Part shown: positions 1 through 64,000 of the stretch, in pieces | How the letters are laid out: the number at the start of each line of letters is the position of its first letter | How positions within the stretch are numbered: position 1 is the first letter of the stretch | Assembly: GCA_038087875.1 (NCBI GenBank) | Contig: CM076001.1 | Span: forward strand, 1,426,001-1,490,000 | Length of the DNA stretch: 64,000 nucleotides | Origin: Malacoraja senta | Taxonomy: Eukaryota | Direction of reading: 5' to 3' | The notes under the pieces: generated by a model | Databases searched by the model: none | Seen by the model: the letters and a program-made list of their open reading frames with translations, nothing else | What the model was told of the DNA's origin: nothing | Program-made: the position numbers and the translations under genes

Positions 1-3000
1 AAAAGCACCACGTATTGGAAAATAATAAGCAGTATCATTATTTCAATGATAAATCTTAAATTGTGTTTTGCTATGCATATCCCAAATACTGGATTGAGAA
101 TAAGATATCCCTTGCCCATTATGATGGATATGTCAATGATGATGTATACAGTACAATTATGGAATAGAATCGGAAACTCATAGATGTTAAATTGCACAAT
201 AAATCATTAATGACCAGCTGAGTATTTAAAAAGTTACAGTAATATTCATATTGAATGCAAACCTGAATTAAAGAGTGTAACCTTCAAAGCAAATGCTCGT
301 AATCCGTAAAGAAGCAAAAAGGAAATGCCAGTACCCTGCTTGCAAAGTCAAATTGTCCTCAAGGCATTAACTCTTGAAACACAAACCTCAAAGTAAAAGA
401 GATTTGCTGCATTAGTTCTGCTTAGGTAACCATGAATACTAATTACAGGAAGAACTAACTGCACCCATAGTTCTGGGGTATTAAATTGCACAAAATAGTT
501 CATAGTAACTACTAAAAGTCAAATGAGCAGCTATCATTAACACAAAAGGCTGTGAATAGACTACAGTAAAGAAAACATAGAAAAGCATTGGACATTCTCC
601 AAGTATATAGAATATTTCTAAATTCTCGTAACTTTTTCTAAGTGATTGGGTATTGGGGATCTCCCCACGGTCCAACAATCATTACATAATTTCAAATATT
701 TACTGATAAGCCCACCATCATCCAGCAGTCAGAATATAACCAAATAATATTTAAGTGGAGTATAATACATTAAATGATGTAAATTCCATAGATTTAATTC
801 AGTTCTTTTGCAGGATAGTGCTTGCACATTTTTCTTCTGGGGAATAAAAGAAGAGGATCAAGGAAAATCACCCCACAAAATTATGAATAAAAATCTGAAA
901 TCCTTGGCAATGAAATCATTTTGAATTATGTAGTTATCGTAAAGTAGACACCCTGCTCAATCCTTTAATCTTGCGCTGACAATCTTTGTGCGAGCGAAAT
1001 GGAAATACAACGTGAGAGACGTATATCAGATGTTGGCAAAAGACTGCGTTCAGTACACATTTTGAAAATTCCACTCAGCAAAATTACATAAAGTCTCATC
1101 CCTATAATGATGGTGCCTGAGTGGAATGAAATGGTTCTCTGGATTGTCCAAATGACAGTAGAATTTTACACGAGCCTGGAATATATTCAAGTTAAAAACA
1201 TCACTTACCGACGTCTGTGAGCTAAAGTGCATTGTGTAGATGTTGAGCATTCTCAATACAAAATGATTAAATTGTTTGCACACCACATATACAATTAGTG
1301 GAATCATAAAAATATGATTCTGATTTCCACAACTAGGTCATCAATTGTGGGGACTAAGGAGTAGTTTCCTATTAATCTCTCTGTCCCTGTAATTCTCATT
1401 AAACTGATAGGTTCATGTTCAATGAGGTTAAACATTTTATATTATCTTTAAAAAAGCATAAATGAACATAATACATAAAACACTTGTGAACATTTGAAAA
1501 ATAATAAATTCCAAACTATCTTCATTATGTGGTGTAATGTGCATTAATACTTTTTAAATTATATTATTTGTTGTAAGTAATCTCCAGCTCAGTGGCTGTT
1601 TAGAAGTCAACATATAACAATGCATTGCCTCTGTTTGATGAGTACCCTACATTTTGTACAGCACCCTGGTTGAATGTGGAACTGGAATTAGAAGCAGTTG
1701 TTAGTAAGGCTTAATGATTCCTGCATTATATTTTATATTTTATCTTCCAGCCAAGCTAGGGGCTAGAAATGTTAAATAAACTATAATTACAGTATATGGG
1801 AAATAACTAAAATATAAAATTTGGGAGGATTTGTTGAAGGGAAGAACTTGAGAAATGGCTTTAGAAAATGAAGGATAGAAAGGTTAAATAAACCACATCA
1901 ATATGGAAAATAACTAAAATATAAAATGTTGTGGGATCTTTTGGGGGGAATAGAGAAATTGATAAATGGCTGTAGAAAATGCAGGATGGTTGTAAACCAA
2001 TACCTTTCTTTACACTGTGCATTAATTTTCTTTATCTGTTTTATATTTTTATCCTGTTCAATTGATAGGTTTCAACTTTATTTTTATATGAATATTTATT
2101 TTTCTTCTTTCAATCTCACTTGATGTAAATAACTGGAAGCTGTGGGTCTCTGAACACATTCACGCTGCCAACGATCCTCTCTATGCCAGCCACTAGGAGG
2201 TGACAGCTATCATCCAGTTGTTGCCTGCCCCATAACTGTGTAGATCTGATCCTAAGCCCTAAATCCTCCCCTGCTCCCAACATGTCCACCAGTGCATTCT
2301 CAATGAGAGATTCTTCTCAATGAGAGATTCTTCATTCTAATTATTTCCATTATGTGGGGGAAAAAAATGAAATTTATAGCATCTCTCAAATAATTAAGAA
2401 GCTTTATAGTGAATTAATTTTGAGGTGTAGTCACTCGTGCAAAGTAAAAAAAACAACTTGTAGACTATTTGGGCCTCAGAGTCACCAAATATGGTTTCAC
2501 TATTTACTTTAGTGGGGAAATGCAAAAATGCTGCAGATGATGCTGGAATCTAAAGTAAAAATTGTAAGTGCTGGAAACCGTTAGCAAATCAGGAAGAATC
2601 AATGGAAAGAGAAGCAGCTCGGATCCAGGATACTTCATTCGAACTTGGAAAGGTAAACTAATAAGTCCGTTTTCAGTAGCACTGAAGGTGGTTGGGAGAA
2701 GGGGGAGGTGGGAGTACAACAAAAGGAATATGTCTGATACAGTGAGATCAAATGAGTCAATGTAGCTGTCGGAGAAGCCGTAGTGATCAGATGATGCTTC
2801 CTTAAATGTGTGATGTTTTGTTAATAGAAAGTCTGTAGGACATGCTCTGTAGGCTAAACTCTACACATAGAAAATCAAAATCTGAGCCAAACTGATGACA
2901 GGCAGAAACCACCAGTTTTCACACAGATGGAAAAAGTGGATCCCTAATGTTGGAAAATTTAACATTTATAACCAAGCCAATTAACCTTCAAACCTGTACA

Positions 3001-3759
3001 TCTTTGGAGTGGTACTGATTTGCCTTCTGCCTTGAACATAGCTTTTAGTTTCTGATTGGTTTATTGGGCAAATAGATGAAACGATACAAAACATACTAAC
3101 GAGGTGGTGACAACTAGGTCCTTTGTTCCATGCCGGCTTCTTTACATTCCCCAGAGGTTGCCATGAACAATTAAACAGGATAACAAACATAAGGCTGTTT
3201 GATGAACACTATGCTGATGGAAGTGAAGGAGGAACATTTTGGCAGAATGTAATAACAAGGAATTGCAGATGCTGGGTTACACCAAAGAAAACACGAAATG
3301 CTGGAGTAACTCAGCGGGTCAGTCAGCATCTCTGGAGAATTCTCCAGACATTTCGAAGAAGCTGTGTAAACAATTACCGAACATAAAAGAATAGACTCCG
3401 CCGTGGAAACTAGCAATGTGAGTGCATATTTAGTGAGTGCATTGCGCATACCTATGCAAACATCAGGATCAATGTTTCCCTTCAGGTGGGGAACGTCAAA
3501 AGAAAACTGGTAGGGGATAAAAGACCAATGCATTAATGGTGTAATTTACTGATTGTTTCCTGGAGGCAGCTCACCATATTACCAGCACTTGTCAGAAATC
3601 TATGAATTCACTGCATGAGAATTTGGGGGAAGGAAGCCTAAAATCTTTATAGGGCAAAGTTCCCCACTCTCACGTCATTCTACGACAATTAGTTCCAATA
3701 TTTTTAGAGTAAATTATGTTTTGGTCAGCCATGACTTACAATCCATTTTTATTGTGGAA

Positions 3760-4570
3760 ACAGAAGAAACTGCAGATGCTGGAATCTTGAGGAAAACACA
3801 CAAAGTGCTGGAAGAACTCAGCAGGTCAGGCAGCACCAGTGGAGGGAATGAACAGATGGCATTTTGAGTCAGGACTCTTCTTCAGATTGATTGGAGTAGA
3901 GGGAACAAAGTGAGAGGTAGGGATGGGACTAATGCTGGAAAGTGTTAGGCGGATACTGCTGCGTGGGGTTTGATTAGCAGAGGGACAAAGCAAGTGATAG
4001 AGGTGAAAAAGAGATAAAGGGTGTCAGATAACAAGAGGATGTATGAAATGTAAAGCCAGAAGGAGGGTCATGGGTGGAAAGGGACAGGGAAGAGAGAAAA
4101 AAGGGGGAGAAAAAAGAGAATTGGAGGACTTGGGATGGGAGAAGAGCATATGAAGGAGGGAAATGTGGCAGGGAGACCAGGGTGGTGGGCAATGGTGGGA
4201 AAAATAGATGTGCAGTGCGATGGAGGGGCATGGTGAAAGAAACAGGAGCTAGGTGGGTATTACACAAAAATGGAGAATTCAATGTTCACACCATTGGGTT
4301 GTAAGCTACCCAATCGGAAAATTGGGTCCTGTACCTACAGATTTGCCTCACCCTGGCACTCGAGGAGCCCAATGATAGAAAGGTCAATATGGCCGTGGGA
4401 AGGGGAATTAAAATGATTAGCAACTGTGAGATACGACAAGTCTTAGAGGATAGTATGCAGATGTCCAGCGAAATTGTTACTTGCACCTCTGTCTAACCTG
4501 GAAAGGGGCACTGAAATCCCTGCCTGGAGATGAGAGAGGAAATTCAGAGAAAGGTATTACATCATGGAAG
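3760..4570 (-). mobile_element. Degenerate Penelope-like element (PLE) 3' portion
   Basis: Ends in the PLE 3' terminal motif (gaaactgcagatgctggaatcttgag...gtgctggaagaactcagc on +), followed by a purine-rich tract and decayed sequence resembling the endonuclease region of the PLE at 27145-28332. Boundaries approximate. Confidence 0.5.
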
Positions 4571-4677
4571 AAAACAGAAGGTGATGGTGGAAGGTAGACA
4601 AAAATGCTGGAGAAACTCCAATTTCTCCAGCATTTTTGTCTACCTTTGATTTTCCAGCATCTGCAGTTCCTTCTTAA

Positions 4678-5300
4678 CATAGAAACATAGAAAATAGGTG
4701 CAGGAGTAGGCCATTCGGCCCTTCGAGCCTGCACCGCCATTCAATATGATCATGGCTGATCATCCAACTCAGTATCCTGTACCTACCTTCTCTCCATATC
4801 CCCTGATCCCTTTAGCCACAAGGGCCACATCTAACTCCCTCTTAAATATAGCCAATGAACTGGCCTCAACTACCTTCTGTGGCAGAGAATTCCAGAGATT
4901 CACCACTCTCTGTGTGAAAAATGTTTTTCTCATCTCGGTCCTAAAAGACTTCCCCCTTATCCTTAAACTGTGACCCCTTGTTCTGGACTTCCCCAACATC
5001 GGGAACAATCTTCCTGCATCTAGCCTGTCCAACCCCTTAAGAATTTTGTAAGTTTCTATAAGATCCCCCCTCAATCTTCTAAGTTCTAGCGAGTATAAGC
5101 CAAGTCTATCCAGTCTTTCTTCATAAGACAGTCCTGACATCCCAGGAATCAGTCTGGTGAACCTTCTCTGCACTCCCTCTATGGCAATAATGTCCTTCCT
5201 CAGATTTGGAGACCAAAACTGTACGCAATACTCCAGGTGTGGTCTCACCAAGACCCTGTACAACTGCAGTAGAACCTCCCTGCTCCTATACTCAAATCCT
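4678..5300 (-). mobile_element. CR1 LINE 3' fragment (young subfamily)
   Basis: ORF 4769-5263 is the CR1 ORF2 C-terminus ([15 protein letters not shown]...RTRGHSLRI...FFTQRVVNLWNSLP); (CTATGTTT)n-type tail at 4678-4695. Confidence 0.92.
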
Positions 5301-6312
5301 TAAACGTGATGGTGGAGGTTGCTTCTCGGACTGGAGGCCTGTAACTAGTGATGTGCCTCAGGGTTCGGTGCTGGGCTCGTTACTATTTGTCATTTATATC
5401 AATGATTTGGATGAGAACATACACAGCAAGATTAGCAAGTTTGCAGATTATACAAAAGTAGGTGGATTTGCAGATTGTGAAGATGGTCGTGAAAAATTGC
5501 AGCAGCATCTTGATTGATTGACCAGGTGGGCTGAGGAATTGTTGATGGAATTGAATGCAGAGAAATGTGAGGTGTTGCATTTTGGGAAGTCTAACAGGAC
5601 CTACACAGTGAACAGTAGGTCTCTGTGTAGTGTTGTAGAGCAGAGGGATCATGTGCATAGCCCCCTGAAGGTGGTGTCACAGGTCGATCGGGTGGTCAAA
5701 AGGCTTTTGGCACATTGGCCTTCATCAGCCAGAGTATTGAGTATAGAAGTTGGGAGGTTGTATAAGACATTGGAGAGGCCCGCATTGTGTCCAGTTCTGG
5801 GCAACGTGTTATAGCAAAGATGTCAAGCTAGAAAAGGTACAGAGAAGATTTACGTGGATGTTGCCAGGACTAGAGGGTCTGAGCTATAGGCAGAGGTTGA
5901 ATAGGTTGGGACTCTATTCCTTGGAGCGCAGGAGGATGAGGAGTGATATTATAGAGGTGCATAAAATCATGAGAGGAGCAGATCAGGTAGATGCACAGAG
6001 TCTCGTGTCTAGAGTAGGTGAATCGAGGACAGGAGGACATAGGTTTAAGGTGAAGGGAAAAAGATTTAATAGGAATCTGAGGGGTAACATTTTCACACAA
6101 AAAGTAGTGGGGGTATGGAACAAGCTGCCAGAGGAGGTAGATGAGGGACTATCTCAACATTCAAGACACAGTTTGACAGGTACACGGATAGGACATGTTT
6201 GGAGGGATATGGACCAAATGCTGGCAGGTGGGACGTGTGACTGGGACATGTTGGCCGGTGTGGGCAAGTTGTGCCGAAGGGCCTCTTTCCACACTGTATC
6301 ACTCTGTGACTC
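5301..6312 (+). mobile_element. CR1 LINE 3' fragment, second subfamily, frameshifted
   Basis: RT motifs VPQGSVLG...LFVIYINDLD...SKFAD (5206-5517 frame) and C-terminal LEKVQRRFT...RTGGHRFKV (5750-6394). Confidence 0.88.
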
Positions 6313-6379
6313 TATGTCCTGCAGTTGCAGGGCTTTGGAAAGTGTGCAGAAAGTACCTGGGAAGGGGACGGGTTGGATA

Positions 6380-7540
6380 GTCAGGGATGAGTGAACTGAA
6401 GAGTTGCAGAGAGAATAGTCTCTGTGGAAAATGGGCAGGGGTGGAGACGGGAAGTTGTGTCTGGTAGTGGGATGACATTGAAGGTAGCAGAATTGTCAGA
6501 GAATGATGTGTTGGGTGCGGTGAAAGGTCAGGGCCAGGGGAACTCTTGTCCTTGTTCTACCGAGGGGGAGAGGGAGAGCAGAACTATGGGATACAGAGGA
6601 GACATGAGCGAGGGTTCCATTCTCAACAGCAGGGGGGAAACAACATTTATTGAAGAAAGTGAACACCTTGGATGTGCTGAGCGAAGATCCTCATCTTGGC
6701 CCATCAAGAACAGATATGGCAGAGGGGTAGAAGCTGAGAATAAGGGATGGCTTCCTTGCAAGATGCAGGGTGGAAGGAGGTGTAGTTTTGGTAGTAAGCG
6801 GGTTTACAGTAGATGTCAGTACATAGCCTGTCCTCTGTGATGGAGACAGAGAGATTGAGAAAGTGGTGAGAGATGTCACAAATAGTCCAAATGAATTTGA
6901 GGCCAGGGTGCAAGTTAGTAGTGAGGTTGATGAAATCAATGAGTTCTGCACTGCGTAAGAAGCAATCCTGATGTGGTCATCAATGTAGCGGAGAAAGGGT
7001 TGTGGATTGGCACTGGGGTACACAAGGAGTATTCAACATGACCAATGAAAAGACAGACATAGCTGGGCCCCATGTGAGTGGCCATGGCTACACCTTTGAC
7101 CTGAAGAAAGTGAAAGGAGTCAAATGAAAACTTGTTAAGGGTGAAGATAGACACAAAAGCTTGGAGTAACTCAGCGGGACAGGCAGCATCTCTGGAGAGA
7201 AGGAATGGGTGACGTTTCGGGTCGAGACCCTTCTCCAGTCTGAAGAAGAGTCTCGACCCAAAACGTCACCCATTCCTTCTCCGCAGAGATGCTGCCTGTC
7301 CCAGTGAGTTACTCCAGCTTTTTGTGTCTATCTTCGGTTCAAACCAGCATCTGCAGTTCCTACCTGCACATTGTTAAGGATGAAGACAAGTTCCGCCAGG
7401 TTGGTGAGAACTGATTGGGTCTCCATTCAAGGAAGAACTGGAGGGCCTTGAGGCCTTCCTGGTGGGGAATGTGGATGTAAGAGGAATGGAAGTGTAAAGA
7501 GAATGGATGTTCAAGAAAGATGAGACAAACACCTGTGCTC
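6380..7540 (-). mobile_element. Degenerate Penelope-like element, RT region
   Basis: Fragments QVKGVAMATHMGPSYVCLF, LRYIDD and TDIYCKP...HPASCKEAIPYSQ in minus-strand ORFs; interrupted by the insertion at 7148-7370. Confidence 0.72.
7143..7370. mobile_element. Palindromic PLE-terminus-derived insertion
   Basis: Imperfect inverted repeat 7143-7335; flanking direct repeat ttgttaagg(g/a)tgaaga at 7132-7147 and 7371-7386 (15/16), consistent with a target-site duplication. Confidence 0.75.
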
Positions 7541-7544
7541 TGTC

Positions 7545-7579
<35 letters not shown>

Positions 7580-10500
7580 TCTTTTATTGTCATTGCACAT
7601 AGGTGCAACGAGATTTGGTATGCAGCTTCCATCCGATAGTCATAACTTAAACAACTAATAAAATTTAGATACCCCGAGAAACATGATTTATATTTTAAAA
7701 AAGAACAGTAAACCAGTAAAACAGTCTAAAGTGCAAATAGGTCTGTACCGGCTCGATGTGCGACGTGACCATCCGAGGGAGACAGTTCATGGGGGTGGGG
7801 GGCACTCAGCAGGGCCGGTTCAGAGCAGCGATAGCTCTGGGGATGAAGCTGTTCCTGAGTCTGGAGGTGCGGGCGTAGAAGGCCTTGTAACGTCTGCCGG
7901 AAGGTAGGAGTTCGAACAGACTATTACAAGGGTGTGAGGAGTCTTTGTGGATGCTGACGGCCTTCCTGAGGCACCGTGTATAGTAGATGCCCTCCAAGGC
8001 TGGTAGCTGTGTCCCAATAATCTTCTGCGCCCTGTGGACGACGCGCTGAAGAGCTCTCCTCTCCGCCTCCGTGCAGCTGAGATACCACACAGAGATGCCA
8101 TGCGTTAGGATGCTCTCTGTGGTGCAGCGGTAGAAGGTTGTCAGTAACTGTTGGGGCAGACCAGTCCTTTTCAATGTTCTCAGGAAGAATAGTCGTTGCT
8201 GTGCCTTTTTGACCAGCGCAGCGGTGTTGGTGGACCGTGTGAGGTCCTCCAAAATATGTGTGCCAAGAAACCTAAGGCTGGACACTCTCTCCACACTGTC
8301 CCCGTTGATAGAGATTGGGGCGTATTCCCCATTATGTGTCCTCCTGAAGTTGATAATCAGCTCCTTGGTCTTGGAGTTTAAGAAGGAACTGCAGATGCTG
8401 GAAATCGAAGGTACACAAAAATGCTGGAGAAACTCCTTGGTCTTGGAGGTGTTTAGGGACAAGTTGTTACGTTAGCACCAGTCGGCCAGGTTCTGCACCT
8501 CCGCTCTGTAGTCTGTTTCATCACCGTTGGTGATCAGCCCGATCACCGTTGTGTCGTCTGCGAACTTGACAATGGTGTTGGTGTCGAATGCAGGAACACA
8601 GTCGTGTGTGAAGAGGGAGTAGAGCATGGGGCTCAGTACACAGCCCTGTGGTGTACCGGTGCTCAGGGTGATAGTGGAGGACAGGTGCGGGCCCAGTCTC
8701 ACTGCCTGCGGTCGCTCCGTCAGGAAATTCAGGATTCAGTCGCATATCGGCGAGCTGAGGCCTAGCTGGTGGAGTTTGGTGGTGAGCTTGGTGGGGATGA
8801 CCATATTGAAGGCAGAGCTATAGTCTATGAAGAGCATCCTCACGTACGTGCCCTGTCTTTCCAGGTGAGTCAGGACAGTGTGAAGGGCCAGAGAGATGGC
8901 ATCCTCTGTGGATCTATTTGCCCTGTATGCAAATTGATGTGAGTCCAGTGAGGCAGGGATGCTGGATTTGATGTGAGAGAGGACCAGCCTTTCAAAGCAC
9001 TTCATGAGTATTGGAGTTAGGGCAACCGGACGGAAGTCGTTCAGGTTGGTGACTTTAGACTTTTTCGGCACCGGCACTATGGCAGCTGTCTTCAGGCACT
9101 TGGGGACCGTTGCCAGAGAGAGAGACAGGTTAAAGATCCTCGTGAATACCTCAGCCAGCTGTACAGCACAGTCCTTTAGTACCCTTCCTTGGACTCCATC
9201 CGGGCCTGCAGCCCTGCGTGGATTGATCCTACGCAGAGTGCACTGTACCTCCTGAGTGCTCAGTGTTAAGACCTGTCCCTCCGACAGTTTCGAAGCGGGC
9301 AAAGAAGGTGTTTAGCTCGTTGGCCAGTGTGATATCACTGTGGGGGCAGGCGGGGCTGCTCTTGTAGTCAGTGATGTCCCTGACACCCTGCCACATGCTT
9401 CTGGTGTCCGCGGTATTGAAGTGGTCTTCCACCCTTTGCCTGTGGATGTCTTTGGCCTTTTTTATACCTTTGTTCAGGTTTGACCTGGCAGCAGTATGCT
9501 GAAGTGTTACTGGATTTAAAGGCATTGTTGCGTGCCCTTAGCAGATTCTGTACCTCCTTGTTCATCCACGGTTTCCGGTTTGGGAACATCTTTATTTTCT
9601 TGTCCACTGTGACAGACTCCACACAGCAGTTGATGTAGGAGAGCACAGTGGATGTGTACTCCTCCAAGTCTACCTCTGTACCACTGGTAGCCTGTTGTGC
9701 AAACAGGTCCCAGTCGGTGCGATCAAAGCCGTCCTGGAGTTGTACGGTGGCGTCCTCGGGCCATATTTTGACCGTCCTTATTGCAGGTTTGGTCTTGCGG
9801 ATGAGGGGTTCGTATGCAGGCAGTAGAAACAGTGAGAGGTGATCGGATTGTCCCAGGGATGGGCAGGGGAGAGCTCTGTATGCGTCCTTGATGTTGGTGT
9901 ACACTTTATCCAGCGTGTTTGAGCCCCTGGTGGGGCACTGCACAATGCTGGTGGAATTTGCGGAGTGTAGCTCGTAGGTCGACCTGATTAAAGTCTCCTG
10001 CAACAATGAAGGCACAGTCGAGGTGAGTATCCTGCTGCTTACTGATGGCCGAGTGCAGCTGTGCTAACGCTAGATTAGCATTAGCCTGTGGTGGAATTTA
10101 TACGGCCATGATGATAACCACAGTATACTCCCGAGGCAGATAAAATGGCCTACATTTAAGCAGTAGGTATTCCAGTTCTGGGGAACAGTAGCTCTCTACT
10201 GCAGTGTGGTTGGTGCACCAGTCATTGTTGATATAGATACAGAGCCCGCCGCCCTTGCTCTTACCGGAGTCCTTTGTTCTATCAGCACGATGCAGTGACC
10301 GGTTCGTTAGCTCCACAGCCCCGTCAGGAACCAGCGCACTGAGCCACATCTCCGTGAAGATCAGCACACAGCAGTCTTTCAGGGATCGCTGGGTGTTGAT
10401 CCAGAGCCTTACCTCATCCAGCTTGTTGGTGAGTGACCGGACATTTGCGAGAAAGACGCTTGGTAGCGATGGTCTTTGCGGAGCCCTCCGTAGCCTGTCC

Positions 10501-10714
10501 TGCACCCCGCTCGCCTTCCACATTTCTGCTTTCTCTCCCGGCGCTTGCTCCGTCTCCTACCCTCCGTAGTGATGATCCAGGGGGACCTGATTAAAGATCA
10601 GATCGTAGGTCGACCTGATTAAAGTCCCCTGCAACAATGAAGGCACCGTCGGGGTGAGCATCCTGCTGCTTACTGATGGCCGAGTGCAGCTATGCTAGCG
10701 CTAGATTAGCATTA
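7545..10714 (-). mobile_element. Rex1/Babar-clade LINE, frameshifted, near full ORF
   Basis: APE motifs (FLANVRSL, LIFTEMWL, SDHLSL), RT motifs ([38 protein letters not shown]) and Rex-type C-terminus in ORFs 10098-10523, 9368-10015, 8736-9302, 8472-8702, 7806-8462; AATAAA at 7583-7588 on the minus strand and ~11 TAA/TTA tail units from 7545. Confidence 0.9.
8377..8432 (-). mobile_element. 56-bp PLE 3'-end insertion into the Rex element
   Basis: Flanked by exact 16-bp direct repeat ctccttggtcttggag (8361-8376, 8433-8448); the insert matches the PLE terminal sequence found elsewhere in the window. Confidence 0.85.
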
Positions 10715-10729
10715 CCAAGGCCCGTTGGA

Positions 10730-11270
10730 TCTCACGTTTGCAAACTACTTTAACTCACCTTCCCATTCCCTTACTAACCTTTCTGTCCTTGGCCTCCACA
10801 ATTTCCAGAGTGAGGCCACACCAAACTGGAGAAACAGCCCCTTACTGTATATTCTGCTTGTAGCTTGTAACCCCAGGGTACGAATAATAAATTCTCCAAG
10901 TTCAAGTCCTCTCCCTTCCCTCTCTTTACCGTGTCTTCCTCCACCCAGATGTGCTTCTATTTCTCCCACCATCTATCCCCCCACCACTCCGCCAGTCACC
11001 CAGCTTTTCTCCCCTCTTTCGTATGCTCATCTTCTATCCCCAGTTCCCCATTTCCATTTTAATCCCCCTTCTTTCCTCTCCTGTATTCCTCGCTCCTGCT
11101 TTACATTTCACTCCTCCACATTTCCTGTTTTCTGACTCCCGTTTTGTCTCCTTTTCACCTGTATCTTTTGTCACTTACTCCACCCATGTGCCAAACAAAC
11201 CTCACCTCTATCCACCTATCCAGGCCTTGTTCTGCCCCCCACCTCTCTTTCCACAGATGCTGCCTGATTT
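10730..11270 (+). mobile_element. Degenerate PLE 3' fragment
   Basis: FANYFNSPSHSLTNLSVLGLH matches the C-terminus of the PLE ORF at 27355-28095 (AQHFNSPSHSVSDLSVLGLLH); followed by a pyrimidine-rich tract. Confidence 0.75.
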
Positions 11271-11519
11271 TTTGACACTTTCTGTTTTGCTACTTTTGCA
11301 ATGATGAGCCTAACCATAGATCAAATGCAATGAAGTTCCCTAAGTAGATCTTTCTTCAGTTCAAATTGAGATAGATGTTTTGTGTAGTCTGTGGGCATTA
11401 ATATTATGTTCACAGTCCGTTATTGATATTCCACGTCACTAAAAGGAATGAGACTGAAAATCTCAACTAAACACCCAGCACTGTTCAAAGACCTCATAGA
11501 AATATCTGAATATCCTTTA

Positions 11520-11603
11520 TACATAATAAGATTAGCATCATTTATTGGGATATTGCCATTATGTAGACTGTATCCCAATAAATGATGCTAATCTTATTAT
11601 GTA
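11520..11603. repeat. Perfect 33-bp inverted repeat with 18-nt spacer
   Basis: 11520-11552 tacataataagattagcatcatttattgggata is the exact reverse complement of 11571-11603. Confidence 0.95.
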
Positions 11604-12292
11604 GGGAGTCAAGGAAAGAGCGTTCACGTCACGGCCCTGTTTTCATCAATCTTTCCACCACCACGTACAAGAAACACAAGAAGCACAAGACAGATACCAT
11701 TGTGTGCAGATGCTGAGAAGTGTGTTCAGTTCTGGCTGAACAACTTCTAATTTTGATGTGGACTAGATAAGAAGAAGATTGTAGCAAATCATAGAAAATG
11801 GGATGTTTACAGTATGTCAAAAATAAAATCCAGCTGTTTTTTCATGTGACCAGATTTAAGATAACTAATCACTGAGTACAATAGAGGAGATACACAAATC
11901 TGCAGATGCTGGTTAAAATAAAGAAACAAAGTGCTGGAGTAACTCAGTGGGTCAGGCAGAATTTCTGGAGAACACGGATCGGTGATGTTTTGGATCAACC
12001 TGAAACATCACTTATCAGTCTGAACAATGGGTCTCGACCTGAAACGTCACCTATCCACCCTATCCATGTTCTCCAGTGATGTTGACTGACCCACTGAGTT
12101 ACTCCAGCATTTGTGTATTTTTTTACCATGTACAAAACAGCTCTGTTTCTACTTTGTGAGTCTCTGCTATACTCTTCACTATGGAGGGTATAATACACCT
12201 TATACCATATCTTCAAATCTCTCACAATCCTCCCACAGTTATACAAATGTCACTCTTGGAAGAGAACAGGGACCACTTGGGGTTTCTTATTT

Positions 12293-12492
12293 NNNNNNNN
12301 NNNNNNNNNNNNNNNNNNNNNNNNNNNNNNNNNNNNNNNNNNNNNNNNNNNNNNNNNNNNNNNNNNNNNNNNNNNNNNNNNNNNNNNNNNNNNNNNNNNN
12401 NNNNNNNNNNNNNNNNNNNNNNNNNNNNNNNNNNNNNNNNNNNNNNNNNNNNNNNNNNNNNNNNNNNNNNNNNNNNNNNNNNNNNNNNNNNN
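12293..12492. other. Assembly gap (200 N, probably arbitrary size)
   Basis: Run of exactly 200 N; base composition differs on the two sides. Confidence 0.98.
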
Positions 12493-12839
12493 AAACCACC
12501 AAGATCGGGGAACACCACCACCAGTGCTAACCACACCTATGAATTTCTATGCAGACACAAGTAAATGCGGACGCTGAAATCGGAATCTAAAGTCTAGATA
12601 CCAAATGTCGGCTATCAATGTTCTCCTGAAATGCTGCCAGACCCGCGCAGTTAATGCTACCACCAAACTGCCGGCTTGCTCCAAAACACTATGCGAATTC
12701 ACCCTCTTGGTCTACAAGTTACTGCAGCACTTTGTGTTCATAAACATTTCATAATTGTCTCTGGTTATACAAAGGATTTGTTTTTTTTGTTGCTCTAGGA
12801 TTGTGGCCATTAAGTTATTGAGTTAGTTTGTGTATCAGA

Positions 12840-13215
12840 CATTATGAGAGGAATGGGGTGATCGTAAGGAAGTGTATAAAATCATGGGAAGAATAGATCG
12901 GGTAGATACGCAGAGTCTCTTGTGCAGAGTAGGTGAGTCGAGGAACGGGGGACACAGGTTTAAGCTGAAGGGGAAGATTAATACGATTTGAGCGGTAACG
13001 TTTTCACACGGAGGGTAGTTTGGGTGTACAGAACAAGTTGCCAGAGTAAATAGTTGAAGCTGGCACTAACCCACTGTTTAAGAATCAGTTAGACTATACA
13101 TGGACAGGACCAAACGCGGGCAGGTGGCACAAATGTAGCTTTGACATGTTGGCCGGTGTAGGCAACGTGGGCCGACGAGCTGTTTCCGCGTTATATCGCT
13201 ACATGACTCTATGCC
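12840..13215 (+). mobile_element. Decayed CR1 3' fragment (paralog at ~41885-42265)
   Basis: Aligns by eye to the CR1 3' region at 5941-6312. Confidence 0.75.
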
Positions 13216-13559
13216 TCTGTTATCTGATAAAGCCTATTGCATGTTCTAGGCCTGTGTGCATCTACAAGTAAGAATGTCATGTTCCGTTGTCGGAACAGAA
13301 TATATTTGAACACCCTGGAATCGTTACTGTTGATTCTAACGGGCAATGACTGTTGGCCGTAACAGCTATGCCCACATCCAAAACAAAGACAAAGACGATA
13401 AGGTATATAAGCAGAGTTAGGCCATTTGCCCAAATTGAAAGCCGCCGTTGGAAGTGGAAAACGAAAAATGCGTGGGTGAAGTCTGCGATATGTAGCAAGG
13501 ATCAATTCAGAGAAAAGAGGGAAAGTATCCGAGTTTGGAGCGTGAGGACGAAATGCCGA

Positions 13560-14400
13560 TGACAATGCTGCTCAAATCTCAATCAGAGTGATCAGAGTGA
13601 TCAGAACTGATCCTTCTCAAGTCCAGCGAGTGTAGGCTTGCAGTTAGCAAACGCTTCTTATGCGCGACCGAATGATCCCCAAATAATTCGCGTAAACCTC
13701 CGCTTGGCAATCTCCAAAGCCACCATATCCTTCCTTAGATACGGGACCCAAAACTGCTCGCGATATTCCAAATGTGATCACAACAGTGCCTAAAAAAACA
13801 TCTACGATTTACATTTTAGATTCCTGTTTTTATATTCAAGTCATCTCGAGATTAATGCTAAATTTAATTTGTCTCCCTGAACGACGATTCGCTCTGCAAA
13901 TTCACATTTTGGAATTCCCGCACCAACATTCCCAAGTCCCTTTGCACCTCCATTTCTGAATCCTCTCCCCATTTAGAAAATAGTCGACGTCGTCATTCCT
14001 TCCGCCAAAGTGCATGTCCGTGTGTGTGCTGTGTCGTATTTCATCTGCCACTTATTTGCCCCCTCTTCCAACCTGTTCAAATAACTCTGGAGACTCCATG
14101 CTTACTCAACACTACCTGCCACTTCACCTATTTTGGCATCGTCCACGATATCAGCCGCAAAGCCATCAATTCCCTCACCCAGATCGTAAACATACAACGG
14201 AAAAAGGATGGACCCAACATGACCCATTAGTCACAGGCAGCAAGCGGAAAAGATCACTTTTATTCCAATATTTGCCCTGCAACGGACAGCCTATCCTCTA
14301 TCCACACTGATACCTTATCTCTAACACCGATACTCCTGTCTTAATTAGCCGCTTCGCGTCCTGCACCGTTTAATATGCATCAGAAATTTTTAAGTCAGCA
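13560..14400 (-). mobile_element. Decayed CR1 RT fragment (paralog at ~42600-43450)
   Basis: Minus-strand remnants such as LLFPLYVYDLGDGIDGF...IVDDAKIG in the paralog ORF 43150-43356. Confidence 0.65.
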
Positions 14401-15099
14401 GCATTTGTGACTTTACTTTGCCCATCCTGCTTGTTACGTTCCCAAATAATTTCAACAGTTTTGTCAGGCAAAAGCCCCCACCAGCTGACTTCGCCGATTT
14501 TATCATGTGCTTCAAGGTAACTGGAACCTCATTTTTACTAATGGTCTCTAAAATCTTACCAACTATTGAAGTCGTGCTAACCACCTTATCATGACAACGG
14601 GCTTATATAAATTTCCCATACAATTTATGGGATTGATCCACGACCGCTGCGTGCGAAAGCCTGGGAAAACAATCTATTTCTTATTTCCAGGAAATAGAGG
14701 GAGGTTTTGCAGGAGAGTAGATGGGCTGCGAGTGAAACTGGACCCTCTGTAAACATTCCACAAAACTGTAATCAAACGACAGCTGGCAGACCTGTTGAAA
14801 CGGTTCTCGGGAGATGAAAATATGAACCGCAAGCAGCAAAAAGCGGGCGAACAAGATTGAAAACCAAAACTATTCTTCAATGAAATGAAAGTAAAACGCA
14901 GACGGACGTGGCCCAGTGAAGAAAAAACAACTCTTAATACATAAAGGGCAAAGTATTTATCCCGGGTTGTGTAAATTGCACTTAAAAGATGACCTTCCAG
15001 TTGCTAAACACAGAAGGCTGTGGAGGCCAAGTCAGGGGCGAAAATAAGGCAGCGATAGATAGATTTTTGATTAGTCGTGGCGTCAGAGGTTATTGTTAT

Positions 15100-15300
15100 T
15101 GCGGAGATTTTCTGCGTGTTTTGATCCGAGATCTAGGGTTTCTTCCCGCAACTCCAAATACGGAGAGTTTTGAAGGGCAATTGGCTTAGTGTTGATGTGC
15201 GGGGATTGCAGGGCGGCGCGGACTTGGTGGGCCGAAGGGCCCGTTTCCGCGCTGTGTCCCTAAACTGAACTAAACTGAACTAAAGTAAACCAACCTAAAC
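15100..15300 (+). mobile_element. Decayed tRNA-derived V-SINE (HE1-like) 3' half with CR1-type tail (paralog ~44150-44400)
   Basis: ggcgcggacttggtgggccgaagggcccgtttccgcgctgtgtccctaaactgaactaaac terminal sequence. Confidence 0.7.
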
Positions 15301-15471
15301 GAAATTAAAACTCAACTCGTCGCAGGAACAATTACAAGATTCATAAATAACGTTTCCATACATTTTGCAAACATGTGATGAACTACCGGAGACGGTACCC
15401 AGTTTCTGTGCATGTCACCGTCGCCAACAGTCAATGTTAAAACAATAACAATTCCCTGTTACTTTCTGCAG

Positions 15472-15777
15472 ATTCCATTTCCGCGGGTTCCCAGAGCCCG
15501 CCACAACAATCCTCTCTTGCTGGTGACACTGTCTCTCTTAACTGCGTATATTCCGGATTCTGTTCGTACACAGTACACTGGTACCGACATTTCCCAGGGC
15601 AAGCTCTGGAATTCCTGCTCCAAAGACACACCTCAGGAAAGCAAGATGAGGAAGAGGCTGCCGAAGGCCGCATTACTGGTTCTCTCGATCCTGGCCAGAA
15701 AATCAGCCAGTTAACGCTATCTGAAATGCTGCCGGGCGACGCGGCTGTGTATTACTGTGGGATGAGTCCGCGCATCG
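15472..15777 (+). CDS. Leaderless supporting TCR-delta V segment (NAR-TCR supporting V), copy 1
   Basis: Phase-1 acceptor ttctgcag|at; open frame (D)SISAGSQSPPQQSSLAGDTVSLNCVYSGFCSYTVHWYRHFPGQALEFLL...QLTLSEMLPGDAAVYYCGMSPRIA with both canonical Cys, Trp, an extra CDR1 Cys and a 3' RSS; no leader exon seen immediately upstream. Confidence 0.9.
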
Positions 15778-15816
15778 CACAGTGACACAGCGCAGTGAGA
15801 TAGCTGTACCAAAACC
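15778..15816 (+). other. 23-bp-spacer recombination signal sequence
   Basis: CACAGTG + 23 nt + ACCAAAACC. Confidence 0.95.
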
Positions 15817-15969
15817 TCAATGTGGCTGAATACAGGCACAGAGCACTGCAGAACATCTGGGAGCGCTATCCGAGAATCTCAGTGTAGTATGGATTGATTG
15901 CACGTTGCGAGGGAAGGAAAGAAAGAGAAAGATTACAAAGATAAATTATATTGATATTTACAGAAACAC

Positions 15970-16232
15970 NNNNNNNNNNNNNNNNNNNNNNNNNNNNNNN
16001 NNNNNNNNNNNNNNNNNNNNNNNNNNNNNNNNNNNNNNNNNNNNNNNNNNNNNNNNNNNNNNNNNNNNNNNNNNNNNNNNNNNNNNNNNNNNNNNNNNNN
16101 NNNNNNNNNNNNNNNNNNNNNNNNNNNNNNNNNNNNNNNNNNNNNNNNNNNNNNNNNNNNNNNNNNNNNNNNNNNNNNNNNNNNNNNNNNNNNNNNNNNN
16201 NNNNNNNNNNNNNNNNNNNNNNNNNNNNNNNN
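15970..16232. other. Assembly gap (263 N) over a CA/GA microsatellite
   Basis: Flanks match 45052-45060 and 45153; the paralogous interval (92 bp) contains (CA)n(GA)n. Confidence 0.9.
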
Positions 16233-18780
16233 ACGCTGAGAAGTTTCGAAGCTACCTTTCAAAAGTTTTTTGTCGAAGGTAGAGGGACAGAGGCAGTGAG
16301 AGTTCGAGGTTTGACCAAACGTTCGGGACTGCGGAAACTTTCCTTTTTCTGATGATTCCCAGCGAATCTGAGTGCCGCGAGAACGGCAGTGACTGGCGGA
16401 TTGCCACTCGTACCTGGAGACGGGAGTCGGAAAGTGGCCATGTTTATATCGTTTCTAGCACCGTAACCCTGCTCCCATGCCGTTTTGCCCAGACCAGGTC
16501 ACCTGGCTGAAAATATGAGGGTACTTTTCGAATCCGGCAGTTCTCCGGAGGCTTGGAAGGCCTGATAAAAAGACCCCCATAGAGATGCTCTCGGCAGCAA
16601 TTTGGGCTTGGCGTATTCCTTGCTCGGCTGGGAGAACTGCTTCTGCTGAAACTGACTCACAGATCGCTCTTGAGCTGAGACTGCTGTTGTCTGAGGTGCT
16701 GGTTTGTACCGCTGTCAGGATAGCGGCGGCATGGTCTCAGGCTCAGAGCTACGCAGCTGTGTTTCGGCTGCGTTTTCGGGGTCTCTCGAATAGGAGCTTT
16801 ATGTTGACTTGGGGAGGTGAGTCCAGGCTCACTAGGCTTATACAGCCCTGGCGTGACCCGCGTTCTAAAGGGATCTTGCGTTTTAAGAGGTGGGTGTTTA
16901 TGAAGGTGAGAACGGGGTCGGGCGTAGAGGGGAGCTTCTTCGTAGAGCATGATGGGATTCCCTACCACGTGCGTTGGAGTTGGGGGGAGGCACCGTGTCA
17001 TGCGTGCAAGGAGTTTGGATACGTCCGCAGGGATTGTCCCAATCGTCGGGATGCTGCGAGAAATCCCAAAGCAGCAGCACAGGAAAGCACTGCTGGCCAT
17101 CCGGGGCTGCCAGTTCCACCTCGGTGACCCGGAGCGACATTGTTGGCTCTATGAGGCTCCCCGACCCCCACGTTCTGTACCTGCCGCGGCGGATGATGGC
17201 GAGGCCCAGGGGAGCTCGGCGGGGGTGTGTGGAGGGGGGGGGATGCCGATGCAGAGAGGGAAGAAGTCCTAGAAGAAGAATACACACCTCCAAAACAAGC
17301 CACCCGCAAGATGAAGGCCCACGCCCACACCTGGGCAATCCCAAAGGGAGAATGTTGGTCCCTGTAAGGTCCAGGAATCACCTGGCGGGGTGAGCAATGA
17401 GCTGGGAGTTTCACAAGGGGGGCAGAGAGGAAAGCTGGTAGTGTGGAGGCGGAAGACTCTTCCTTTGTTGAGGTCACTCTACCGCCGCACTTCAGCGGGA
17501 CAAAAAGAAGTCGTGGGCCCTTTGAGGGAGTGCCCAAGGTTATGGGGCAACCTTCTTCGAGACCTTCCTCCACTGTCGAGGTCGGTGACCTTCCGTGCGT
17601 GTTATCTCACGTGTTGCTGGGATTGGGCGCCCCTAGAAATGTGTCCCCTGGTATGGAGGACAAGCAGAGGCAACCCGAAAGGTGGGGATGGAGTGTAGGG
17701 GTGGTTTCCCAGCCTGTGCTCCTCATTAAAGCTCCTCATTAGAGCTATCTGAGGGGGTGCTGCTCCATCGACTGAGGAAGTAGGGTAGAATCCAGAGTCA
17801 CCTACTCCTTCAAAAAGGCCAATAGTGTGGATACTCCCCCGGTGGCGGAGGCTGCAGTCTCTCTGGGTGATACTATTGTAGCGGGTACCCTTGGTGCGGA
17901 AGGGGACAGGGCTGTCTCGGGTCGTGACCCTCAATCGGATTCCGGGGGGTGCCTGCGAACCGCGGGCCCTGGCGACGTCTATTGTTTGTTCATTCCCAGT
18001 TCCAGTTTTAGGAGGCTACGGGTGAGTGCACGAGTCTGGCCATTCACTGGCCGGCTCATCGCTGTCAGAGTTATCGGGACCCTCCCTCGACACTGATCCC
18101 GGGGGTGGGATCATGCCGGGGGAGGGGGAGCGCGATGTAGCCAGCTTACAGCTTATGCAGCGGGGCGAGCGAGCTGGCAGCCAGCGGCAGCACTCCGAAC
18201 TCAGACGATGACCTTGAGCGTAGCGAGGGGGAAGATGTTGCTTCAGGTGTCAGTGGTTTGGCACAATGCCCGGATTCCAATGCTGTGTCTAGTAGGGCCG
18301 GTATCTGGGAGCTTCTGGAGTTTCTAAAGCAAACAAGTGCAGTAGTAACAAACTGGTAAACAGTGGCCGGAGCAGCCGGACTTATCCCGCCACTTGATGA
18401 TACCTTTCGCAGTAAAGAGGTTGTCCCGAGTCTGAGACGCATCAGTTCGGGGACGTTTTGAAGCTTCTAAGACGGAGAAGCCCCACTCCTACGAGAGTGT
18501 GAGGGAAAACCTTCCCTGTGTCTTCAACATGAAGATCACAGTTTCTAGTCTAAAGATAAATGGCGGAAGGGGGGACCTTCGTAGGTTTCATCATCTATCA
18601 GTCCTCAGAAAGGGGAAATATCAGTAGGTTTTTCTGCAAGAGACGTATATTGTTGCCAGTGATGAACCCATCTGTCTCCTGGAGTAGGAAGGGGGTGGGG
18701 GGGAGGGTTCTACATGAGCTAGCTCAGCACAAATTCGAGTGGGGTGGCCTTCCTGTTGCCGACGATTTTCCAGTCAGAGG
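16233..18780 (+). mobile_element. Tx1-group (L1 clade) LINE 5' portion: ORF1 and start of ORF2, decayed
   Basis: ORF1 with zinc-knuckle-like CHACKEFGYVRRDC; ORF2 begins at ATG 18529 MKITVSSLKINGGR...VFLQET (APE N-terminus); cut off by CR1 sequence at ~18781. Confidence 0.75.
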
Positions 18781-19632
18781 ACCTGAGTGGGCAGATGCAT
18801 GGGAGATGCAGTAGAAGTAGATAAATGTGAGATAATCCACTTTGGCGGCAAGAACAAGGAGGCAGATAATTATCTCAATGGTGTCAGATTAGGAAAAAGG
18901 GAAGTGCAACGAGACCTGGGTGTCCTTGTACACCAGTCACTGAAAGTAAACATGCAGGCAGTAAAGAACGATTGTAGCATGCTGGCCTTCTTAACGAGTG
19001 GATTTGCGCACAGGAGTAAAGAGGACCTTCTGCATTTGTACGGGGCCCTGGTGAGAACACATCTGGAGTATTGTGTGCAGTTTTGGTCTCCTAATTTGAG
19101 GAAGGACATCCTTGCTATTGAAGCAGTGCAGTGTAGGTTCCCGAGGTTAAATCCCGGCATGGCGGGAGTGTCATATGAGGAAATGTTGGGAATACTGGGC
19201 AGGTTATCACAGGAATTTAGGATGAGTGGGGATCTTATAGAAACATATACAATTATAAAAGGAGTGGATAAGCTAGGTGCAGGAAGAATATTCCCAATGC
19301 CAAGGGTGTCCAGAATCAGGGGGCCAAAGTCTAAGAATAAAGGGAGGCCATTTAAAACTGGGATGAGAAAACAACGTTTTCCACCAAGAGAGTTGTGAAT
19401 CTAAGGAATTCCCTGCCACAGAAGGCAATAGAGGCCAATTTCGGGATGAATTTCAAAGTGTGTTAGATAGAGCTCTGGGGGCTCGCGGAATCTGGGGATA
19501 TGGGGAGAGGCAGCACGTGTTTCTGATTGTCGATGATCAGCCATGATCACAATGAATGGCGGTGCTGGCTCGAAGGGCCAAATTGAGACCTCCTGCACTT
19601 ATTTTCTATGTTTCCATGTTTCTATGTTTCTA
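18781..19632 (+). mobile_element. CR1 3' fragment (paralog ~47706-48557)
   Basis: ORF 18787-19398 KCEIIHFG...[15 protein letters not shown]; ctatgtttc tail at ~19605-19632. Confidence 0.88.
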
Positions 19633-21425
19633 AATGCAAGTGAACGGCAGATGCCGCCGTAACAACGGAAAGAACATGGGGAGGCCCAGGGTGCTGTCAC
19701 ACCGCAGGGACTCATTGACCTTCGAATACATTTGCGCTTAGACACCGGATGCAGACCGTGAGCATACGCATTGTCCCCACAACCCTAACAGAACATAGAC
19801 ATAGAAACTTAGAAAAAGGTGTAGGAGTAGGGCATTCGGCTGATCAAACAAAATCAGTACCCGTTCCTGCTTTCTCCCCATATCTCCTGATTCTGTTAGC
19901 CCTAATCCGGGACGGCCAATCAAGACGATGCTGATGGCGTTGACGGAAGACGCATGTGTAGAGACAACAGAGGAGCTTGCCAGTTGCATGGAGGACAGAG
20001 ATGTGTGTGCGTCCTTCACCGTGCCCGTCGGGAACTAGCACCACTGCGTCGTTAATGTTTTCACCGTGTATTGTATTGTATTGTCTGTGCTATATCTAAC
20101 TTTCTATTGAAAATAGCATGTGAAATTAAATCCACTGCCTTGTGAGGCTGAGAATTCCACAGAGCATTGAGGGGCATAGCGTCATACGGTCATATTGATA
20201 CAGCGTGGAAACAAGCCATTCGGCTCATCTTGCCCACATCGACCAATATGTCCCAGCTACACTACTACCACCTGCCGCGATTGACCCATGTCCCTCCAAT
20301 CTAGTCCTATCCATCTACGTGTCAAACTGTTTGTTAAACGATGATGTGGCCCCTGCCTCAGCTGCCTCTTCTGGCTGCTTGTTCCATACACTCACTACGC
20401 TTTATGTTAAAAAGTTACCCCTCAGGTTCCTATTCAATCTATTCCGCTTCAATTAAAATCTATGTCATCTGGTCCTTCATTCAGCTAGTTAATTTTTATC
20501 TTAATATATTTGAGAAACCACCTTAACAGATATTGTAAGAGATTTAACTGTCCCCACGATGCAGGAGATAGTCAAATATGTGTAAACATTTCACAGGAGA
20601 CTCTGTCTCGGCCCTCGAATTTTCCAATATAAATTGTCAGTGCATTCCGGATGCGGATCATCTTCTTGTATTGCTTTATAGGCCAATCCCAAATTAACGC
20701 AAATTACACCGGATTAAAGCAGCAACAATTTTGGTGATGGAGTTGGAGTTAAATTACACACACAGAGACACGCGCACACACACGCACACGCTGACTAACA
20801 AATTCGCATATTTGGCTAACCCTAATTTATTCTCCCCACATTCACATGATATTGACGTTTTCCAGGTTTCAAGGTCAGTTTATTGTCACATGTACCAGTT
20901 AGGGTACAGTGAAATTTGAGTTACCATACAGCCATACTAAGTGAAAAGTCACAAGGCACAAAACCACATAAAAGTTAACATGTACATACACCACAGTTGA
21001 TTTCATATTCATCACTGTGATGGAAGGCAGTAAAGTTTAATCTGCTTCCTCTTCTTCTCCCACGGTCGGGGCAGTCAATCCATCCGCAGGTCGGGGCGAA
21101 CAAAGTCCCCGCAGCCGACGATCGAATCCCCCATCGTGCTGATCGATACTCCCGTGTCGGAGCGGTTAAAACTCTCCCCGCGGCATGAAGCTCCCGAGTC
21201 GGCTTCTTCTTACCAGAGACCGCGGGCTACACGATGTTAAAGTCCACACGCCCTGAAGTTGGAAATTGGATCCCCGACAAACGGATGGCAGGGTCCGCGA
21301 TATTAAAGTCCCAACAGACTGTTGGCGAGACATCCACAGCTGATGTTCTACCATTCATCTACCATTCATCAACGAGGAACAATGTACGATGGCCAACCAA
21401 CGGGCTCACCACCAAGTTTACTTTT

Positions 21426-21500
21426 GTTTAGTTTAGTTTAGTTTAGTTTAATTTAGTTCAGTTCAGTTTAGTTTAGTTTAGTTTAGTTTAGTTTAGTTTA
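21426..21500. repeat. (GTTTA)n microsatellite, expanded SINE/CR1 tail (paralog 50396-50480)
   Basis: 15 imperfect units here and 17 in the paralog; abuts gcgcggaaac, the reverse of the SINE terminus. Confidence 0.9.
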
Positions 21501-22955
21501 GCGCGGAAACGGGCAGATGCTGGAAAAATCGAAGATAGATAAAAAAATGCTGGAGAAACTCAGCGGGCGAGGCAGCATCAATTCAGCGAAGAAACAGGTG
21601 ACCTTTCGGGTTTCCGCCCCCCCCCCCAGCCACCCACCCCGCCCCAACCCCACATCAGTGCAAAATGGGTCTTGACCCGAAACGTCACCTGTTCCTTCGC
21701 TCCACAGATGCTGCCTCACCAGCTGAGTTTCTCCAGCATTTTTGCCACAGTCGATTTTTCCAGCAGTTCTTTGTTAATCAATTGTAACCTGTGCAGTTTT
21801 TAAATTATCTCGGGAATTTTAGGTACAAATTATTTTGCCAACTTGGTTTTCGTTCCCGTTTATAATTCCCTAATCATTAACTGCAACCAAATGCCGAAAC
21901 ATTCCATTGGGTTTATGGAAGGAGCAGCCAGAAGGGGTGGCGTAGAAAGAAATTGTAGATGCCGATTTATAGCGAAGAATGACGCACACGGATGGAGTGA
22001 TTCGGCGGGTAAGGTAGCATCTCTCGATAAAAGGGATAAATTATGTTTCTGGTCGGGGCCACTTCCTCCGCCTGAACATACAGCGGAGGGCACTGGATGT
22101 CAGTAAAGGCCAGAACAATACAGGTGGCCAAGGAAGAATGGAGGCCATAATCGCCCATTGTTGGCTGGGGGAGAGGTGATACCGAACGAATATAAACATG
22201 CGAGCAGTACAACTAGTATGATGGCTAGGTTCGGGGAGAGAGGGAGAGAAATTGAGAGACTCCGGGGATTATTTGGAATTAGAGCATTCAAAGTTCATAC
22301 CGCCGGATTGTAAGATGCACAAGCGAAATATAAGGTGCTGTTCCTCCATTTTGTGTGTGGCCTCATTCTAACCGTTGATGAGGAACAGTGCAGAAAGGTT
22401 TATATAGGAATGAGAAATGGAGTTTAAATGTTTGCAGGCGGGAGATCGTGTTACCCAAGGCGAAAATTGAGTTGTTACATTTGACTTGTTTGCTTTCCGG
22501 CATACCTCATCTGTACCTTTACTTTCGATAGACACTTTCCGCACTTAGAAGGTATTTACAACACGCTGCCTGTTTGGAACTTCGCACAATCCAGGTCATC
22601 CGCTGCAAAAACGGCAGATTCTCTTTAAATTAAAGGCCCCGATAATGAACAATCAGACGTTTTTCCAATGGTGAAAGGGAATAAAAAATACAACTTGCAC
22701 GCATTTAACTGACAACTCGTCTTTCCACACTCGTTTCGAACATAATATGTTCCGGCGCTATGAAAACATATTCGTGATAAAACAGTTGATAGATTCAACT
22801 GATCACCTGGGAATGCGTAGATCAGGCCGGAGTCAATTGAGCCCATGAATTTACAATGGAGCTGGGGGTAAAATATCAACAAATTTAATGGTTGTATGTT
22901 CACATAAATTCGATCACAAAGCCACGCACGCGTTGTTGTGATATTATTTTAACTA

Positions 22956-25271
22956 TCACTTTACCGATTTAAACATCTTTCCAGTGCAACGGAATGGATA
23001 TGTTAGCACACGGAGCAACTCCTCTCTGAACTTGCTCTGTGTCACGGTGTAAATGGCCGTGTTGGTGCAGGAGCTCAGCAGCTGAAGCAGGAATCCAACC
23101 TTTTCCAATCCTACCATAGGGTTTGTCCAGAACCTGCGTTTAACCAAATGCAAACTTCGAACCGCAATAAAATGTGCGACACTTGTCGCCCAGAGCAGGA
23201 TGAAGCAGCTCGAGATTGCCAGAAGTAAAACGACCGACCGTCTGCGGTTCACCATCTCCTGGTCTTTCTTTTTCTCCCCACCGCTGCGGTCTCGGAGGTA
23301 CCTGCGGACCCGACTGGCCACGAAAATGCGCCTGATGGTGAGCGCGTTCAGCAACAAAATCAGGCAGAATGGAATCGTCGGGGTGAACAGCTGTTCGGTC
23401 CAAGAGAACACCATCCATTCGCGACGCATATAAAAATAGACGTCTTTGACGCAGCCCAGATTCCGTTCAATTGGGAAATAAGGAACGTATGCGAAGGGCA
23501 AAGGTAGGTTCTGAAGGCAGATGAGTGGGATCGCTGTCAGGATAACAATCGACGCGGTTCTCTTGGTGCAATACTTGGCTTTCATATTCTGAGTAGAAAT
23601 CGCAACAAAGCGATCAAATGTGAAAGCGACTGTGAACCATACGGAACAATCCACCGCCACGGGTGCCAGGAACAGTATTATTTTGCACACAGGAGTGTAC
23701 GGCAAGGAACCAGGCCATAAATATATATCAGCAATCCGATGAAATATCACGTCAATGAGAAGCACAGAGAGGTCCGCAGTCGCCATGGCTACCATGTAAC
23801 GAGTGATGCACTTGGAGAGGCCGCACTTGCCACGGGACAAGATCACAATCGCCACCAGATTCACTGGGAAGGAATGAAAACATAAACTGGTTAATTGTGT
23901 GGGGTTATCGGTTGGTGGGTGAGGGTAATTTAAACGTGCGCATATTGGGGACGAAATGTTGCCTATTTCCTTCGCTTGAAGAAGGATTTCGACCCGAAAC
24001 TTTCCCTATTTCCTTCGCTCCATAGATGCTGCCTCACCCGTTGAGTTTCGCCAGCATTTTTGTCTACATTTGAGAACATGATGTCAAGGAATGGGATTCC
24101 GTGAAGCACTGCAATTATAATTACATACATCCTCCAGCGACAAACAAAAGTAACAATATAACGAGCAGTATTTTCTGCTGATATAGCGGGCGGGCCTCCG
24201 TGCTATACCTGACAAGAACAACTGCTGAAGTAGCTCAGTGGCTCAAGTAGCATCTCTGGATGACATGGATAGGCGACGTTTCATCTCGGGCCCTTTCTTC
24301 AGTCTCCGATCGGAGGAAGGATCCCGACCCGATACGTCGCCTACGTCTGTCTTCCAGAGATGCTACAAGACCCGCTGAGTTACCCAGTACTTTGTTATCC
24401 CGGCATGATCGCTGCAGCGACAGTCTCTTTTATCTGTACTTCAAAAAATCTATCTTAAAATTGCCTCCCAACCGAGGGGGGACATGTCTGGTTGTTCACA
24501 CTGACGTTTTTTGTTGAGTAAGTTGTTCATACGATCTTGAAATCTGTCCCTGCGAAATTATCCCTGTGAAATGTTAAGAGCTTTACAGAAAATGCTGTGC
24601 CGAATTACTGGACGGGATGTTTTTTTCTTTCTATCGGGTGCACTACGCACTGCGGAACAGGTAGTCTCACACACAGCGACGAGGACGTGTGGCTTGCCCT
24701 ACCAACAATGCAGGTGCGGGGCATCGGTTGTAGCCAAAGTCCGTGGAGGCTAAGCTTGTACCAGAGTCTATGAGCGACCAAAGAAACCAACGCGTTTCCT
24801 CTCTCCTAAGATGTACATTGGCTAATACGAGTTTTGTTTAGATGTACAGCCTCGAAGCGTGTTCTCCGGTCCATCGAGTCCGCGCCGACCAGCGATCCCC
24901 GCACACTAACAATGTTCGACACAAACTAGTGACTTAAACCAAATATATACCAAATCAATTACCCTTCAAACCTGTCTGTCTTGGAGAGTTAGAGGAAACC
25001 GACGCTGGTCACGAGGCGAACGTACAAATTCTGGAAAGACAAGCAACCGTAGTGGGGAGCGAGCCCTGCACCATCTGCCGCTGCGCCTTCGTGCAGCCCT
25101 TAACCCTGCCGGATTATTCCGTATGTTCTCTTAATCATTACTCCTCTGCACTTTTCAAACAGTCTTTGTTAGTTCAATGTGATGTGCCGACAATTACCTA
25201 CCGGGTATACCGATTGCTGCAAGAATCGGGTAATATACAGATTCTATATACAGGATCAGACTATAATACAT
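22956..25271 (-). CDS. Two-exon class A GPCR, GPR139-like chondrichthyan family, 325 aa, intact
   Basis: join(complement 25271..25202, 23863..22956). Exon 1 MYYSLILYIESVYYPILAAIGIP, phase-1 donor G|gtaggt; acceptor ttcccag|TG; exon 2 has ADL in TM2, FTFDRFVAI (DRY-like), and TM7 SSCTNTAIY. Family assignment is from recall of motifs, not a database search. Confidence 0.88.
24820..25085 (-). mobile_element. Decayed V-SINE (HE1-like) in the GPCR intron (paralog ~53810-54075)
   Basis: Reverse complement contains tttgtacgttcgcctcgtgacc...ggtttcctc and the gggatcgctggtcggcgcggactcgatgg terminal motif. Confidence 0.7.
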
Positions 25272-27144
25272 TTTAATTCGACGGTCCAGGCGATCACTCC
25301 TGGTGCTGCCACTCAGCGATTGACAGCGAAACAAACCAATCTCTGGCACATTTATAAAGTAAATAACGGAGAAAATATGCAATTAGATAACATCCCTGCG
25401 GACATTACTTACAGAGTTTGGAACAAACAGGTACTGTTTTCAATGTAATATTCAGAAATCACAATCACGTGGGCGACCGCTCCACACATTTCCAACAGCA
25501 GGCAGTGAAGCATGAATTTAAAAAAATCCAAACTAACGCACGCGCAGTGAAGTTGCTCACGAATGTTCGGAGCAGCGGTTTATTTCCTTGAACCTTACAT
25601 CCGATGACGGGACAAGGAAAGCTGTCATTTCTGGCTTGTACCTGTGCAACTTGAGTTTCCAGACGGCGACAGCAGAGCGCGAGCGCAACGCAGTATCGGC
25701 ACCTGAGCATATCCACTGGGCACCTAGCGGCAGTTTTCTCAGAAAAGTGGCTAATGGGGCGAAAGAGCAATAAAAGAGAGAAGAACAGTAGAGTTTATCA
25801 AGGATTAATAAAACACGAACATGTAAATTAATTATTGTGGCAGCGTGGTTCGTCTGCTCCGTCCCAGGGTTAGCAGGCAGAAGTTGGAAAGATTGATACG
25901 GACACGGGGGGTCATAAGGTCACAAGGGTTCGGAGTAAAATGAGGCCATTCTGCCCATTAAGTCTCATCCGCCATTCAATCATGAATTATCTATCCCCCC
26001 CTCCTACCCCATTCTCCTGCTTTCTGCCCATAACGACTGACGCCTGTACTAATCAATAATCTATCGATCTCTACGTGAAAAAATATCCACCGAATTAGCC
26101 CCCACAGCCTTTGTGGCAAAGTATTCCACAGATTGAACATAGAGGACTATGACGGCATCAGTTGAACAAAGGGGACTATGAAGGCATGAAAGAGGAACAT
26201 GAGAGAGGAGCTATCCTGAAAAGGACCCCTTCACTCCTACTCTTTGCTTCCTGACTGCCAACCAATTTTCTATCCATGTCAACACGCTAACCCCAATACC
26301 AATATTGTCTGCTATTTTCTTTCAATATAGTCTATTGTCTATTGAGCTGGCCAAGGCAAACTATAAAGCGGTCCTAGCAGGAATGACGGTGGAACTGCAA
26401 TGGCCGGAAGACGCAGGATCATTTCATTCCAAAAAGGAAGAAAGATTCTAAGGGGAGTAGGAGGCAACCGTGGGTGGCAAGAGAAGTTAGTGATAGAATA
26501 AAACTAAAAGAAAAGATGTATAACACAGCAAAGAGTAGCCGGAAGCCAGAGGATTGGGAAACGTTCATAGGACAACAGAAGGAAACAAAACGGGCAATAC
26601 GGGCCGAAAAGATGAAGTACGAGGGGAAGCTGGACAGGAATAGAAGGAAGGACAGTAAAAGCTTATTTAGATATGTTAAGGGAAAAAGAGTAGCAAAGTC
26701 AAATGTGGGTCCCTTGAAGGCAGACACGGGTAAAATTATTATGGGTAACAAGGAAATGGAAGAAGAGTTCAACAGGTACTTCGGATCTGTCTTAACTAAG
26801 GAAGACACAAACAACCTCCCAGGTGTACTGGAGGGCTGAGGATCGAAGGGGGTAGAGGTACTGAAAGAAATGTTCATTAGGCGAGAAATAGTATTGGGTA
26901 GGCTAATGGGACTAAAGCTTGATAATCCCAAGGTCCTCAGGGAGGTGGCTCTAGAAATAGTGGACGCTTGGTGATCATTTTCCAATGTTCAATAGATCGA
27001 GGATCAGTTCCTGTGGATTGGAGTAGAGCTAATGTTATCCCACTTTTCAAGAACGGAGCGAGAGAAAAAACCGGGGAATTAGAGACCAGTTAGCCTGACT
27101 TCGGTGGTGGGAAAGATGCTGCAGTGAAGTATTAAAAAGTTAAT

Positions 27145-28332
27145 GGTACACAAAAATGCTGGAGAAACTCAGCGGGTGCAGCAGCATCTATGGAGCGAAG
27201 GAAATAGGTAACGTTTCGGGCCGAAACCCTTCTTCAGACTGATAGGGGGTGGGGCGAAGAAAGGAAAAAATGAAAAAGGCGGAGGAGGAGCCCGAGGGCT
27301 GGAGGAGGGGAGGAGACAACCAGATGGCTGATGAAGGGGAGGGGAAAGCAAGGGCTAGCAGAATTGGGAGAATTCAATGTTCAAGCCCCCAGGATGTAGA
27401 CTGCCCAAGCGGAATATGAGGTGCATTTCCTCCAATTTACGGTGTTGCTCGCTGTGGCCATGGAGGAGACCCAGGACAGAGAGGTCAGATACGGAATGGG
27501 ATGGGGAGTTGAAGTGCTGAGCCACCGGGAGGTCAGGTTGGTTATTGCGGACCGACCGGAGGTGTTCGGCGAAACGATCGCCAAGCCTCCGCTTGGTCTC
27601 ACCGATGTAGATCAGCTGGCATCTAGAGCAGCGGATGCAATAGATGAGGTTGGAGGAGAGGCAGGTGAACCTCTGTCGCACCTGGAACGACTGCTTGGGT
27701 CCTTGAATGGAGTAGAGGGGGGAGGTGAAGGGACAAGTGTTGCATCTCTTGCGGTTGCAAGGGAAAGTATCAGGGGAGGGGGTGGTATGGGAGGGAAGGG
27801 AAGAATTGACAAGGGAGTTACGGAGGGAGCGGTCTTTGCGGAAGGCAGACATGGGGGGAGATGGGAAGATGTGGCGAGTGGTGGGGTCACGTTGGAGGTG
27901 GCGAAACTGACGGAGGATCACTTGTTGTACGTGACGGCTGGTGGGGTGAAAGGTGAGGACTAGGGGGACTCTGCCCTTGTTGTGAGTGGGGGGGTGTGGA
28001 GAGAGAGCAGTATTGCGGGGTATGGCAGAGACCCGGGTGCGAGCCTCATCTATGGTGGAGGAGGGGAACCCCCGTTCCCTGAAGAATGAGGACATTTCAG
28101 ATGCCCTGGTATGGAACGCCTCATCCTGGGAGCAGATGCGGCGTCGACGGAGGAATTGGGAGTGGGGGATGGAATCCTTACAGGAAGCAGGGTGGGAAGA
28201 AGTGTAGTCCAGATAGCCATGGGAGTCGGTAGGTTTGTAGTGGATGTCGGTAAGGAGTCTATCACCTGCGATGGAGATAGTGAGGTCAAGGAATGGTAGG
28301 GAAGTGCCGGATGGAAGTTGGTGGTGAAGCGG
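27145..28332 (-). mobile_element. 5'-truncated Penelope-like element with GIY-YIG endonuclease domain
   Basis: ORF 27355-28095 contains NLIYCIRCSRCQLIYIGETKRRLGDRFAEH; 14-bp TSD attaaaaagttaat at 27131-27144 and 28333-28346. Confidence 0.92.
27207..27237 (-). ncRNA. Minimal hammerhead-ribozyme-like core in the PLE 3' terminus (paralog 56197-56227)
   Basis: Minus strand reads CUGAAGA-AGGGUUUCGGCCC-GAAAC-GUU, i.e. CUGANGA / stem II / GAAA / NUH. Stem I pairing is only partial. Confidence 0.55.
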
Positions 28333-29745
28333 ATTAAAAAGTTAATAATGGGGCATTTGGATAGCAGTACATTAATTAGTCCAAGTCGACATGGATTTAT
28401 GAAAGGGAAATCATGCTTGGCTATTATTTTAGGATGTGACAAGTTAAATGGATGAAGGGGAGCCAGTGGATGTAGTGTATATGGACTTTCAGAAAGGCTT
28501 TGATAAGGTCCCGCACTGGTGAGTAAAATTAGAGCACATGGTAATGGGGTTGGGGTGTTGACATGGATAGAAAATTGGTTGGCAGACTGGAAGCAAAGAG
28601 TAGGAGTGAACGGGTCCTTTTCAGAATGGCAGCCGGTGGGGAGCGGAGTGCCGAAATGCTCGGTGTTCGGGCCGTAACTGTTTATCATATATATTAATGA
28701 TTTGGAAGAGGGAAATAGGAGCAACACCGCATGTTTGCGATTGACACAAGCTGGGTGACAGTGTGAACTGTGAAGAGGATGTTAGGAGGTTGCAGGGTGA
28801 GCTGGACAGGTTGAGTGAGTGGGCAGATGCGTGGCAGAATGCAGTACAATATCGATAAATGTGAGGTTATCCACTTTGGCGGCAAAAAGAAAGGGGCAGA
28901 TTATTATCTCAATGGGGCTAGCTTAGGTAAGTGGGCGGTGCAGCGAGACATGGGTGTCCTTGTACACCAGTCACTGGAAGTTGGCGTGCAGGTACCGCAG
29001 GCAGTGAATAAAGCTGATGGAATGTTGGGCTTCATAACAAGAGGATTTCAGAATAGGAGTAAAGAGGTTCTTCTGTAGTTGTATAGGGCTCTGGTGAGAC
29101 CACATCTGGAGTATTGTGTACAGTTTTGGTATCCTAATTTGAGGAAGGACATCCTGGTGATTGAGGCAGTGCAGCGTAGCTCCCGAGATTGATTCCTGGG
29201 ATGGCGAGACTGTCATATGAGAAGAGATTGAAAAGACCGGGCTTGTATTGACTGGAGTTTAGAAGGATGAAGGGATGTCTTATCGAAACATATAAAATTA
29301 TAAAAGGACTGGACAAGCTAGATGCAGGAAAAACATTCTCATTGCTCGGCGAGTCCAGAACCAGGGGCCACAGTTTTAGAATGGAGGCGAGGTAATTTAA
29401 GACTGAGGTGAGAAAAAACATTTTCCCCCTCAGAGTTGTGAATTTGTGGATTCCCTGCCACAGACAGCAGTGGAGGCCAAATCACTGGATGGATTTAAGA
29501 GAGAGTTAGATAGAGATCCAGGGGCTAGTGGAATCTAGGGATATGTAGAGAAGGCAGGCACGGGTTATTGATTGGGGACGATCAGCAATGATCACAATGA
29601 ATGGCGGAACTGACTCGAAGGGGCGAATGGACTCCTCCTGCACCTATTTTCTATGTTTCTATATTTCTATGTTACTATTCGCCACCCTCTGACTAAAGAC
29701 ATTTCTCATCGTCTCAGTCCGAAAAGAACGTCCTTTAACTCTCAG

Positions 29746-30180
29746 GGTGGATAGACTTGGCTTATACTCGCTAGAATTTAGGAGATTGAGAGGGGATCTT
29801 ATAGAAACGTACAAAATTCTCATGGGGTTGGACAGGCTAGATGCAGGAAGATTGTTCCCGATGTTGGGGAAGTCCAGGACAAGGGGTCACAGCTTAAGGA
29901 TAAGGGGGAAATCCTTTAAGACCGAGATGAGGAAAAACTTTTTCACATAGAGAGTGGTGAATCTCTGGAACTCTCTGCCACAGAGGGTAGTTGAGGCCAG
30001 TTCATTGGCTATATTTAAGAGGGAGTTAGATGTGGCCCTTGTGGCTAAAGGGATCAGGGGGTATGGAGAGAAGGCAGGTACGGGATACTGAGTTGGATGA
30101 TCAGCCATGATCATATTGAATGGCGGTGCAGGCTCGAAGGGCCGAATGGCCTACTCCTGCACCTATTTTCTATGTTTCTA
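29746..30180 (+). mobile_element. Young CR1 3' insertion present only in copy 1
   Basis: Highly similar to the CR1 at 4678-5120; the paralogous site (~58763-58776) has no element. Confidence 0.9.
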
Positions 30181-31350
30181 TTCCGAGACTTTCCCACTCG
30201 TAGCAACATCCTCATCCTCATCCACCCTATCCAAGCCTTTCACTATTCTGTATGTTTCAATTAGGTCCCCCCCTCATTGTTCTAAACTCCAGTGAGCACA
30301 GGCCCAGTGCCGACTAACGCTCCTCGTAGGTTAACCTACTATTTATTGGGATCATTCTGGTAAACTTCCTTTGGACCCTCTCCAGACCCAGCACATCCAT
30401 CCTCAGATATTGTGGCCATAATTGCTCACAATATTCCAAATGCGGCCATCTCGGCGCCTCATAGAGACTCAGCATTACAAGCCTGGTTTGGATACAAACC
30501 CTCTTGAAATAGATGCAGGCATTGCATTTGCTTTCTTCAGTAACGATTCGACTTGCAGATTAACTTTTTGGGAATCCTGCATCAGCACTCCCAAGTCCAT
30601 TTTCGTCTCCGATTTCTGGATTATCTACCTGTTTAAAAAAACATATCCTACGCCTTTATTCCTACTGACAAAATGCAAGACTCCACACTTTGCTGCACTT
30701 TATTCCATCTTCCATCTTTCTGCCACTCACCCAACCTGTCCAAGTCCTTCTGAAGAGTCCCCGCCCTCTCCAGAGCACCTGTCCCCCCACCTATATTCGT
30801 ATCATTCGCGAACTTGGCCACACAGCCTTCAATCCCCTCATGCAAACCATTAATATGCAAAATATGAGTGACGTTCCCAGAACGGACCCATGCGGAACTC
30901 CACTAGTCACTGGCAGCCAACCAGAAAAAGCCCCCTTTAGTGCCACGCTTTGTCTTCTGCCATCCAGCCAACCTGCTATCAATGCTTGTTAGTATCTGCC
31001 CTTTGATACCGTGGTGTTTCATCGTCCTTAGTCTCCTCACGTGTTGCCCATTATCAAAGTATTTCCAGAAATCTGAGTTAACAACATCTACTGACCACCG
31101 TTGCCTTGAGTATTTACCTCTTGAAAGGATCACAGAATTTTTTTAAAGCAAGACCTCCCCTTCACAAAGCCATGCTGACTTCGACCTATTTATCGTGAAC
31201 TTCTAAGTACTACGTATCTCCTGTCTCCAGTGATTCTTGAAATATCAATGTGAATGCCTGCAAAATCTCTAAAGCCACCCCTTTCAGAACACCCGGGTGC
31301 AGTCCATCAGGTCCAGGTGGCTTACGCACCTTCAGCCCGTTCAGCATCCC
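30181..31350 (-). mobile_element. Decayed CR1 RT fragment (paralog ~58777-59945)
   Basis: FSGWLPVTSGVPHGSVLG, AKFANDT, HLEYCEQLW remnants. Confidence 0.8.
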
Positions 31351-32912
31351 TTCTCCAGAGTAATAGACACTACACTAACTTCCACCCCGTGACTCTCCTG
31401 CATTCAGACACGATCCTTGTGTCTTCCATTATGAAAGACAACATGAACGACACCAGACGCCTTGTCGCTAAAACGTCTTTGATTAGAAGAGGCTTCCACG
31501 CGTGACACGTTATACACTGCTTCTAATTAACAGTAATTCCCCGCTGTAATTCGAAATCTCACTCCAGCGCAGAACACCAGGTATCCATTTTCCATACTCT
31601 GGAAGAATTAGCACCAAGAAGCGCTATACGGCCCACGTTCTGAAGAATGAGATGAAATCAGCGGTCTCCCCTCCTCTTCATCGGCTTCCCCATCTCGCCG
31701 TTCATGGCGTGGTCAGAGAGACGGTATGATCTGTGCGGACATTCAACAAGCTGGTGTAGGTGCAGGTTAAAGTGTCCTCCTTCCTTTCTGTCCGGTGAGA
31801 GCGGATTCCCGCTGTCGCGAAATCGGCATTGCTCAGACCCGGAACACGGGTGGCAAAAGTGTAGTTTTCGTTTCAAAAGTAAACATAGACGACGTGATAG
31901 CGAGGGTAAATCTCCACTTGAATGTACAATGAACGTTCACAGCACATAGTGGGATTTTGTCTGTTCGAGTCTCACATAAACTTCCGTACGCTTTACCTTG
32001 TAATCTTTCCCCAATTGCGTTCGCTGTCCTGATTCAAGTTTTGTCTATAAACGCCTGTCATTTGCCTACACCACACCGCTTGCGAGGGAGGAAAAGATTC
32101 TCATGATATTCCACATCAAGAGGATTCTGACGAACTCACCTGTGGGTTACTTTGCGAAGACGTAGCCATGTGTTTCATGACACAGGACATATATACCACA
32201 GGAGGAAATGTCCCCTCCTTGACCACTCGGGCAAAAACCTTATAGTGTGGATGATCTCTGCCACTTGCTGTCTTATAGGGAACGGAACTTCTCCCACTTG
32301 AATTCCCCTAATGGTTGAAATCCTGCATATTTAAGTATTCTCTGTATGTGCATGTGCCTCCATGTTTCGGCGATCCACGCTGATTCCTCTAATATGTTTG
32401 TAGAAATTAAGTCAATTTGGAACCGTTTTCAGTCTTACGGACGAAGACTGTTTTCGCTTCTTCCGACTGATGGTAGGGAGGGGTGGCGGCGCTGGGAGAG
32501 AGGAGAGGCAGGATAATGCGGGACACATAATAGGTGGACAATGGTGAGGGGGTGCTTCATAGCCAGATGGTTGGAACAAAGTCCAGACATTAAAATAGGT
32601 TGGAGACAGAAGTATTTAAGAGTTGTAATCTGTGAAAGGCAGGGACAATCCTGAATGCTTATTGGTACAGACAGCAACGTGAGCAGCCGCCAGGGATCCT
32701 GTTTCGGATTACGACAAGGATACTAAAGAGAATTGGTGATCTCACCGACCGATTCTCTTCTACGTACAATAAGGCTCAAAGACCACCCAGTTAATCATCC
32801 GCGCGTCCGTGATTACCGACTCCGCCACGTATCTTTGTGCAATGGACGGCACGTTGCAGAAGAAACACGGCGGACCCGCACAAAAAACCACCGCAAGCGA
32901 TTTTGCACGGTG

Positions 32913-32926
32913 CCGCCAGATGGCGC
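32913..32926 (+). promoter_or_regulatory. Candidate CTCF-binding element, copy 1
   Basis: CCGCCAGATGGCGC matches CCRCYAGRKGGCRS at 14/14. Confidence 0.6.
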
Positions 32927-34159
32927 ACTCAACTACTAGTAAGGAAATACGTAAACAATGAAATAGCAACAAAGCAATTAGTTCTCGTGGTTCAAATTAT
33001 AACTTTGTAGTTTCAATCTCTGACTGCGACCAAACTCAACCTCGAACTGCTGGCCGATGTAAGTTACCTTCATCAAATATTCTCCGTCTTATACAGACGA
33101 CAATCTTATAACTGAACCCCATTGGAAGACTGGAAGGTACACACTGGAGAAACTCAGCGGGTGCAGCAGCATATATGGAGCGAAGGAGCTAGGCAACGTA
33201 TCGGGCCGAAACCCTTCTTCAGAGTTTCTACAGCATTTGTGTGTACCTTCGATTTTCCAGCATATGCAGTTCCCTCTTAAGCCCATTGGGAGACTGTCGT
33301 GAAAGGGAGGGGAGAAAAAGTATCAAAGTATTTTCTTGTGCTTTCTCAGCCAACGGATTAAACAAGGACATCCCAGCACGACGACACACGACAGTCATGG
33401 GAAATAGCCTGTGCTTTATCACCACGTAGTTTTTCATCTCTGTGCATGAATCTGGCGCACGCGTCTGGCCTTTGGTTAATGGCAACGAAGAGGTGTCTCA
33501 AGAACTTCAACAACTGCTGCTGTTCGGAGTGGCGCACCGCATCGTCGCCCTGCTGCACCACAGCGGAACAGGTAGAGGTAGAAACATAGAAACATACTAA
33601 AACTGGTGCAGGACTAGGCCATTCGGTCCTTCGAGCCAGCACCACAATTCAACATGATCATGTCATATGCTGAGAGAATGGAGCGGCTGGGCTTGTATAC
33701 TCTGGAGTTCAGAATGATGAGAGGGAATCCTATTGAAAAATATAAGATTATTAAGGGTTTGGCCAGTCTAGAGCCAGGAAACATGTCCCGATGTTGGGGG
33801 AGTCCAGAACCAGGGGGCACAGTTTAAGAATAAGGGGTAAGCTATTTAGAACGGAGATGAGGAAACACTTTTTCTCACAGAGAGTTGTGAGTCTGTGGAA
33901 TTCTCTGCCTCAGAGAGCGATGGAGGCCGGTTCTCTGGATAGCGGAGTCAGGGGATATGGGGAGAAGGGATGAACGGGGTACTGATTGGGGATAATCAGC
34001 CATGATCACATTGAATGGCGGTGCTGGCTCCAAGGGTCGAATGGCCTACTCCTGCACCTATTGTCTTTTTCTGTTGTCTATAATTTTATATGTTTCTATT
34101 AGATCCGCTCTCATCCTTCTAAATTTCAGCGAATAGAAGCTCAGTCGACCCATTCTAGG

Positions 34160-34735
34160 CATAGACATAGACATAGAAAATAGGTGCAGGAGTAGGCCAT
34201 TCGGCCCTTCGAGCGTGCACCGCCTTTCAATATGATCATGGCTGATCATCCAACTCAGTATACTGTACCAGCTTTCTCTCCAAACCCCCCTGATCCCTTT
34301 AGCCACAAGGGGCACATCTAACTCCCTCTTAAATATAGCCAATGAACTGGCCTCAACTACATTCTGTGGCAGAGAATTCCAGAGATTCACCACTCTCTGT
34401 GTAAAAAATGTTTTTCTCATCTCAGTCCTAAAAGATTTCCCCTTTATCCTTAAACTGTGACCCCTTGTTCTGGACTCCCGCAACACCGGGAACAATCTTC
34501 CTGCATCTAGCCTGTCCAACCCCTTAAGAATTTTGTAAGTTTCTATAAGATCCCCCCTCAGTCTTCTAAATTCCAGCGAGTACAAGCCGAGTCTATCCAG
34601 TCTTTCTTCGTACGTCAGTCCCGCCATCTCGGGAATTAACCTAGTGAACCTACGCTGCACTCCCTCAATAACAATAATGTCCTTCCTCAACTTAGGAGAT
34701 CAAAACTGCACAGAATATTCCTGGTGCGATCTAAA
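34160..34735 (-). mobile_element. Young CR1 3' fragment within a nest of CR1 pieces (33580-34735; paralog ~62175-63330)
   Basis: ORF 34058-34690 is CR1 ORF2 C-terminus; catagacatag tail. Confidence 0.88.
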
Positions 34736-36786
34736 AGACTTGGGAGACAACGCAGTCAGTGTCTGCGGACATCACTTAACGATTCTGCGCAAACGGGACT
34801 TCTGTCGCGTGTGTTGCTGACTAATCGCTCTCGTTTGGGCTCCTTCTTACATTAAATTGCAGCTGATGATCTTGAGAAGCAATACTTTATATTTTTCAAT
34901 TTGATAGGGCGTCTATGAAAAGCTATTATTTTAAAATAACATTATTATTTTCACTCCATACGCTCATAAAATCAGAAGACCATAGGTGATAGGAGCACTA
35001 TTAGGCCATTCGGCCTATCAAATCTACTCCGGCATTCAATACAATACAATAAAATAATACTCTATTAGCGAAGTATTGTTTGCAGCATGCGAGGAATTTC
35101 ATTTGCCAAGTCAGTCATACAAATAATATAAAAAGCAACACAACAAACCAAATACATTTTAACATCAACATCCATCACAGTGACTCTTCCACATTCCTCA
35201 TTGTAATGAAGGTAAAACCAAAAGTTAAATCTCTTCTCTTCTTTGTCCTCCAGCGGTCGGGGGCCTCTAACCGTTGATGGGAAGATCTTACTCCTATTGC
35301 TGGCGGCGGGCCTTCCTCGACAGGCCGATCAGCTCCTGCATCGGTGGGGAATCTCAGTTACCCCGCGCCGGCGCTCTGACCTCGGGTCTAGGCTTGTCGA
35401 ACGTTGTGCGGCTTCCGGAGCTTCCTGACTCGGTCTCTCCAGAGACTACGAGCCCTTGATATTAAAGTCTACAGGCCGCGGTTGGAGCGTCGATCCAAGG
35501 CAATTCCTCTAAACTCCAGCGAGCACAGACCCGTGCCGTTAAGCGCTGATTATATGTTCACCCATTCCTCCCTTCCCTCTCCAAGGCCAGCACAGCCTTC
35601 ATCAGATGTGTTGCCCAAACCTTCTCACAATATCTCACTCGCATTTCCCAGGACATTTCTCGATTTGCAGCTCTACCCACGTTACAAAGCACAACTGCTT
35701 TAATATTACGTGTAGGAAATAACTGCAAATGCTGATGTAAATCGAAGGTAAACATAATATGCTGGAATAACTCGGCGGGCCAGGCAGCATCTCCGGGGAG
35801 AAGGAATGGGTGACGTTTCGGGTCGAGACCCTTCTTCGGTCTCTAGACTCTTCAGGTATGAATAATGTTTTTCCGATCAGTTTCCCCAAAACGTCGGTAA
35901 CCTGAGCATTCTGGGACTTTCGGCCCATCAGGCTGGTCCGCATTTCTATTTGATCACGGCCGATATCCCCCTTCTTCCACGTATCACTGGATCCCCCGAG
36001 CCCCAGGAACAGCATGTATATCCGTTTGAACATACTAAATGGTACGTTCTTCACTTTGTATCCATATTCGCACCAATTTATCATCTACATTGGCCTTGAC
36101 TATAGGAATAACACTATAAAATTATTGTTGGGAAACTGAGAAAACTGCAGATGCTGCATTACAAAAAAATAATGCACAGAATGCTGGAGTAACTCAACGG
36201 GTCAGGCAGAATATCTGGAGAACATGGATGTGGTTTCAGTTCGGGGCTGTTCTTCTGACTGATTGTGGTGAGGGGGAGAGGAGAACAGTCGAAGGAGAGG
36301 AGGGTTAGGGTAAAGCCTGGCCATATTTAAGGGGACACAGGAGAGAATGGGGGTTGATAGGCAACTAGTTGGATAAAGCCCAGAGATACACAATAGACAA
36401 TAGACAATAGACAATAGGTGAAGGAACAGGCCATTTGGCCCTTCGAGACATATTTTTTTCGGACTGGTTGCCTGCGACTGGTTGTGTGCCTCAAGGATCA
36501 GTTCTGGGCCCATTGCTGTTTGACATTTTTTATCGACGTTTTGGATGAGAATGTAGAAGGCATGGATAGAACGTTTAAAGATGACACCACGGTAGGTGGA
36601 GTCGTAGAGAGCGAAGATGATTCTCTAAAGCCACCGGAGGGTCTTGATCAGTTCAACAAGTGTGCCTAGCAATGGTTGTTGGATTTTAATGAAGATAAGT
36701 GAGAGGTTTTCTTTTTTGGGAAGTCAAACAGGGCAGGAACTTTACGGCGAATAACAGTGCCGTGGTGAGCACTGCGGGGCCACGGA

Positions 36787-36834
36787 CTCCAACTTCCCGT
36801 CACGTCAACTATTATCCCTGAAAGAAAGTTGGAA
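36787..36834 (+). promoter_or_regulatory. Promoter homologous to the NAR-TCR V promoter (CRE-like CGTCACGTCA)
   Basis: 36787-36820 vs 39953-39986: 26/34 identical ungapped; CGTCACGT ends 30 nt before an ATG (27 nt in the NAR V gene). Confidence 0.7.
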
Positions 36835-36871
36835 ATGCTGCTTTCCTTCATATTTTGTGCATGTTTATTCC
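36835..36871 (+). pseudogene. Orphan V-gene leader exon (MLLSFIFCACLF), no intact V exon behind it
   Basis: ATG, 12 hydrophobic codons, phase-1 donor C|gtaagtacc (NAR V leader: C|gtgagtacc); only weak V-like remnants at 37148-37215. Confidence 0.62.
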
Positions 36872-37974
36872 GTAAGTACCTTTAAGACAAAAGTTAGGTG
36901 AACTGAAGACAACTTTGTTTTCCACATGTTCTGTGATTTGTCTGTAATATTCACAACGTTCGTGAAATTTCCGAAATGTCCGGGAGTAGTCCTTACAATC
37001 GGCCTGGCGACTGGAGCTCCTAACATCCATGGACTCCTCGAGTGCAATCTGTTTAGAGTTGTGTGTACTTGCTGAGGAATTCAATCTGGAAAATGAGGTA
37101 GGGCAGGATATTTAACATGTGCGAAATTGTGTTTTTATTCTTAGCAGATAATTCAATCTGCTGTCTACCATGGTCGTCTCCCGAGACCTTGCTGGGTTTA
37201 ATCACAATCACAGCCAATGGGGGCTGTGAACTAAAGGACCCATTGTGGAAAAATCTATTGTTGCAACAACACGATGCAGCGCTTAAAGGCCTTGGTTTGG
37301 CCGCATTTGTAGCGTTGCCTACAGTTCCCATCGCATTATTGATGGAAAAGCGTGGAGGTTTTGGTTTGGATGCAGGCTAGGATTACCAGAATACTAGTTG
37401 GAAGGAACTGAAGCTGCTGGTTTAAACCGAAGATTGTGTATCTCTAGCGCTATACCCATAATACTACTTGGATTAAAGGGTGCTAACTTTCATGATAGTT
37501 GGGGCAGAGTTGGCTTGTTTCCCATGGATTGTTAGGGACTCCGATCTGATTAAAGTATATGAACTTATGAGAGATATGGAAAGTGTAGGCATTCAGAACG
37601 GTTTTTTCATTCCCACGGCAGAATTATTAAAAACTAGATGCCCTAACATTAAGGTGAAGGGGGCAACACGCAAACGATATGTACGGGTTATCTACGGAGA
37701 GAGCGGTAAGTACATGGGACCTGCTGCCGGGGATGGTGATAGAGGCGATACGACAGTGGCTTTTAAGAGGCTTTGAGATAAACACACGGACATGCACGGA
37801 AAGGAGAGATATGAGTGATTTACAGGAGATACGATCAGTTGAGCTTTGCATCGTGTTCGGCACAGACATTGTTGGCTGAACGGCTTGTTCCGATTCTGCC
37901 CGTATCTCTGTTCTATGTTATCCTTCGCAGCTGATCTTTTCTGAAACAAGGAGCAACATTATGTAAAAGTATGT

Positions 37975-38960
37975 TTGTCCGCATGTCGAAACGTTCTATT
38001 TGTTCGGTGTAACTTGAACTTGATCTTAATTTCAACTGTTTCTGCCTTCAAGGCACCCACATTTGCCTTTACTAATCTTTTTCTCTTAACATACCTAAAT
38101 AAGCTTTACTGCCCTTTAAATACCTGGCGAACTTACGTTCGTACTTCATCTTTTCACCCCGTATTGCCCTTTGTGTTACATTCTGATGTCCTTTGAAAGT
38201 TTCCCAATCCTCCGGCTTCGCACCACTCTTTTCTATGTTATACATCTTTTCTTCTATTTTTATACCGTCCCCAACTTCCTTTGTCATCCACGGTTGCCTC
38301 TTACTCCCCTTAGATTTTTTCTTTATCCTTGGAGTGAAATGATCCTGCATCTTCTGTATTAGGCCCAGAAATTCCTGCCATTGTTGTTCCTCCGTCATTC
38401 CTGCTAGGATCATTTTCCAGTCGACCTTGGCCCGCTCCTCTCTCATGCCGTTATAGTCCGTTTTGTTCAACTGCAACACTGACAATTCTGATTTAACCTT
38501 CTCCCTCTCAAATTGCAGATTAAAACTTATCATATTATGGTCACTCCCTCCTAGCGATTCCTTTACCTTGAGTTCCCTTACTAAATCTGTTCCATTAGAC
38601 AACACTAAATCCAGAGTTGCCTTCTCTCTGGTAATTTCCAATACAAGCTGCTTGAAGAATCCGTCTCTACAAACTCGCTTTCTTGGGTTCCTGACCCAAC
38701 CTGATTTCTCCAGTCAACGTGCATTTTGAAAACTCCCTAATAACAGTGGCATTAAATTTGTTACATGGCAATTTTAACTCCTGCTGCAACTTGCACCCTA
38801 TGTCCAGGCCACGTTTTGGGGGCCTGCAGATAATTTCGATTGTCGTCTTACCTTTACAATTCCTCAATTCAATCCACAGCGACTTTACATCGTCAGTCCC
38901 TCTGTTACCCCTCCGAATTGACTGAAATTCATCCCTCAACAACAGAACTACCCCACCTCA
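37975..38960 (-). mobile_element. CR1 ORF2 endonuclease/linker fragment
   Basis: SLWIELRN, LDLVLSN, GGSDHNMISF motifs in ORFs 38667-38942 and 38072-38641. Confidence 0.85.
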
Positions 38961-39209
38961 TCTGCGACCTGCCTTGATCATAATGAATTGCCGTGCTGGA
39001 TCGAAGGGAGAGTGGCTTACTCCTACACCTATTTTCTATGTTTCTATGTTTCCCCATCCCTGCAGGTGAATGAATTAATTACAATCTGTGCGTTCCCTTT
39101 CACCGGCTCGTTGACATTCGGAGGGAACCCGGTACCCAGCCCGACTATCGTCGATCTTATAAGCCGCGGTGCAGCAATTCCCACTATCTTTGGCCGTGCA
39201 GCTTCTCAT

Positions 39210-39250
39210 CAAACAAACAAACAAACAAACAAACAAACAAACAAACAAAC
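39210..39250. repeat. (CAAA)10 microsatellite
   Basis: Direct reading. Confidence 0.97.
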
Positions 39251-39952
39251 ATACCTTGCATCGGCCTTCCTCCATTATTGCGGAGTTGCACAGAGGAGCA
39301 ACAGCCTCTGTTGACAAAACACCTGCCCCATCCGTTCAGTATAGTTTATTGTCACGTATACCAAGGTACAGAGAGAAACTTTGTTGCGTACTAACCATTC
39401 AGCGCAGAGACAATACATGGTAACAATCGAGCCATTCACAGTGTACAGATACATGCGCAGGGAATACAGTTTAGTGCAAGATAAAGCCAGCAAAGTTCGA
39501 TAAGGTTAGTCCGATGGTCAGCGATGAGGCAGATAGTATGGCAGGACTGCTCTCTGGTGGTGGTAGGATGGTTCAGTTGCCTGATAAGCGCTGGGAAGAA
39601 TCTGTCCCTGAATCTGGAGGTTTGAGTTTACACACTTCTATATCTTCTGCCTGATTGGAGAGGGAACTGTGCCTTCACCCTAACTACTACCCCCATATGA
39701 TCAGTTGCCTGAATGGTTGAAATGGTCTACCGAACGTCAGAGAAACGTCAGAGCCACATCAGATGCTTCACATCAGATTCCAGGCCACGAAACAAACCAG
39801 CAGATTTGACGATCCCCTTCTCAAACTCTCACTCTCCTCGCACATCGATTTTCAAAAATTCCCAGAGCACCGCCCGCAACGAAACGAAAAGGCCAGCTGA
39901 GGTTCCCGCTCAGTGCGTCTGGACAGGTGCAGGATCAGTCGGGGGACCTGGG

Positions 39953-39997
39953 CTCCAGCCTCTCGTCACGTAAACCATTTTTCCCGGAGAACGCGCG
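39953..39997 (+). promoter_or_regulatory. NAR-TCR V proximal promoter with CRE-like CGTCACGT
   Basis: CGTCACGT at 39964-39971, 27 nt before the leader ATG; conserved with 36787-36820. CRE-type elements are known in TCR V promoters. Confidence 0.6.
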
Positions 39998-40487
39998 ATG
40001 GGAATCCTCCTGTTTTTTGTGTTGTCACTCTGCTTGCGCCGTGAGTACCAGTCCCCTACTCCCACACAGTGCGGGTTGAACATAAAACAACTCGAGTCCA
40101 CTCCGACCTGAATTTCCAACTCTGTCCGCGATTTATCCTTCTTCCGTGGTTCGCCTCGAATTCCCACTCACCTCACCCTGTGTTTCATCTACAGACACCT
40201 TCAGTCAGTCAGTGACCCAGAGCCCGAATGCGGTGACTGGAAAAGAGTGTCAACCCGTCACCATCACATGCCTTTTCCAAGAAGGTTCCTGGGGTAGCTA
40301 CATACTTGATGTAGGACGTTTCTTCAAGCAAGCACAAACCGGTGCTGAACGGCAGCGGATCACAACAGGTGGAGGGGTCGTTGTGTCGACCAAAAAAGCG
40401 GAAAAGACCTTTACGTTGAAAATTCGTGGTTTGAGAGTTGAGGACATGGCCACATATCACTGTCAAGCTGAGTACAGATGGAGAGAG
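39998..40487 (+). CDS. NAR-TCR V gene (IgNAR-like V): leader + V exon
   Basis: join(39998..40040,40195..40487): MGILLFFVLSLCLRHTFS-QSVTQSPNAVTGKECQPVTITCLFQEGSWGSYILDVGRFFKQAQTGAERQRITTGGGVVVSTKKAEKTFTLKIRGLRVEDMATYHCQAEYRWRE. FR2-to-second-Cys spacing matches a recalled VNAR sequence (CDR2 deleted); extra FR1 Cys; GT-AG phase-1 intron. Confidence 0.88.
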
Positions 40488-40525
40488 CACAGTGATGGGC
40501 CTGCGGTTCCAGCAATACAAAAACC
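40488..40525 (+). other. 22-bp-spacer RSS of NAR-TCR V
   Basis: CACAGTG + 22 nt + ACAAAAACC (perfect heptamer and nonamer). Confidence 0.95.
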
Positions 40526-40847
40526 CTGACGGCAGATTCTAGTACAAACGTGAAGACGCGAGGTGAATCCACCGGGTAACCCACGGTACCGTTTTGTCCC
40601 GGCTGCCCTGCATTTTAGGTTGTAACGGATGAAATGCGTGCTATTCAACAATGGGGTTTCCCTATTTGGCGAGTGCGGCTGGATAATGCCCCCTTTACCG
40701 AAAACGGTGTAACCGAACTGCCATCCAGAATGACTTACCGATCTTCTAATGCACAACTCCAGACGGGATCTAGTTACAGAAGCTGCAATCCGAAAAATGC
40801 ATTCGCTGAACGTTAATCTCCTGCCCGCCCGTCTCGCCGGACGCCTG

Positions 40848-40918
40848 GGGATTTGTAACTGGCGTGAAACAACGTGTGGCAATGGGTATCCACAGTGGAA
40901 GAGAGTCGAGTAAAAACT
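40848..40918 (+). other. NAR-TCR D segment (40877-40890) with flanking 12/13-bp and 12-bp RSS
   Basis: GGGATTTGT + 13 nt + CAACGTG | tggcaatgggtatc | CACAGTG + 12 nt + GTAAAAACT. All three D frames are open (WQWV, GNGY, AMGI). The 5' RSS is degenerate. Confidence 0.8.
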
Positions 40919-41218
40919 CACCCCATTCAAGATATATGTCCTTGGGTTCCGGAACCAAAATCAAACGATTGTTGTTCGTGACGCTGTAGTCCAGTTAAAT
41001 TGCATAGGGATTACCACATTCCGTTAACATTCCTTAATAATTGGTTCTGTGTTTGTAAAAGCACACCAGGAGCTCACTCTGCTCTTAGCTCTGTTTCTTA
41101 GCGGGAGCCGGTCGACCCACCGAGGATTGGGGAGCAAGGACAATTACTGGTTGGTCTGAAACTCCTGTAATAATTGGACAGCGATTCTTATGGTTGCCGG
41201 GCAAATCGTGGTGAGAAC

Positions 41219-41257
41219 TGTTCTTGTACTGCGAGCATCGAGAGACGGGGCACTGTG
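41219..41257 (-). other. 23-bp-spacer RSS of NAR-TCR J
   Basis: TGTTCTTGT + 23 nt + CACTGTG on the + strand. Confidence 0.88.
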
Positions 41258-41315
41258 CCTTCATGGCCCACTTACTATCAGGATGGGACGGGGACTACGG
41301 TGACTTTCACAGCCG
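41258..41315 (+). CDS. NAR-TCR J segment
   Basis: PSWPTYYQDGTGTTVTFTA + phase-1 donor G|gtaagt; DGxGT motif is IgNAR-J-like; splices in frame to the acceptor at 44564. Confidence 0.88.
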
Positions 41316-44300
41316 GTAAGTACCGTAAACCTCTCTTATCCATGGCTATTCTTGTAAATATTCAGTTCCCTTTAATATTGGATCATGAGGCATCAATTGG
41401 TTTACAATTGAAACAGATTCTATTGATAAAGTGTTCCAGCAACTTGGTCCAGATGTTACGGTACACGTGAGTCCAAGGAGAGGATATGTCGGGCTCCCCG
41501 GGAGCACAAGGTTAATCAGGTTCAAGAATAGCTACTTCCCCAAAACCACCAAGATCGGGAACACCACACAGTGCTAACCACTCCTATGAATTTCTACGCA
41601 GACACAAGTAAATGCGGACGCTGAAATCGGAATCTGAAGTCTAGATACCAAATGTCGGCTATCAATGTTCTCCTGAAATGGTGCCAGACCCGCGCAGTTA
41701 ATGCTACCACCAAACTGCCGGCTTGCTCCAAAACACTATGCGAATTCACCCTCTTGGTCTACAAGTTACTGCAACACTTTGTGTTCATAAACATTTCATA
41801 ATTGTCTCTGGTTATACAAAGGATTTGTTTTTTTTGTTGCTCTAGGATTGTGGCCATTAAGTTATTGAGTTAGTTTGTGTATCATACATTATGAGAGGAA
41901 TGGGGTGATCGCACGGAAGTGTATAAAATCATGGGAAGAATAGATCGGGTAGATACGCAGAGTCTCTTGTGCAGAGTAGGTGAGTCGAGGAACGGAGGAC
42001 ACAGGTTTAAGCTGAAGGGGAAGATTAATACGATTTGAGCGGTAACGTTTTCACACGGAGGGTAGTGGGTGTACAGAACAAGTTGCCAGAGTAAATAGTT
42101 GAAGCTGGCACTAACCCACTGTTTAAGAATCAGTTAGACTATACATGGACAGGACCAAACGCGGGCAGGTGGCACAAATGTAGCTTTGACATGTTGGCCG
42201 GTGTGGGCAACGTGGGCCGACGAGCCTGTTTCCGCATTATATCGCTACATGACTCTATGACTCTGTTATCTGAAAAAGCATATTGCATTTCTAGGCCTGT
42301 GTGCATCTACAAGTAAGAATGTCATGTTCCGTTGTCGGAACAGAATATATTTGAACACCCTGGAATCGTTACTGTTGATTCTAACGGGCAATGACTGTTG
42401 GCCGTAACAGCTATGCCCACATCCAAAACAAAGACAAAGACGATAAGGTATAGATGCAGAGTTAGGCCATTTGCCCAAATTGAAAGCCGCCGTTGGAAGT
42501 TAAAACGAAAAGTGCGTGGGTGAAGTCTGCGGTATGTAGCAAGGATCAATTCAGAGAAAAGAGGGAAAGTATCCGAGTTTGGAGCGTGAGGGCGAAATGC
42601 CGATGACAATGCTGCTCAAATCTCAATCAGAGTGATCAGAGTGATCAGAACTTATCCTTCTCAAGTCCAGCGTGTGTAGGCTTGGAGATAGCAAACGCTT
42701 CTTATGCGCGACCGAATGATCCCCCAAATAATTCGCGTAAACCTCCGCTTGGCAATCTCCAAAGCCACCATATCCTTCCTTAGATACGGGACCCAAAACT
42801 GCTCGCGATATTCCAAATGTGATCACATCAGTGCCTAAAAAAACATCTACGATTTACATTTTAGCTTCCTGTTTTTATATTCAAGTCATCTCGAGATTAA
42901 TGCTAAAATTTAATTTGTCTCCCTGAACGACGATTCGCTCTGCAAATTCACATTTTGGAATTCCCGCACCAACATTCCCAAGTCCCTTTGCACCTCCATT
43001 TCTGAATCCTCTCGCCATTTGGAAAATAGTCGACGTCGTCATTCCCTCCGCCAAAGTGCATGTCCGTATAGTGTGCTGTGTCGTATTTCATCTGCCACTT
43101 ATTTGCCCCCCTCTTCCAACCTGTTCAAATAACTCTGGAGACTCCATGCTTACTCAACACTACCTGCCCCTTCACCTATTTTGGCATCGTCCACGATATC
43201 AGCCGCAAAGCCATCAATTCCATCACCCAGATCGTAAACATACAACGGAAAAAGGAGTGGACCCAACATTGACCCATTAGTCACAGGCAGCAAGCGGAAA
43301 AGATCACTTTTATTCCAATATTTTGCCCTGCAACGGACAGCCTGTCCTCTATCCACACTGATACCTTATCTCTAACACCGATACTCCTATCTTAATTAGC
43401 CGCTTCGCGTCCTGCACCGTTTAATATGCATCAGAAATTTTAAGTCAGCAGCATTTGTGACTTTACTTTGTCCATCGTACTTGTTACGTTTACAAATAAT
43501 TTCAACAGTTTTGTCAGGCAAAAGCCCCCACCAGCTGACTTCGCCGATTTTATCGTGTGCTTGAAGGTAACTGGAACCTCATTTTTACTAATGGTCTCTA
43601 AAATCTTACCAACTATTGAAGTCGTGCTACCCGCCTTATCATTACAACGGGCTTATAAATTTCCCCATACAATTTATGGGATTAATCCACGACCGCTGCG
43701 TGCGAAAGCCAGGGAAACAATCTATTTCTTATTTCCAGGAAACAGATGGAGGTTTTGCAGGAGAGTAGATGGGCTGCGAGTGAAACTGGACCCTCTGTAA
43801 ACATTCCACAAACTGTAATCAAACGACAGCTGGCAGACCTGTTGAAACGGTTCTCGGGAGATGAAAATATGACCCGCAAGCAGCAAAAAGCGGGCGAACA
43901 AGATTGAAAACCAAAACTGTTCTTCAATGAAATGAAAGTAAAACGCAGACGGACGTGGCCCAGTGAAGAAAAAACAACAACTCTTAATACATAAAGGGCA
44001 AAGTATTTATCCCGGGTTGTGTATATTGCACTTAAAAGATGACCTTCCAGTTGCTAAACACAGAAGGCTGTGGAGGCCAAGTCAGGGGCGAAAATAAGGC
44101 AGCGATAGATAGATTTTTGATTAGTCGAGGCGTCAGAGGTTATTGTTATTGCGGAGATTTTCTGCTTGGGTTTTGATCCGAGATCTAGGGTTTCTTCCCA
44201 CACTCCAAATACGGAGAGTTTTGAAGGGCAATTGGCTTTCTATAACTGTAAATTATCCATCTTGTGTGTGGGATAGTGTTAATGTGCGGGGATTGCAGGG

Positions 44301-44563
44301 CGGCGCGGACTTGGTGGGCCGAAGGGCCCGTTTCCGCGCTGTGTCCCTAAACTGAACTAAACCAAACTAAACTGAACTAAAGTATACCAACCTAAACGAA
44401 ATTAAAACTCAACTCGTCGCAGGAACAATTACAAGATTCATAAATAACGTTTCCATACATTTTGCAACCATGTGATGAACTACCGGAAACCAGTTTCTGT
44501 GCATGTCACCGTCGCCAACAGTCAATGTTAAAACAATAACAATTCCCTTGTTATTTTCTGCAG

Positions 44564-44869
44564 ATTCCATTTCCGCGGGTTCCCAGAGTCCGCCTCAACA
44601 ATCCTCTCTTTCTGGTGACACTGTCTCTCTTAACTGCGTATATTCCGGATTCTGTTCGTACACAGTACACTGGTTCCGACATTTCCCAGGGCAGGCTCTG
44701 GAATTCCTGCTCCAAAGACACACTTCAGGAAAGCAAGATGAGGAAGAGGCTGCCGAAGGCCGCATTACTGGTTCTCTCGATCCTGGCCAGAAAATCAGCC
44801 AGTTAACGGTATCTGAAATGCTGCCGGGCGACGCGGCTGTGTATTACTGTGGGATGAGTCCGCGCATCG
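44564..44869 (+). CDS. Leaderless supporting TCR-delta V segment, copy 2
   Basis: Acceptor ttctgcag|at; intact frame SISAGSQSPPQQSSLSGDTVSLNCVYSGFCSYTVHWFRH...DAAVYYCGMSPRIA; CDR1 Cys; 7 nt differences from copy 1. Confidence 0.9.
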
Positions 44870-44908
44870 CACAGTGACACAGCGCAGTGCGATAGCTGTA
44901 CCAAAACC
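44870..44908 (+). other. 23-bp-spacer RSS
   Basis: CACAGTG + 23 nt + ACCAAAACC. Confidence 0.95.
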
Positions 44909-45078
44909 TCAGCGTGGCTGAATACAGGCACAGAGCACTGCAGAACATCTGGAGCGCTATCCGAGAATCTCAGTGTAGTATGGATTGATTGCACGTTGCG
45001 AGGGAAGGAAAGAAAGAGAAAGATTACAAAGATCAATTATATTGATATTTACAGAAACACAATTAGTCTGGGATCAGA

Positions 45079-45099
45079 GACACACACACACACACACAC

Positions 45100-45131
<32 letters not shown>
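45079..45131. repeat. Compound (CA)n(GA)n microsatellite
   Basis: Direct reading. Confidence 0.95.
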
Positions 45132-45132
<1 letters not shown>

Positions 45133-47705
45133 TGTTGTCTATCTCTACTCCGACGCTGAGAAGTTTCGAAGCTACCTTTCAAAAGTTTTTTGTCGAAGGT
45201 AGAGGGACCGAGGCAGTGAGAGTTCGAGGTTTGACCAAACGTCGGACTGCGGAAACTTTCCTTTTTGTGATGATTCCCAGCGAATCTGAGTGCCGCGAGA
45301 GCGGCAGTGGCTGGCGGATTGCCACTCGTACCTGGAGACGGGGATTCGGAAAGTGGCCATGTTTATATCGTTTCTAGCACCGTAACCCTGCTCCCATGCC
45401 GTTTTTGCCCAGAGCAGGTCGCCTGGGCTGAAAATATGAGGGTACTTTTCGAATCCGGCAGTTTCCGGAGGCTTGGAAGGCCTGATAAAAAGACCCCATA
45501 GAGATGCTCTCGGCAGACAATTTGGGCTTGGCGTATTTCCTTGCTCGGCTGGAGAGAACTGCTTCTGCTGAAACTGACTCACAGATCGCTCTTGAGCTGA
45601 GACTGCTGTTGTCTGAGGTGCTGGTTTGTACCGCTGTCAGGATAGCGGCGGCATGATCTCAGGCTCAGAGCTACGCAGCTGTGGTTTCGGCTGCGTCTTC
45701 GGGGTCTCTCGAATAGGAGCTTTATGTTGACTTGGGGAGGTGAGGTCCAGGCTGACTAGGCTTATACAGCCCTGGCGTGACCCGCGTTCTAAAGGGATCT
45801 TGCGTTTTAAGAGGTGGGTGTTTATGAAGGTGAGAACGGGGTCGGGCGTAGAGGGGAGCTTCTTCGTGGAGCATGATGGGATTCCCTACCGCGTGCGTTG
45901 CAGTTGGGGGGAGGCACCGTGTCATGCGTGCAAGGAGTTTGGATACGTCCGCAGGGATTGTCCCAATCGTCGGGATGCTGCGAGAAATCCCAACGCAGCA
46001 GCACAGGAAAGCACTGCTGGTCCATCCGGGGCTGCCAGTTCCACCTCGGTGACCCGGAGCGACATTGGTGGGCTCTATGAGGCTCCCCGCCCCCCACGTT
46101 CTGTACCTGCCGCGGCGGATGATGGCGAGGCCCAGGGGAGCTCGGCGGGGGTGTGTGGAGGGGGGGGGATTCCGATGCAGAGAGGGAAGAAGTCCAAGAA
46201 GAAGAATACACACCTCCAAACAAGCCACCCGCAAGATGAAGGCCCACGCCCACACCTGGGCAATCCCAAAGGGAGAATGTTGGTCCCTGTAAGGTCCAAG
46301 AAGCACCTGGCGGGGTTCAGCAAGGAGCTGGGGAGGTTCACAAGGGGGGCAGAGAGAAAGCTGGTAGTGTGGAGTCGGAGGACTCTTCCTTTGTTGAGGT
46401 CACTCTACCGCCGCACTTCAGCGGGACAAAAAGAAGGCCTGGGCCCTTTGAGGGAGTGCCCAAAGTTATGGGGCAACCTTCTTCGAGACCTTCCTCCACT
46501 GTCGAGGTCGGTGACCTTCCGTGCGTGTTATCTCACGTGTTGCTGGGGTTGGCGCCCCTAGAAATGTGTCCCCTGGTATGGAGGACAAGCAGAGGCAACC
46601 CGAAAGGGGAGGATGGGGTTTAGGGGTGGTTTCCCAGCCTGTGCTCCTCATTAGAGCTCCTCATTAGAGCTATCTGAGGGATTGCTGCCCCATCGACTGA
46701 GGAAGTAGGGGGGAATCCAGAGTCACCTACTCCTTCAAAAAGGCCATAGTGAGGATACTCCCCTGGTGGCGGAGGCTGCAGTCTCTCTGGGTGATACTGT
46801 TGTAGCGGGTACCCTTGGTGCGGAAGGGGACGGGGCTGTCTCGGGTCGTGACCCTCAATCGGATTCCGGGGGTGCCTGCGAACCGCGGGCCCTGGCGACG
46901 TCTCTTGTTTGTTCTTTCCCAGTTCCAGTTTTAGGAGGCTATGGGTGTGTGCACGAGTCTGGCCATTCACTGGCCGGCTCATCGCTGTCAGAGTTATCGG
47001 GACCTTCCCTCGACACTGATCCCGGGGGTGGGATCATGCCGGAGGAGGGGGAGCGCGATGTAGCCAGCTTACAGCTTATGCAGCGGGGCGAGCGAGCTGG
47101 CAGCCAGCGGCAGCACTCCGAACTCAGACGATGACCTTGAGCGTAGCGAGGGGGGAGATGTTGCTTCAGGTGTCAGTGGTTTGGCACAATGCCCGGATTC
47201 CAATGCTGTGTCTATTAGGGCCGGTATCTGGGAGCTTCTGGAGTTTCTAAAGCAAACAAGTGCAGTAGTAACAAACTGGTAAACAGTGGCCGGAGCAGCC
47301 GGGACTTATCCCGCCACTTGATGATACCTTTCGCAGTAAAGAGGTTGTCCCGAGTCTGAGACGCATCAGTTCGGGGACGTTTTGAAGCTTCTAAGACGGA
47401 GAAGCCCCACTCCTACGAGAGTGTGAGGGAAAACCTTCCCTGTGTCTTCAACATGAAGATCACAGTTTCTAGTCTAAAGATAAATGGCGGAAGGGGGGAC
47501 CTTCGTAGGTTTCATCATCTATCAGTCCTCAGAAAGGGGAAATATCAGTAGGTTTTCTGCAAGAGACGCATATTGTTGCCAGTGATGAACCCATCTGTCT
47601 CCTGGAGTGGGAAGGGGGTGGGGGGGAGGGTTCTACATGAGCTAGCTCAGCACAAATTCGAGTGGGGTGGCCTTCCTGTTGCCGACGATTTTCCAGTCAG
47701 AGGAC
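45132..47705 (+). mobile_element. Tx1-group LINE 5' portion, copy 2
   Basis: ORF 45740-46561 with CHACKEFGYVRRDC; ORF2 ATG at 47453. Confidence 0.75.
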
Positions 47706-50700
47706 CTGAGTGGGCAGATGCATGGGAGAAGCAGTAGAATGTAGATAAATGTGAGATAATCCACTTTGGCGGCAAGAACAAGGAGGCAGGTAATTATCTC
47801 AATGGTGTCAGATTAGGAAAAAGGGAAGTGCAACGAGACCTGGGTGTCCTTGTACACCAGTCACTGAAAGTAAACATGCAGGCAGTGAAGAATGATTATA
47901 GCATGCTGGCCTTTTTAACGAGTGGATTTGCGCACAGGAGTAAAGAGGACCTTCTGCAGTTGTATGGGGCCCTGGTGAGAACACATCTGGAGTATTGTGT
48001 GCAGTTTTGGTCTCCTAATTTGAGGAAGGACATCCTTGCTATTGAAGCAGTGCAGCGTAGGTTCCCGAGGTTAAATCCCGGCATGGCGGGAGTGTCATAT
48101 GAGGAAATGTTGGGAATACGGGGCAGGTTATCACAGGAATTTAGGATGAGTGGGGATCTTATAGAAACATATACAATTATAAAAGGAGTGGATAAGCTAG
48201 GTGCAGGGAGAATATTCCCAATGCCAAGGGTGTCCAGAATCAGGGGGCCAAAGTCTAAGAATAAAGGGAGGCCATTTAAAACTGGGATGAGAAAACAACG
48301 TTTCCACCAAGAGAGTTGTGAATCTAAGGAATTCCCTGCCACAGAAGGCAATAGAGGCCACTTCTCTGGATGAATTTCAAAGAGAGTTAGATAGAGCTCT
48401 GGGGGGGTCGCGGAATCTGGGGATATGGGGAGAAGGCAGGCACGTGTTTCTGATTGTCGATGATCAGCCATGATCACAATGAATGGCGGTGCTGGCTCGA
48501 AGGGCCAAATTGAGACCTCCTGCACTTATTTTCTATGTTTCCATGTTTCTATGTTTCTAAATGCAAGTGAACGGCAGATGCCGCCGTAACAACGGAAAGA
48601 ACATGGGGAGGCCCAGGGTGCTGTCACACCGCAGGGACTCATTGACCTTCGAATACATTTGCGCATTAGACACCGATGCAGACCGTGAGCATACGCATTA
48701 TCCCCACAACCCTAACAGAAACAGAGACATAGAAACTTAGAAAATAGGTGTAGGAGTAGGGCATTCGGCCCATCGAGCCAGCGCAGACAGTCAATATGAT
48801 CATGGCTGATCAAACAAAATCAGTACCCGTTCCTGCTTTCTCCCCATATCTCCTCATTCTGTTAGCCCTAATCCGGGACGGCCAATCAAGACGATGCTGA
48901 TGGCGTTGACGGAAGACGCATGTGTAGAGACAACAGAGGAGCTTGCCAGTTGCATGGAGGACAGAGATGTGTGGTGCGTCCTTCACCGTGCCCGTCGGGA
49001 ACTAGCACCACTGCGTCGTTAATGTTTTCAACGTGTATTGTATTGTATTGTCTAAGTGCTATATCTAACTTTCTATTGAAAATAGCATGTGAAATTAAAT
49101 CCACTGCCTTGTGAGGCTGAGAATTCCACAGAGCATTGAGGGGCATAGAGACATACGGTCATATTGATTCAGCGTGGAAACAAGCCATTCGGCTCATCTT
49201 GCCCACATCGACCAATATGTCCCAGGTACACTACTACCACCTGCCCGCGATTGACCCATGTCCCTCCAATCTAGTCCTATCCATCTACGTGTCAAACTGT
49301 TTGTTAAACGATGATGTGGCCCCTGCCTCAGCTGCCTCTTCTGGCTGCTTGTTCCATACACTCACTACCCTTTATGTTAAAAAGTTACCCCTCAGGTTCC
49401 TATTCAATCTATTCCGCTTCAATTAAAATCTATGTCATCTGGTCCTTCATTCAGCTAGTTAATTTTTATCTTAATATATTTGAGAAACCACCTTAACAGA
49501 TATTGTAAGAGATTTAACTGTCCCCACGATGCAGGAGATAGTCAAATATGTGTAAACATTTCACAGGAGACTCTGTCTCGGCCCTCGAATTTTCCAATAT
49601 AAATTGTCAGTGCATTCCGGATGCGGATCACCTTCTTGTATTGCTTTATAGGCCAATCCCAAATTAACGCAAATTACACCGGATTAAAGCAGCAACAATT
49701 TTGGTGATGGAGTTGGAGTTAAATTACACACACAGAGACACGCGCACACACACGCACACGCTGACTAACAAATTCGCATATTTGGCTAACCCTAATTTAT
49801 TCTCCCCACATTCACATGATATTGACGTTTTCCAGGTTTCAAGGTCAGTTTATTGTCACATGTACCAGTTAGGGTACAGTGAAATTTGAGTTACCATACA
49901 GCCATACCAAGTGAAAAGTCACAAGGCACAAAACCACATAAAAGTTAACATGTACATACACCACAGTTGATTTCATATTCATCACTGTGATGGAAGGCAG
50001 TAAAGTTTAATCTGCTTCCTCTTCTTCTCCCACGGTCGGGGCAGTCAATCCATCCGCAGGTCGGGGCGAACAAAGTCCCCGCAGCCTACGATCGAATCCC
50101 CCATCGTGCTGATCGATACTCCCGTGTCGGAGCGGTTAAAACTCTCCCCGCGGCATGAAGCTCCCGAGTCGGCTTCTTCTTACCAGAGACCGCGGGCTAC
50201 ACGATGTTAAAGTCCACACGCCCTGAAGTTGGAAATTGGATCCCCGACAAACGGATGGCAGGGTCCGCGATATTAAAGTCCCAACAGTATGTTGGCGAGA
50301 CATCCACAGCTGATGTTCTACCATTCATCTACCATTCATCAACGAGGAACAATGTACGATGGCCAACCAACGGGCTCACCACCAAGTTTACTTTTGTTTA
50401 GTTTAGTTTAGTTTAGTTTAATTTAATTCAGTTCAGTTTAGTTTAGTTTAGTTTAGTTTAGTTTAGTTTAGTTTAGTTTAGCGCGGAAACGGGCAGATGC
50501 TGGAAAAATCGAAGATAGATAAAAAAAATGCTGGAGAAACTCAGCGGGCGAGGCAGCATCAATTCAGCGAAGAAACAGGTGACCTTTCGGGTTTCCGCCC
50601 CCCCCCCCCACCACCCACCCCACCCCAACCCCACATCAGTGCAAAATGGGTCTTGACCCGAAACGTCACCTGTTCCTTCACTCCACAGATGCTGCCTCAC

Positions 50701-51947
50701 CAGCTGAGTTTCTCCAGCATTTTTGCCACAGTCGATTTTTCCAGCAGTTCTTTGTTAATCAATTGTAACCTGTGCAGTTTTTAAATTATCTCGGGAATTT
50801 TAGGTACAAATTATTTTGCCAACTTGGTTTTCGTTCCCGTTTATAATTCCCTAATCATTAACTGGATGTCCGTTGCAACCAAATGCCGAAACATTTCATT
50901 GGGTTTATGGAAGGAGCAGCCAGAAGGGGTGGCGTAGAAAGAAATTGTAGATGCCGATTTATAGCGAAGAATGACGCACACGGATGGAGTGATTCGGCGG
51001 GTAACGTAGCATCTCTCGATAAAAGGGATACATTATGTTTCTGGTCGGGGCCACTTCTTCCGCCTGAACATACAGCGGAGGGCACAGGATGTCAATAAGG
51101 GCCAGAACAATACAGGTGGCCAAGGAAGAATGGAGGCCATAATCGCCCATTGTTGGCTGGGGGAGAGGTGATACCGAACGAATATAAACATCCGAGCAGT
51201 ACAACTAGTATGATGGCTAGGTTCGGGGAGAGAGGGAGAGAAATTGAGAGACTCCGGGGATTATTTGGAATTAGAGCATTCAAAGTTCATACCGCCGGAT
51301 TGTAAGATGCACAAGCGAAATATAAGGTGCTGTTCCTCCATTTTGTGTGTGGCCTCATTCTAACCGTTGAGGAGGAACAGTGCCGAAAGGTTTATATAGG
51401 AATTAGAAATGGAGTTTAAATGTTTGCAGGCGGGAGACCGCGTTACACGAGGCGAAAATTGAGTTGTTACATTTGACTTGTTTGCTTTCCGGCATACCTC
51501 ATCTGTACCTTTACTTTCGATAGACACTTTCCGCACTTAGAAGGTATTTACAACACGCTGCATGTTTGGAACTTCGCACAATCCAGGTCATCCGCTGCAA
51601 AAACGGCAGATTCTCTTTAAATTAAAGGCCCCGATAATGAACAATCAGACGTTTTTCCAATGGTGAAAGGGAATAAAAAATACAACTTGCACGCATTTAA
51701 CTGACAACTCGTCTTTCCACACTCGTTTCGAACATAATATGTTCCGGCGCTATGAAAACATATTCGTGATAAAACAGTTGATAGATTCAACTGATCACCT
51801 GGGAATGCGTAGATCAGGTCGGAGTCAATTGAGCCCATGAATTTACAATGGAGCTGGGGGTAAAATATCAACAAATTTAATGGTTGTATGTTCACATAAA
51901 TTCGATCACAAAGCCACGCACGCGTTGTTGTGATATTATTTTAACTA

Positions 51948-54262
51948 TCACTTTACCGATTTAAACATCTTTCCAGTGCAACGGAATGGATATGTTAGCA
52001 CACGGAGCAACTCCTCTCTGAACTTGCTCTGTGTCACGGTGTAAATGGCCGTGTTGGTGCAGGAGCTCAGCAGCTGAAGCAGGAATCCAACCTTTTCCAA
52101 TCCTACCATAGGGTTTGTCCAGAACCTGCGTTTAACCAAATGCAAACTTCGAACCGCAATAAAATGTGCGACACTTGTCGCCCAGAGCAGGATGAAGCAG
52201 CTCGAGATTGCCAGAAGTAAAACGACCGACCGTCTGCGGTTCACCATCTCCTGGTCTTTCTTTTTCTCCCCACCGCTGCGGTCTCGGAGGTACCTGCGGA
52301 CCCGACTGGCCACGAAAATGCGCCTGATGGTGAGCGCGTTCAGCAACAAAATCAGGCAGAATGGAATCGTCGGGGTCAACAGCTGTTCGGTCCAAGAGAA
52401 CACCATCCATTCGCGACGCATATAAAAATAGACGTCTTTGACGCAGCCCAGATTCCGTTCAATTGGGAAATAAGGAACGTATGCGAAGGGCAAAGGTAGG
52501 TTCTGAAGGCAGATGAGTGGGATCACTGTCAGGATAACAATCGACGCGGTTCTCTTGGTGCAATACTTGGCTTTCATATTCTGAGTAGAAATCGCAACAA
52601 AGCGATCAAATGTGAAAGCGACTGTGAACCATACAGAGCAATCCACCGCCACGGGTGCCAGGAACAGTATTATTTTGCACACAGGAGTGTACGGCAAGGA
52701 ACCAGGCTATAAATATATATCAGCAATCCGATGAAATATCACGTCAATGAGAAGCACAGAGAGGTCCGCAGTCGCCATGGCTACCATGTAACGAGTGATG
52801 CACTTGGAGAGGCCGCACTTGCCACGGGACAAGATCACAATCGCCATCAGATTCACTGGGAAGGAATGAAAACATAAACTGGTTAATTGTGTGGGGGTAT
52901 CGATTGGTGGGTGAGGGTAATTTAAACGTGCGCATATTGGGGACGAAATGTTGCCTATTTCCTTCGCTTGCAGAAGGATTTCGACCCGAAACTTTCCCTA
53001 TTTCCTTCGCTCAATAGATGCTGCCTCACCCGCTGAGTTTCGCCAGCATTTTTGTCTACATTTGAGAACATGATGTCAAGGAATGGGATTCCGTGAAGCA
53101 CTGCAATTATAATTACATACATCCTCCAGCGACAAACAAAAGTAACAATATAACGAGCAGTATTTTCTGCTGAATAGCGGGCGGGCCTCCATGCTATACC
53201 TGACAAGAACAACTGCTGAAGTAGCTCAGTGGCTCAAGTAGCATCTCTGGATGACATGGATAGGCGACGTTTCATCTCGGGCCCTTTCTTCAGTCTCCGA
53301 TCGGAGGAAGGATCCCGACCCGATACGTCGCCTACGTCTGTCTTCCAGAGATGCTACAAGACCCGCTGAGTTACCCAGTACTTTGTTATCCCGGCATGAT
53401 CGCTGCAGCGACAGTCTCTGTTATCTGTACTTCAAAAAATCTATCTTAAAATTGCCTCCCAACCGAGGGGGGACATGTCTGGTTGTTCACACTGACGTTT
53501 TCTGTTGAGTAAGTTGTTCATACGATCTTGAAATCTGTCCCTGCGAAATTATCCCGGTGAAATGTTAAGAGCTTTACAGAAAATGATGTGCCGAATTATT
53601 GGACGGGATGTTTTTTTCTTTCTATCGGGTGCACTACGCACTGCGGAACAGGTAGTCTCACACACAGCGACGACGACGTGTGGCTTGCCCTACCAACAAT
53701 GCAGGTGCGGGGCATCGGTTGTAGCCAAAGTCCGTGGAGGCTAAGCTTGTACCAGAGTCTATGAACGACCAAAGAAGCCAACGCGTTTCCTCTCTCCTAA
53801 GATGTACATTGGCTAATACGAGTTTTGTTTAGATGTACAGCCTCGAAGCGTGTTCTCCGGTCCATCGACTCCGCGCCGACCAGCGATCCCCGCACACTAA
53901 CAATGTTCGACACAAACTAGTGACTTAAACCAAATATATACCAAATCAATTACCCTTCAAACCTGTCTTTCTTGGAGAGTTAGAGGAAACCGACGCTGGT
54001 CACGAGGCGAACGTACAAATTCTGGAAAGACAAGCAACCGTAGTGGGGAGCGAGCCCTGCACCATCTGCCGCTGCGCCTTCGTGCAGCCCTCAACCCTGC
54101 CGGATTATTCCGTATGTTCTCTTAATCATTACTCCTGTGCACTTTTCAAACAGTCTTTGTTAGTTCAATGTGATGTGCCGACAATTACCTACCGGGTATA
54201 CCGATTGCTGCAAGAATCGGGTAATATACAGATTCTATATACAGGATCAGACTATAATACAT
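51948..54262 (-). pseudogene. GPR139-like GPCR, copy 2, premature stop
   Basis: join(complement 54262..54193, 52855..51948); TGG>TAG at 52707-52709 (W73*); otherwise collinear with copy 1. Confidence 0.85.
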
Positions 54263-56134
54263 TTTAATTCGACGGTCCAGGCGATCACTCCTGGTGCTGC
54301 CACTCAGCGATTGACAGCGAAACAAACCAATCTCTGGCACATTTATGAAGTAAATAACGGAGAAAATATGCAATTAGATAACATCCCTGCGGACATTACT
54401 TACAGAGTTTGGAACAAACAGGTACTGTTTTCAATGTAATATTCAGAAATCACAATCACGTGGGCGACCGCTCCACACATTTCCAACAGCAGGCAGTGAA
54501 GCATCAATTTAAAAAAATCCAAACTAACGCGCGCGCAGTGAAGTTGCTCACGAATGTTCTGAGCAGCGGTTTATTTCCTTGAACCTTACATCCGATGACG
54601 GGACAAGGAAAGCTGTCATTTCTGGCTTGTACCTGTGCAACTTGAGTTTCCAGACGGCGACAGCAGAGCGCGAGCGCAACGCAGTATCGGCACCTGAGCA
54701 TATCCACTGGGCACCTAGCGGCAGTTTTCTCAGAAAAGTGGCTAATGGGGCGAAAGAGCAATAAAAGAGAGAAGAACAGTAGAGTTTATCAAGGATTAAT
54801 AAAACACGAACATGTAAATTAATTATTGTGGCAGCGTGGTTCGTCTGCTCCGTCCCAGGTTTAGCAGGCAGAAGTTGGAAAGATTGATACGGACACGGGG
54901 GGTCATAAGGTCACATGGGTTCGGAGTAAAATGAGGCCATTCTGCCCATTAAGTCTCATCCGCCATTCAATCATGAATTATCTATCCCCCCCTCCTACCC
55001 CATTCTCCTGCTTTCTGCCCATAACGACTGACGCCTGTACTAATCAATAATCTATCTATCTGTACGTGAAAAATATCCACCGAATTAGCCCCCACAGCCT
55101 TTGTGGCAAAGTATTCCACAGATTGAACATAGAGGACTATGACGGCATCAGTTGAACAAAGGGGACTATGAAGGCATGAAAGAGGAACATGAGAGAGGAG
55201 CTATTCTGAAAAGGACCCCTTCACTCCTACTCTTTGCTTCCTGACTGCCAACCAATTTTCTATCCATGTCAACACGCTAACCCCAATACCAATATTGTCT
55301 GCTATTTTCTTCCAATATAGTCTATTGTCTATTGAGCTGGCCAAGGCGAACTATAAAGCGGTCCTAGCAGGAATAACGGTGGAACTGCAATGGCCGGAAG
55401 ACGCAGGATCATTTCATTCCAAAAAGGAAGAAAGATTCTAAGGGGAGTAGGAGGCAACCGTGGGTGACAAGAGAAGTTAGTGATAGAATAAAACTAAAAG
55501 AAAAGATGTATAACACAGCAAAGAGTAGCCGGAAGCCAGAGGATTGGGAAACGTTCATAGGACAACAGAAGGAAACAAAACGGGCAATACGGGCCAAAAA
55601 GATGAAGTACGAGGGGAAGCTGGACAGGAATAGAAGGAAGGACAGTAAAAGCTTATTTAGATATGTTAAGGGAAAAAGAGTAGCAAAGTCAAATGTGGGT
55701 CCCTTGAAGGCAGACACGGGTAAAATTATTATGGGTAACAAGGAAATGGAAGAAGAGTTCAACAGGTACTTCGGATCTGTCTTAACTAAGGAAGACACAA
55801 ACAACCTCCCAGATGTACTGGAGGGCTGAGGATCGAAGGGGGTAGAGGTACTGAAAGAAATGTTCATTAGGCGAGAAATAGTATTGGGTAGGGTAATGGG
55901 ACTAAAGGATGATAATCCCAAGGTCCTCAGGGATGTGGCTCTAGAAATAGTGGACGCTTGGTGATCATTTTCCAATGTTCATTAGATCGAGGATCAGTTC
56001 CTGTGGATTGGAGTAGAGCTAATGTTATCCCACTTTTCAAGAACGGAGCGAGAGAAAAAACCGGTGAATTAGAGACCAGTTAGCCTGACTTCGGTGCTGG
56101 GAAAGATGCTGCAGGCAAGTATTAAAAAGTTAAT

Positions 56135-57350
56135 GGTACACAAAAATGCTGGAGAAACTCAGCGGGTGCAGCAGCATCTATGGAGCGAAGGAAATCGGTA
56201 ACGTTTCGGGCCGAAACCCTTCTTCAGACTGATAGGGGGTGAGGAGAAGAAAGGAAAAAAGGGAAAAGGCGGAGGAGGAGCCCGAGGGCTGGAGGAGAGG
56301 AGGAGACAACCAGATGGCTGATGAAGGGGAGGGGACAGCAAGGGCTAGCAGAATTGGGAGAATTCAATGTTCAAGCCCCCAGGATGTAGACTGCCCAAGC
56401 GGAATATGAGGTGCATTTCCTCCAATTTACGGTGTTGCTCGCTGTGGCCATGGAGGAGACCCAGGACAGAGAGGTCAGATACGGAATGGGATGGGGAGTT
56501 GAAGTGCTGAGCCACCGGGAGGTCAGGTTGGTTATTGCGGACCGACCGGAGGTGTTCGGCGAAACGATCGCCAAGCCTCCGCTTGGTCTCACCGATGTAG
56601 ATCAGCTGGCATCTAGAGCAGCGGATGCAATAGATGAGGTTGGAGGAGAGGCAGGTGAACCTCTGTCGCACCTGGAACGACTGCTTGGGTCTTTGAATGG
56701 AGTAGAGGGGGGAGGTGAAGGGACAAGTGTTGCATCTCTTGCGGTTGCAAGGGAAAGTATCAGGGGAGGGGGTGGTATGGGAGGGAAGGGAAGAATTGAC
56801 AAGGGAGTTACGGAGGGAGCGGTCTTTGCGGAAGGCAGACATGGGGGGAGATGGGAAGATGTGGCGAGTGGTGGGGTCACGTTGGAGGTGGCGAAATTGA
56901 CGGAGGATCACTTGTTGTATGTGACGGCTGGTGGGGTGAAAGGTGAGGACTAGGGGGACTCTGCCCTTGTTGTGAGTGGGGGGGTGTGGAGAGAGAGCAG
57001 TATTGCGGGGTATGGCAGAGACCCTGGTGCGAGCCTCATCTATGGTGGAGGAGGGGAACCCCCGTTCCCTGAAGAATGAGGACATTTCAGATGCCCTGGT
57101 GTGGAACGTCTCATCCTGGGAGCAGATGCGGCGTAGACGGAGGAATTGGGAGTGGGGGATGGAATCCTTACAGGAAGCAGGGTGGGAAGAAGTGTAGTCC
57201 AGATAGCCATGGGAGTCGGTAGGTTTGTAGTGGATGTCGGTAAGGAGTCTATCACCTGCGATGGAGATAGTGAGGTCAAGGAATGGTAGGGAAGTGTCGG
57301 AAATGGTCCGGGTGTATTTGAGTGCCGGATGGAAGTTGGTGGTGAAGCGG
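56135..57350 (-). mobile_element. Penelope-like element, copy 2
   Basis: ORF 56345-57085 with GIY-YIG; TSD attaaaaagttaat at 56121-56134 and 57351-57364; 28 bp longer than copy 1. Confidence 0.92.
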
Positions 57351-60300
57351 ATTAAAAAGTTAATAATGGGGCATTTGGATAGCAGTACATTAATTAGTCC
57401 AAGTCAACATGGATTTATGAAAGGGAAATCATGCTTGGTTATTATTTTAGGATGTGACAAGTTAAATGGATGAAGGGGAGCCAGTGGATGTAGTGTATAT
57501 GGACTTTCAGAAAGCCTTTGATAAGGTCCCGCACTGGTGAGTAAAATTAGAGCACATGGTATTGGGGTTGGGGTGTTGACATGGATAGAAAATTGGTTGG
57601 CAGACTGGAAGCAAAGAGTAGGAGTGAACGGGTCCTTTTCAGAATGGCAGCCGGTGGGGAGCGGAGTGCCGAAATGCTCGGTGTTCGGGCCGTAACTGTT
57701 TATCATATATATTAATGATTTGGAAGAGGGAAATAGGAGCAACACCGCATGTTTGCGATTGACACAAGCTGGGTGACAGTGTGAACTGTGAAGAGGATGT
57801 TAGGAGGTTGCAGGGTGAGCTGGACAGGTTGAGTGAGTGGGCAGATGCGTGGCAGAATGCAGTACAATATAGATAAATGTGAGGTTATCCACTTTGGCGG
57901 CAAAAAGAAAGGGGCAGATTATTGTCTCAATGGGGCTAGCTTAGGTAAGTGGGCGGTGCAGCGAGACATGGGTGTCCTTGTACACCAGTCACTGAAAGTT
58001 GGCGTGCAGGTACAGCAGGCAGTGAATAAAGCTGATGGAATGTTGGCCTTCATAACAAGAGGATTTCAGAATAGGAGTAAAGAGGTTCTTCTGTAGTTGT
58101 ATAGGGCTCTGGTGAGACCACATCTGGAGTATTGTCTACAGTTTTGGTATCCTAATTTGAGGAAGGACATCCTGGTGATTGAGGCAGTGCAGCGTAGCTC
58201 CCGAGATTGATTCCTGGGATGGCGAGACTGTCATATGAGAAGAGATTGAAAAGACCGGGCTTGTATTGACTGGACTTTAGAAGGATGAAGGGATGTCTTA
58301 TCGAAACATATAAAATTATAAAAGGACTGGACAAGCTAGAAGCAGGAAAAACATTCTCATTGCTCGGCGAGTCCAGAACCAGGGGCCACAGTTTTAGAAT
58401 GGAGGCGAGGTAATTTAAGACTGAGGTGAGAAAAAACATTTTCACCCTGAGAGTTGTGAATTTGTGGATTCCCTGCCACAGACAGCAGTGGAGGCCAAAT
58501 CACTGGATGGATTTAAGAGAGAGTTAGATAGAGATCCAGGGGCTAGTGGAATCAAGGGATATGGGGAGAAGGCAGGCACGGGTTATTGATTGGGGACGAT
58601 CAGCAATGATCACAATGAATGGCGGTCCTGGCTCGAAGGGGCGAATAGCCTCCTTGAGCACCTATTTTCTATGTTTCTATATTTCTATGTTACTATTCGC
58701 CACCCTCTGACTAAAGACATTTCTCATCGTCACAGTCCGAAAAGAACGTCCTTTAACTCTGAGGCAATGACTTACATTCAGAGACTTTCCCACTCGAGGC
58801 AACATCCTCATCCTCATCCACCCTATCCAAGCCTTTCACTATTCTGTATGTTTCAATTAGGTCCCCCCCTCATTGTTCTAAACTCCGGTGAGCACAGGCC
58901 CAGTGCCGACAAACGCTCCTCGTAGGTTAACCTACTATTTATTGGGATCATTCTGGTAAACTTCCTTTGGACCCTCTCCAGACCCAGCACATCCATCCTC
59001 AGATATTGTGGCCATAATTGCTCACAATATTCCAAATGCGGCCATCTCGGCGCCTTATAGAGACTCAGCATTACAAGCCTGGTTTGGATACAAACCCTCT
59101 TGAAATAGATGCAGGCATTGAATTTGCTTTCTTTAGTAACGATTCGACTTGCAGATTAACATTTTGGGAATCCTGCATCAGCACTCCCACGTCCATTTTC
59201 ATCTCCGATTTCTGGATTATCTACCTGTTTAAAAAAACATATTCTACGCCTTTATTCCTACTGACAAAATGCAAGACTCCACACTTTGCTGCACTTTATT
59301 CCATCTTCCATCCTTCTGCCACTCACCCAACCTGTCCAAGTCCTTCTGAAGAGTCCCCGCCCTCTCCACAGCACCTGACCCCCCACCTATATTCGTATCA
59401 TTCGCGAACTTGGCCACACAGCCTTCAATCCCCTCATGCAAACCATTAATATGCAAAATATGAGTGACGTTCCCAGAACGGACCCATGCGGAACTCCACT
59501 AGTCACTGGCAGCCAACCAGAAAAAGACCCCTTTTGTGCCACGCTTTGTCTTCTGCCATCCAGCCAACCTGCTATCTATGCTTGTTAGTATCTGCCCTTT
59601 GATACCGTGGTGTTTCATCGTCCTTAGTCTCCTCACGTGTTGCCCATTATCAAAGTATTTCCAGAAATCTGAGTTAACAACATCTACTGACCACCGTTGT
59701 CTTGAGTATTTACCTCTTGAAAGGATCACAGAATTTTTTTAAAGCAAGACCTCCCCTTCACAAAGCCATGCTGACTTCGACATATTTATCGTGAACTTCT
59801 AAGTACTACGTATCTCCTGTCTCCAGTGATTCTTGAAATATCAATGTGAATGCCTGCAAAATCTCTAAAGCCACCCCTTTCAGAACACTCGGGTGCAGTC
59901 CATCAGGTCCAGATGGCTTACGCACCTTCAGCCCGTTCAGCATCCCTTCTCCAGAGTAATAGACACTACACTAACTTCCACCCCCTGACTCTCCTGCATT
60001 CAGACACGATCCTTGTGTCTTCCATTATGAAAGACAACATGAACGACACCAGACGCCTTGTCGCTAAAACGCCTTTGATTAGACGATGCTTCCACGCGTG
60101 ACACGTTATACACTGCTTCTAATTAACAGTAATTCCCCGCTGTAATTCGAAATCTCACTCCAGCGCAGAACACCCGGTATCCATTTTCCATACTCTGGAA
60201 GAATTAGCACCAAGAAGCGCTATACGGCCCACGTTCTGAAGAATGAGATGAAATCAGCGGTCTGCCCTCCTCTTCATCGGCTGCCCCATCTCGCCGTTCA

Positions 60301-61507
60301 TGGCGTGGTCAGAGAGACGGTATGATCTGTGCGGACATTCAACAAGCTGGTGTAGGTGCAGGTTAAAGTGTCCTCCATCCTTTCTGTCCGGTGAGAGCGG
60401 AACCGCTGTCGCGAATTCGGCATTGCTCACACCCGGAACATGGGTGGCAAAAGTGTAGTTTTCGTTTTAAAAGGAAACATAGACGACGTGATAGCGAGGG
60501 TAAATCTCCACTTGAATGTACAATGAACGTTCACAGCACATAGTGGGATTTTGTCTGTTCGAGTCTCACATAAACTTCCGTACGCTTTACCTTGTCATCT
60601 TTCCCCAATTGCGTTCGCTGTCCTGATTCAAGTTTTGTCTATAAACGCCTGTCATTTGCCTGCACCACACCGCCTGCGAGGGAGGAACAGATTCTCATGA
60701 TATTCCACATGAAGAGGATTCTGACGAACTCACCTGTGGGTTACTTTGCGAAGACGTAGCCATGTGTTTCATGACACAGGACATATATACCACAGGAGGA
60801 AATGTCCCCTCCTTGACCACATCTGGCAAAAACCTTATAGTGTGGATGATCTCTGCCGCTTGCTGTCTTATAGGGAACGGAACTTCTCCCACTTGAATTC
60901 CCCTAATGGTTGAAATCCTGCATATTTAAGTATTCTCTGTATGTGCATGTGCCTCCATGTTTCGGCGATCCACGCTGATTCCTCTAATATGTTTGTAGAA
61001 ATTAAGTCAATTTGGAACCGTTTTCAGTCTTACGGACGAAGACTGTTTTCGCTTCTTCCGACTGATGGTAGGGAGGGGTGGCGGCGCTGGGAGAGAGGAG
61101 AGGCAGGATAATGCGGGACACATAATAGGTGGACAATGGTGAGGGGGTGCTTCATAGCCAGATGGTTGGGACAAAGTCCAGACATTAAAATAGGTTGGAG
61201 ACAGAAGTATTTAAGAGTTGTAATCTGTGAAAGGCAGGGACAATCCTGGATGCTTATTGGTACAGACAGCGACGTCAGCACCCGCCAGGGATCCTGTTTC
61301 GGATTATGGCAAGGATACTAAAGAGAATTGGTGATCTCACCGACCGATTCTCTTCTACGTACAATAAGGCTCAAAGACCACCCAGTTAATCATCCGCGCG
61401 TCCGTGATTACCGACTCCGCCACGTATCTTTGTGCAATGGACTGCACGTTGCAGAAGAAACACGGCGGACCCGCACAAAAACCCACCGCAAGCTATTTTG
61501 CACGGTG

Positions 61508-61521
61508 CCGCCAGATGGCGC
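61508..61521 (+). promoter_or_regulatory. Candidate CTCF-binding element, copy 2
   Basis: CCGCCAGATGGCGC, identical to 32913-32926. Confidence 0.6.
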
Positions 61522-64000
61522 ACTCAACTACTAGTAAGGAAATACGTAAACAATGAAATAGCAACAAAGCAATTCGTTCCCGGGGTTCAAATTATAACTT
61601 TGTAGTTTCAATCTCTGACTGCGACAAAACTCAACCTCGAAATGCTGGCCGATGTAAGTTACCTTCATCAAATATTCTCCGTCTTATACAGACGACAATC
61701 TTATAACTGAACCCCATTGGAAGACTGGAAGGTACACACTGGAGAAACTCAGCGGGTGCAGCAGCATCTATGGAGCGTAGGAGCTAGGCAACGTTTCGGG
61801 CCGAAACCCTTCTTCAGAGTTTCTACAGCATTTGTGTGTACCTTCGATTTTCCAGCATCTGCAGTTCCCTCTTAAGCCCATTGGAAGACTGTCGTGAAAG
61901 GGAGGGGAGAAAAAGTATCAAGGTATTTTATTGTGTTTTCTCAGCCAACGGATTAAACAAGGACATCCCAGCACGACGACACACGACAGTCATGGGAAAT
62001 AGCCTGTGCTTTATCACCACGTAGCTTTTCATCTCTGTGCATGAATCTGGCGCACGCGTCCGGCCTTTGGTTAATGGCAACGAAGAGGTGTCTCAAGAAC
62101 TTCAACAACTGCTGCTGTTCGGAGTGGCGCTCCGCATCGTCGCCCTGCTGCACCACAGCGGCAACAGGTAGAGGTAGAAACATAGAAACATACTAAAACT
62201 GGTGCATGACTAGGCCATTCGGTCCTTCGAGCCAGCACCACCATTCAACATGATCATGTCATATGCTGAGAGAATGGAGCGGCTGGGCTTGTATACTCTG
62301 GAGTTCAGAATGATGAGAGGGAATCCTATTGAAAAATATAAGATTATTAAGGGTTTGGACAGTCTAGAGCCAGGAAACATGTCCCGAAGTTGGGGGAGTC
62401 CAGAACCAGGGGCCACAGTTTAAGAATAAGGGGTAAGCTATTTAGAACGGAGACGAGGAAACACTTTTTCTCACAGAGAGTTGTGAGTCTGTGGAATTCT
62501 CTGCCTCAGAGGGCGATGGAGACCGGTTCTCTGGATAGCGGAGTCAGGGGATATGGGGAGAAGGCATGAACGGGTACTGATTGGGGATAATCTGCCATGA
62601 TCACATTGAATAGCGGTGCTGGCTCGAAGGGTCGAATGGCCTACTCCTGCACCTATTGTCTTTTTCTGTTGTCTATAATTTTATATGTTTCTATTAGATC
62701 CGCTCTCATCCTTCTAAATTCCAGCGAATAGAAGCCCAGTCGACCCATTGTAGACATAGACATAGACATAGAAAATAGGTGCAGGTGTAGGCCATTCGGC
62801 CCTTCGAGCGTGCGCCGCCATTCAATATGATCATGGCTGATCATCCAACTCAGTATCCTGTACCTACTTTCTCTCCATACCCCCCTGATCCCTTTAGCCA
62901 CAAGGGCCACATCTAACTCCCTCTTAAATATAACCAATGAACTGGCCTCAACTACATTCTGTGGCAGAGAATTCCAGAGATTCACCACTCTCTGTGTAAA
63001 AAATGTTTTTCTCATCTCAGTCCTAAAAGATTTCCCCTTTATCCTTAAACTGTGACCCCTTGTTCTGGACTCCCGCAACATCGGGAACAATCTTCCTGCA
63101 TCTAGCCTGTCCAACCCCTTAAGAATTTTGTAAGTTTCTATAAGATCCCCCCTCAGTCTTCTAAATTCCAGCGAGTACAAGCCGAGTCTATCCAGTCTTT
63201 CTTCGTACGTCAGTCCCGCCATCTCGGGAATTAACCCAGTGAACCTACGCTGCACTCCCTCAATAGCAATAATGTCCTTCCTCAACTTAGGAGACCAAAA
63301 TTGCACAGAATATTCCTGGTGCGATCTAAAAGACTTGGGAGACAACGCAGTCAGTGTCTGCGGACATCACTTAACGATTCTGCGCAAACGGGACTTCTGT
63401 CGCGTGTGTTGTTGACTAATCGCTCTCGTTTGGGCTCCTTCTTACATTAAATTGCAGCTGATGATCTTGAGAAGCAATACTTTATATTTTTCTATTTGAT
63501 AGGGCGTCTATGAAAAGCTATTGTTTTAAAATAACATTATTATTTCCACTCCATGCGCTCATAAAATCAGAAGACCATAGGTGATAGGAGCAGTATTAGG
63601 CCATTCGGCCTATCAAATCTACTCCGACATTCAATACAATACAATAAAATAATACTTTATTAGCGAAGTATTGTTTGCAACATGCCAGGAATTTCATTTG
63701 TCAAGTCAGTCATACAAATAATATAAAAAGCAACACAACAAACCAAATACATTTTAACATCAACATCCATCACAGTGACACTTCCACATTCCTCATTGTA
63801 ATGAAGGTAAAACCAAAAGTTAAATCTCTTCTCTTCTTTGTCCTCCAGCGGTCGGGGGCCTCTAACCGTTGATGGGAAGATCTTACTCCTATAGCTGGCG
63901 GCGGGCCTTCCTCGTCGGGCCGATCAGCTCCTGCATCGGTGGGGAATCTCAGGTACCCCGCGCCGGCGCTCTGACCTCGGGTCTAGGTTTGTCGAACGTT

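Follow-up and report, generated by a model that had tools for sequence, protein, structure and literature searches.

In the 64,000-nt stretch of the skate Malacoraja senta analysed here (the window), a gene for a class A G-protein-coupled receptor (GPCR) lies among the rearranging V segments of NAR-TCR cassettes. It has V segments on both sides and was duplicated with them, and it is thus a passenger, that is, a non-TCR gene carried in a TCR repeat unit. We consider it rather probable that its first copy (copy 1) is a functional receptor of a skate-specific clade, that it has been linked to TCR segments since before skates and sawfish split, that it was multiplied passively and that what it does most likely has nothing to do with V(D)J recombination. 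The coordinates of the features are collected in Table 1.

Table 1. Receptor gene copies, V segments and tandem duplicates in the window
Feature	Positions	Strand	Remarks
Tandem duplicate, first copy	12493..35405	.	~29-kb; supporting V, GPCR and transposon debris; 96-98% identity to 41543-64000
Supporting TCR-delta V, unit 1	15489..15816	+	V 15489-15767; RSS23 heptamer at 15778; downstream of the 3' end of copy 1
GPCR copy 1 exon 2, including stop codon	22956..23863	-	end of TM1 to TM7 and C-terminal tail; frame open
GPCR copy 1 intron	23864..25201	-	1338 nt, GT..AG
GPCR copy 1 exon 1	25202..25271	-	ATG, 23 codons and base 1 of codon 24, then GTAGGT donor
NAR-type V, unit 2	40203..40526	+	V 40203-40475; RSS heptamer at 40488; 15 kb upstream of the 5' end of copy 1
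Tandem duplicate, second copy	41543..64000	.	extends past the window end
Supporting TCR-delta V, unit 2	44581..44908	+	V 44581-44859; leaderless; acceptor just upstream; RSS23 at 44870
GPCR copy 2 exon 2	51948..52854	-	premature stop TGA at 52708, and V>M, A>V, F>L
GPCR copy 2 exon 1	54193..54262	-	same 23 residues as copy 1

Copy 1 is a two-exon gene on the minus strand, from 22956 to 25271, with canonical splice sites. The minus-strand open reading frame 23864..22956 comprises 302 aa when counted from its GTG and contains no in-frame ATG; the start is supplied upstream, at 25271..25202, by a 70-nt exon 1 which carries the ATG, and the acceptor CAG ends at 23864. Once spliced, the coding sequence has 978 nt and encodes 325 aa followed by the stop codon. 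The same two exons are present in the NCBI models of the skate orthologues P0001-P0003, and exon 1 is matched in Amblyraja radiata and Leucoraja erinacea. We observed that the donor GTAGGTA and the acceptor TCCCAG are identical across the loci L001, L002 and L003, and that L001-L003 and L005-L007 have the same exon 1/exon 2 split. A retrogene origin was rejected, since the intron sits at the family-typical place in every locus.

Every V segment in the window is on the plus strand and bears its RSS on the right side. Copy 1 is antisense to them, its 3' end 7.2 kb from a supporting V and its 5' end 15 kb from the next NAR V. In unit 2, we also found a D-like element with an RSS at 40891, a J-like element behind a heptamer at 41251, and the splice acceptor ..TTTTCTGCAG immediately before the supporting V at 44581. 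The cassette of Criscitiello et al. 2006 reportedly consists of an IgNAR-type V with an RSS, its own D and J, and then a leaderless TCR-delta V which is said to have a splice acceptor, an extra CDR1 Cys and its own RSS. The genomic context of the receptor gene fits this definition.

The stretches 12493-35405 and 41543-64000 are 96-98% identical at an offset of ~29 kb. The second one contains copy 2 of the receptor gene (51948-54262, minus strand), which is not intact: at 52708 a TGG is changed to TGA, replacing a Trp of extracellular loop 1 by a stop. It also carries three amino-acid changes and two synonymous ones. In total, 6 of 978 coding nt, versus 19 of 1338 intron nt, distinguish the two copies, and copy 2 is a freshly disabled copy. 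The NAR V of unit 1 is not visible because the left edge of the duplicate meets the N run 12293-12492. The initial annotation had described a 325-aa seven-TM receptor in antisense orientation, flanked by the supporting V of one cassette and the NAR V of the following one, and the gene model and the V positions agree with this; its view of the gene as a passenger of the NAR-TCR repeat unit also holds, since the ~29-kb duplicate carries it. That each unit has one complete receptor is true of copy 1, which is intact, and not of copy 2, stopped at 52708.

We then considered the class of the receptor. The product matches the Pfam profile PF00001 (7tm_1) with an E-value of 3.2e-14 and 53.5 bits (cut-off 30.5), over profile positions 2-260 of 260. 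Its hydropathy plot displays six strong segments and a weaker TM7. The AlphaFold2 model of the 325-aa product (pLDDT 73.2, pTM 0.69) is a 7-helix bundle in which TM2-TM7 and helix 8 are long helices, TM1 coming partly from exon 1. When this model was submitted to Foldseek, at least 500 PDB matches were obtained; the best ones, with TM-scores of 0.63-0.72, are all class A receptors of the peptide type, and identity to the solved class A receptors that it resembles in fold is 17-22%. The product has the TM1 Asn, the TM2 Asp, the Cys of TM3 and ECL2, the D-R-F motif and the TM6 Trp, none of which varies in the family. In TM7, copy 1 reads N-T-A-I-Y where the class A hallmark is NPxxY. We rejected this departure as a sign of a damaged gene and regard it as a family trait, because N-T-x-I-Y is invariant throughout the whole chondrichthyan family.

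The search for homologues returned 2166 proteins, nearly all of them chondrichthyan and named "probable GPR139", with top identities of 77-84% for skate proteins and 58-62% for those of sawfish and sharks. Copy 1 retains 83 of the 87 columns that are at least 90% conserved in 116 distant family members, and the four departures are conservative and common to the skate clade. It is therefore a member of the expanded "probable GPR139" orphan family of chondrichthyans. The initial annotation had called it GPR139-like, a likeness which proves nominal. By phmmer, human GPR139 (E-value 9.5e-6, 28.6 bits) scores below both the PrRP receptor (30.3 bits) and 5-HT2B (29.8 bits); in Foldseek, its chains rank 21-22 with 19% identity, behind the CCK, CXCR2, GPR15, neurotensin, neuromedin U, ghrelin, TRH and CCR1 receptors. 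We thus rejected orthology with GPR139, which is nearest to the skate receptor neither by sequence nor by fold. The two proteins share the class A 7TM fold and a short N-terminus (PDB 7VUG for human GPR139), and the NCBI name of all the homologues was taken from GPR139. However, the family of the skate receptor has N-T-x-I-Y in TM7 instead of NPxxY; "GPR139" is an automatic NCBI label only and the skate receptor is a distant relative.

Two further skates, A. radiata and L. erinacea, have the same arrangement of V segments and receptor gene, and so does the sawfish Pristis pectinata, where the V is of the supporting type. In A. radiata L003, the order is NAR V(-), GPCR(+), supporting V(-), NAR V(-), which is the arrangement of the window, and L001, L002 and L004 have the same neighbours as L003. 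In the sawfish (L006), 9.4 kb separate the GPCR(+) from a supporting-type V that is inverted and has a CDR1 Cys and an RSS23. The stretch from the supporting V to the receptor gene in the window is collinear with A. radiata L001. Since the linkage occurs in two other skates and in the sawfish, it is old and appears, from these comparisons, to predate the skate-sawfish split. In the phylogenetic tree, the TCR-linked skate copies form one clade with support 100/100, nested in the batoid clade. By supporting-V distance, as by GPCR distance, L001 is nearer to the window than L003 is; with differences as small as 0.06-0.09, this only weakly suggests a shared history with the receptor gene. We did not detect any V within 10 kb of the family gene at the sevengill-shark locus L005, nor within 10 kb at the A. 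radiata paralogue locus L007; the nearest skate paralogues are on another chromosome. For the catshark (P0034) and stingray (P0028) genes, gene annotation alone was consulted and no gene is called within 10 kb. The phylogeny with chondrichthyan relatives and the synteny in related species, both proposed as checks in the initial annotation, are in favour of its linkage claim.

Selection on the gene was examined by comparing exon 2 with the DNA around it. Exon 2 has no frameshifts or internal indels, whereas the similarly long intron has 11-20 gap events. Crude pairwise NG86 estimates, in which orthologues and paralogues are mixed, put dN/dS (ω) at 0.54-0.67 among members of the skate clade and at 0.29-0.38 when these are compared with sawfish and sevengill shark. 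Inside the skate clade, the constraint is weak: L001 and L002, which are likely orthologues, give 0.94, on 36 changes only. The ω values are 0.35-0.45 in the TM helices and about 0.55-1.14 in the extracellular loops; constraint on the helices is 2-3 times that on the loops. The reading frame is open in the window (W1), L001, L003, L004, sawfish and sevengill shark despite 93-250 nt differences; the probability of an open frame by chance would be 2-5% after 93-132 random substitutions and 0.1% after 250. Against A. radiata, the adjoining stretch of upstream and intron DNA is 88% identical and exon 2 barely more so (about 89.5-90%). The identity to A. radiata L001 is 93% in the 611 bp that precede the ATG, and this upstream conservation reaches L002 and L003 only over about 185 bp. 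Over the lineage as a whole, selection has kept the reading frame and the helical core, which argues against a decaying passenger, and fast extracellular loops on a preserved core are what would be expected of a working receptor family diversifying its ligand side.

Sequencing runs that contain the gene, all of unknown kind, were also inspected and yielded no RNA evidence. Over 21500-26500, the runs X1 and X2 have an even depth on exons, intron and unique flanks, and no 25202>23863 joint is listed for them; they behave as DNA, not RNA. The runs X3 and X4, from another organism, cover only short pieces at high depth. A 1270-bp Logan contig with the 344-aa open reading frame of a paralogue (P0025, L008) was rejected as an mRNA: it is unspliced, because the N-terminus of this frame reads through the intron-acceptor region.

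Several other readings of these data have to be weighed. It is unlikely, in our opinion, that the copies are functionless, copy 1 being open merely through recent duplication or gene conversion. Such neutral hitchhiking would be consistent with the nonsense mutation of copy 2, with the ω of 0.94 for L001 versus L002 and of 0.54-0.67 among skate copies, with the similar divergence of exon 2 and nearby non-coding DNA from A. radiata, and with the DNA-like character of the runs holding the gene, for which no exon 1-exon 2 joint is listed. The initial annotation had stated that a pure hitchhiker would have a neutral dN/dS and no linkage in related species; instead, the linkage is conserved, and the reading frame and TM core are constrained. 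Frames that stay open across 93-250 nt differences (0.1-5% by chance for each comparison), an exon 2 free of frameshifting indels beside an intron with 11-20 gap events, the 2-3 times stronger constraint on helices than on loops, the 83 of 87 family-invariant positions retained and the conserved splice sites all argue against neutrality. The least probable reading is an assembly artefact, with collapsed or duplicated haplotypes or mis-joined contigs near N runs and a sequencing error as the stop of copy 2. Unit 1 does contain two N runs (12293-12492 and 15970-16232), and the variants listed for X1 and X2 do not include the stop (equivalent of 23716). However, the copies differ by 2-4% and by indels across 22 kb, which is beyond allelic noise; the same repeating V-GPCR unit occurs in two independently assembled skate genomes, and the DNA-like runs mix copy-1-type and copy-2-type letters, as expected of several paralogous copies.

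A functional coupling between receptor and TCR also seems improbable to us. It would involve putative expression in lymphocytes, or a promoter or antisense transcription that opens the neighbouring cassette, so that dosage or expression would follow the V used and the linkage would be selected. The linkage and the orientation, with the 3' end of the receptor gene facing an inverted supporting V, are indeed kept from sawfish to skates, and the 93% identity of the 611 bp upstream of the ATG to A. radiata L001 is above that of exon 2 (90%). On the other hand, this upstream conservation stops at about 185 bp in L002 and L003; the linkage of the TRB trypsinogens is likewise conserved without a known immune role (PMC2685407); and the family needs no TCR context, since the nearest skate paralogues are on another chromosome without any V within 10 kb. 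Somewhat more doubtful still is the idea that the gene is more than a passenger, its antisense placement once per cassette being kept since before the skate-sawfish split because lymphocytes that rearrange NAR-TCR would use the receptor or be regulated by it. For instance, a promoter or an antisense transcript might open the cassette, or the V that is joined might set the copy number of the receptor gene and thereby tie its signal to TCR choice.

We therefore return to the passively multiplied receptor as the preferred reading. On the basis of the sequence comparisons, copy 1 is probably a functional member of a skate-specific clade in an elasmobranch-wide orphan class A GPCR family. The ancestor of this clade would already have been beside a supporting-type TCR-delta V before skates and sawfish separated; in skates, the gene would have joined the repeat unit made of NAR V, D, J and supporting V, in the opposite orientation. 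Segmental tandem duplication of this unit would then have multiplied it passively in a birth-and-death process, of which the window would display one living copy and one newly hit by a nonsense mutation. We infer that the gene is expressed and that its product signals as an ordinary G-protein-coupled receptor, independently of the TCR and with a function most likely unrelated to V(D)J recombination; its ligand is probably small and bound in the helix bundle and loops, because the N-terminus is very short. T cells joining a V on the left would cut the gene out of that chromosome. This excision on use of an upstream V would follow from ordinary deletional V(D)J joining only if D, J and C segments lie to the right, beyond the window. 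By analogy with the trypsinogen genes in TRB, such a somatic loss is most likely a by-product.

These trypsinogen genes are the closest precedent. There are 8 of them in human, 20 in mouse and 5 in cattle, and T4-T8 are located between TRBV29-1 and TRBD1 (PMC2685407; PMC8945572). As in the skate, these non-TCR genes (PRSS/T1-T8) are among or beside TCR V segments, were multiplied by local duplication, have a long-kept synteny and are partly sited where V-to-D joining excises them. In contrast, the passenger in the skate belongs to a lineage-specific orphan family of 7TM receptors and is built in antisense, one copy per unit, into a doubly rearranging NAR-TCR unit; the locus is TCR alpha/delta instead of beta and the host is a batoid. 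Moreover, trypsinogen function and expression are known, whereas the skate receptor is known from its sequence alone. In mammals, IMGT uses OR10G3 as the "5' borne" gene of TRA/TRD for 6 of 9 species (PMC8945572). Like the skate gene, the OR genes found there code for class A GPCRs of a large, fast-evolving family and adjoin alpha/delta V genes, but they mark the edge of the locus and the skate receptor is not an OR. To our knowledge, the OR genes at TRA/TRD were not duplicated jointly with V segments as one unit. In the full texts searched on cartilaginous-fish NAR-TCR and TCR alpha/delta maps, we found no mention of GPR139 or of any GPCR. The earlier remark that no such receptor had been reported in a NAR-TCR array is in agreement with this; public gene models do show the gene.

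The skate receptor extends to cartilaginous fish the short list of unrelated genes located inside antigen-receptor loci. Even if it were merely a hitchhiker, it would still be a useful marker for reconstructing the growth of the NAR-TCR array. It offers a natural system in which to ask how a passenger gene survives in DNA subject to germline duplication and somatic deletion, and whether passenger genes get silenced in lymphocytes. Canonical odorant receptors are very few in cartilaginous fish (PMC11979771). The finding also raises the question of the role of the very large, undescribed family of chondrichthyan orphan GPCRs to which this receptor belongs.

The NAR-TCR repeat unit includes a class A GPCR gene of two exons, which is duplicated along with the unit. 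In copy 1, the exon 2 region contains a minus-strand ORF from 23864 to 22956, of 302 aa when counted from a GTG, and reading its frame beyond the GTG gave no ATG upstream before a stop. The acceptor, a pyrimidine tract followed by CAG, ends at 23864 and a short first exon lies about 1.3 kb upstream. Splicing of the two exons yields a coding sequence of 978 nt, that is 325 aa and a stop, which reproduces exactly the length and the coordinates (22956-25271) put forward in the initial annotation. The same short first exon begins the NCBI models of the three closest skate proteins (P0001-P0003), and three loci of two other skates share its donor GTAGGTA and acceptor TCCCAG without change. The product matches the whole Pfam 7tm_1 profile (E 3.2e-14, exceeding the gathering score). 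Its AlphaFold2 model, obtained with a 40-sequence family alignment as input, is a helical bundle (pLDDT 73, pTM 0.69), with Foldseek TM-scores of 0.63-0.72 against class A receptors. A TATAAA 85 nt before the ATG and an ATTAAA 66 nt past the stop are compatible with a transcription unit, nothing more.

Since all the V segments lie on the plus strand and the receptor gene on the minus strand, the latter sits antisense between a supporting V, 7.2 kb to its left, and the next NAR V, 15 kb to its right. The supporting V of the cassette is without a leader and carries a splice acceptor instead; the order NAR V, D, J and leaderless supporting V is what we take to be a NAR-TCR cassette (cf. Criscitiello et al. 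2006). The stretch 12493-35405 is repeated at 41543-64000 in four collinear blocks with 96-98% identity and an offset of about 29 kb. This duplicate carries both the GPCR and the supporting V, which bears out the earlier proposal that the receptor is co-amplified with the cassettes.

Coordinates of the receptor copies, TCR elements and retroelement ORFs
Feature	Position	Strand	Remarks
Supporting-type TCR-delta V, unit 1	15489-15767	+	RSS23 at 15778
GPCR copy 1, exon 1	25271..25202	-	70 nt; ATG at 25271, GTAGGT from 25201
GPCR copy 1, exon 2	23863..22956	-	
GIY-YIG-like ORF	27355-28095	-	246 aa
IgNAR-type V	40203-40475	+	RSS at 40488
D-like element	40891		with RSS at 40891; between NAR V and second supporting V
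J-like element	41251		behind heptamer at 41251; between NAR V and second supporting V
Second supporting V	44581-44859	+	RSS23 at 44870
GPCR copy 2, exon 1	54262..54193	-	same sequence as copy 1 exon 1
GPCR copy 2, exon 2	ends at 51948	-	six differences from copy 1
GIY-YIG-like ORF	56345-57085	-	246 aa

The NAR V expected in the first unit was not seen in the window because the left edge of the duplicate abuts a run of N (12293-12492), directly after which it begins. To the left of this run, the stretch 6400-12292 does not match the part of unit 2 with the NAR V (35405-41543); the first cassette's NAR V is therefore missing or hidden. The remainder of the repeat unit is transposon debris, namely pieces of reverse transcriptase and a Penelope-like GIY-YIG ORF. 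Transposons account for the greater part of the 29-kb unit, which explains its greater length compared with the unit of about 16 kb in Amblyraja radiata. In the window, many reverse-transcriptase fragments are present, at 5750-6394, 7806-8462, 18787-19398, 34058-34690 and 62653-63345, and ORFs with the GIY-YIG-like motif typical of Penelope-like retroelements occur once per repeat unit.

Among the exon 2 differences of copy 2, a TGG to TGA change at 52708 truncates the protein within extracellular loop 1; the others are three amino-acid and two synonymous changes. The complete receptor that had been announced once per unit is thus present in one of the two units seen and interrupted in the other. 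Between the copies, 6 of 978 coding and 19 of 1338 intron positions differ, against about 1.8% over the surrounding block. The two supporting V copies differ by 2.5% at the nucleotide level and by 3 amino acids, a divergence four times that of the GPCR coding sequence (0.6%) in the same duplicate. Copy 1 has a single TATAAA in the 630 bp before its ATG (25356, minus strand), and this reads CATAAA in copy 2 (54347), so that the nonsense-mutated copy also has an altered TATA-like motif.

Two sequencing runs (X1 and X2) contain about 70% of the gene's words, with a depth that is flat over exons, intron and unique flanks, and no exon-exon joint of the GPCR was found in them; their behaviour is that of DNA from a region with several copies. 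The stop variant of copy 2 is not among the variants listed for these runs; as 17 variants are outside that list and contigs lose rare variants, its absence speaks neither for nor against the stop. A complete paralogue ORF on a short Logan contig was considered as a possible spliced transcript and rejected, the contig being unspliced.

A search of 5.8 billion proteins (E<=0.001) returned 2166 homologues of copy 1. Among the matches listed, nearly all are chondrichthyan and bear the NCBI name 'probable G-protein coupled receptor 139'; the top ones, from Leucoraja erinacea and A. radiata, have 77-84% identity and the next, from sevengill shark, sawshark and sawfish, 58-62%. In the comparison with solved structures, human GPR139 obtained 28.6 bits versus 30.3 for the PrRP receptor and 29.8 for 5-HT2B. 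By fold (Foldseek), human GPR139 ranked 21-22 against the copy 1 model, with 19% identity, behind the CCK, CXCR2, GPR15, neurotensin, neuromedin U, ghrelin, TRH and CCR1 receptors. The GPR139 name, previously applied to the gene as 'GPR139-like', is therefore an automatic NCBI label. The gene belongs to a lineage-specific family of orphan, peptide-receptor-like class A GPCRs. Copy 1 retains 83 of the 87 columns that are at least 90% conserved among 116 more distant family members, and the four at which it differs (L>M, L>F, L>M, P>Q) show the same change in the other skate array copies. Family-wide, the TM7 motif is N-T-x-I-Y, not NPxxY, and TM3 ends with D-R-F. In a maximum-likelihood tree, the window protein and the skate homologues P0001-P0004 form a clade with 100/100 support, nested in a batoid clade which itself sits within a subfamily roughly tracking elasmobranch phylogeny, with lineage-specific expansions.

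Across batoids the GPCR occurs in linkage with supporting V segments, and it evolves under constraint. Linkage was checked by mapping the V domains of the window and the GPCR exons onto the DNA around the closest homologues. At 58.33 Mb of A. radiata chromosome CM021380.1 (L003), the order in GPCR orientation is NAR V(-), GPCR(+), supporting V(-), NAR V(-), which is the arrangement of the window except that the period is shorter, about 16 kb. At 59.30 Mb (L001), the GPCR is followed by an inverted supporting V, and the 10 kb that span supporting V and GPCR align in the same order with the window, at 75-91% identity. L. erinacea contig JAMYXN010000208.1 harbours two array-type GPCRs (L002 and L004) adjoining NAR V and supporting V segments. 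The closest homologue in the sawfish Pristis pectinata (L006) is separated by 9.4 kb from a V in inverted orientation that has the supporting-V hallmark Cys in CDR1 (F-C-x-x-T-V-H-W-Y-R) and a 23-spacer RSS. No V was found within 10 kb of the next-closest skate paralogue, on another chromosome (L007), or of a sevengill-shark member (L005). The synteny that was proposed for checking in relatives is thus present in A. radiata, L. erinacea and P. pectinata, and the linkage is common to three skates and a sawfish.

These loci have further features. L003 contains an orphan GPCR first exon (1110-1178, 83% identical to that of the window) with neither the predicted exon 2 nor a supporting V, which suggests that a deletion took part of one unit in A. 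radiata. In L001 (2426-17446; CM021380.1), a NAR V and supporting V cassette lies just upstream of the GPCR on the same strand; with the inverted supporting V downstream, the cassettes are head to head, reflecting either an array inversion, some cassettes then needing inversional joining, or an assembly error. At L004, a much more divergent family member (18125-19030, 42% identical) is on the opposite strand 7 kb past the array-type GPCR, and therefore more than one GPCR subfamily exists in or beside the L. erinacea TCR region. In L006, a second, frame-disrupted V fragment (18536-18805, plus strand) is found 1.5 kb away from the intact V of supporting type.

Exon 2 keeps an open frame in copy 1, L001, L003, L004 and the sawfish and sevengill-shark loci; in L002 a stop occurs a few codons early, within the tail. 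Pairwise dN/dS (Nei-Gojobori) is 0.54-0.67 among skate array copies and 0.29-0.38 against sawfish and sevengill shark; the value of 0.94 for L001/L002 comes from a nearly identical pair with only 36 changes. By topology, ω is 0.35-0.45 in the TM helices and 0.55-1.14 in the three extracellular loops, where dN is three to four times that of the helices. Such heterogeneity would be absent from a dead gene and fits a receptor diversifying its ligand-facing side. No internal indel was found in exon 2 across all pairwise comparisons; gap events number 4-10 in the 611 bp upstream and 11-20 in the intron, which is of similar length. When substitutions were simulated at random, 93, 101, 132 and 250 changes left the ORF open in only 5%, 4%, 2% and 0.1% of trials. 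Against constraint, exon 2 (89.5% identity between the window and A. radiata) is barely better conserved than the adjacent upstream and intron DNA (88%), and ω is high for a housekeeping-type gene; this opposing evidence is real but weaker. A pure hitchhiker, for which neutral dN/dS and no linkage had been expected, is made unlikely by the helix values and by the linkage in skates and sawfish. In our reading the gene is a probably functional receptor lineage that evolves fast and in which copies continue to arise and die, copy 2 being an apparent fresh death.

The 611 bp upstream of the start codon (25272-25882) are 93% identical to L001 9391-10000, more than exon 2 at 90%, and only about 185 bp are alignable in L002 and L003; the stretch conserved in L001 may be a promoter or merely local variation.

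From the orientation of the RSS, D, J and C are probably on the right. Deletional V(D)J joining excises the DNA between the joined segments; with D, J and C on the right, deletional joining of any V left of the GPCR would delete the gene on that chromosome. The receptor itself would signal conventionally and, because its N-terminus has only about 10 residues, its ligand would probably be bound in the bundle and loops. Its function would be separate from V(D)J recombination, and the linkage may persist because the gene sits in DNA duplicating as a block. A functional tie of the receptor to V choice, one of two readings offered initially, is possible and finds no support here.

Passenger genes in TCR loci are already known, and the skate GPCR is another case. 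Human trypsinogen genes T4-T8, between TRBV29-1 and TRBD1 (PMC8945572), offer a parallel to the predicted removal by deletional joining. Trypsinogen genes in TRB (8 in human, 20 in mouse, 5 in cattle) were duplicated to different extents, with widely conserved synteny (PMC2685407), and the 5' border of TRA/TRD is marked by the gene OR10G3 (PMC8945572). A recent map of the elasmobranch antigen-receptor complex includes antigen-receptor genes and one marker gene only, with no mention of a GPCR (PMC12227049), and GPR139-like genes tied to cartilaginous fish were not found in the literature searched. The claim that a GPCR in a NAR-TCR array is unreported thus holds for that literature, but in public NCBI annotations the GPCR models already stand beside double-V models. 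The gene is mainly useful as a marker of NAR-TCR array growth and as a way into an undescribed receptor family.

What the first reader, a model, noticed from the sequence alone, without database searches (positions are those of the whole stretch)
36787..37240. Orphan NAR-V-type promoter and intact leader exon 3.2 kb upstream of the cassette
The promoter is 26/34 identical to the NAR V promoter and is followed by ATG, a hydrophobic 12-codon frame and a canonical phase-1 donor. The expected V exon is only a trace (acceptor at 37147; atcacaatcacagcc resembling gtcaccatcacatgcc) running into CR1-like debris. The donor is in phase with both downstream acceptors: to 40195 it gives MLLSFIFCACLFHTFS-QSVTQ; to 44564 it gives MLLSFIFCACLFHSISA-GSQSP, which would supply the 'leaderless' supporting V with a signal peptide and allow a single-V delta chain. 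Possible roles: remnant of a dead NAR V, germline-transcription promoter, or alternative first exon.
Basis: partly seen in the sequence, partly recalled or inferred. Interest (0 to 1): 0.75.

Follow-up and report, generated by a model that had tools for sequence, protein, structure and literature searches.

The report
Stranded V-gene promoter and leader relic
About 130 bases upstream of a skate NAR-TCR gene cassette are a genuine but very old copy of that gene's core promoter, signal-peptide exon and splice donor; the V exon is gone and the block is hemmed in by LINE debris, so it is most likely an ordinary gene relic, and its use in transcripts could not be tested.

Summary
The core observation holds. 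Window 36757-36884 is homologous to the 5' end of the NAR-TCR V gene at 39923-40054. The local alignment has z=13 with 0 of 1000 shuffles reaching it. A profile of five skate NAR V genes gives E=7e-7. The orphan used alone as query finds NAR V 5' ends in two other skate species.

It is the only hydrophobic ATG-to-phase-1-GTRAGT exon in the window apart from the real NAR V leader. Both predicted in-frame fusions read as stated.

Three qualifications apply:
- The ancestral ATG is TTG here, and the ATG now present lies two codons downstream.
- The "V exon trace" is no better than chance and has no V-set signal, and no RSS follows.
- Homology stops about 72 nt upstream of the old start codon and about 13 nt past the donor. 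The block sits between two same-strand pieces of one decayed CR1-like LINE.

Five NAR V genes in four fetched loci of Leucoraja erinacea and Amblyraja radiata have no such block nearby. Depth in whole-genome runs suggests only a fraction of units carry it.

No RNA run could be obtained, so promoter activity and the proposed splices remain untested. Verdict: a V-gene 5' relic, an ordinary kind of debris in antigen-receptor loci, that stayed functional long after it diverged from NAR V. Use as an alternative leader is not excluded but unlikely.

The parts
36456..36757 (+). Left piece of a decayed CR1-like LINE ORF2 (reverse transcriptase, FSDW...VPQGSVLGPLLF...FGKSNR). A weak protein-level continuation reaches 36771.
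   Evidence: 70.8% identical to the LINE copy at 5323-5598. tblastn and the LINE protein HMM give E=4e-6. The DNA HMM of 8 LINE copies from the window hits 36664-36738, envelope to 36757. About 9000-fold word depth in whole-genome runs.
36757..36828 (+). Homolog of the NAR-TCR V core promoter and 5'UTR. The best ungapped stretch is 36776-36813. It contains a CRE-like CGTCACGTCA at 36798-36807.
   Evidence: 29/38 ungapped. Promoter-only alignment z=10.7, 0 of 1000 shuffles. nhmmer envelope 36757-36884, E=7e-7. Not LINE-like (p=0.055 and 0.98).
36829..36871 (+). Leader-exon homolog, 43 nt, the same length as the NAR V leader exon. TTG at 36829 aligns with the NAR ATG. The ATG at 36835 opens MLLSFIFCACLF plus 1 base (phase 1).
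   Evidence: Collinear with no net indel, 23/43 identical. One of only two hydrophobic ATG...phase-1 GTRAGT exons in 128 kb of both strands; the other is the true NAR V leader.
36872..36884 (+). Splice donor GTAAGTACC. Detectable homology ends here.
   Evidence: CCGTAAGTACC against CCGTGAGTACC, 10 of 11. The nhmmer hit ends at 36880, envelope 36884.
36885..37246 (+). Low-copy sequence with no detectable relative.
   Evidence: No significant similarity to the NAR V intron (p=0.078) or V exon (p=0.70). No Pfam V-set. Not LINE (p=0.31). No blastn match of 36700-37300 in L001-L004, and nhmmer with the block finds nothing further in L005-L007. Low depth in whole-genome runs.
37247..37900 (+). Right piece of the same LINE family, same strand, resuming about 165 LINE positions after the left piece stops (..LKALVWPHL*..VQARITRIL..LGLFP..SDLIKVYELMR..). 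The 3' limit is approximate.
   Evidence: The DNA HMM hits 37268-37395, envelope from 37247, E=1.8e-8. Protein matches at 37461-37686. Translation.
39923..40054 (+). Comparator: 5' end of the functional-looking NAR-TCR V gene (promoter, ATG 39998, leader exon to 40040, donor GTGAGT at 40041).
   Evidence: It is 89-92% identical to four NAR V 5' ends of Leucoraja erinacea and Amblyraja radiata.
40195..40480 (+). NAR V exon, the first candidate acceptor, followed by an RSS at 40488.
   Evidence: V-set E=4.5e-7. RSS control. Frame check.
44564..44868 (+). Leaderless supporting TCR-delta V exon, the second candidate acceptor.
   Evidence: V-set E=3.6e-12. Acceptor and frame. Supporting delta V genes lack a leader according to PMC1845163.

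Best explanation
The block at 36757-36884 is the stranded 5' end of a V gene: core promoter, first leader exon and splice donor. That gene was an old paralog of the NAR-TCR V gene.

Inferred history: the gene worked for a long time after it split from the NAR V lineage. Only the functionally constrained parts are still alignable, namely the CRE-like promoter core, a hydrophobic open leader and the donor. It then lost its V exon and RSS and everything upstream of about -72, through LINE-associated breakage or insertion.

Today it is most likely inert, or at most weakly transcribed DNA, carried along in some of the ~29-kb NAR-TCR repeat units.

Shown here: the homology, the limits of the block, the absence of a V exon and RSS, the LINE flanks, and the absence from other units. 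Inferred: the order of events and the present lack of function.
For: Homology:
- z=13.3 and E=7e-7 with the five-gene profile.
- The orphan alone finds NAR V 5' ends in L001, L003 and L004, E=1e-4 to 1e-2.

Old origin and past constraint:
- NAR V 5' ends of three species are 89-92% identical to each other. The orphan matches them at about 75% with gaps, and at 23/43 in the exon.
- Under neutral drift to 47% exon divergence, an open hydrophobic leader with a GTRAGT donor survives in only 0.2% of simulations. After 5-15% drift it survives in 18-58%.
- So the exon was selected for most of its history, but its intactness now does not require present function.

Loss of the gene body:
- No V-set signal.
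- No similarity to the V exon or intron.
- No RSS.
- No other V exon anywhere in the window.

LINE context:
- Two collinear LINE pieces abut the region.
- In Amblyraja radiata a LINE of the same family sits between a NAR V promoter and its leader, so LINE damage to these 5' ends does occur.

Not an obligatory part of the unit:
- Five NAR V genes in L001-L004 have no second block nearby. L001, L003 and L004 show none in the 2.4-8.2 kb between NAR V and the GPCR gene.
- Word depth over 36900-37299 is roughly 1-2x below that of the cassette in run X1 and 2-20x below in X8, X12 and X3.
Against: - No RNA data were available, so activity is not excluded.
- The block keeps exactly the parts a first exon needs: an A at -3 before the ATG, an open hydrophobic frame and a perfect GTAAGT.
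- Contigs of three other organisms hold parts of the region at 83-91% identity. One contig (X12) spans the LINE-left/orphan junction and beyond, and another spans the right LINE junction. The arrangement has therefore persisted.
- If the very decayed right-hand LINE piece is what destroyed the V exon, the leader has had perhaps 20-30% of neutral time. At that divergence intactness is expected in only about 2-10% of cases. This mildly favours continued constraint.
- How a V 5' end came to lie between collinear pieces of one LINE is unexplained.
Confidence: 0.62

Rival explanations
1. Alternative first exon. The orphan promoter fires in T cells and its leader is spliced to the NAR V exon (40195) or directly to the leaderless supporting delta V (44564). 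The second splice would give that V a signal peptide and allow a conventional single-V delta chain from a NAR-TCR unit.
For: Both fusions are in frame, with a plausible hydrophobic core and small residues before the predicted cleavage site. The donor is a perfect GTAAGT. Leader-like exons are very rare in the window, with only 2 hydrophobic ones in 128 kb. Intactness is somewhat unexpected if the exon has drifted for as long as the flanking LINE has.
Against: Phase 1 is general for Ig/TCR split leaders (general knowledge; the true NAR V leader here is also phase 1), so phase compatibility is expected by descent. The promoter is cut off at about -72, whereas NAR V genes share at least 270 nt more of conserved upstream sequence. 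Five NAR V genes in two other skates lack any such exon, and depth suggests most units elsewhere lack it. A transcript from here would have to skip the cassette's own promoter, leader and donor. No transcript evidence exists.
Confidence: 0.1
2. Non-coding germline (sterile) transcription promoter. The retained core promoter drives transcription through the cassette and helps open it for recombination. The leader reading frame is irrelevant.
For: The promoter core is the best conserved part, 36/47 against 23/43 in the exon. It keeps a CRE-like CGTCACGTCA. The same CGTCACG core also lies about 40 nt upstream of the ATG of a conventional V leader in Leucoraja erinacea (L005).
Against: The cassette has its own intact promoter 3.2 kb downstream. 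The block is absent from the other units examined. No transcription data exist. The motif argument rests on a short word and on recalled knowledge of TCR V promoters.
Confidence: 0.13
3. Filler DNA. The ~500 nt between the two LINE pieces was copied into a break inside one LINE element from a V gene 5' region by template switching or end-joining capture. On this reading it never belonged to a working gene at this site.
For: The two LINE pieces are on the same strand, in order, and only about 165 LINE positions apart (perhaps about 90), while 529 nt of foreign sequence lies between them. The LINE-to-block junction is sharp at about 36757.
Against: A copied genomic segment should resemble its source evenly. 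Here only the promoter, leader and donor resemble NAR V, and the next 360 nt resemble nothing. A source other than NAR V would have to be assumed. Two independent LINE insertions are also possible, because LINE 3' fragments are dense here, with at least 8 in the window.
Confidence: 0.1
4. Chance resemblance or LINE coding sequence. On this reading the 'promoter' and 'leader' are just the decayed ..VVEQRDLGVQVHSSLKV...GMLAFI.. part of the LINE ORF2 that surrounds them.
For: The expected LINE codons fall roughly here. TCCCTGAAAG (36816) resembles the LINE codons for SLK, and GGAAATGCTGCTTTCCTTCATA resembles GGAATGTTGGCCTTCATA for GMLAFI.
Against: The LINE protein HMM, the LINE DNA HMM and local alignment all fail in 36758-37246 (p=0.055 and 0.98). 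The NAR V alignment is overwhelming (z=13.3, E=7e-7) and is reproduced against other species. NAR V upstream regions show no LINE signal.
Confidence: 0.03

Closest known systems
NAR-TCR V gene 5' end (promoter and split leader) of skates, as in this window at 39923-40054 and in Leucoraja erinacea and Amblyraja radiata
   Same: Collinear core promoter with the CGTCACGT core. The leader exon is 43 nt counted from the aligned start codon. Phase-1 donor CCGTRAGTACC.
   Different: The ancestral ATG is now TTG. The exon is only 53% identical. No conserved far-upstream region, no recognisable intron, no V exon, no RSS, no D or J.
V-gene relics and truncated V pseudogenes in immunoglobulin and T-cell receptor loci
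   Same: A fragment of a V gene left in a repeated antigen-receptor array, broken by transposable elements and co-amplified with its neighbours.
   Different: Here the surviving piece is only the 5' module, and it is still formally usable: ATG, open frame and perfect donor. I did not find such solo leader modules described for NAR-TCR in the papers I could reach.
Germline promoters upstream of rearranging segments (for example TEA upstream of J-alpha, from general knowledge)
   Same: A promoter upstream of unrearranged segments, with a first exon that could splice downstream.
   Different: No evidence of transcription here. It derives from a V promoter and is not present in every unit.
Leaderless supporting TCR-delta V of NAR-TCR (PMC1845163, citing Criscitiello et al. 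2006)
   Same: The orphan donor is in phase with this V's acceptor, so it could in principle supply the missing leader.
   Different: The orphan resembles the NAR V leader module, not the upstream regions of the four conventional V genes examined. No transcript links the orphan to the supporting V.

Membership tests
Functional germline Ig/TCR V gene | Promoter followed by a first leader exon that ends in a phase-1 splice donor | tested here: met
   ATG 36835, 12 codons plus 1 nt, GTAAGT at 36872. Promoter homology z=10.7.
Functional germline Ig/TCR V gene | V exon encoding a V-set domain after a short leader intron | tested here: not met
   No Pfam V-set in the frame after 37147, although both real V exons score. 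No DNA similarity (p=0.70). No tblastn V hit between 36872 and 40195.
Functional germline Ig/TCR V gene | Recombination signal sequence at the 3' end | tested here: not met
   No heptamer-spacer-nonamer in 36700-39900. The control RSS is found at 40488.
NAR-TCR V 5' module (paralog of) | Significant collinear similarity to NAR V promoter, leader and donor in several species | tested here: met
   z=13.3. Profile E=7e-7. The orphan-only query hits L001, L003 and L004 NAR V 5' ends at E=1e-4 to 1e-2.
NAR-TCR V 5' module (paralog of) | Start codon at the conserved position | tested here: not met
   The NAR ATG aligns with TTG at 36829. A replacement ATG lies 6 nt downstream, in frame.
CR1-like LINE fragment | Similarity to LINE ORF2 at the protein or DNA profile level | tested here: not met
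   Met only for the flanks 36456-36757 and 37247-37900. Not met for 36758-37246.
Used (transcribed and spliced) first exon | Transcription start and splice-junction reads | not testable with these tools
   The single run search returned no run identified as RNA. The four runs laid covered intergenic sequence and repeats throughout, as whole-genome data would.
Conserved component of the NAR-TCR repeat unit | Present next to NAR V cassettes in other units and species | tested here: inconclusive
   Absent near five NAR V genes of L. erinacea and A. radiata. Contigs at 83-91% identity exist in runs of other organisms, but at 2-20x lower depth than the cassette.

The most novel reading that the evidence does not exclude
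The orphan module is a live alternative first exon. In some NAR-TCR units, transcription from 36.8 kb and splicing 36871>44564 would give the otherwise leaderless supporting delta V its own signal peptide. One cassette could then yield either a three-domain NAR-TCR delta chain or a conventional two-domain delta chain.
Probability: 0.07. Interest if true: 0.75.

Novelty: new member of a known kind. Interest (0 to 1): 0.3.

Why it matters
As a relic it matters little. It adds one more piece of V-gene debris to a repeated antigen-receptor array, and it shows that LINE insertions break NAR V 5' ends.

It has some value for the history of the locus. The relic shows that a second, old lineage of NAR-V-type promoter and leader modules once existed and worked. 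It also marks which bases of the promoter (the CGTCACGT core) and of the donor have been held constant over a long time.

Only if transcripts show that the leader is used would it change how NAR-TCR units are thought to be expressed, in particular whether the supporting V can be used on its own.

Tried and rejected
1. My own first idea was that the block is simply LINE ORF2 sequence, because it lies between two collinear LINE pieces. I rejected it after building LINE protein and DNA profiles.
2. I considered that the NAR V promoter itself derives from that LINE. There is no LINE signal in 39500-40300.
3. The V-exon trace was rejected.
4. Protein searches meant to reach annotated skate V genes failed. 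The NAR V exon found nothing and the supporting V found only one elephant-shark protein.
5. An exact look-up of seven ORFs around the block found none in the collection.
6. The bacterial promoter/terminator scan was irrelevant to a vertebrate and is disregarded.
8. Criscitiello et al. 2006 (PMC1458790) and Ott et al. 2021 (PMC7909615) are not held in the library.
9. Upstream regions of four conventional V genes in L005 and L007 show no significant similarity to the orphan or to NAR V. The 'lost leader of the supporting or a conventional delta V' idea therefore has no support.
10. The paralogous copy expected about 1.4 kb beyond the window's end could not be read. The unit upstream is interrupted by the N gap at 12293-12492 and shows no counterpart.

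Full report
**Context.** The window is part of a tandem array of about 29-kb units. Positions 12493-35405 match 41543-64000 at 97-98%. It holds one complete NAR-TCR cassette:
- NAR V leader with ATG at 39998 and donor at 40041;
- V exon at 40195-40480, with an RSS at 40488;
- leaderless supporting delta V at 44564.

A second supporting V lies at 15474. Earlier notes of this scan call the genome a skate. My GPCR search agrees: the best relatives are Leucoraja erinacea and Amblyraja radiata at 77-82% identity, so the window comes from neither species.

- Without gaps, 36776-36813 matches 39942-39979 at 29 of 38.
- With gaps, the alignment runs 36754-36880 against 39923-40050. The score is 35 against a dinucleotide-shuffle mean of 10.3 (sd 1.9, z=13.3), and none of 1000 shuffles reaches it.
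- The promoter part alone gives z=10.7.
- I built a profile from five NAR V genes, each spanning 600 nt either side of the block: the window's gene and four from L. erinacea and A. radiata. It hits the orphan region once, at 36775-36880, E=7e-7.
- The orphan used alone as query finds the NAR V 5' ends in the other species, E=1e-4 to 1e-2.
- A scan of both strands of the window for ATG, then 10-21 open codons, then a phase-1 GTRAGT finds four cases. Two are hydrophilic LINE codons. The only hydrophobic ones are the true NAR V leader and the orphan.

**Qualifications.**
- In the alignment the NAR V ATG lies opposite TTG at 36829. The orphan's ATG at 36835 lies opposite NAR codon 3 (ATC).
- Counted from the aligned start, both exons are exactly 43 nt long. 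They are only 23/43 identical, whereas the donor CCGTRAGTACC matches at 10/11.
- The 'V exon trace' fails every test. It shows no similarity to the NAR V exon (p=0.70) or intron (p=0.078). The profile gives no hit there. Pfam V-set finds nothing, while both real V exons score. No RSS lies before 39900.

**Surroundings.** The block lies between two same-strand pieces of one CR1-like LINE family.
- The left piece is 36456-36757, running from ..VPQGSVLGPLLF.. to ..FGKSNR.
- The right piece is about 37247-37900, reading ..LKALVWPHL.. LGLFP.. SDLIKVYELMR...
- In LINE coordinates the two pieces are only about 165 positions apart, but 529 nt lie between them.

This made me suspect that the 'promoter and leader' were just LINE coding sequence. 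I tested this with reference ORF2 fragments from the protein library, a protein HMM, a DNA HMM of eight LINE copies from the window and local alignments. None supports it (p=0.31, 0.055 and 0.98). The NAR V upstream region shows no LINE signal either. The block is therefore foreign to the LINE.

How it came to lie between collinear LINE pieces is not resolved. It could be two independent LINE events, since at least eight LINE 3' fragments occur in this window. It could also be capture of copied DNA at a break inside one LINE.

**Age and selection.** NAR V 5' ends of three skate species are 89-92% identical to each other over the block. The orphan is about 75% identical with gaps and 53% in the exon. 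Homology ends sharply about 72 nt upstream of the old start codon and 13 nt after the donor. What remains alignable is what a first exon needs: the promoter core, an open hydrophobic frame and the donor.

A simple substitution simulation starting from the NAR V leader asks how often an in-frame ATG, an open hydrophobic frame and GTRAGT all survive:

| Divergence | Simulations still intact |
|---|---|
| 47% | 0.2% |
| 30% | 2.4% |
| 20% | 9.5% |
| 15% | 18% |
| 5% | 58% |

The module must therefore have been under selection for most of the time since it split from the NAR V lineage. It once served a working gene. Its present intactness is compatible with a moderate period of neutral drift and is not proof of present function.

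**Distribution.** I used the array's GPCR gene as a handle and fetched four loci from L. erinacea and A. radiata. Together they hold five NAR V genes and no second block. In L001, L003 and L004 the NAR V-to-GPCR interval is 2.4-8.2 kb, against 14.7 kb in the window. In L002 a LINE of the same family splits a NAR V promoter from its leader.

Contigs of four whole-genome runs from four organisms were laid on 35900-41899.
- In three organisms other than X1's, contigs match parts of the region at 83-91% identity. One X12 contig spans 36527-37113, covering the LINE-left junction, the orphan block and beyond. Another spans 37090-37366 across the right LINE junction.
- Depth over 36900-37299 equals that of the cassette only in the closest organism. 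It is 2-20 times lower in the others.
- At least five contigs of run X1 cover position 37125.

The segment is therefore multi-copy and older than at least one species split. It is carried by only some units.

**What could not be done.** The four runs laid covered intergenic sequence throughout, as whole-genome data would. The paralogous copy expected just beyond the window's end could not be read either.

**Conclusion.** The best explanation, at about 0.6, is a stranded 5' module of an old, once-functional NAR-V-type V gene whose body is lost. This is an ordinary kind of relic in an antigen-receptor array.

Present use is not excluded. A role as an alternative leader stands at about 0.1, and as a sterile promoter at about 0.13. 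Three points argue against present use:
- the promoter is truncated at about -72;
- the cassette has its own intact promoter and leader between the orphan and both acceptors;
- the module is absent from most units examined.

Phase compatibility with both acceptors is expected by descent and adds nothing.

Noticed in passing
L002:860-2211 (Amblyraja radiata CM021380.1, about 59.296 Mb): In this A. radiata NAR-TCR unit a 1.35-kb LINE of the same family, in antisense orientation, is inserted between the NAR V core promoter and its leader ATG. The V exon and supporting V look intact. The annotated V-set gene model there (283 aa) starts upstream of the fetched locus.
   Followed up: partly
window 12293-12492 and 1-12292: The unit that should precede the supporting V at 15474 has no NAR V in the assembled sequence. 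Homology with the next unit starts exactly after the 200-N gap. Positions 1-12292 share only repeats with 35400-41343. This could be an array boundary or an assembly break.
   Followed up: partly
L005:about 2160-2270 (- strand; Leucoraja erinacea JAMYXN010000269.1): A conventional V gene next to a more distant GPCR paralog has a leader (MKTQLAPLLIIALLL) preceded at about -40 by CCGTCACGGATGAC. This is the same CGTCACG core as in the NAR V and orphan promoters. It may be a general skate V-promoter motif.
   Followed up: no
window 36100-36450, 37400-37434, 38900-39100, 39300-39700: Extremely high-copy short repeats, SINE-like, with word depth 10^5-10^6 in all four whole-genome runs. The repeat at 37400-37434 interrupts the right-hand LINE piece.
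   Followed up: no
L003:17366-23251 (A. radiata): The annotated V-set gene model begins at 23251, inside the NAR V leader intron. It does not use the conserved leader exon at about 23383-23340. The public gene models of these cassettes are therefore not reliable evidence for which first exon is used.
   Followed up: partly
window 36623, 37125-37222, 37367-37459: At these sites all or most contigs of all four runs carry a base different from the window. These are private substitutions of this copy, or assembly or haplotype differences.
   Followed up: no
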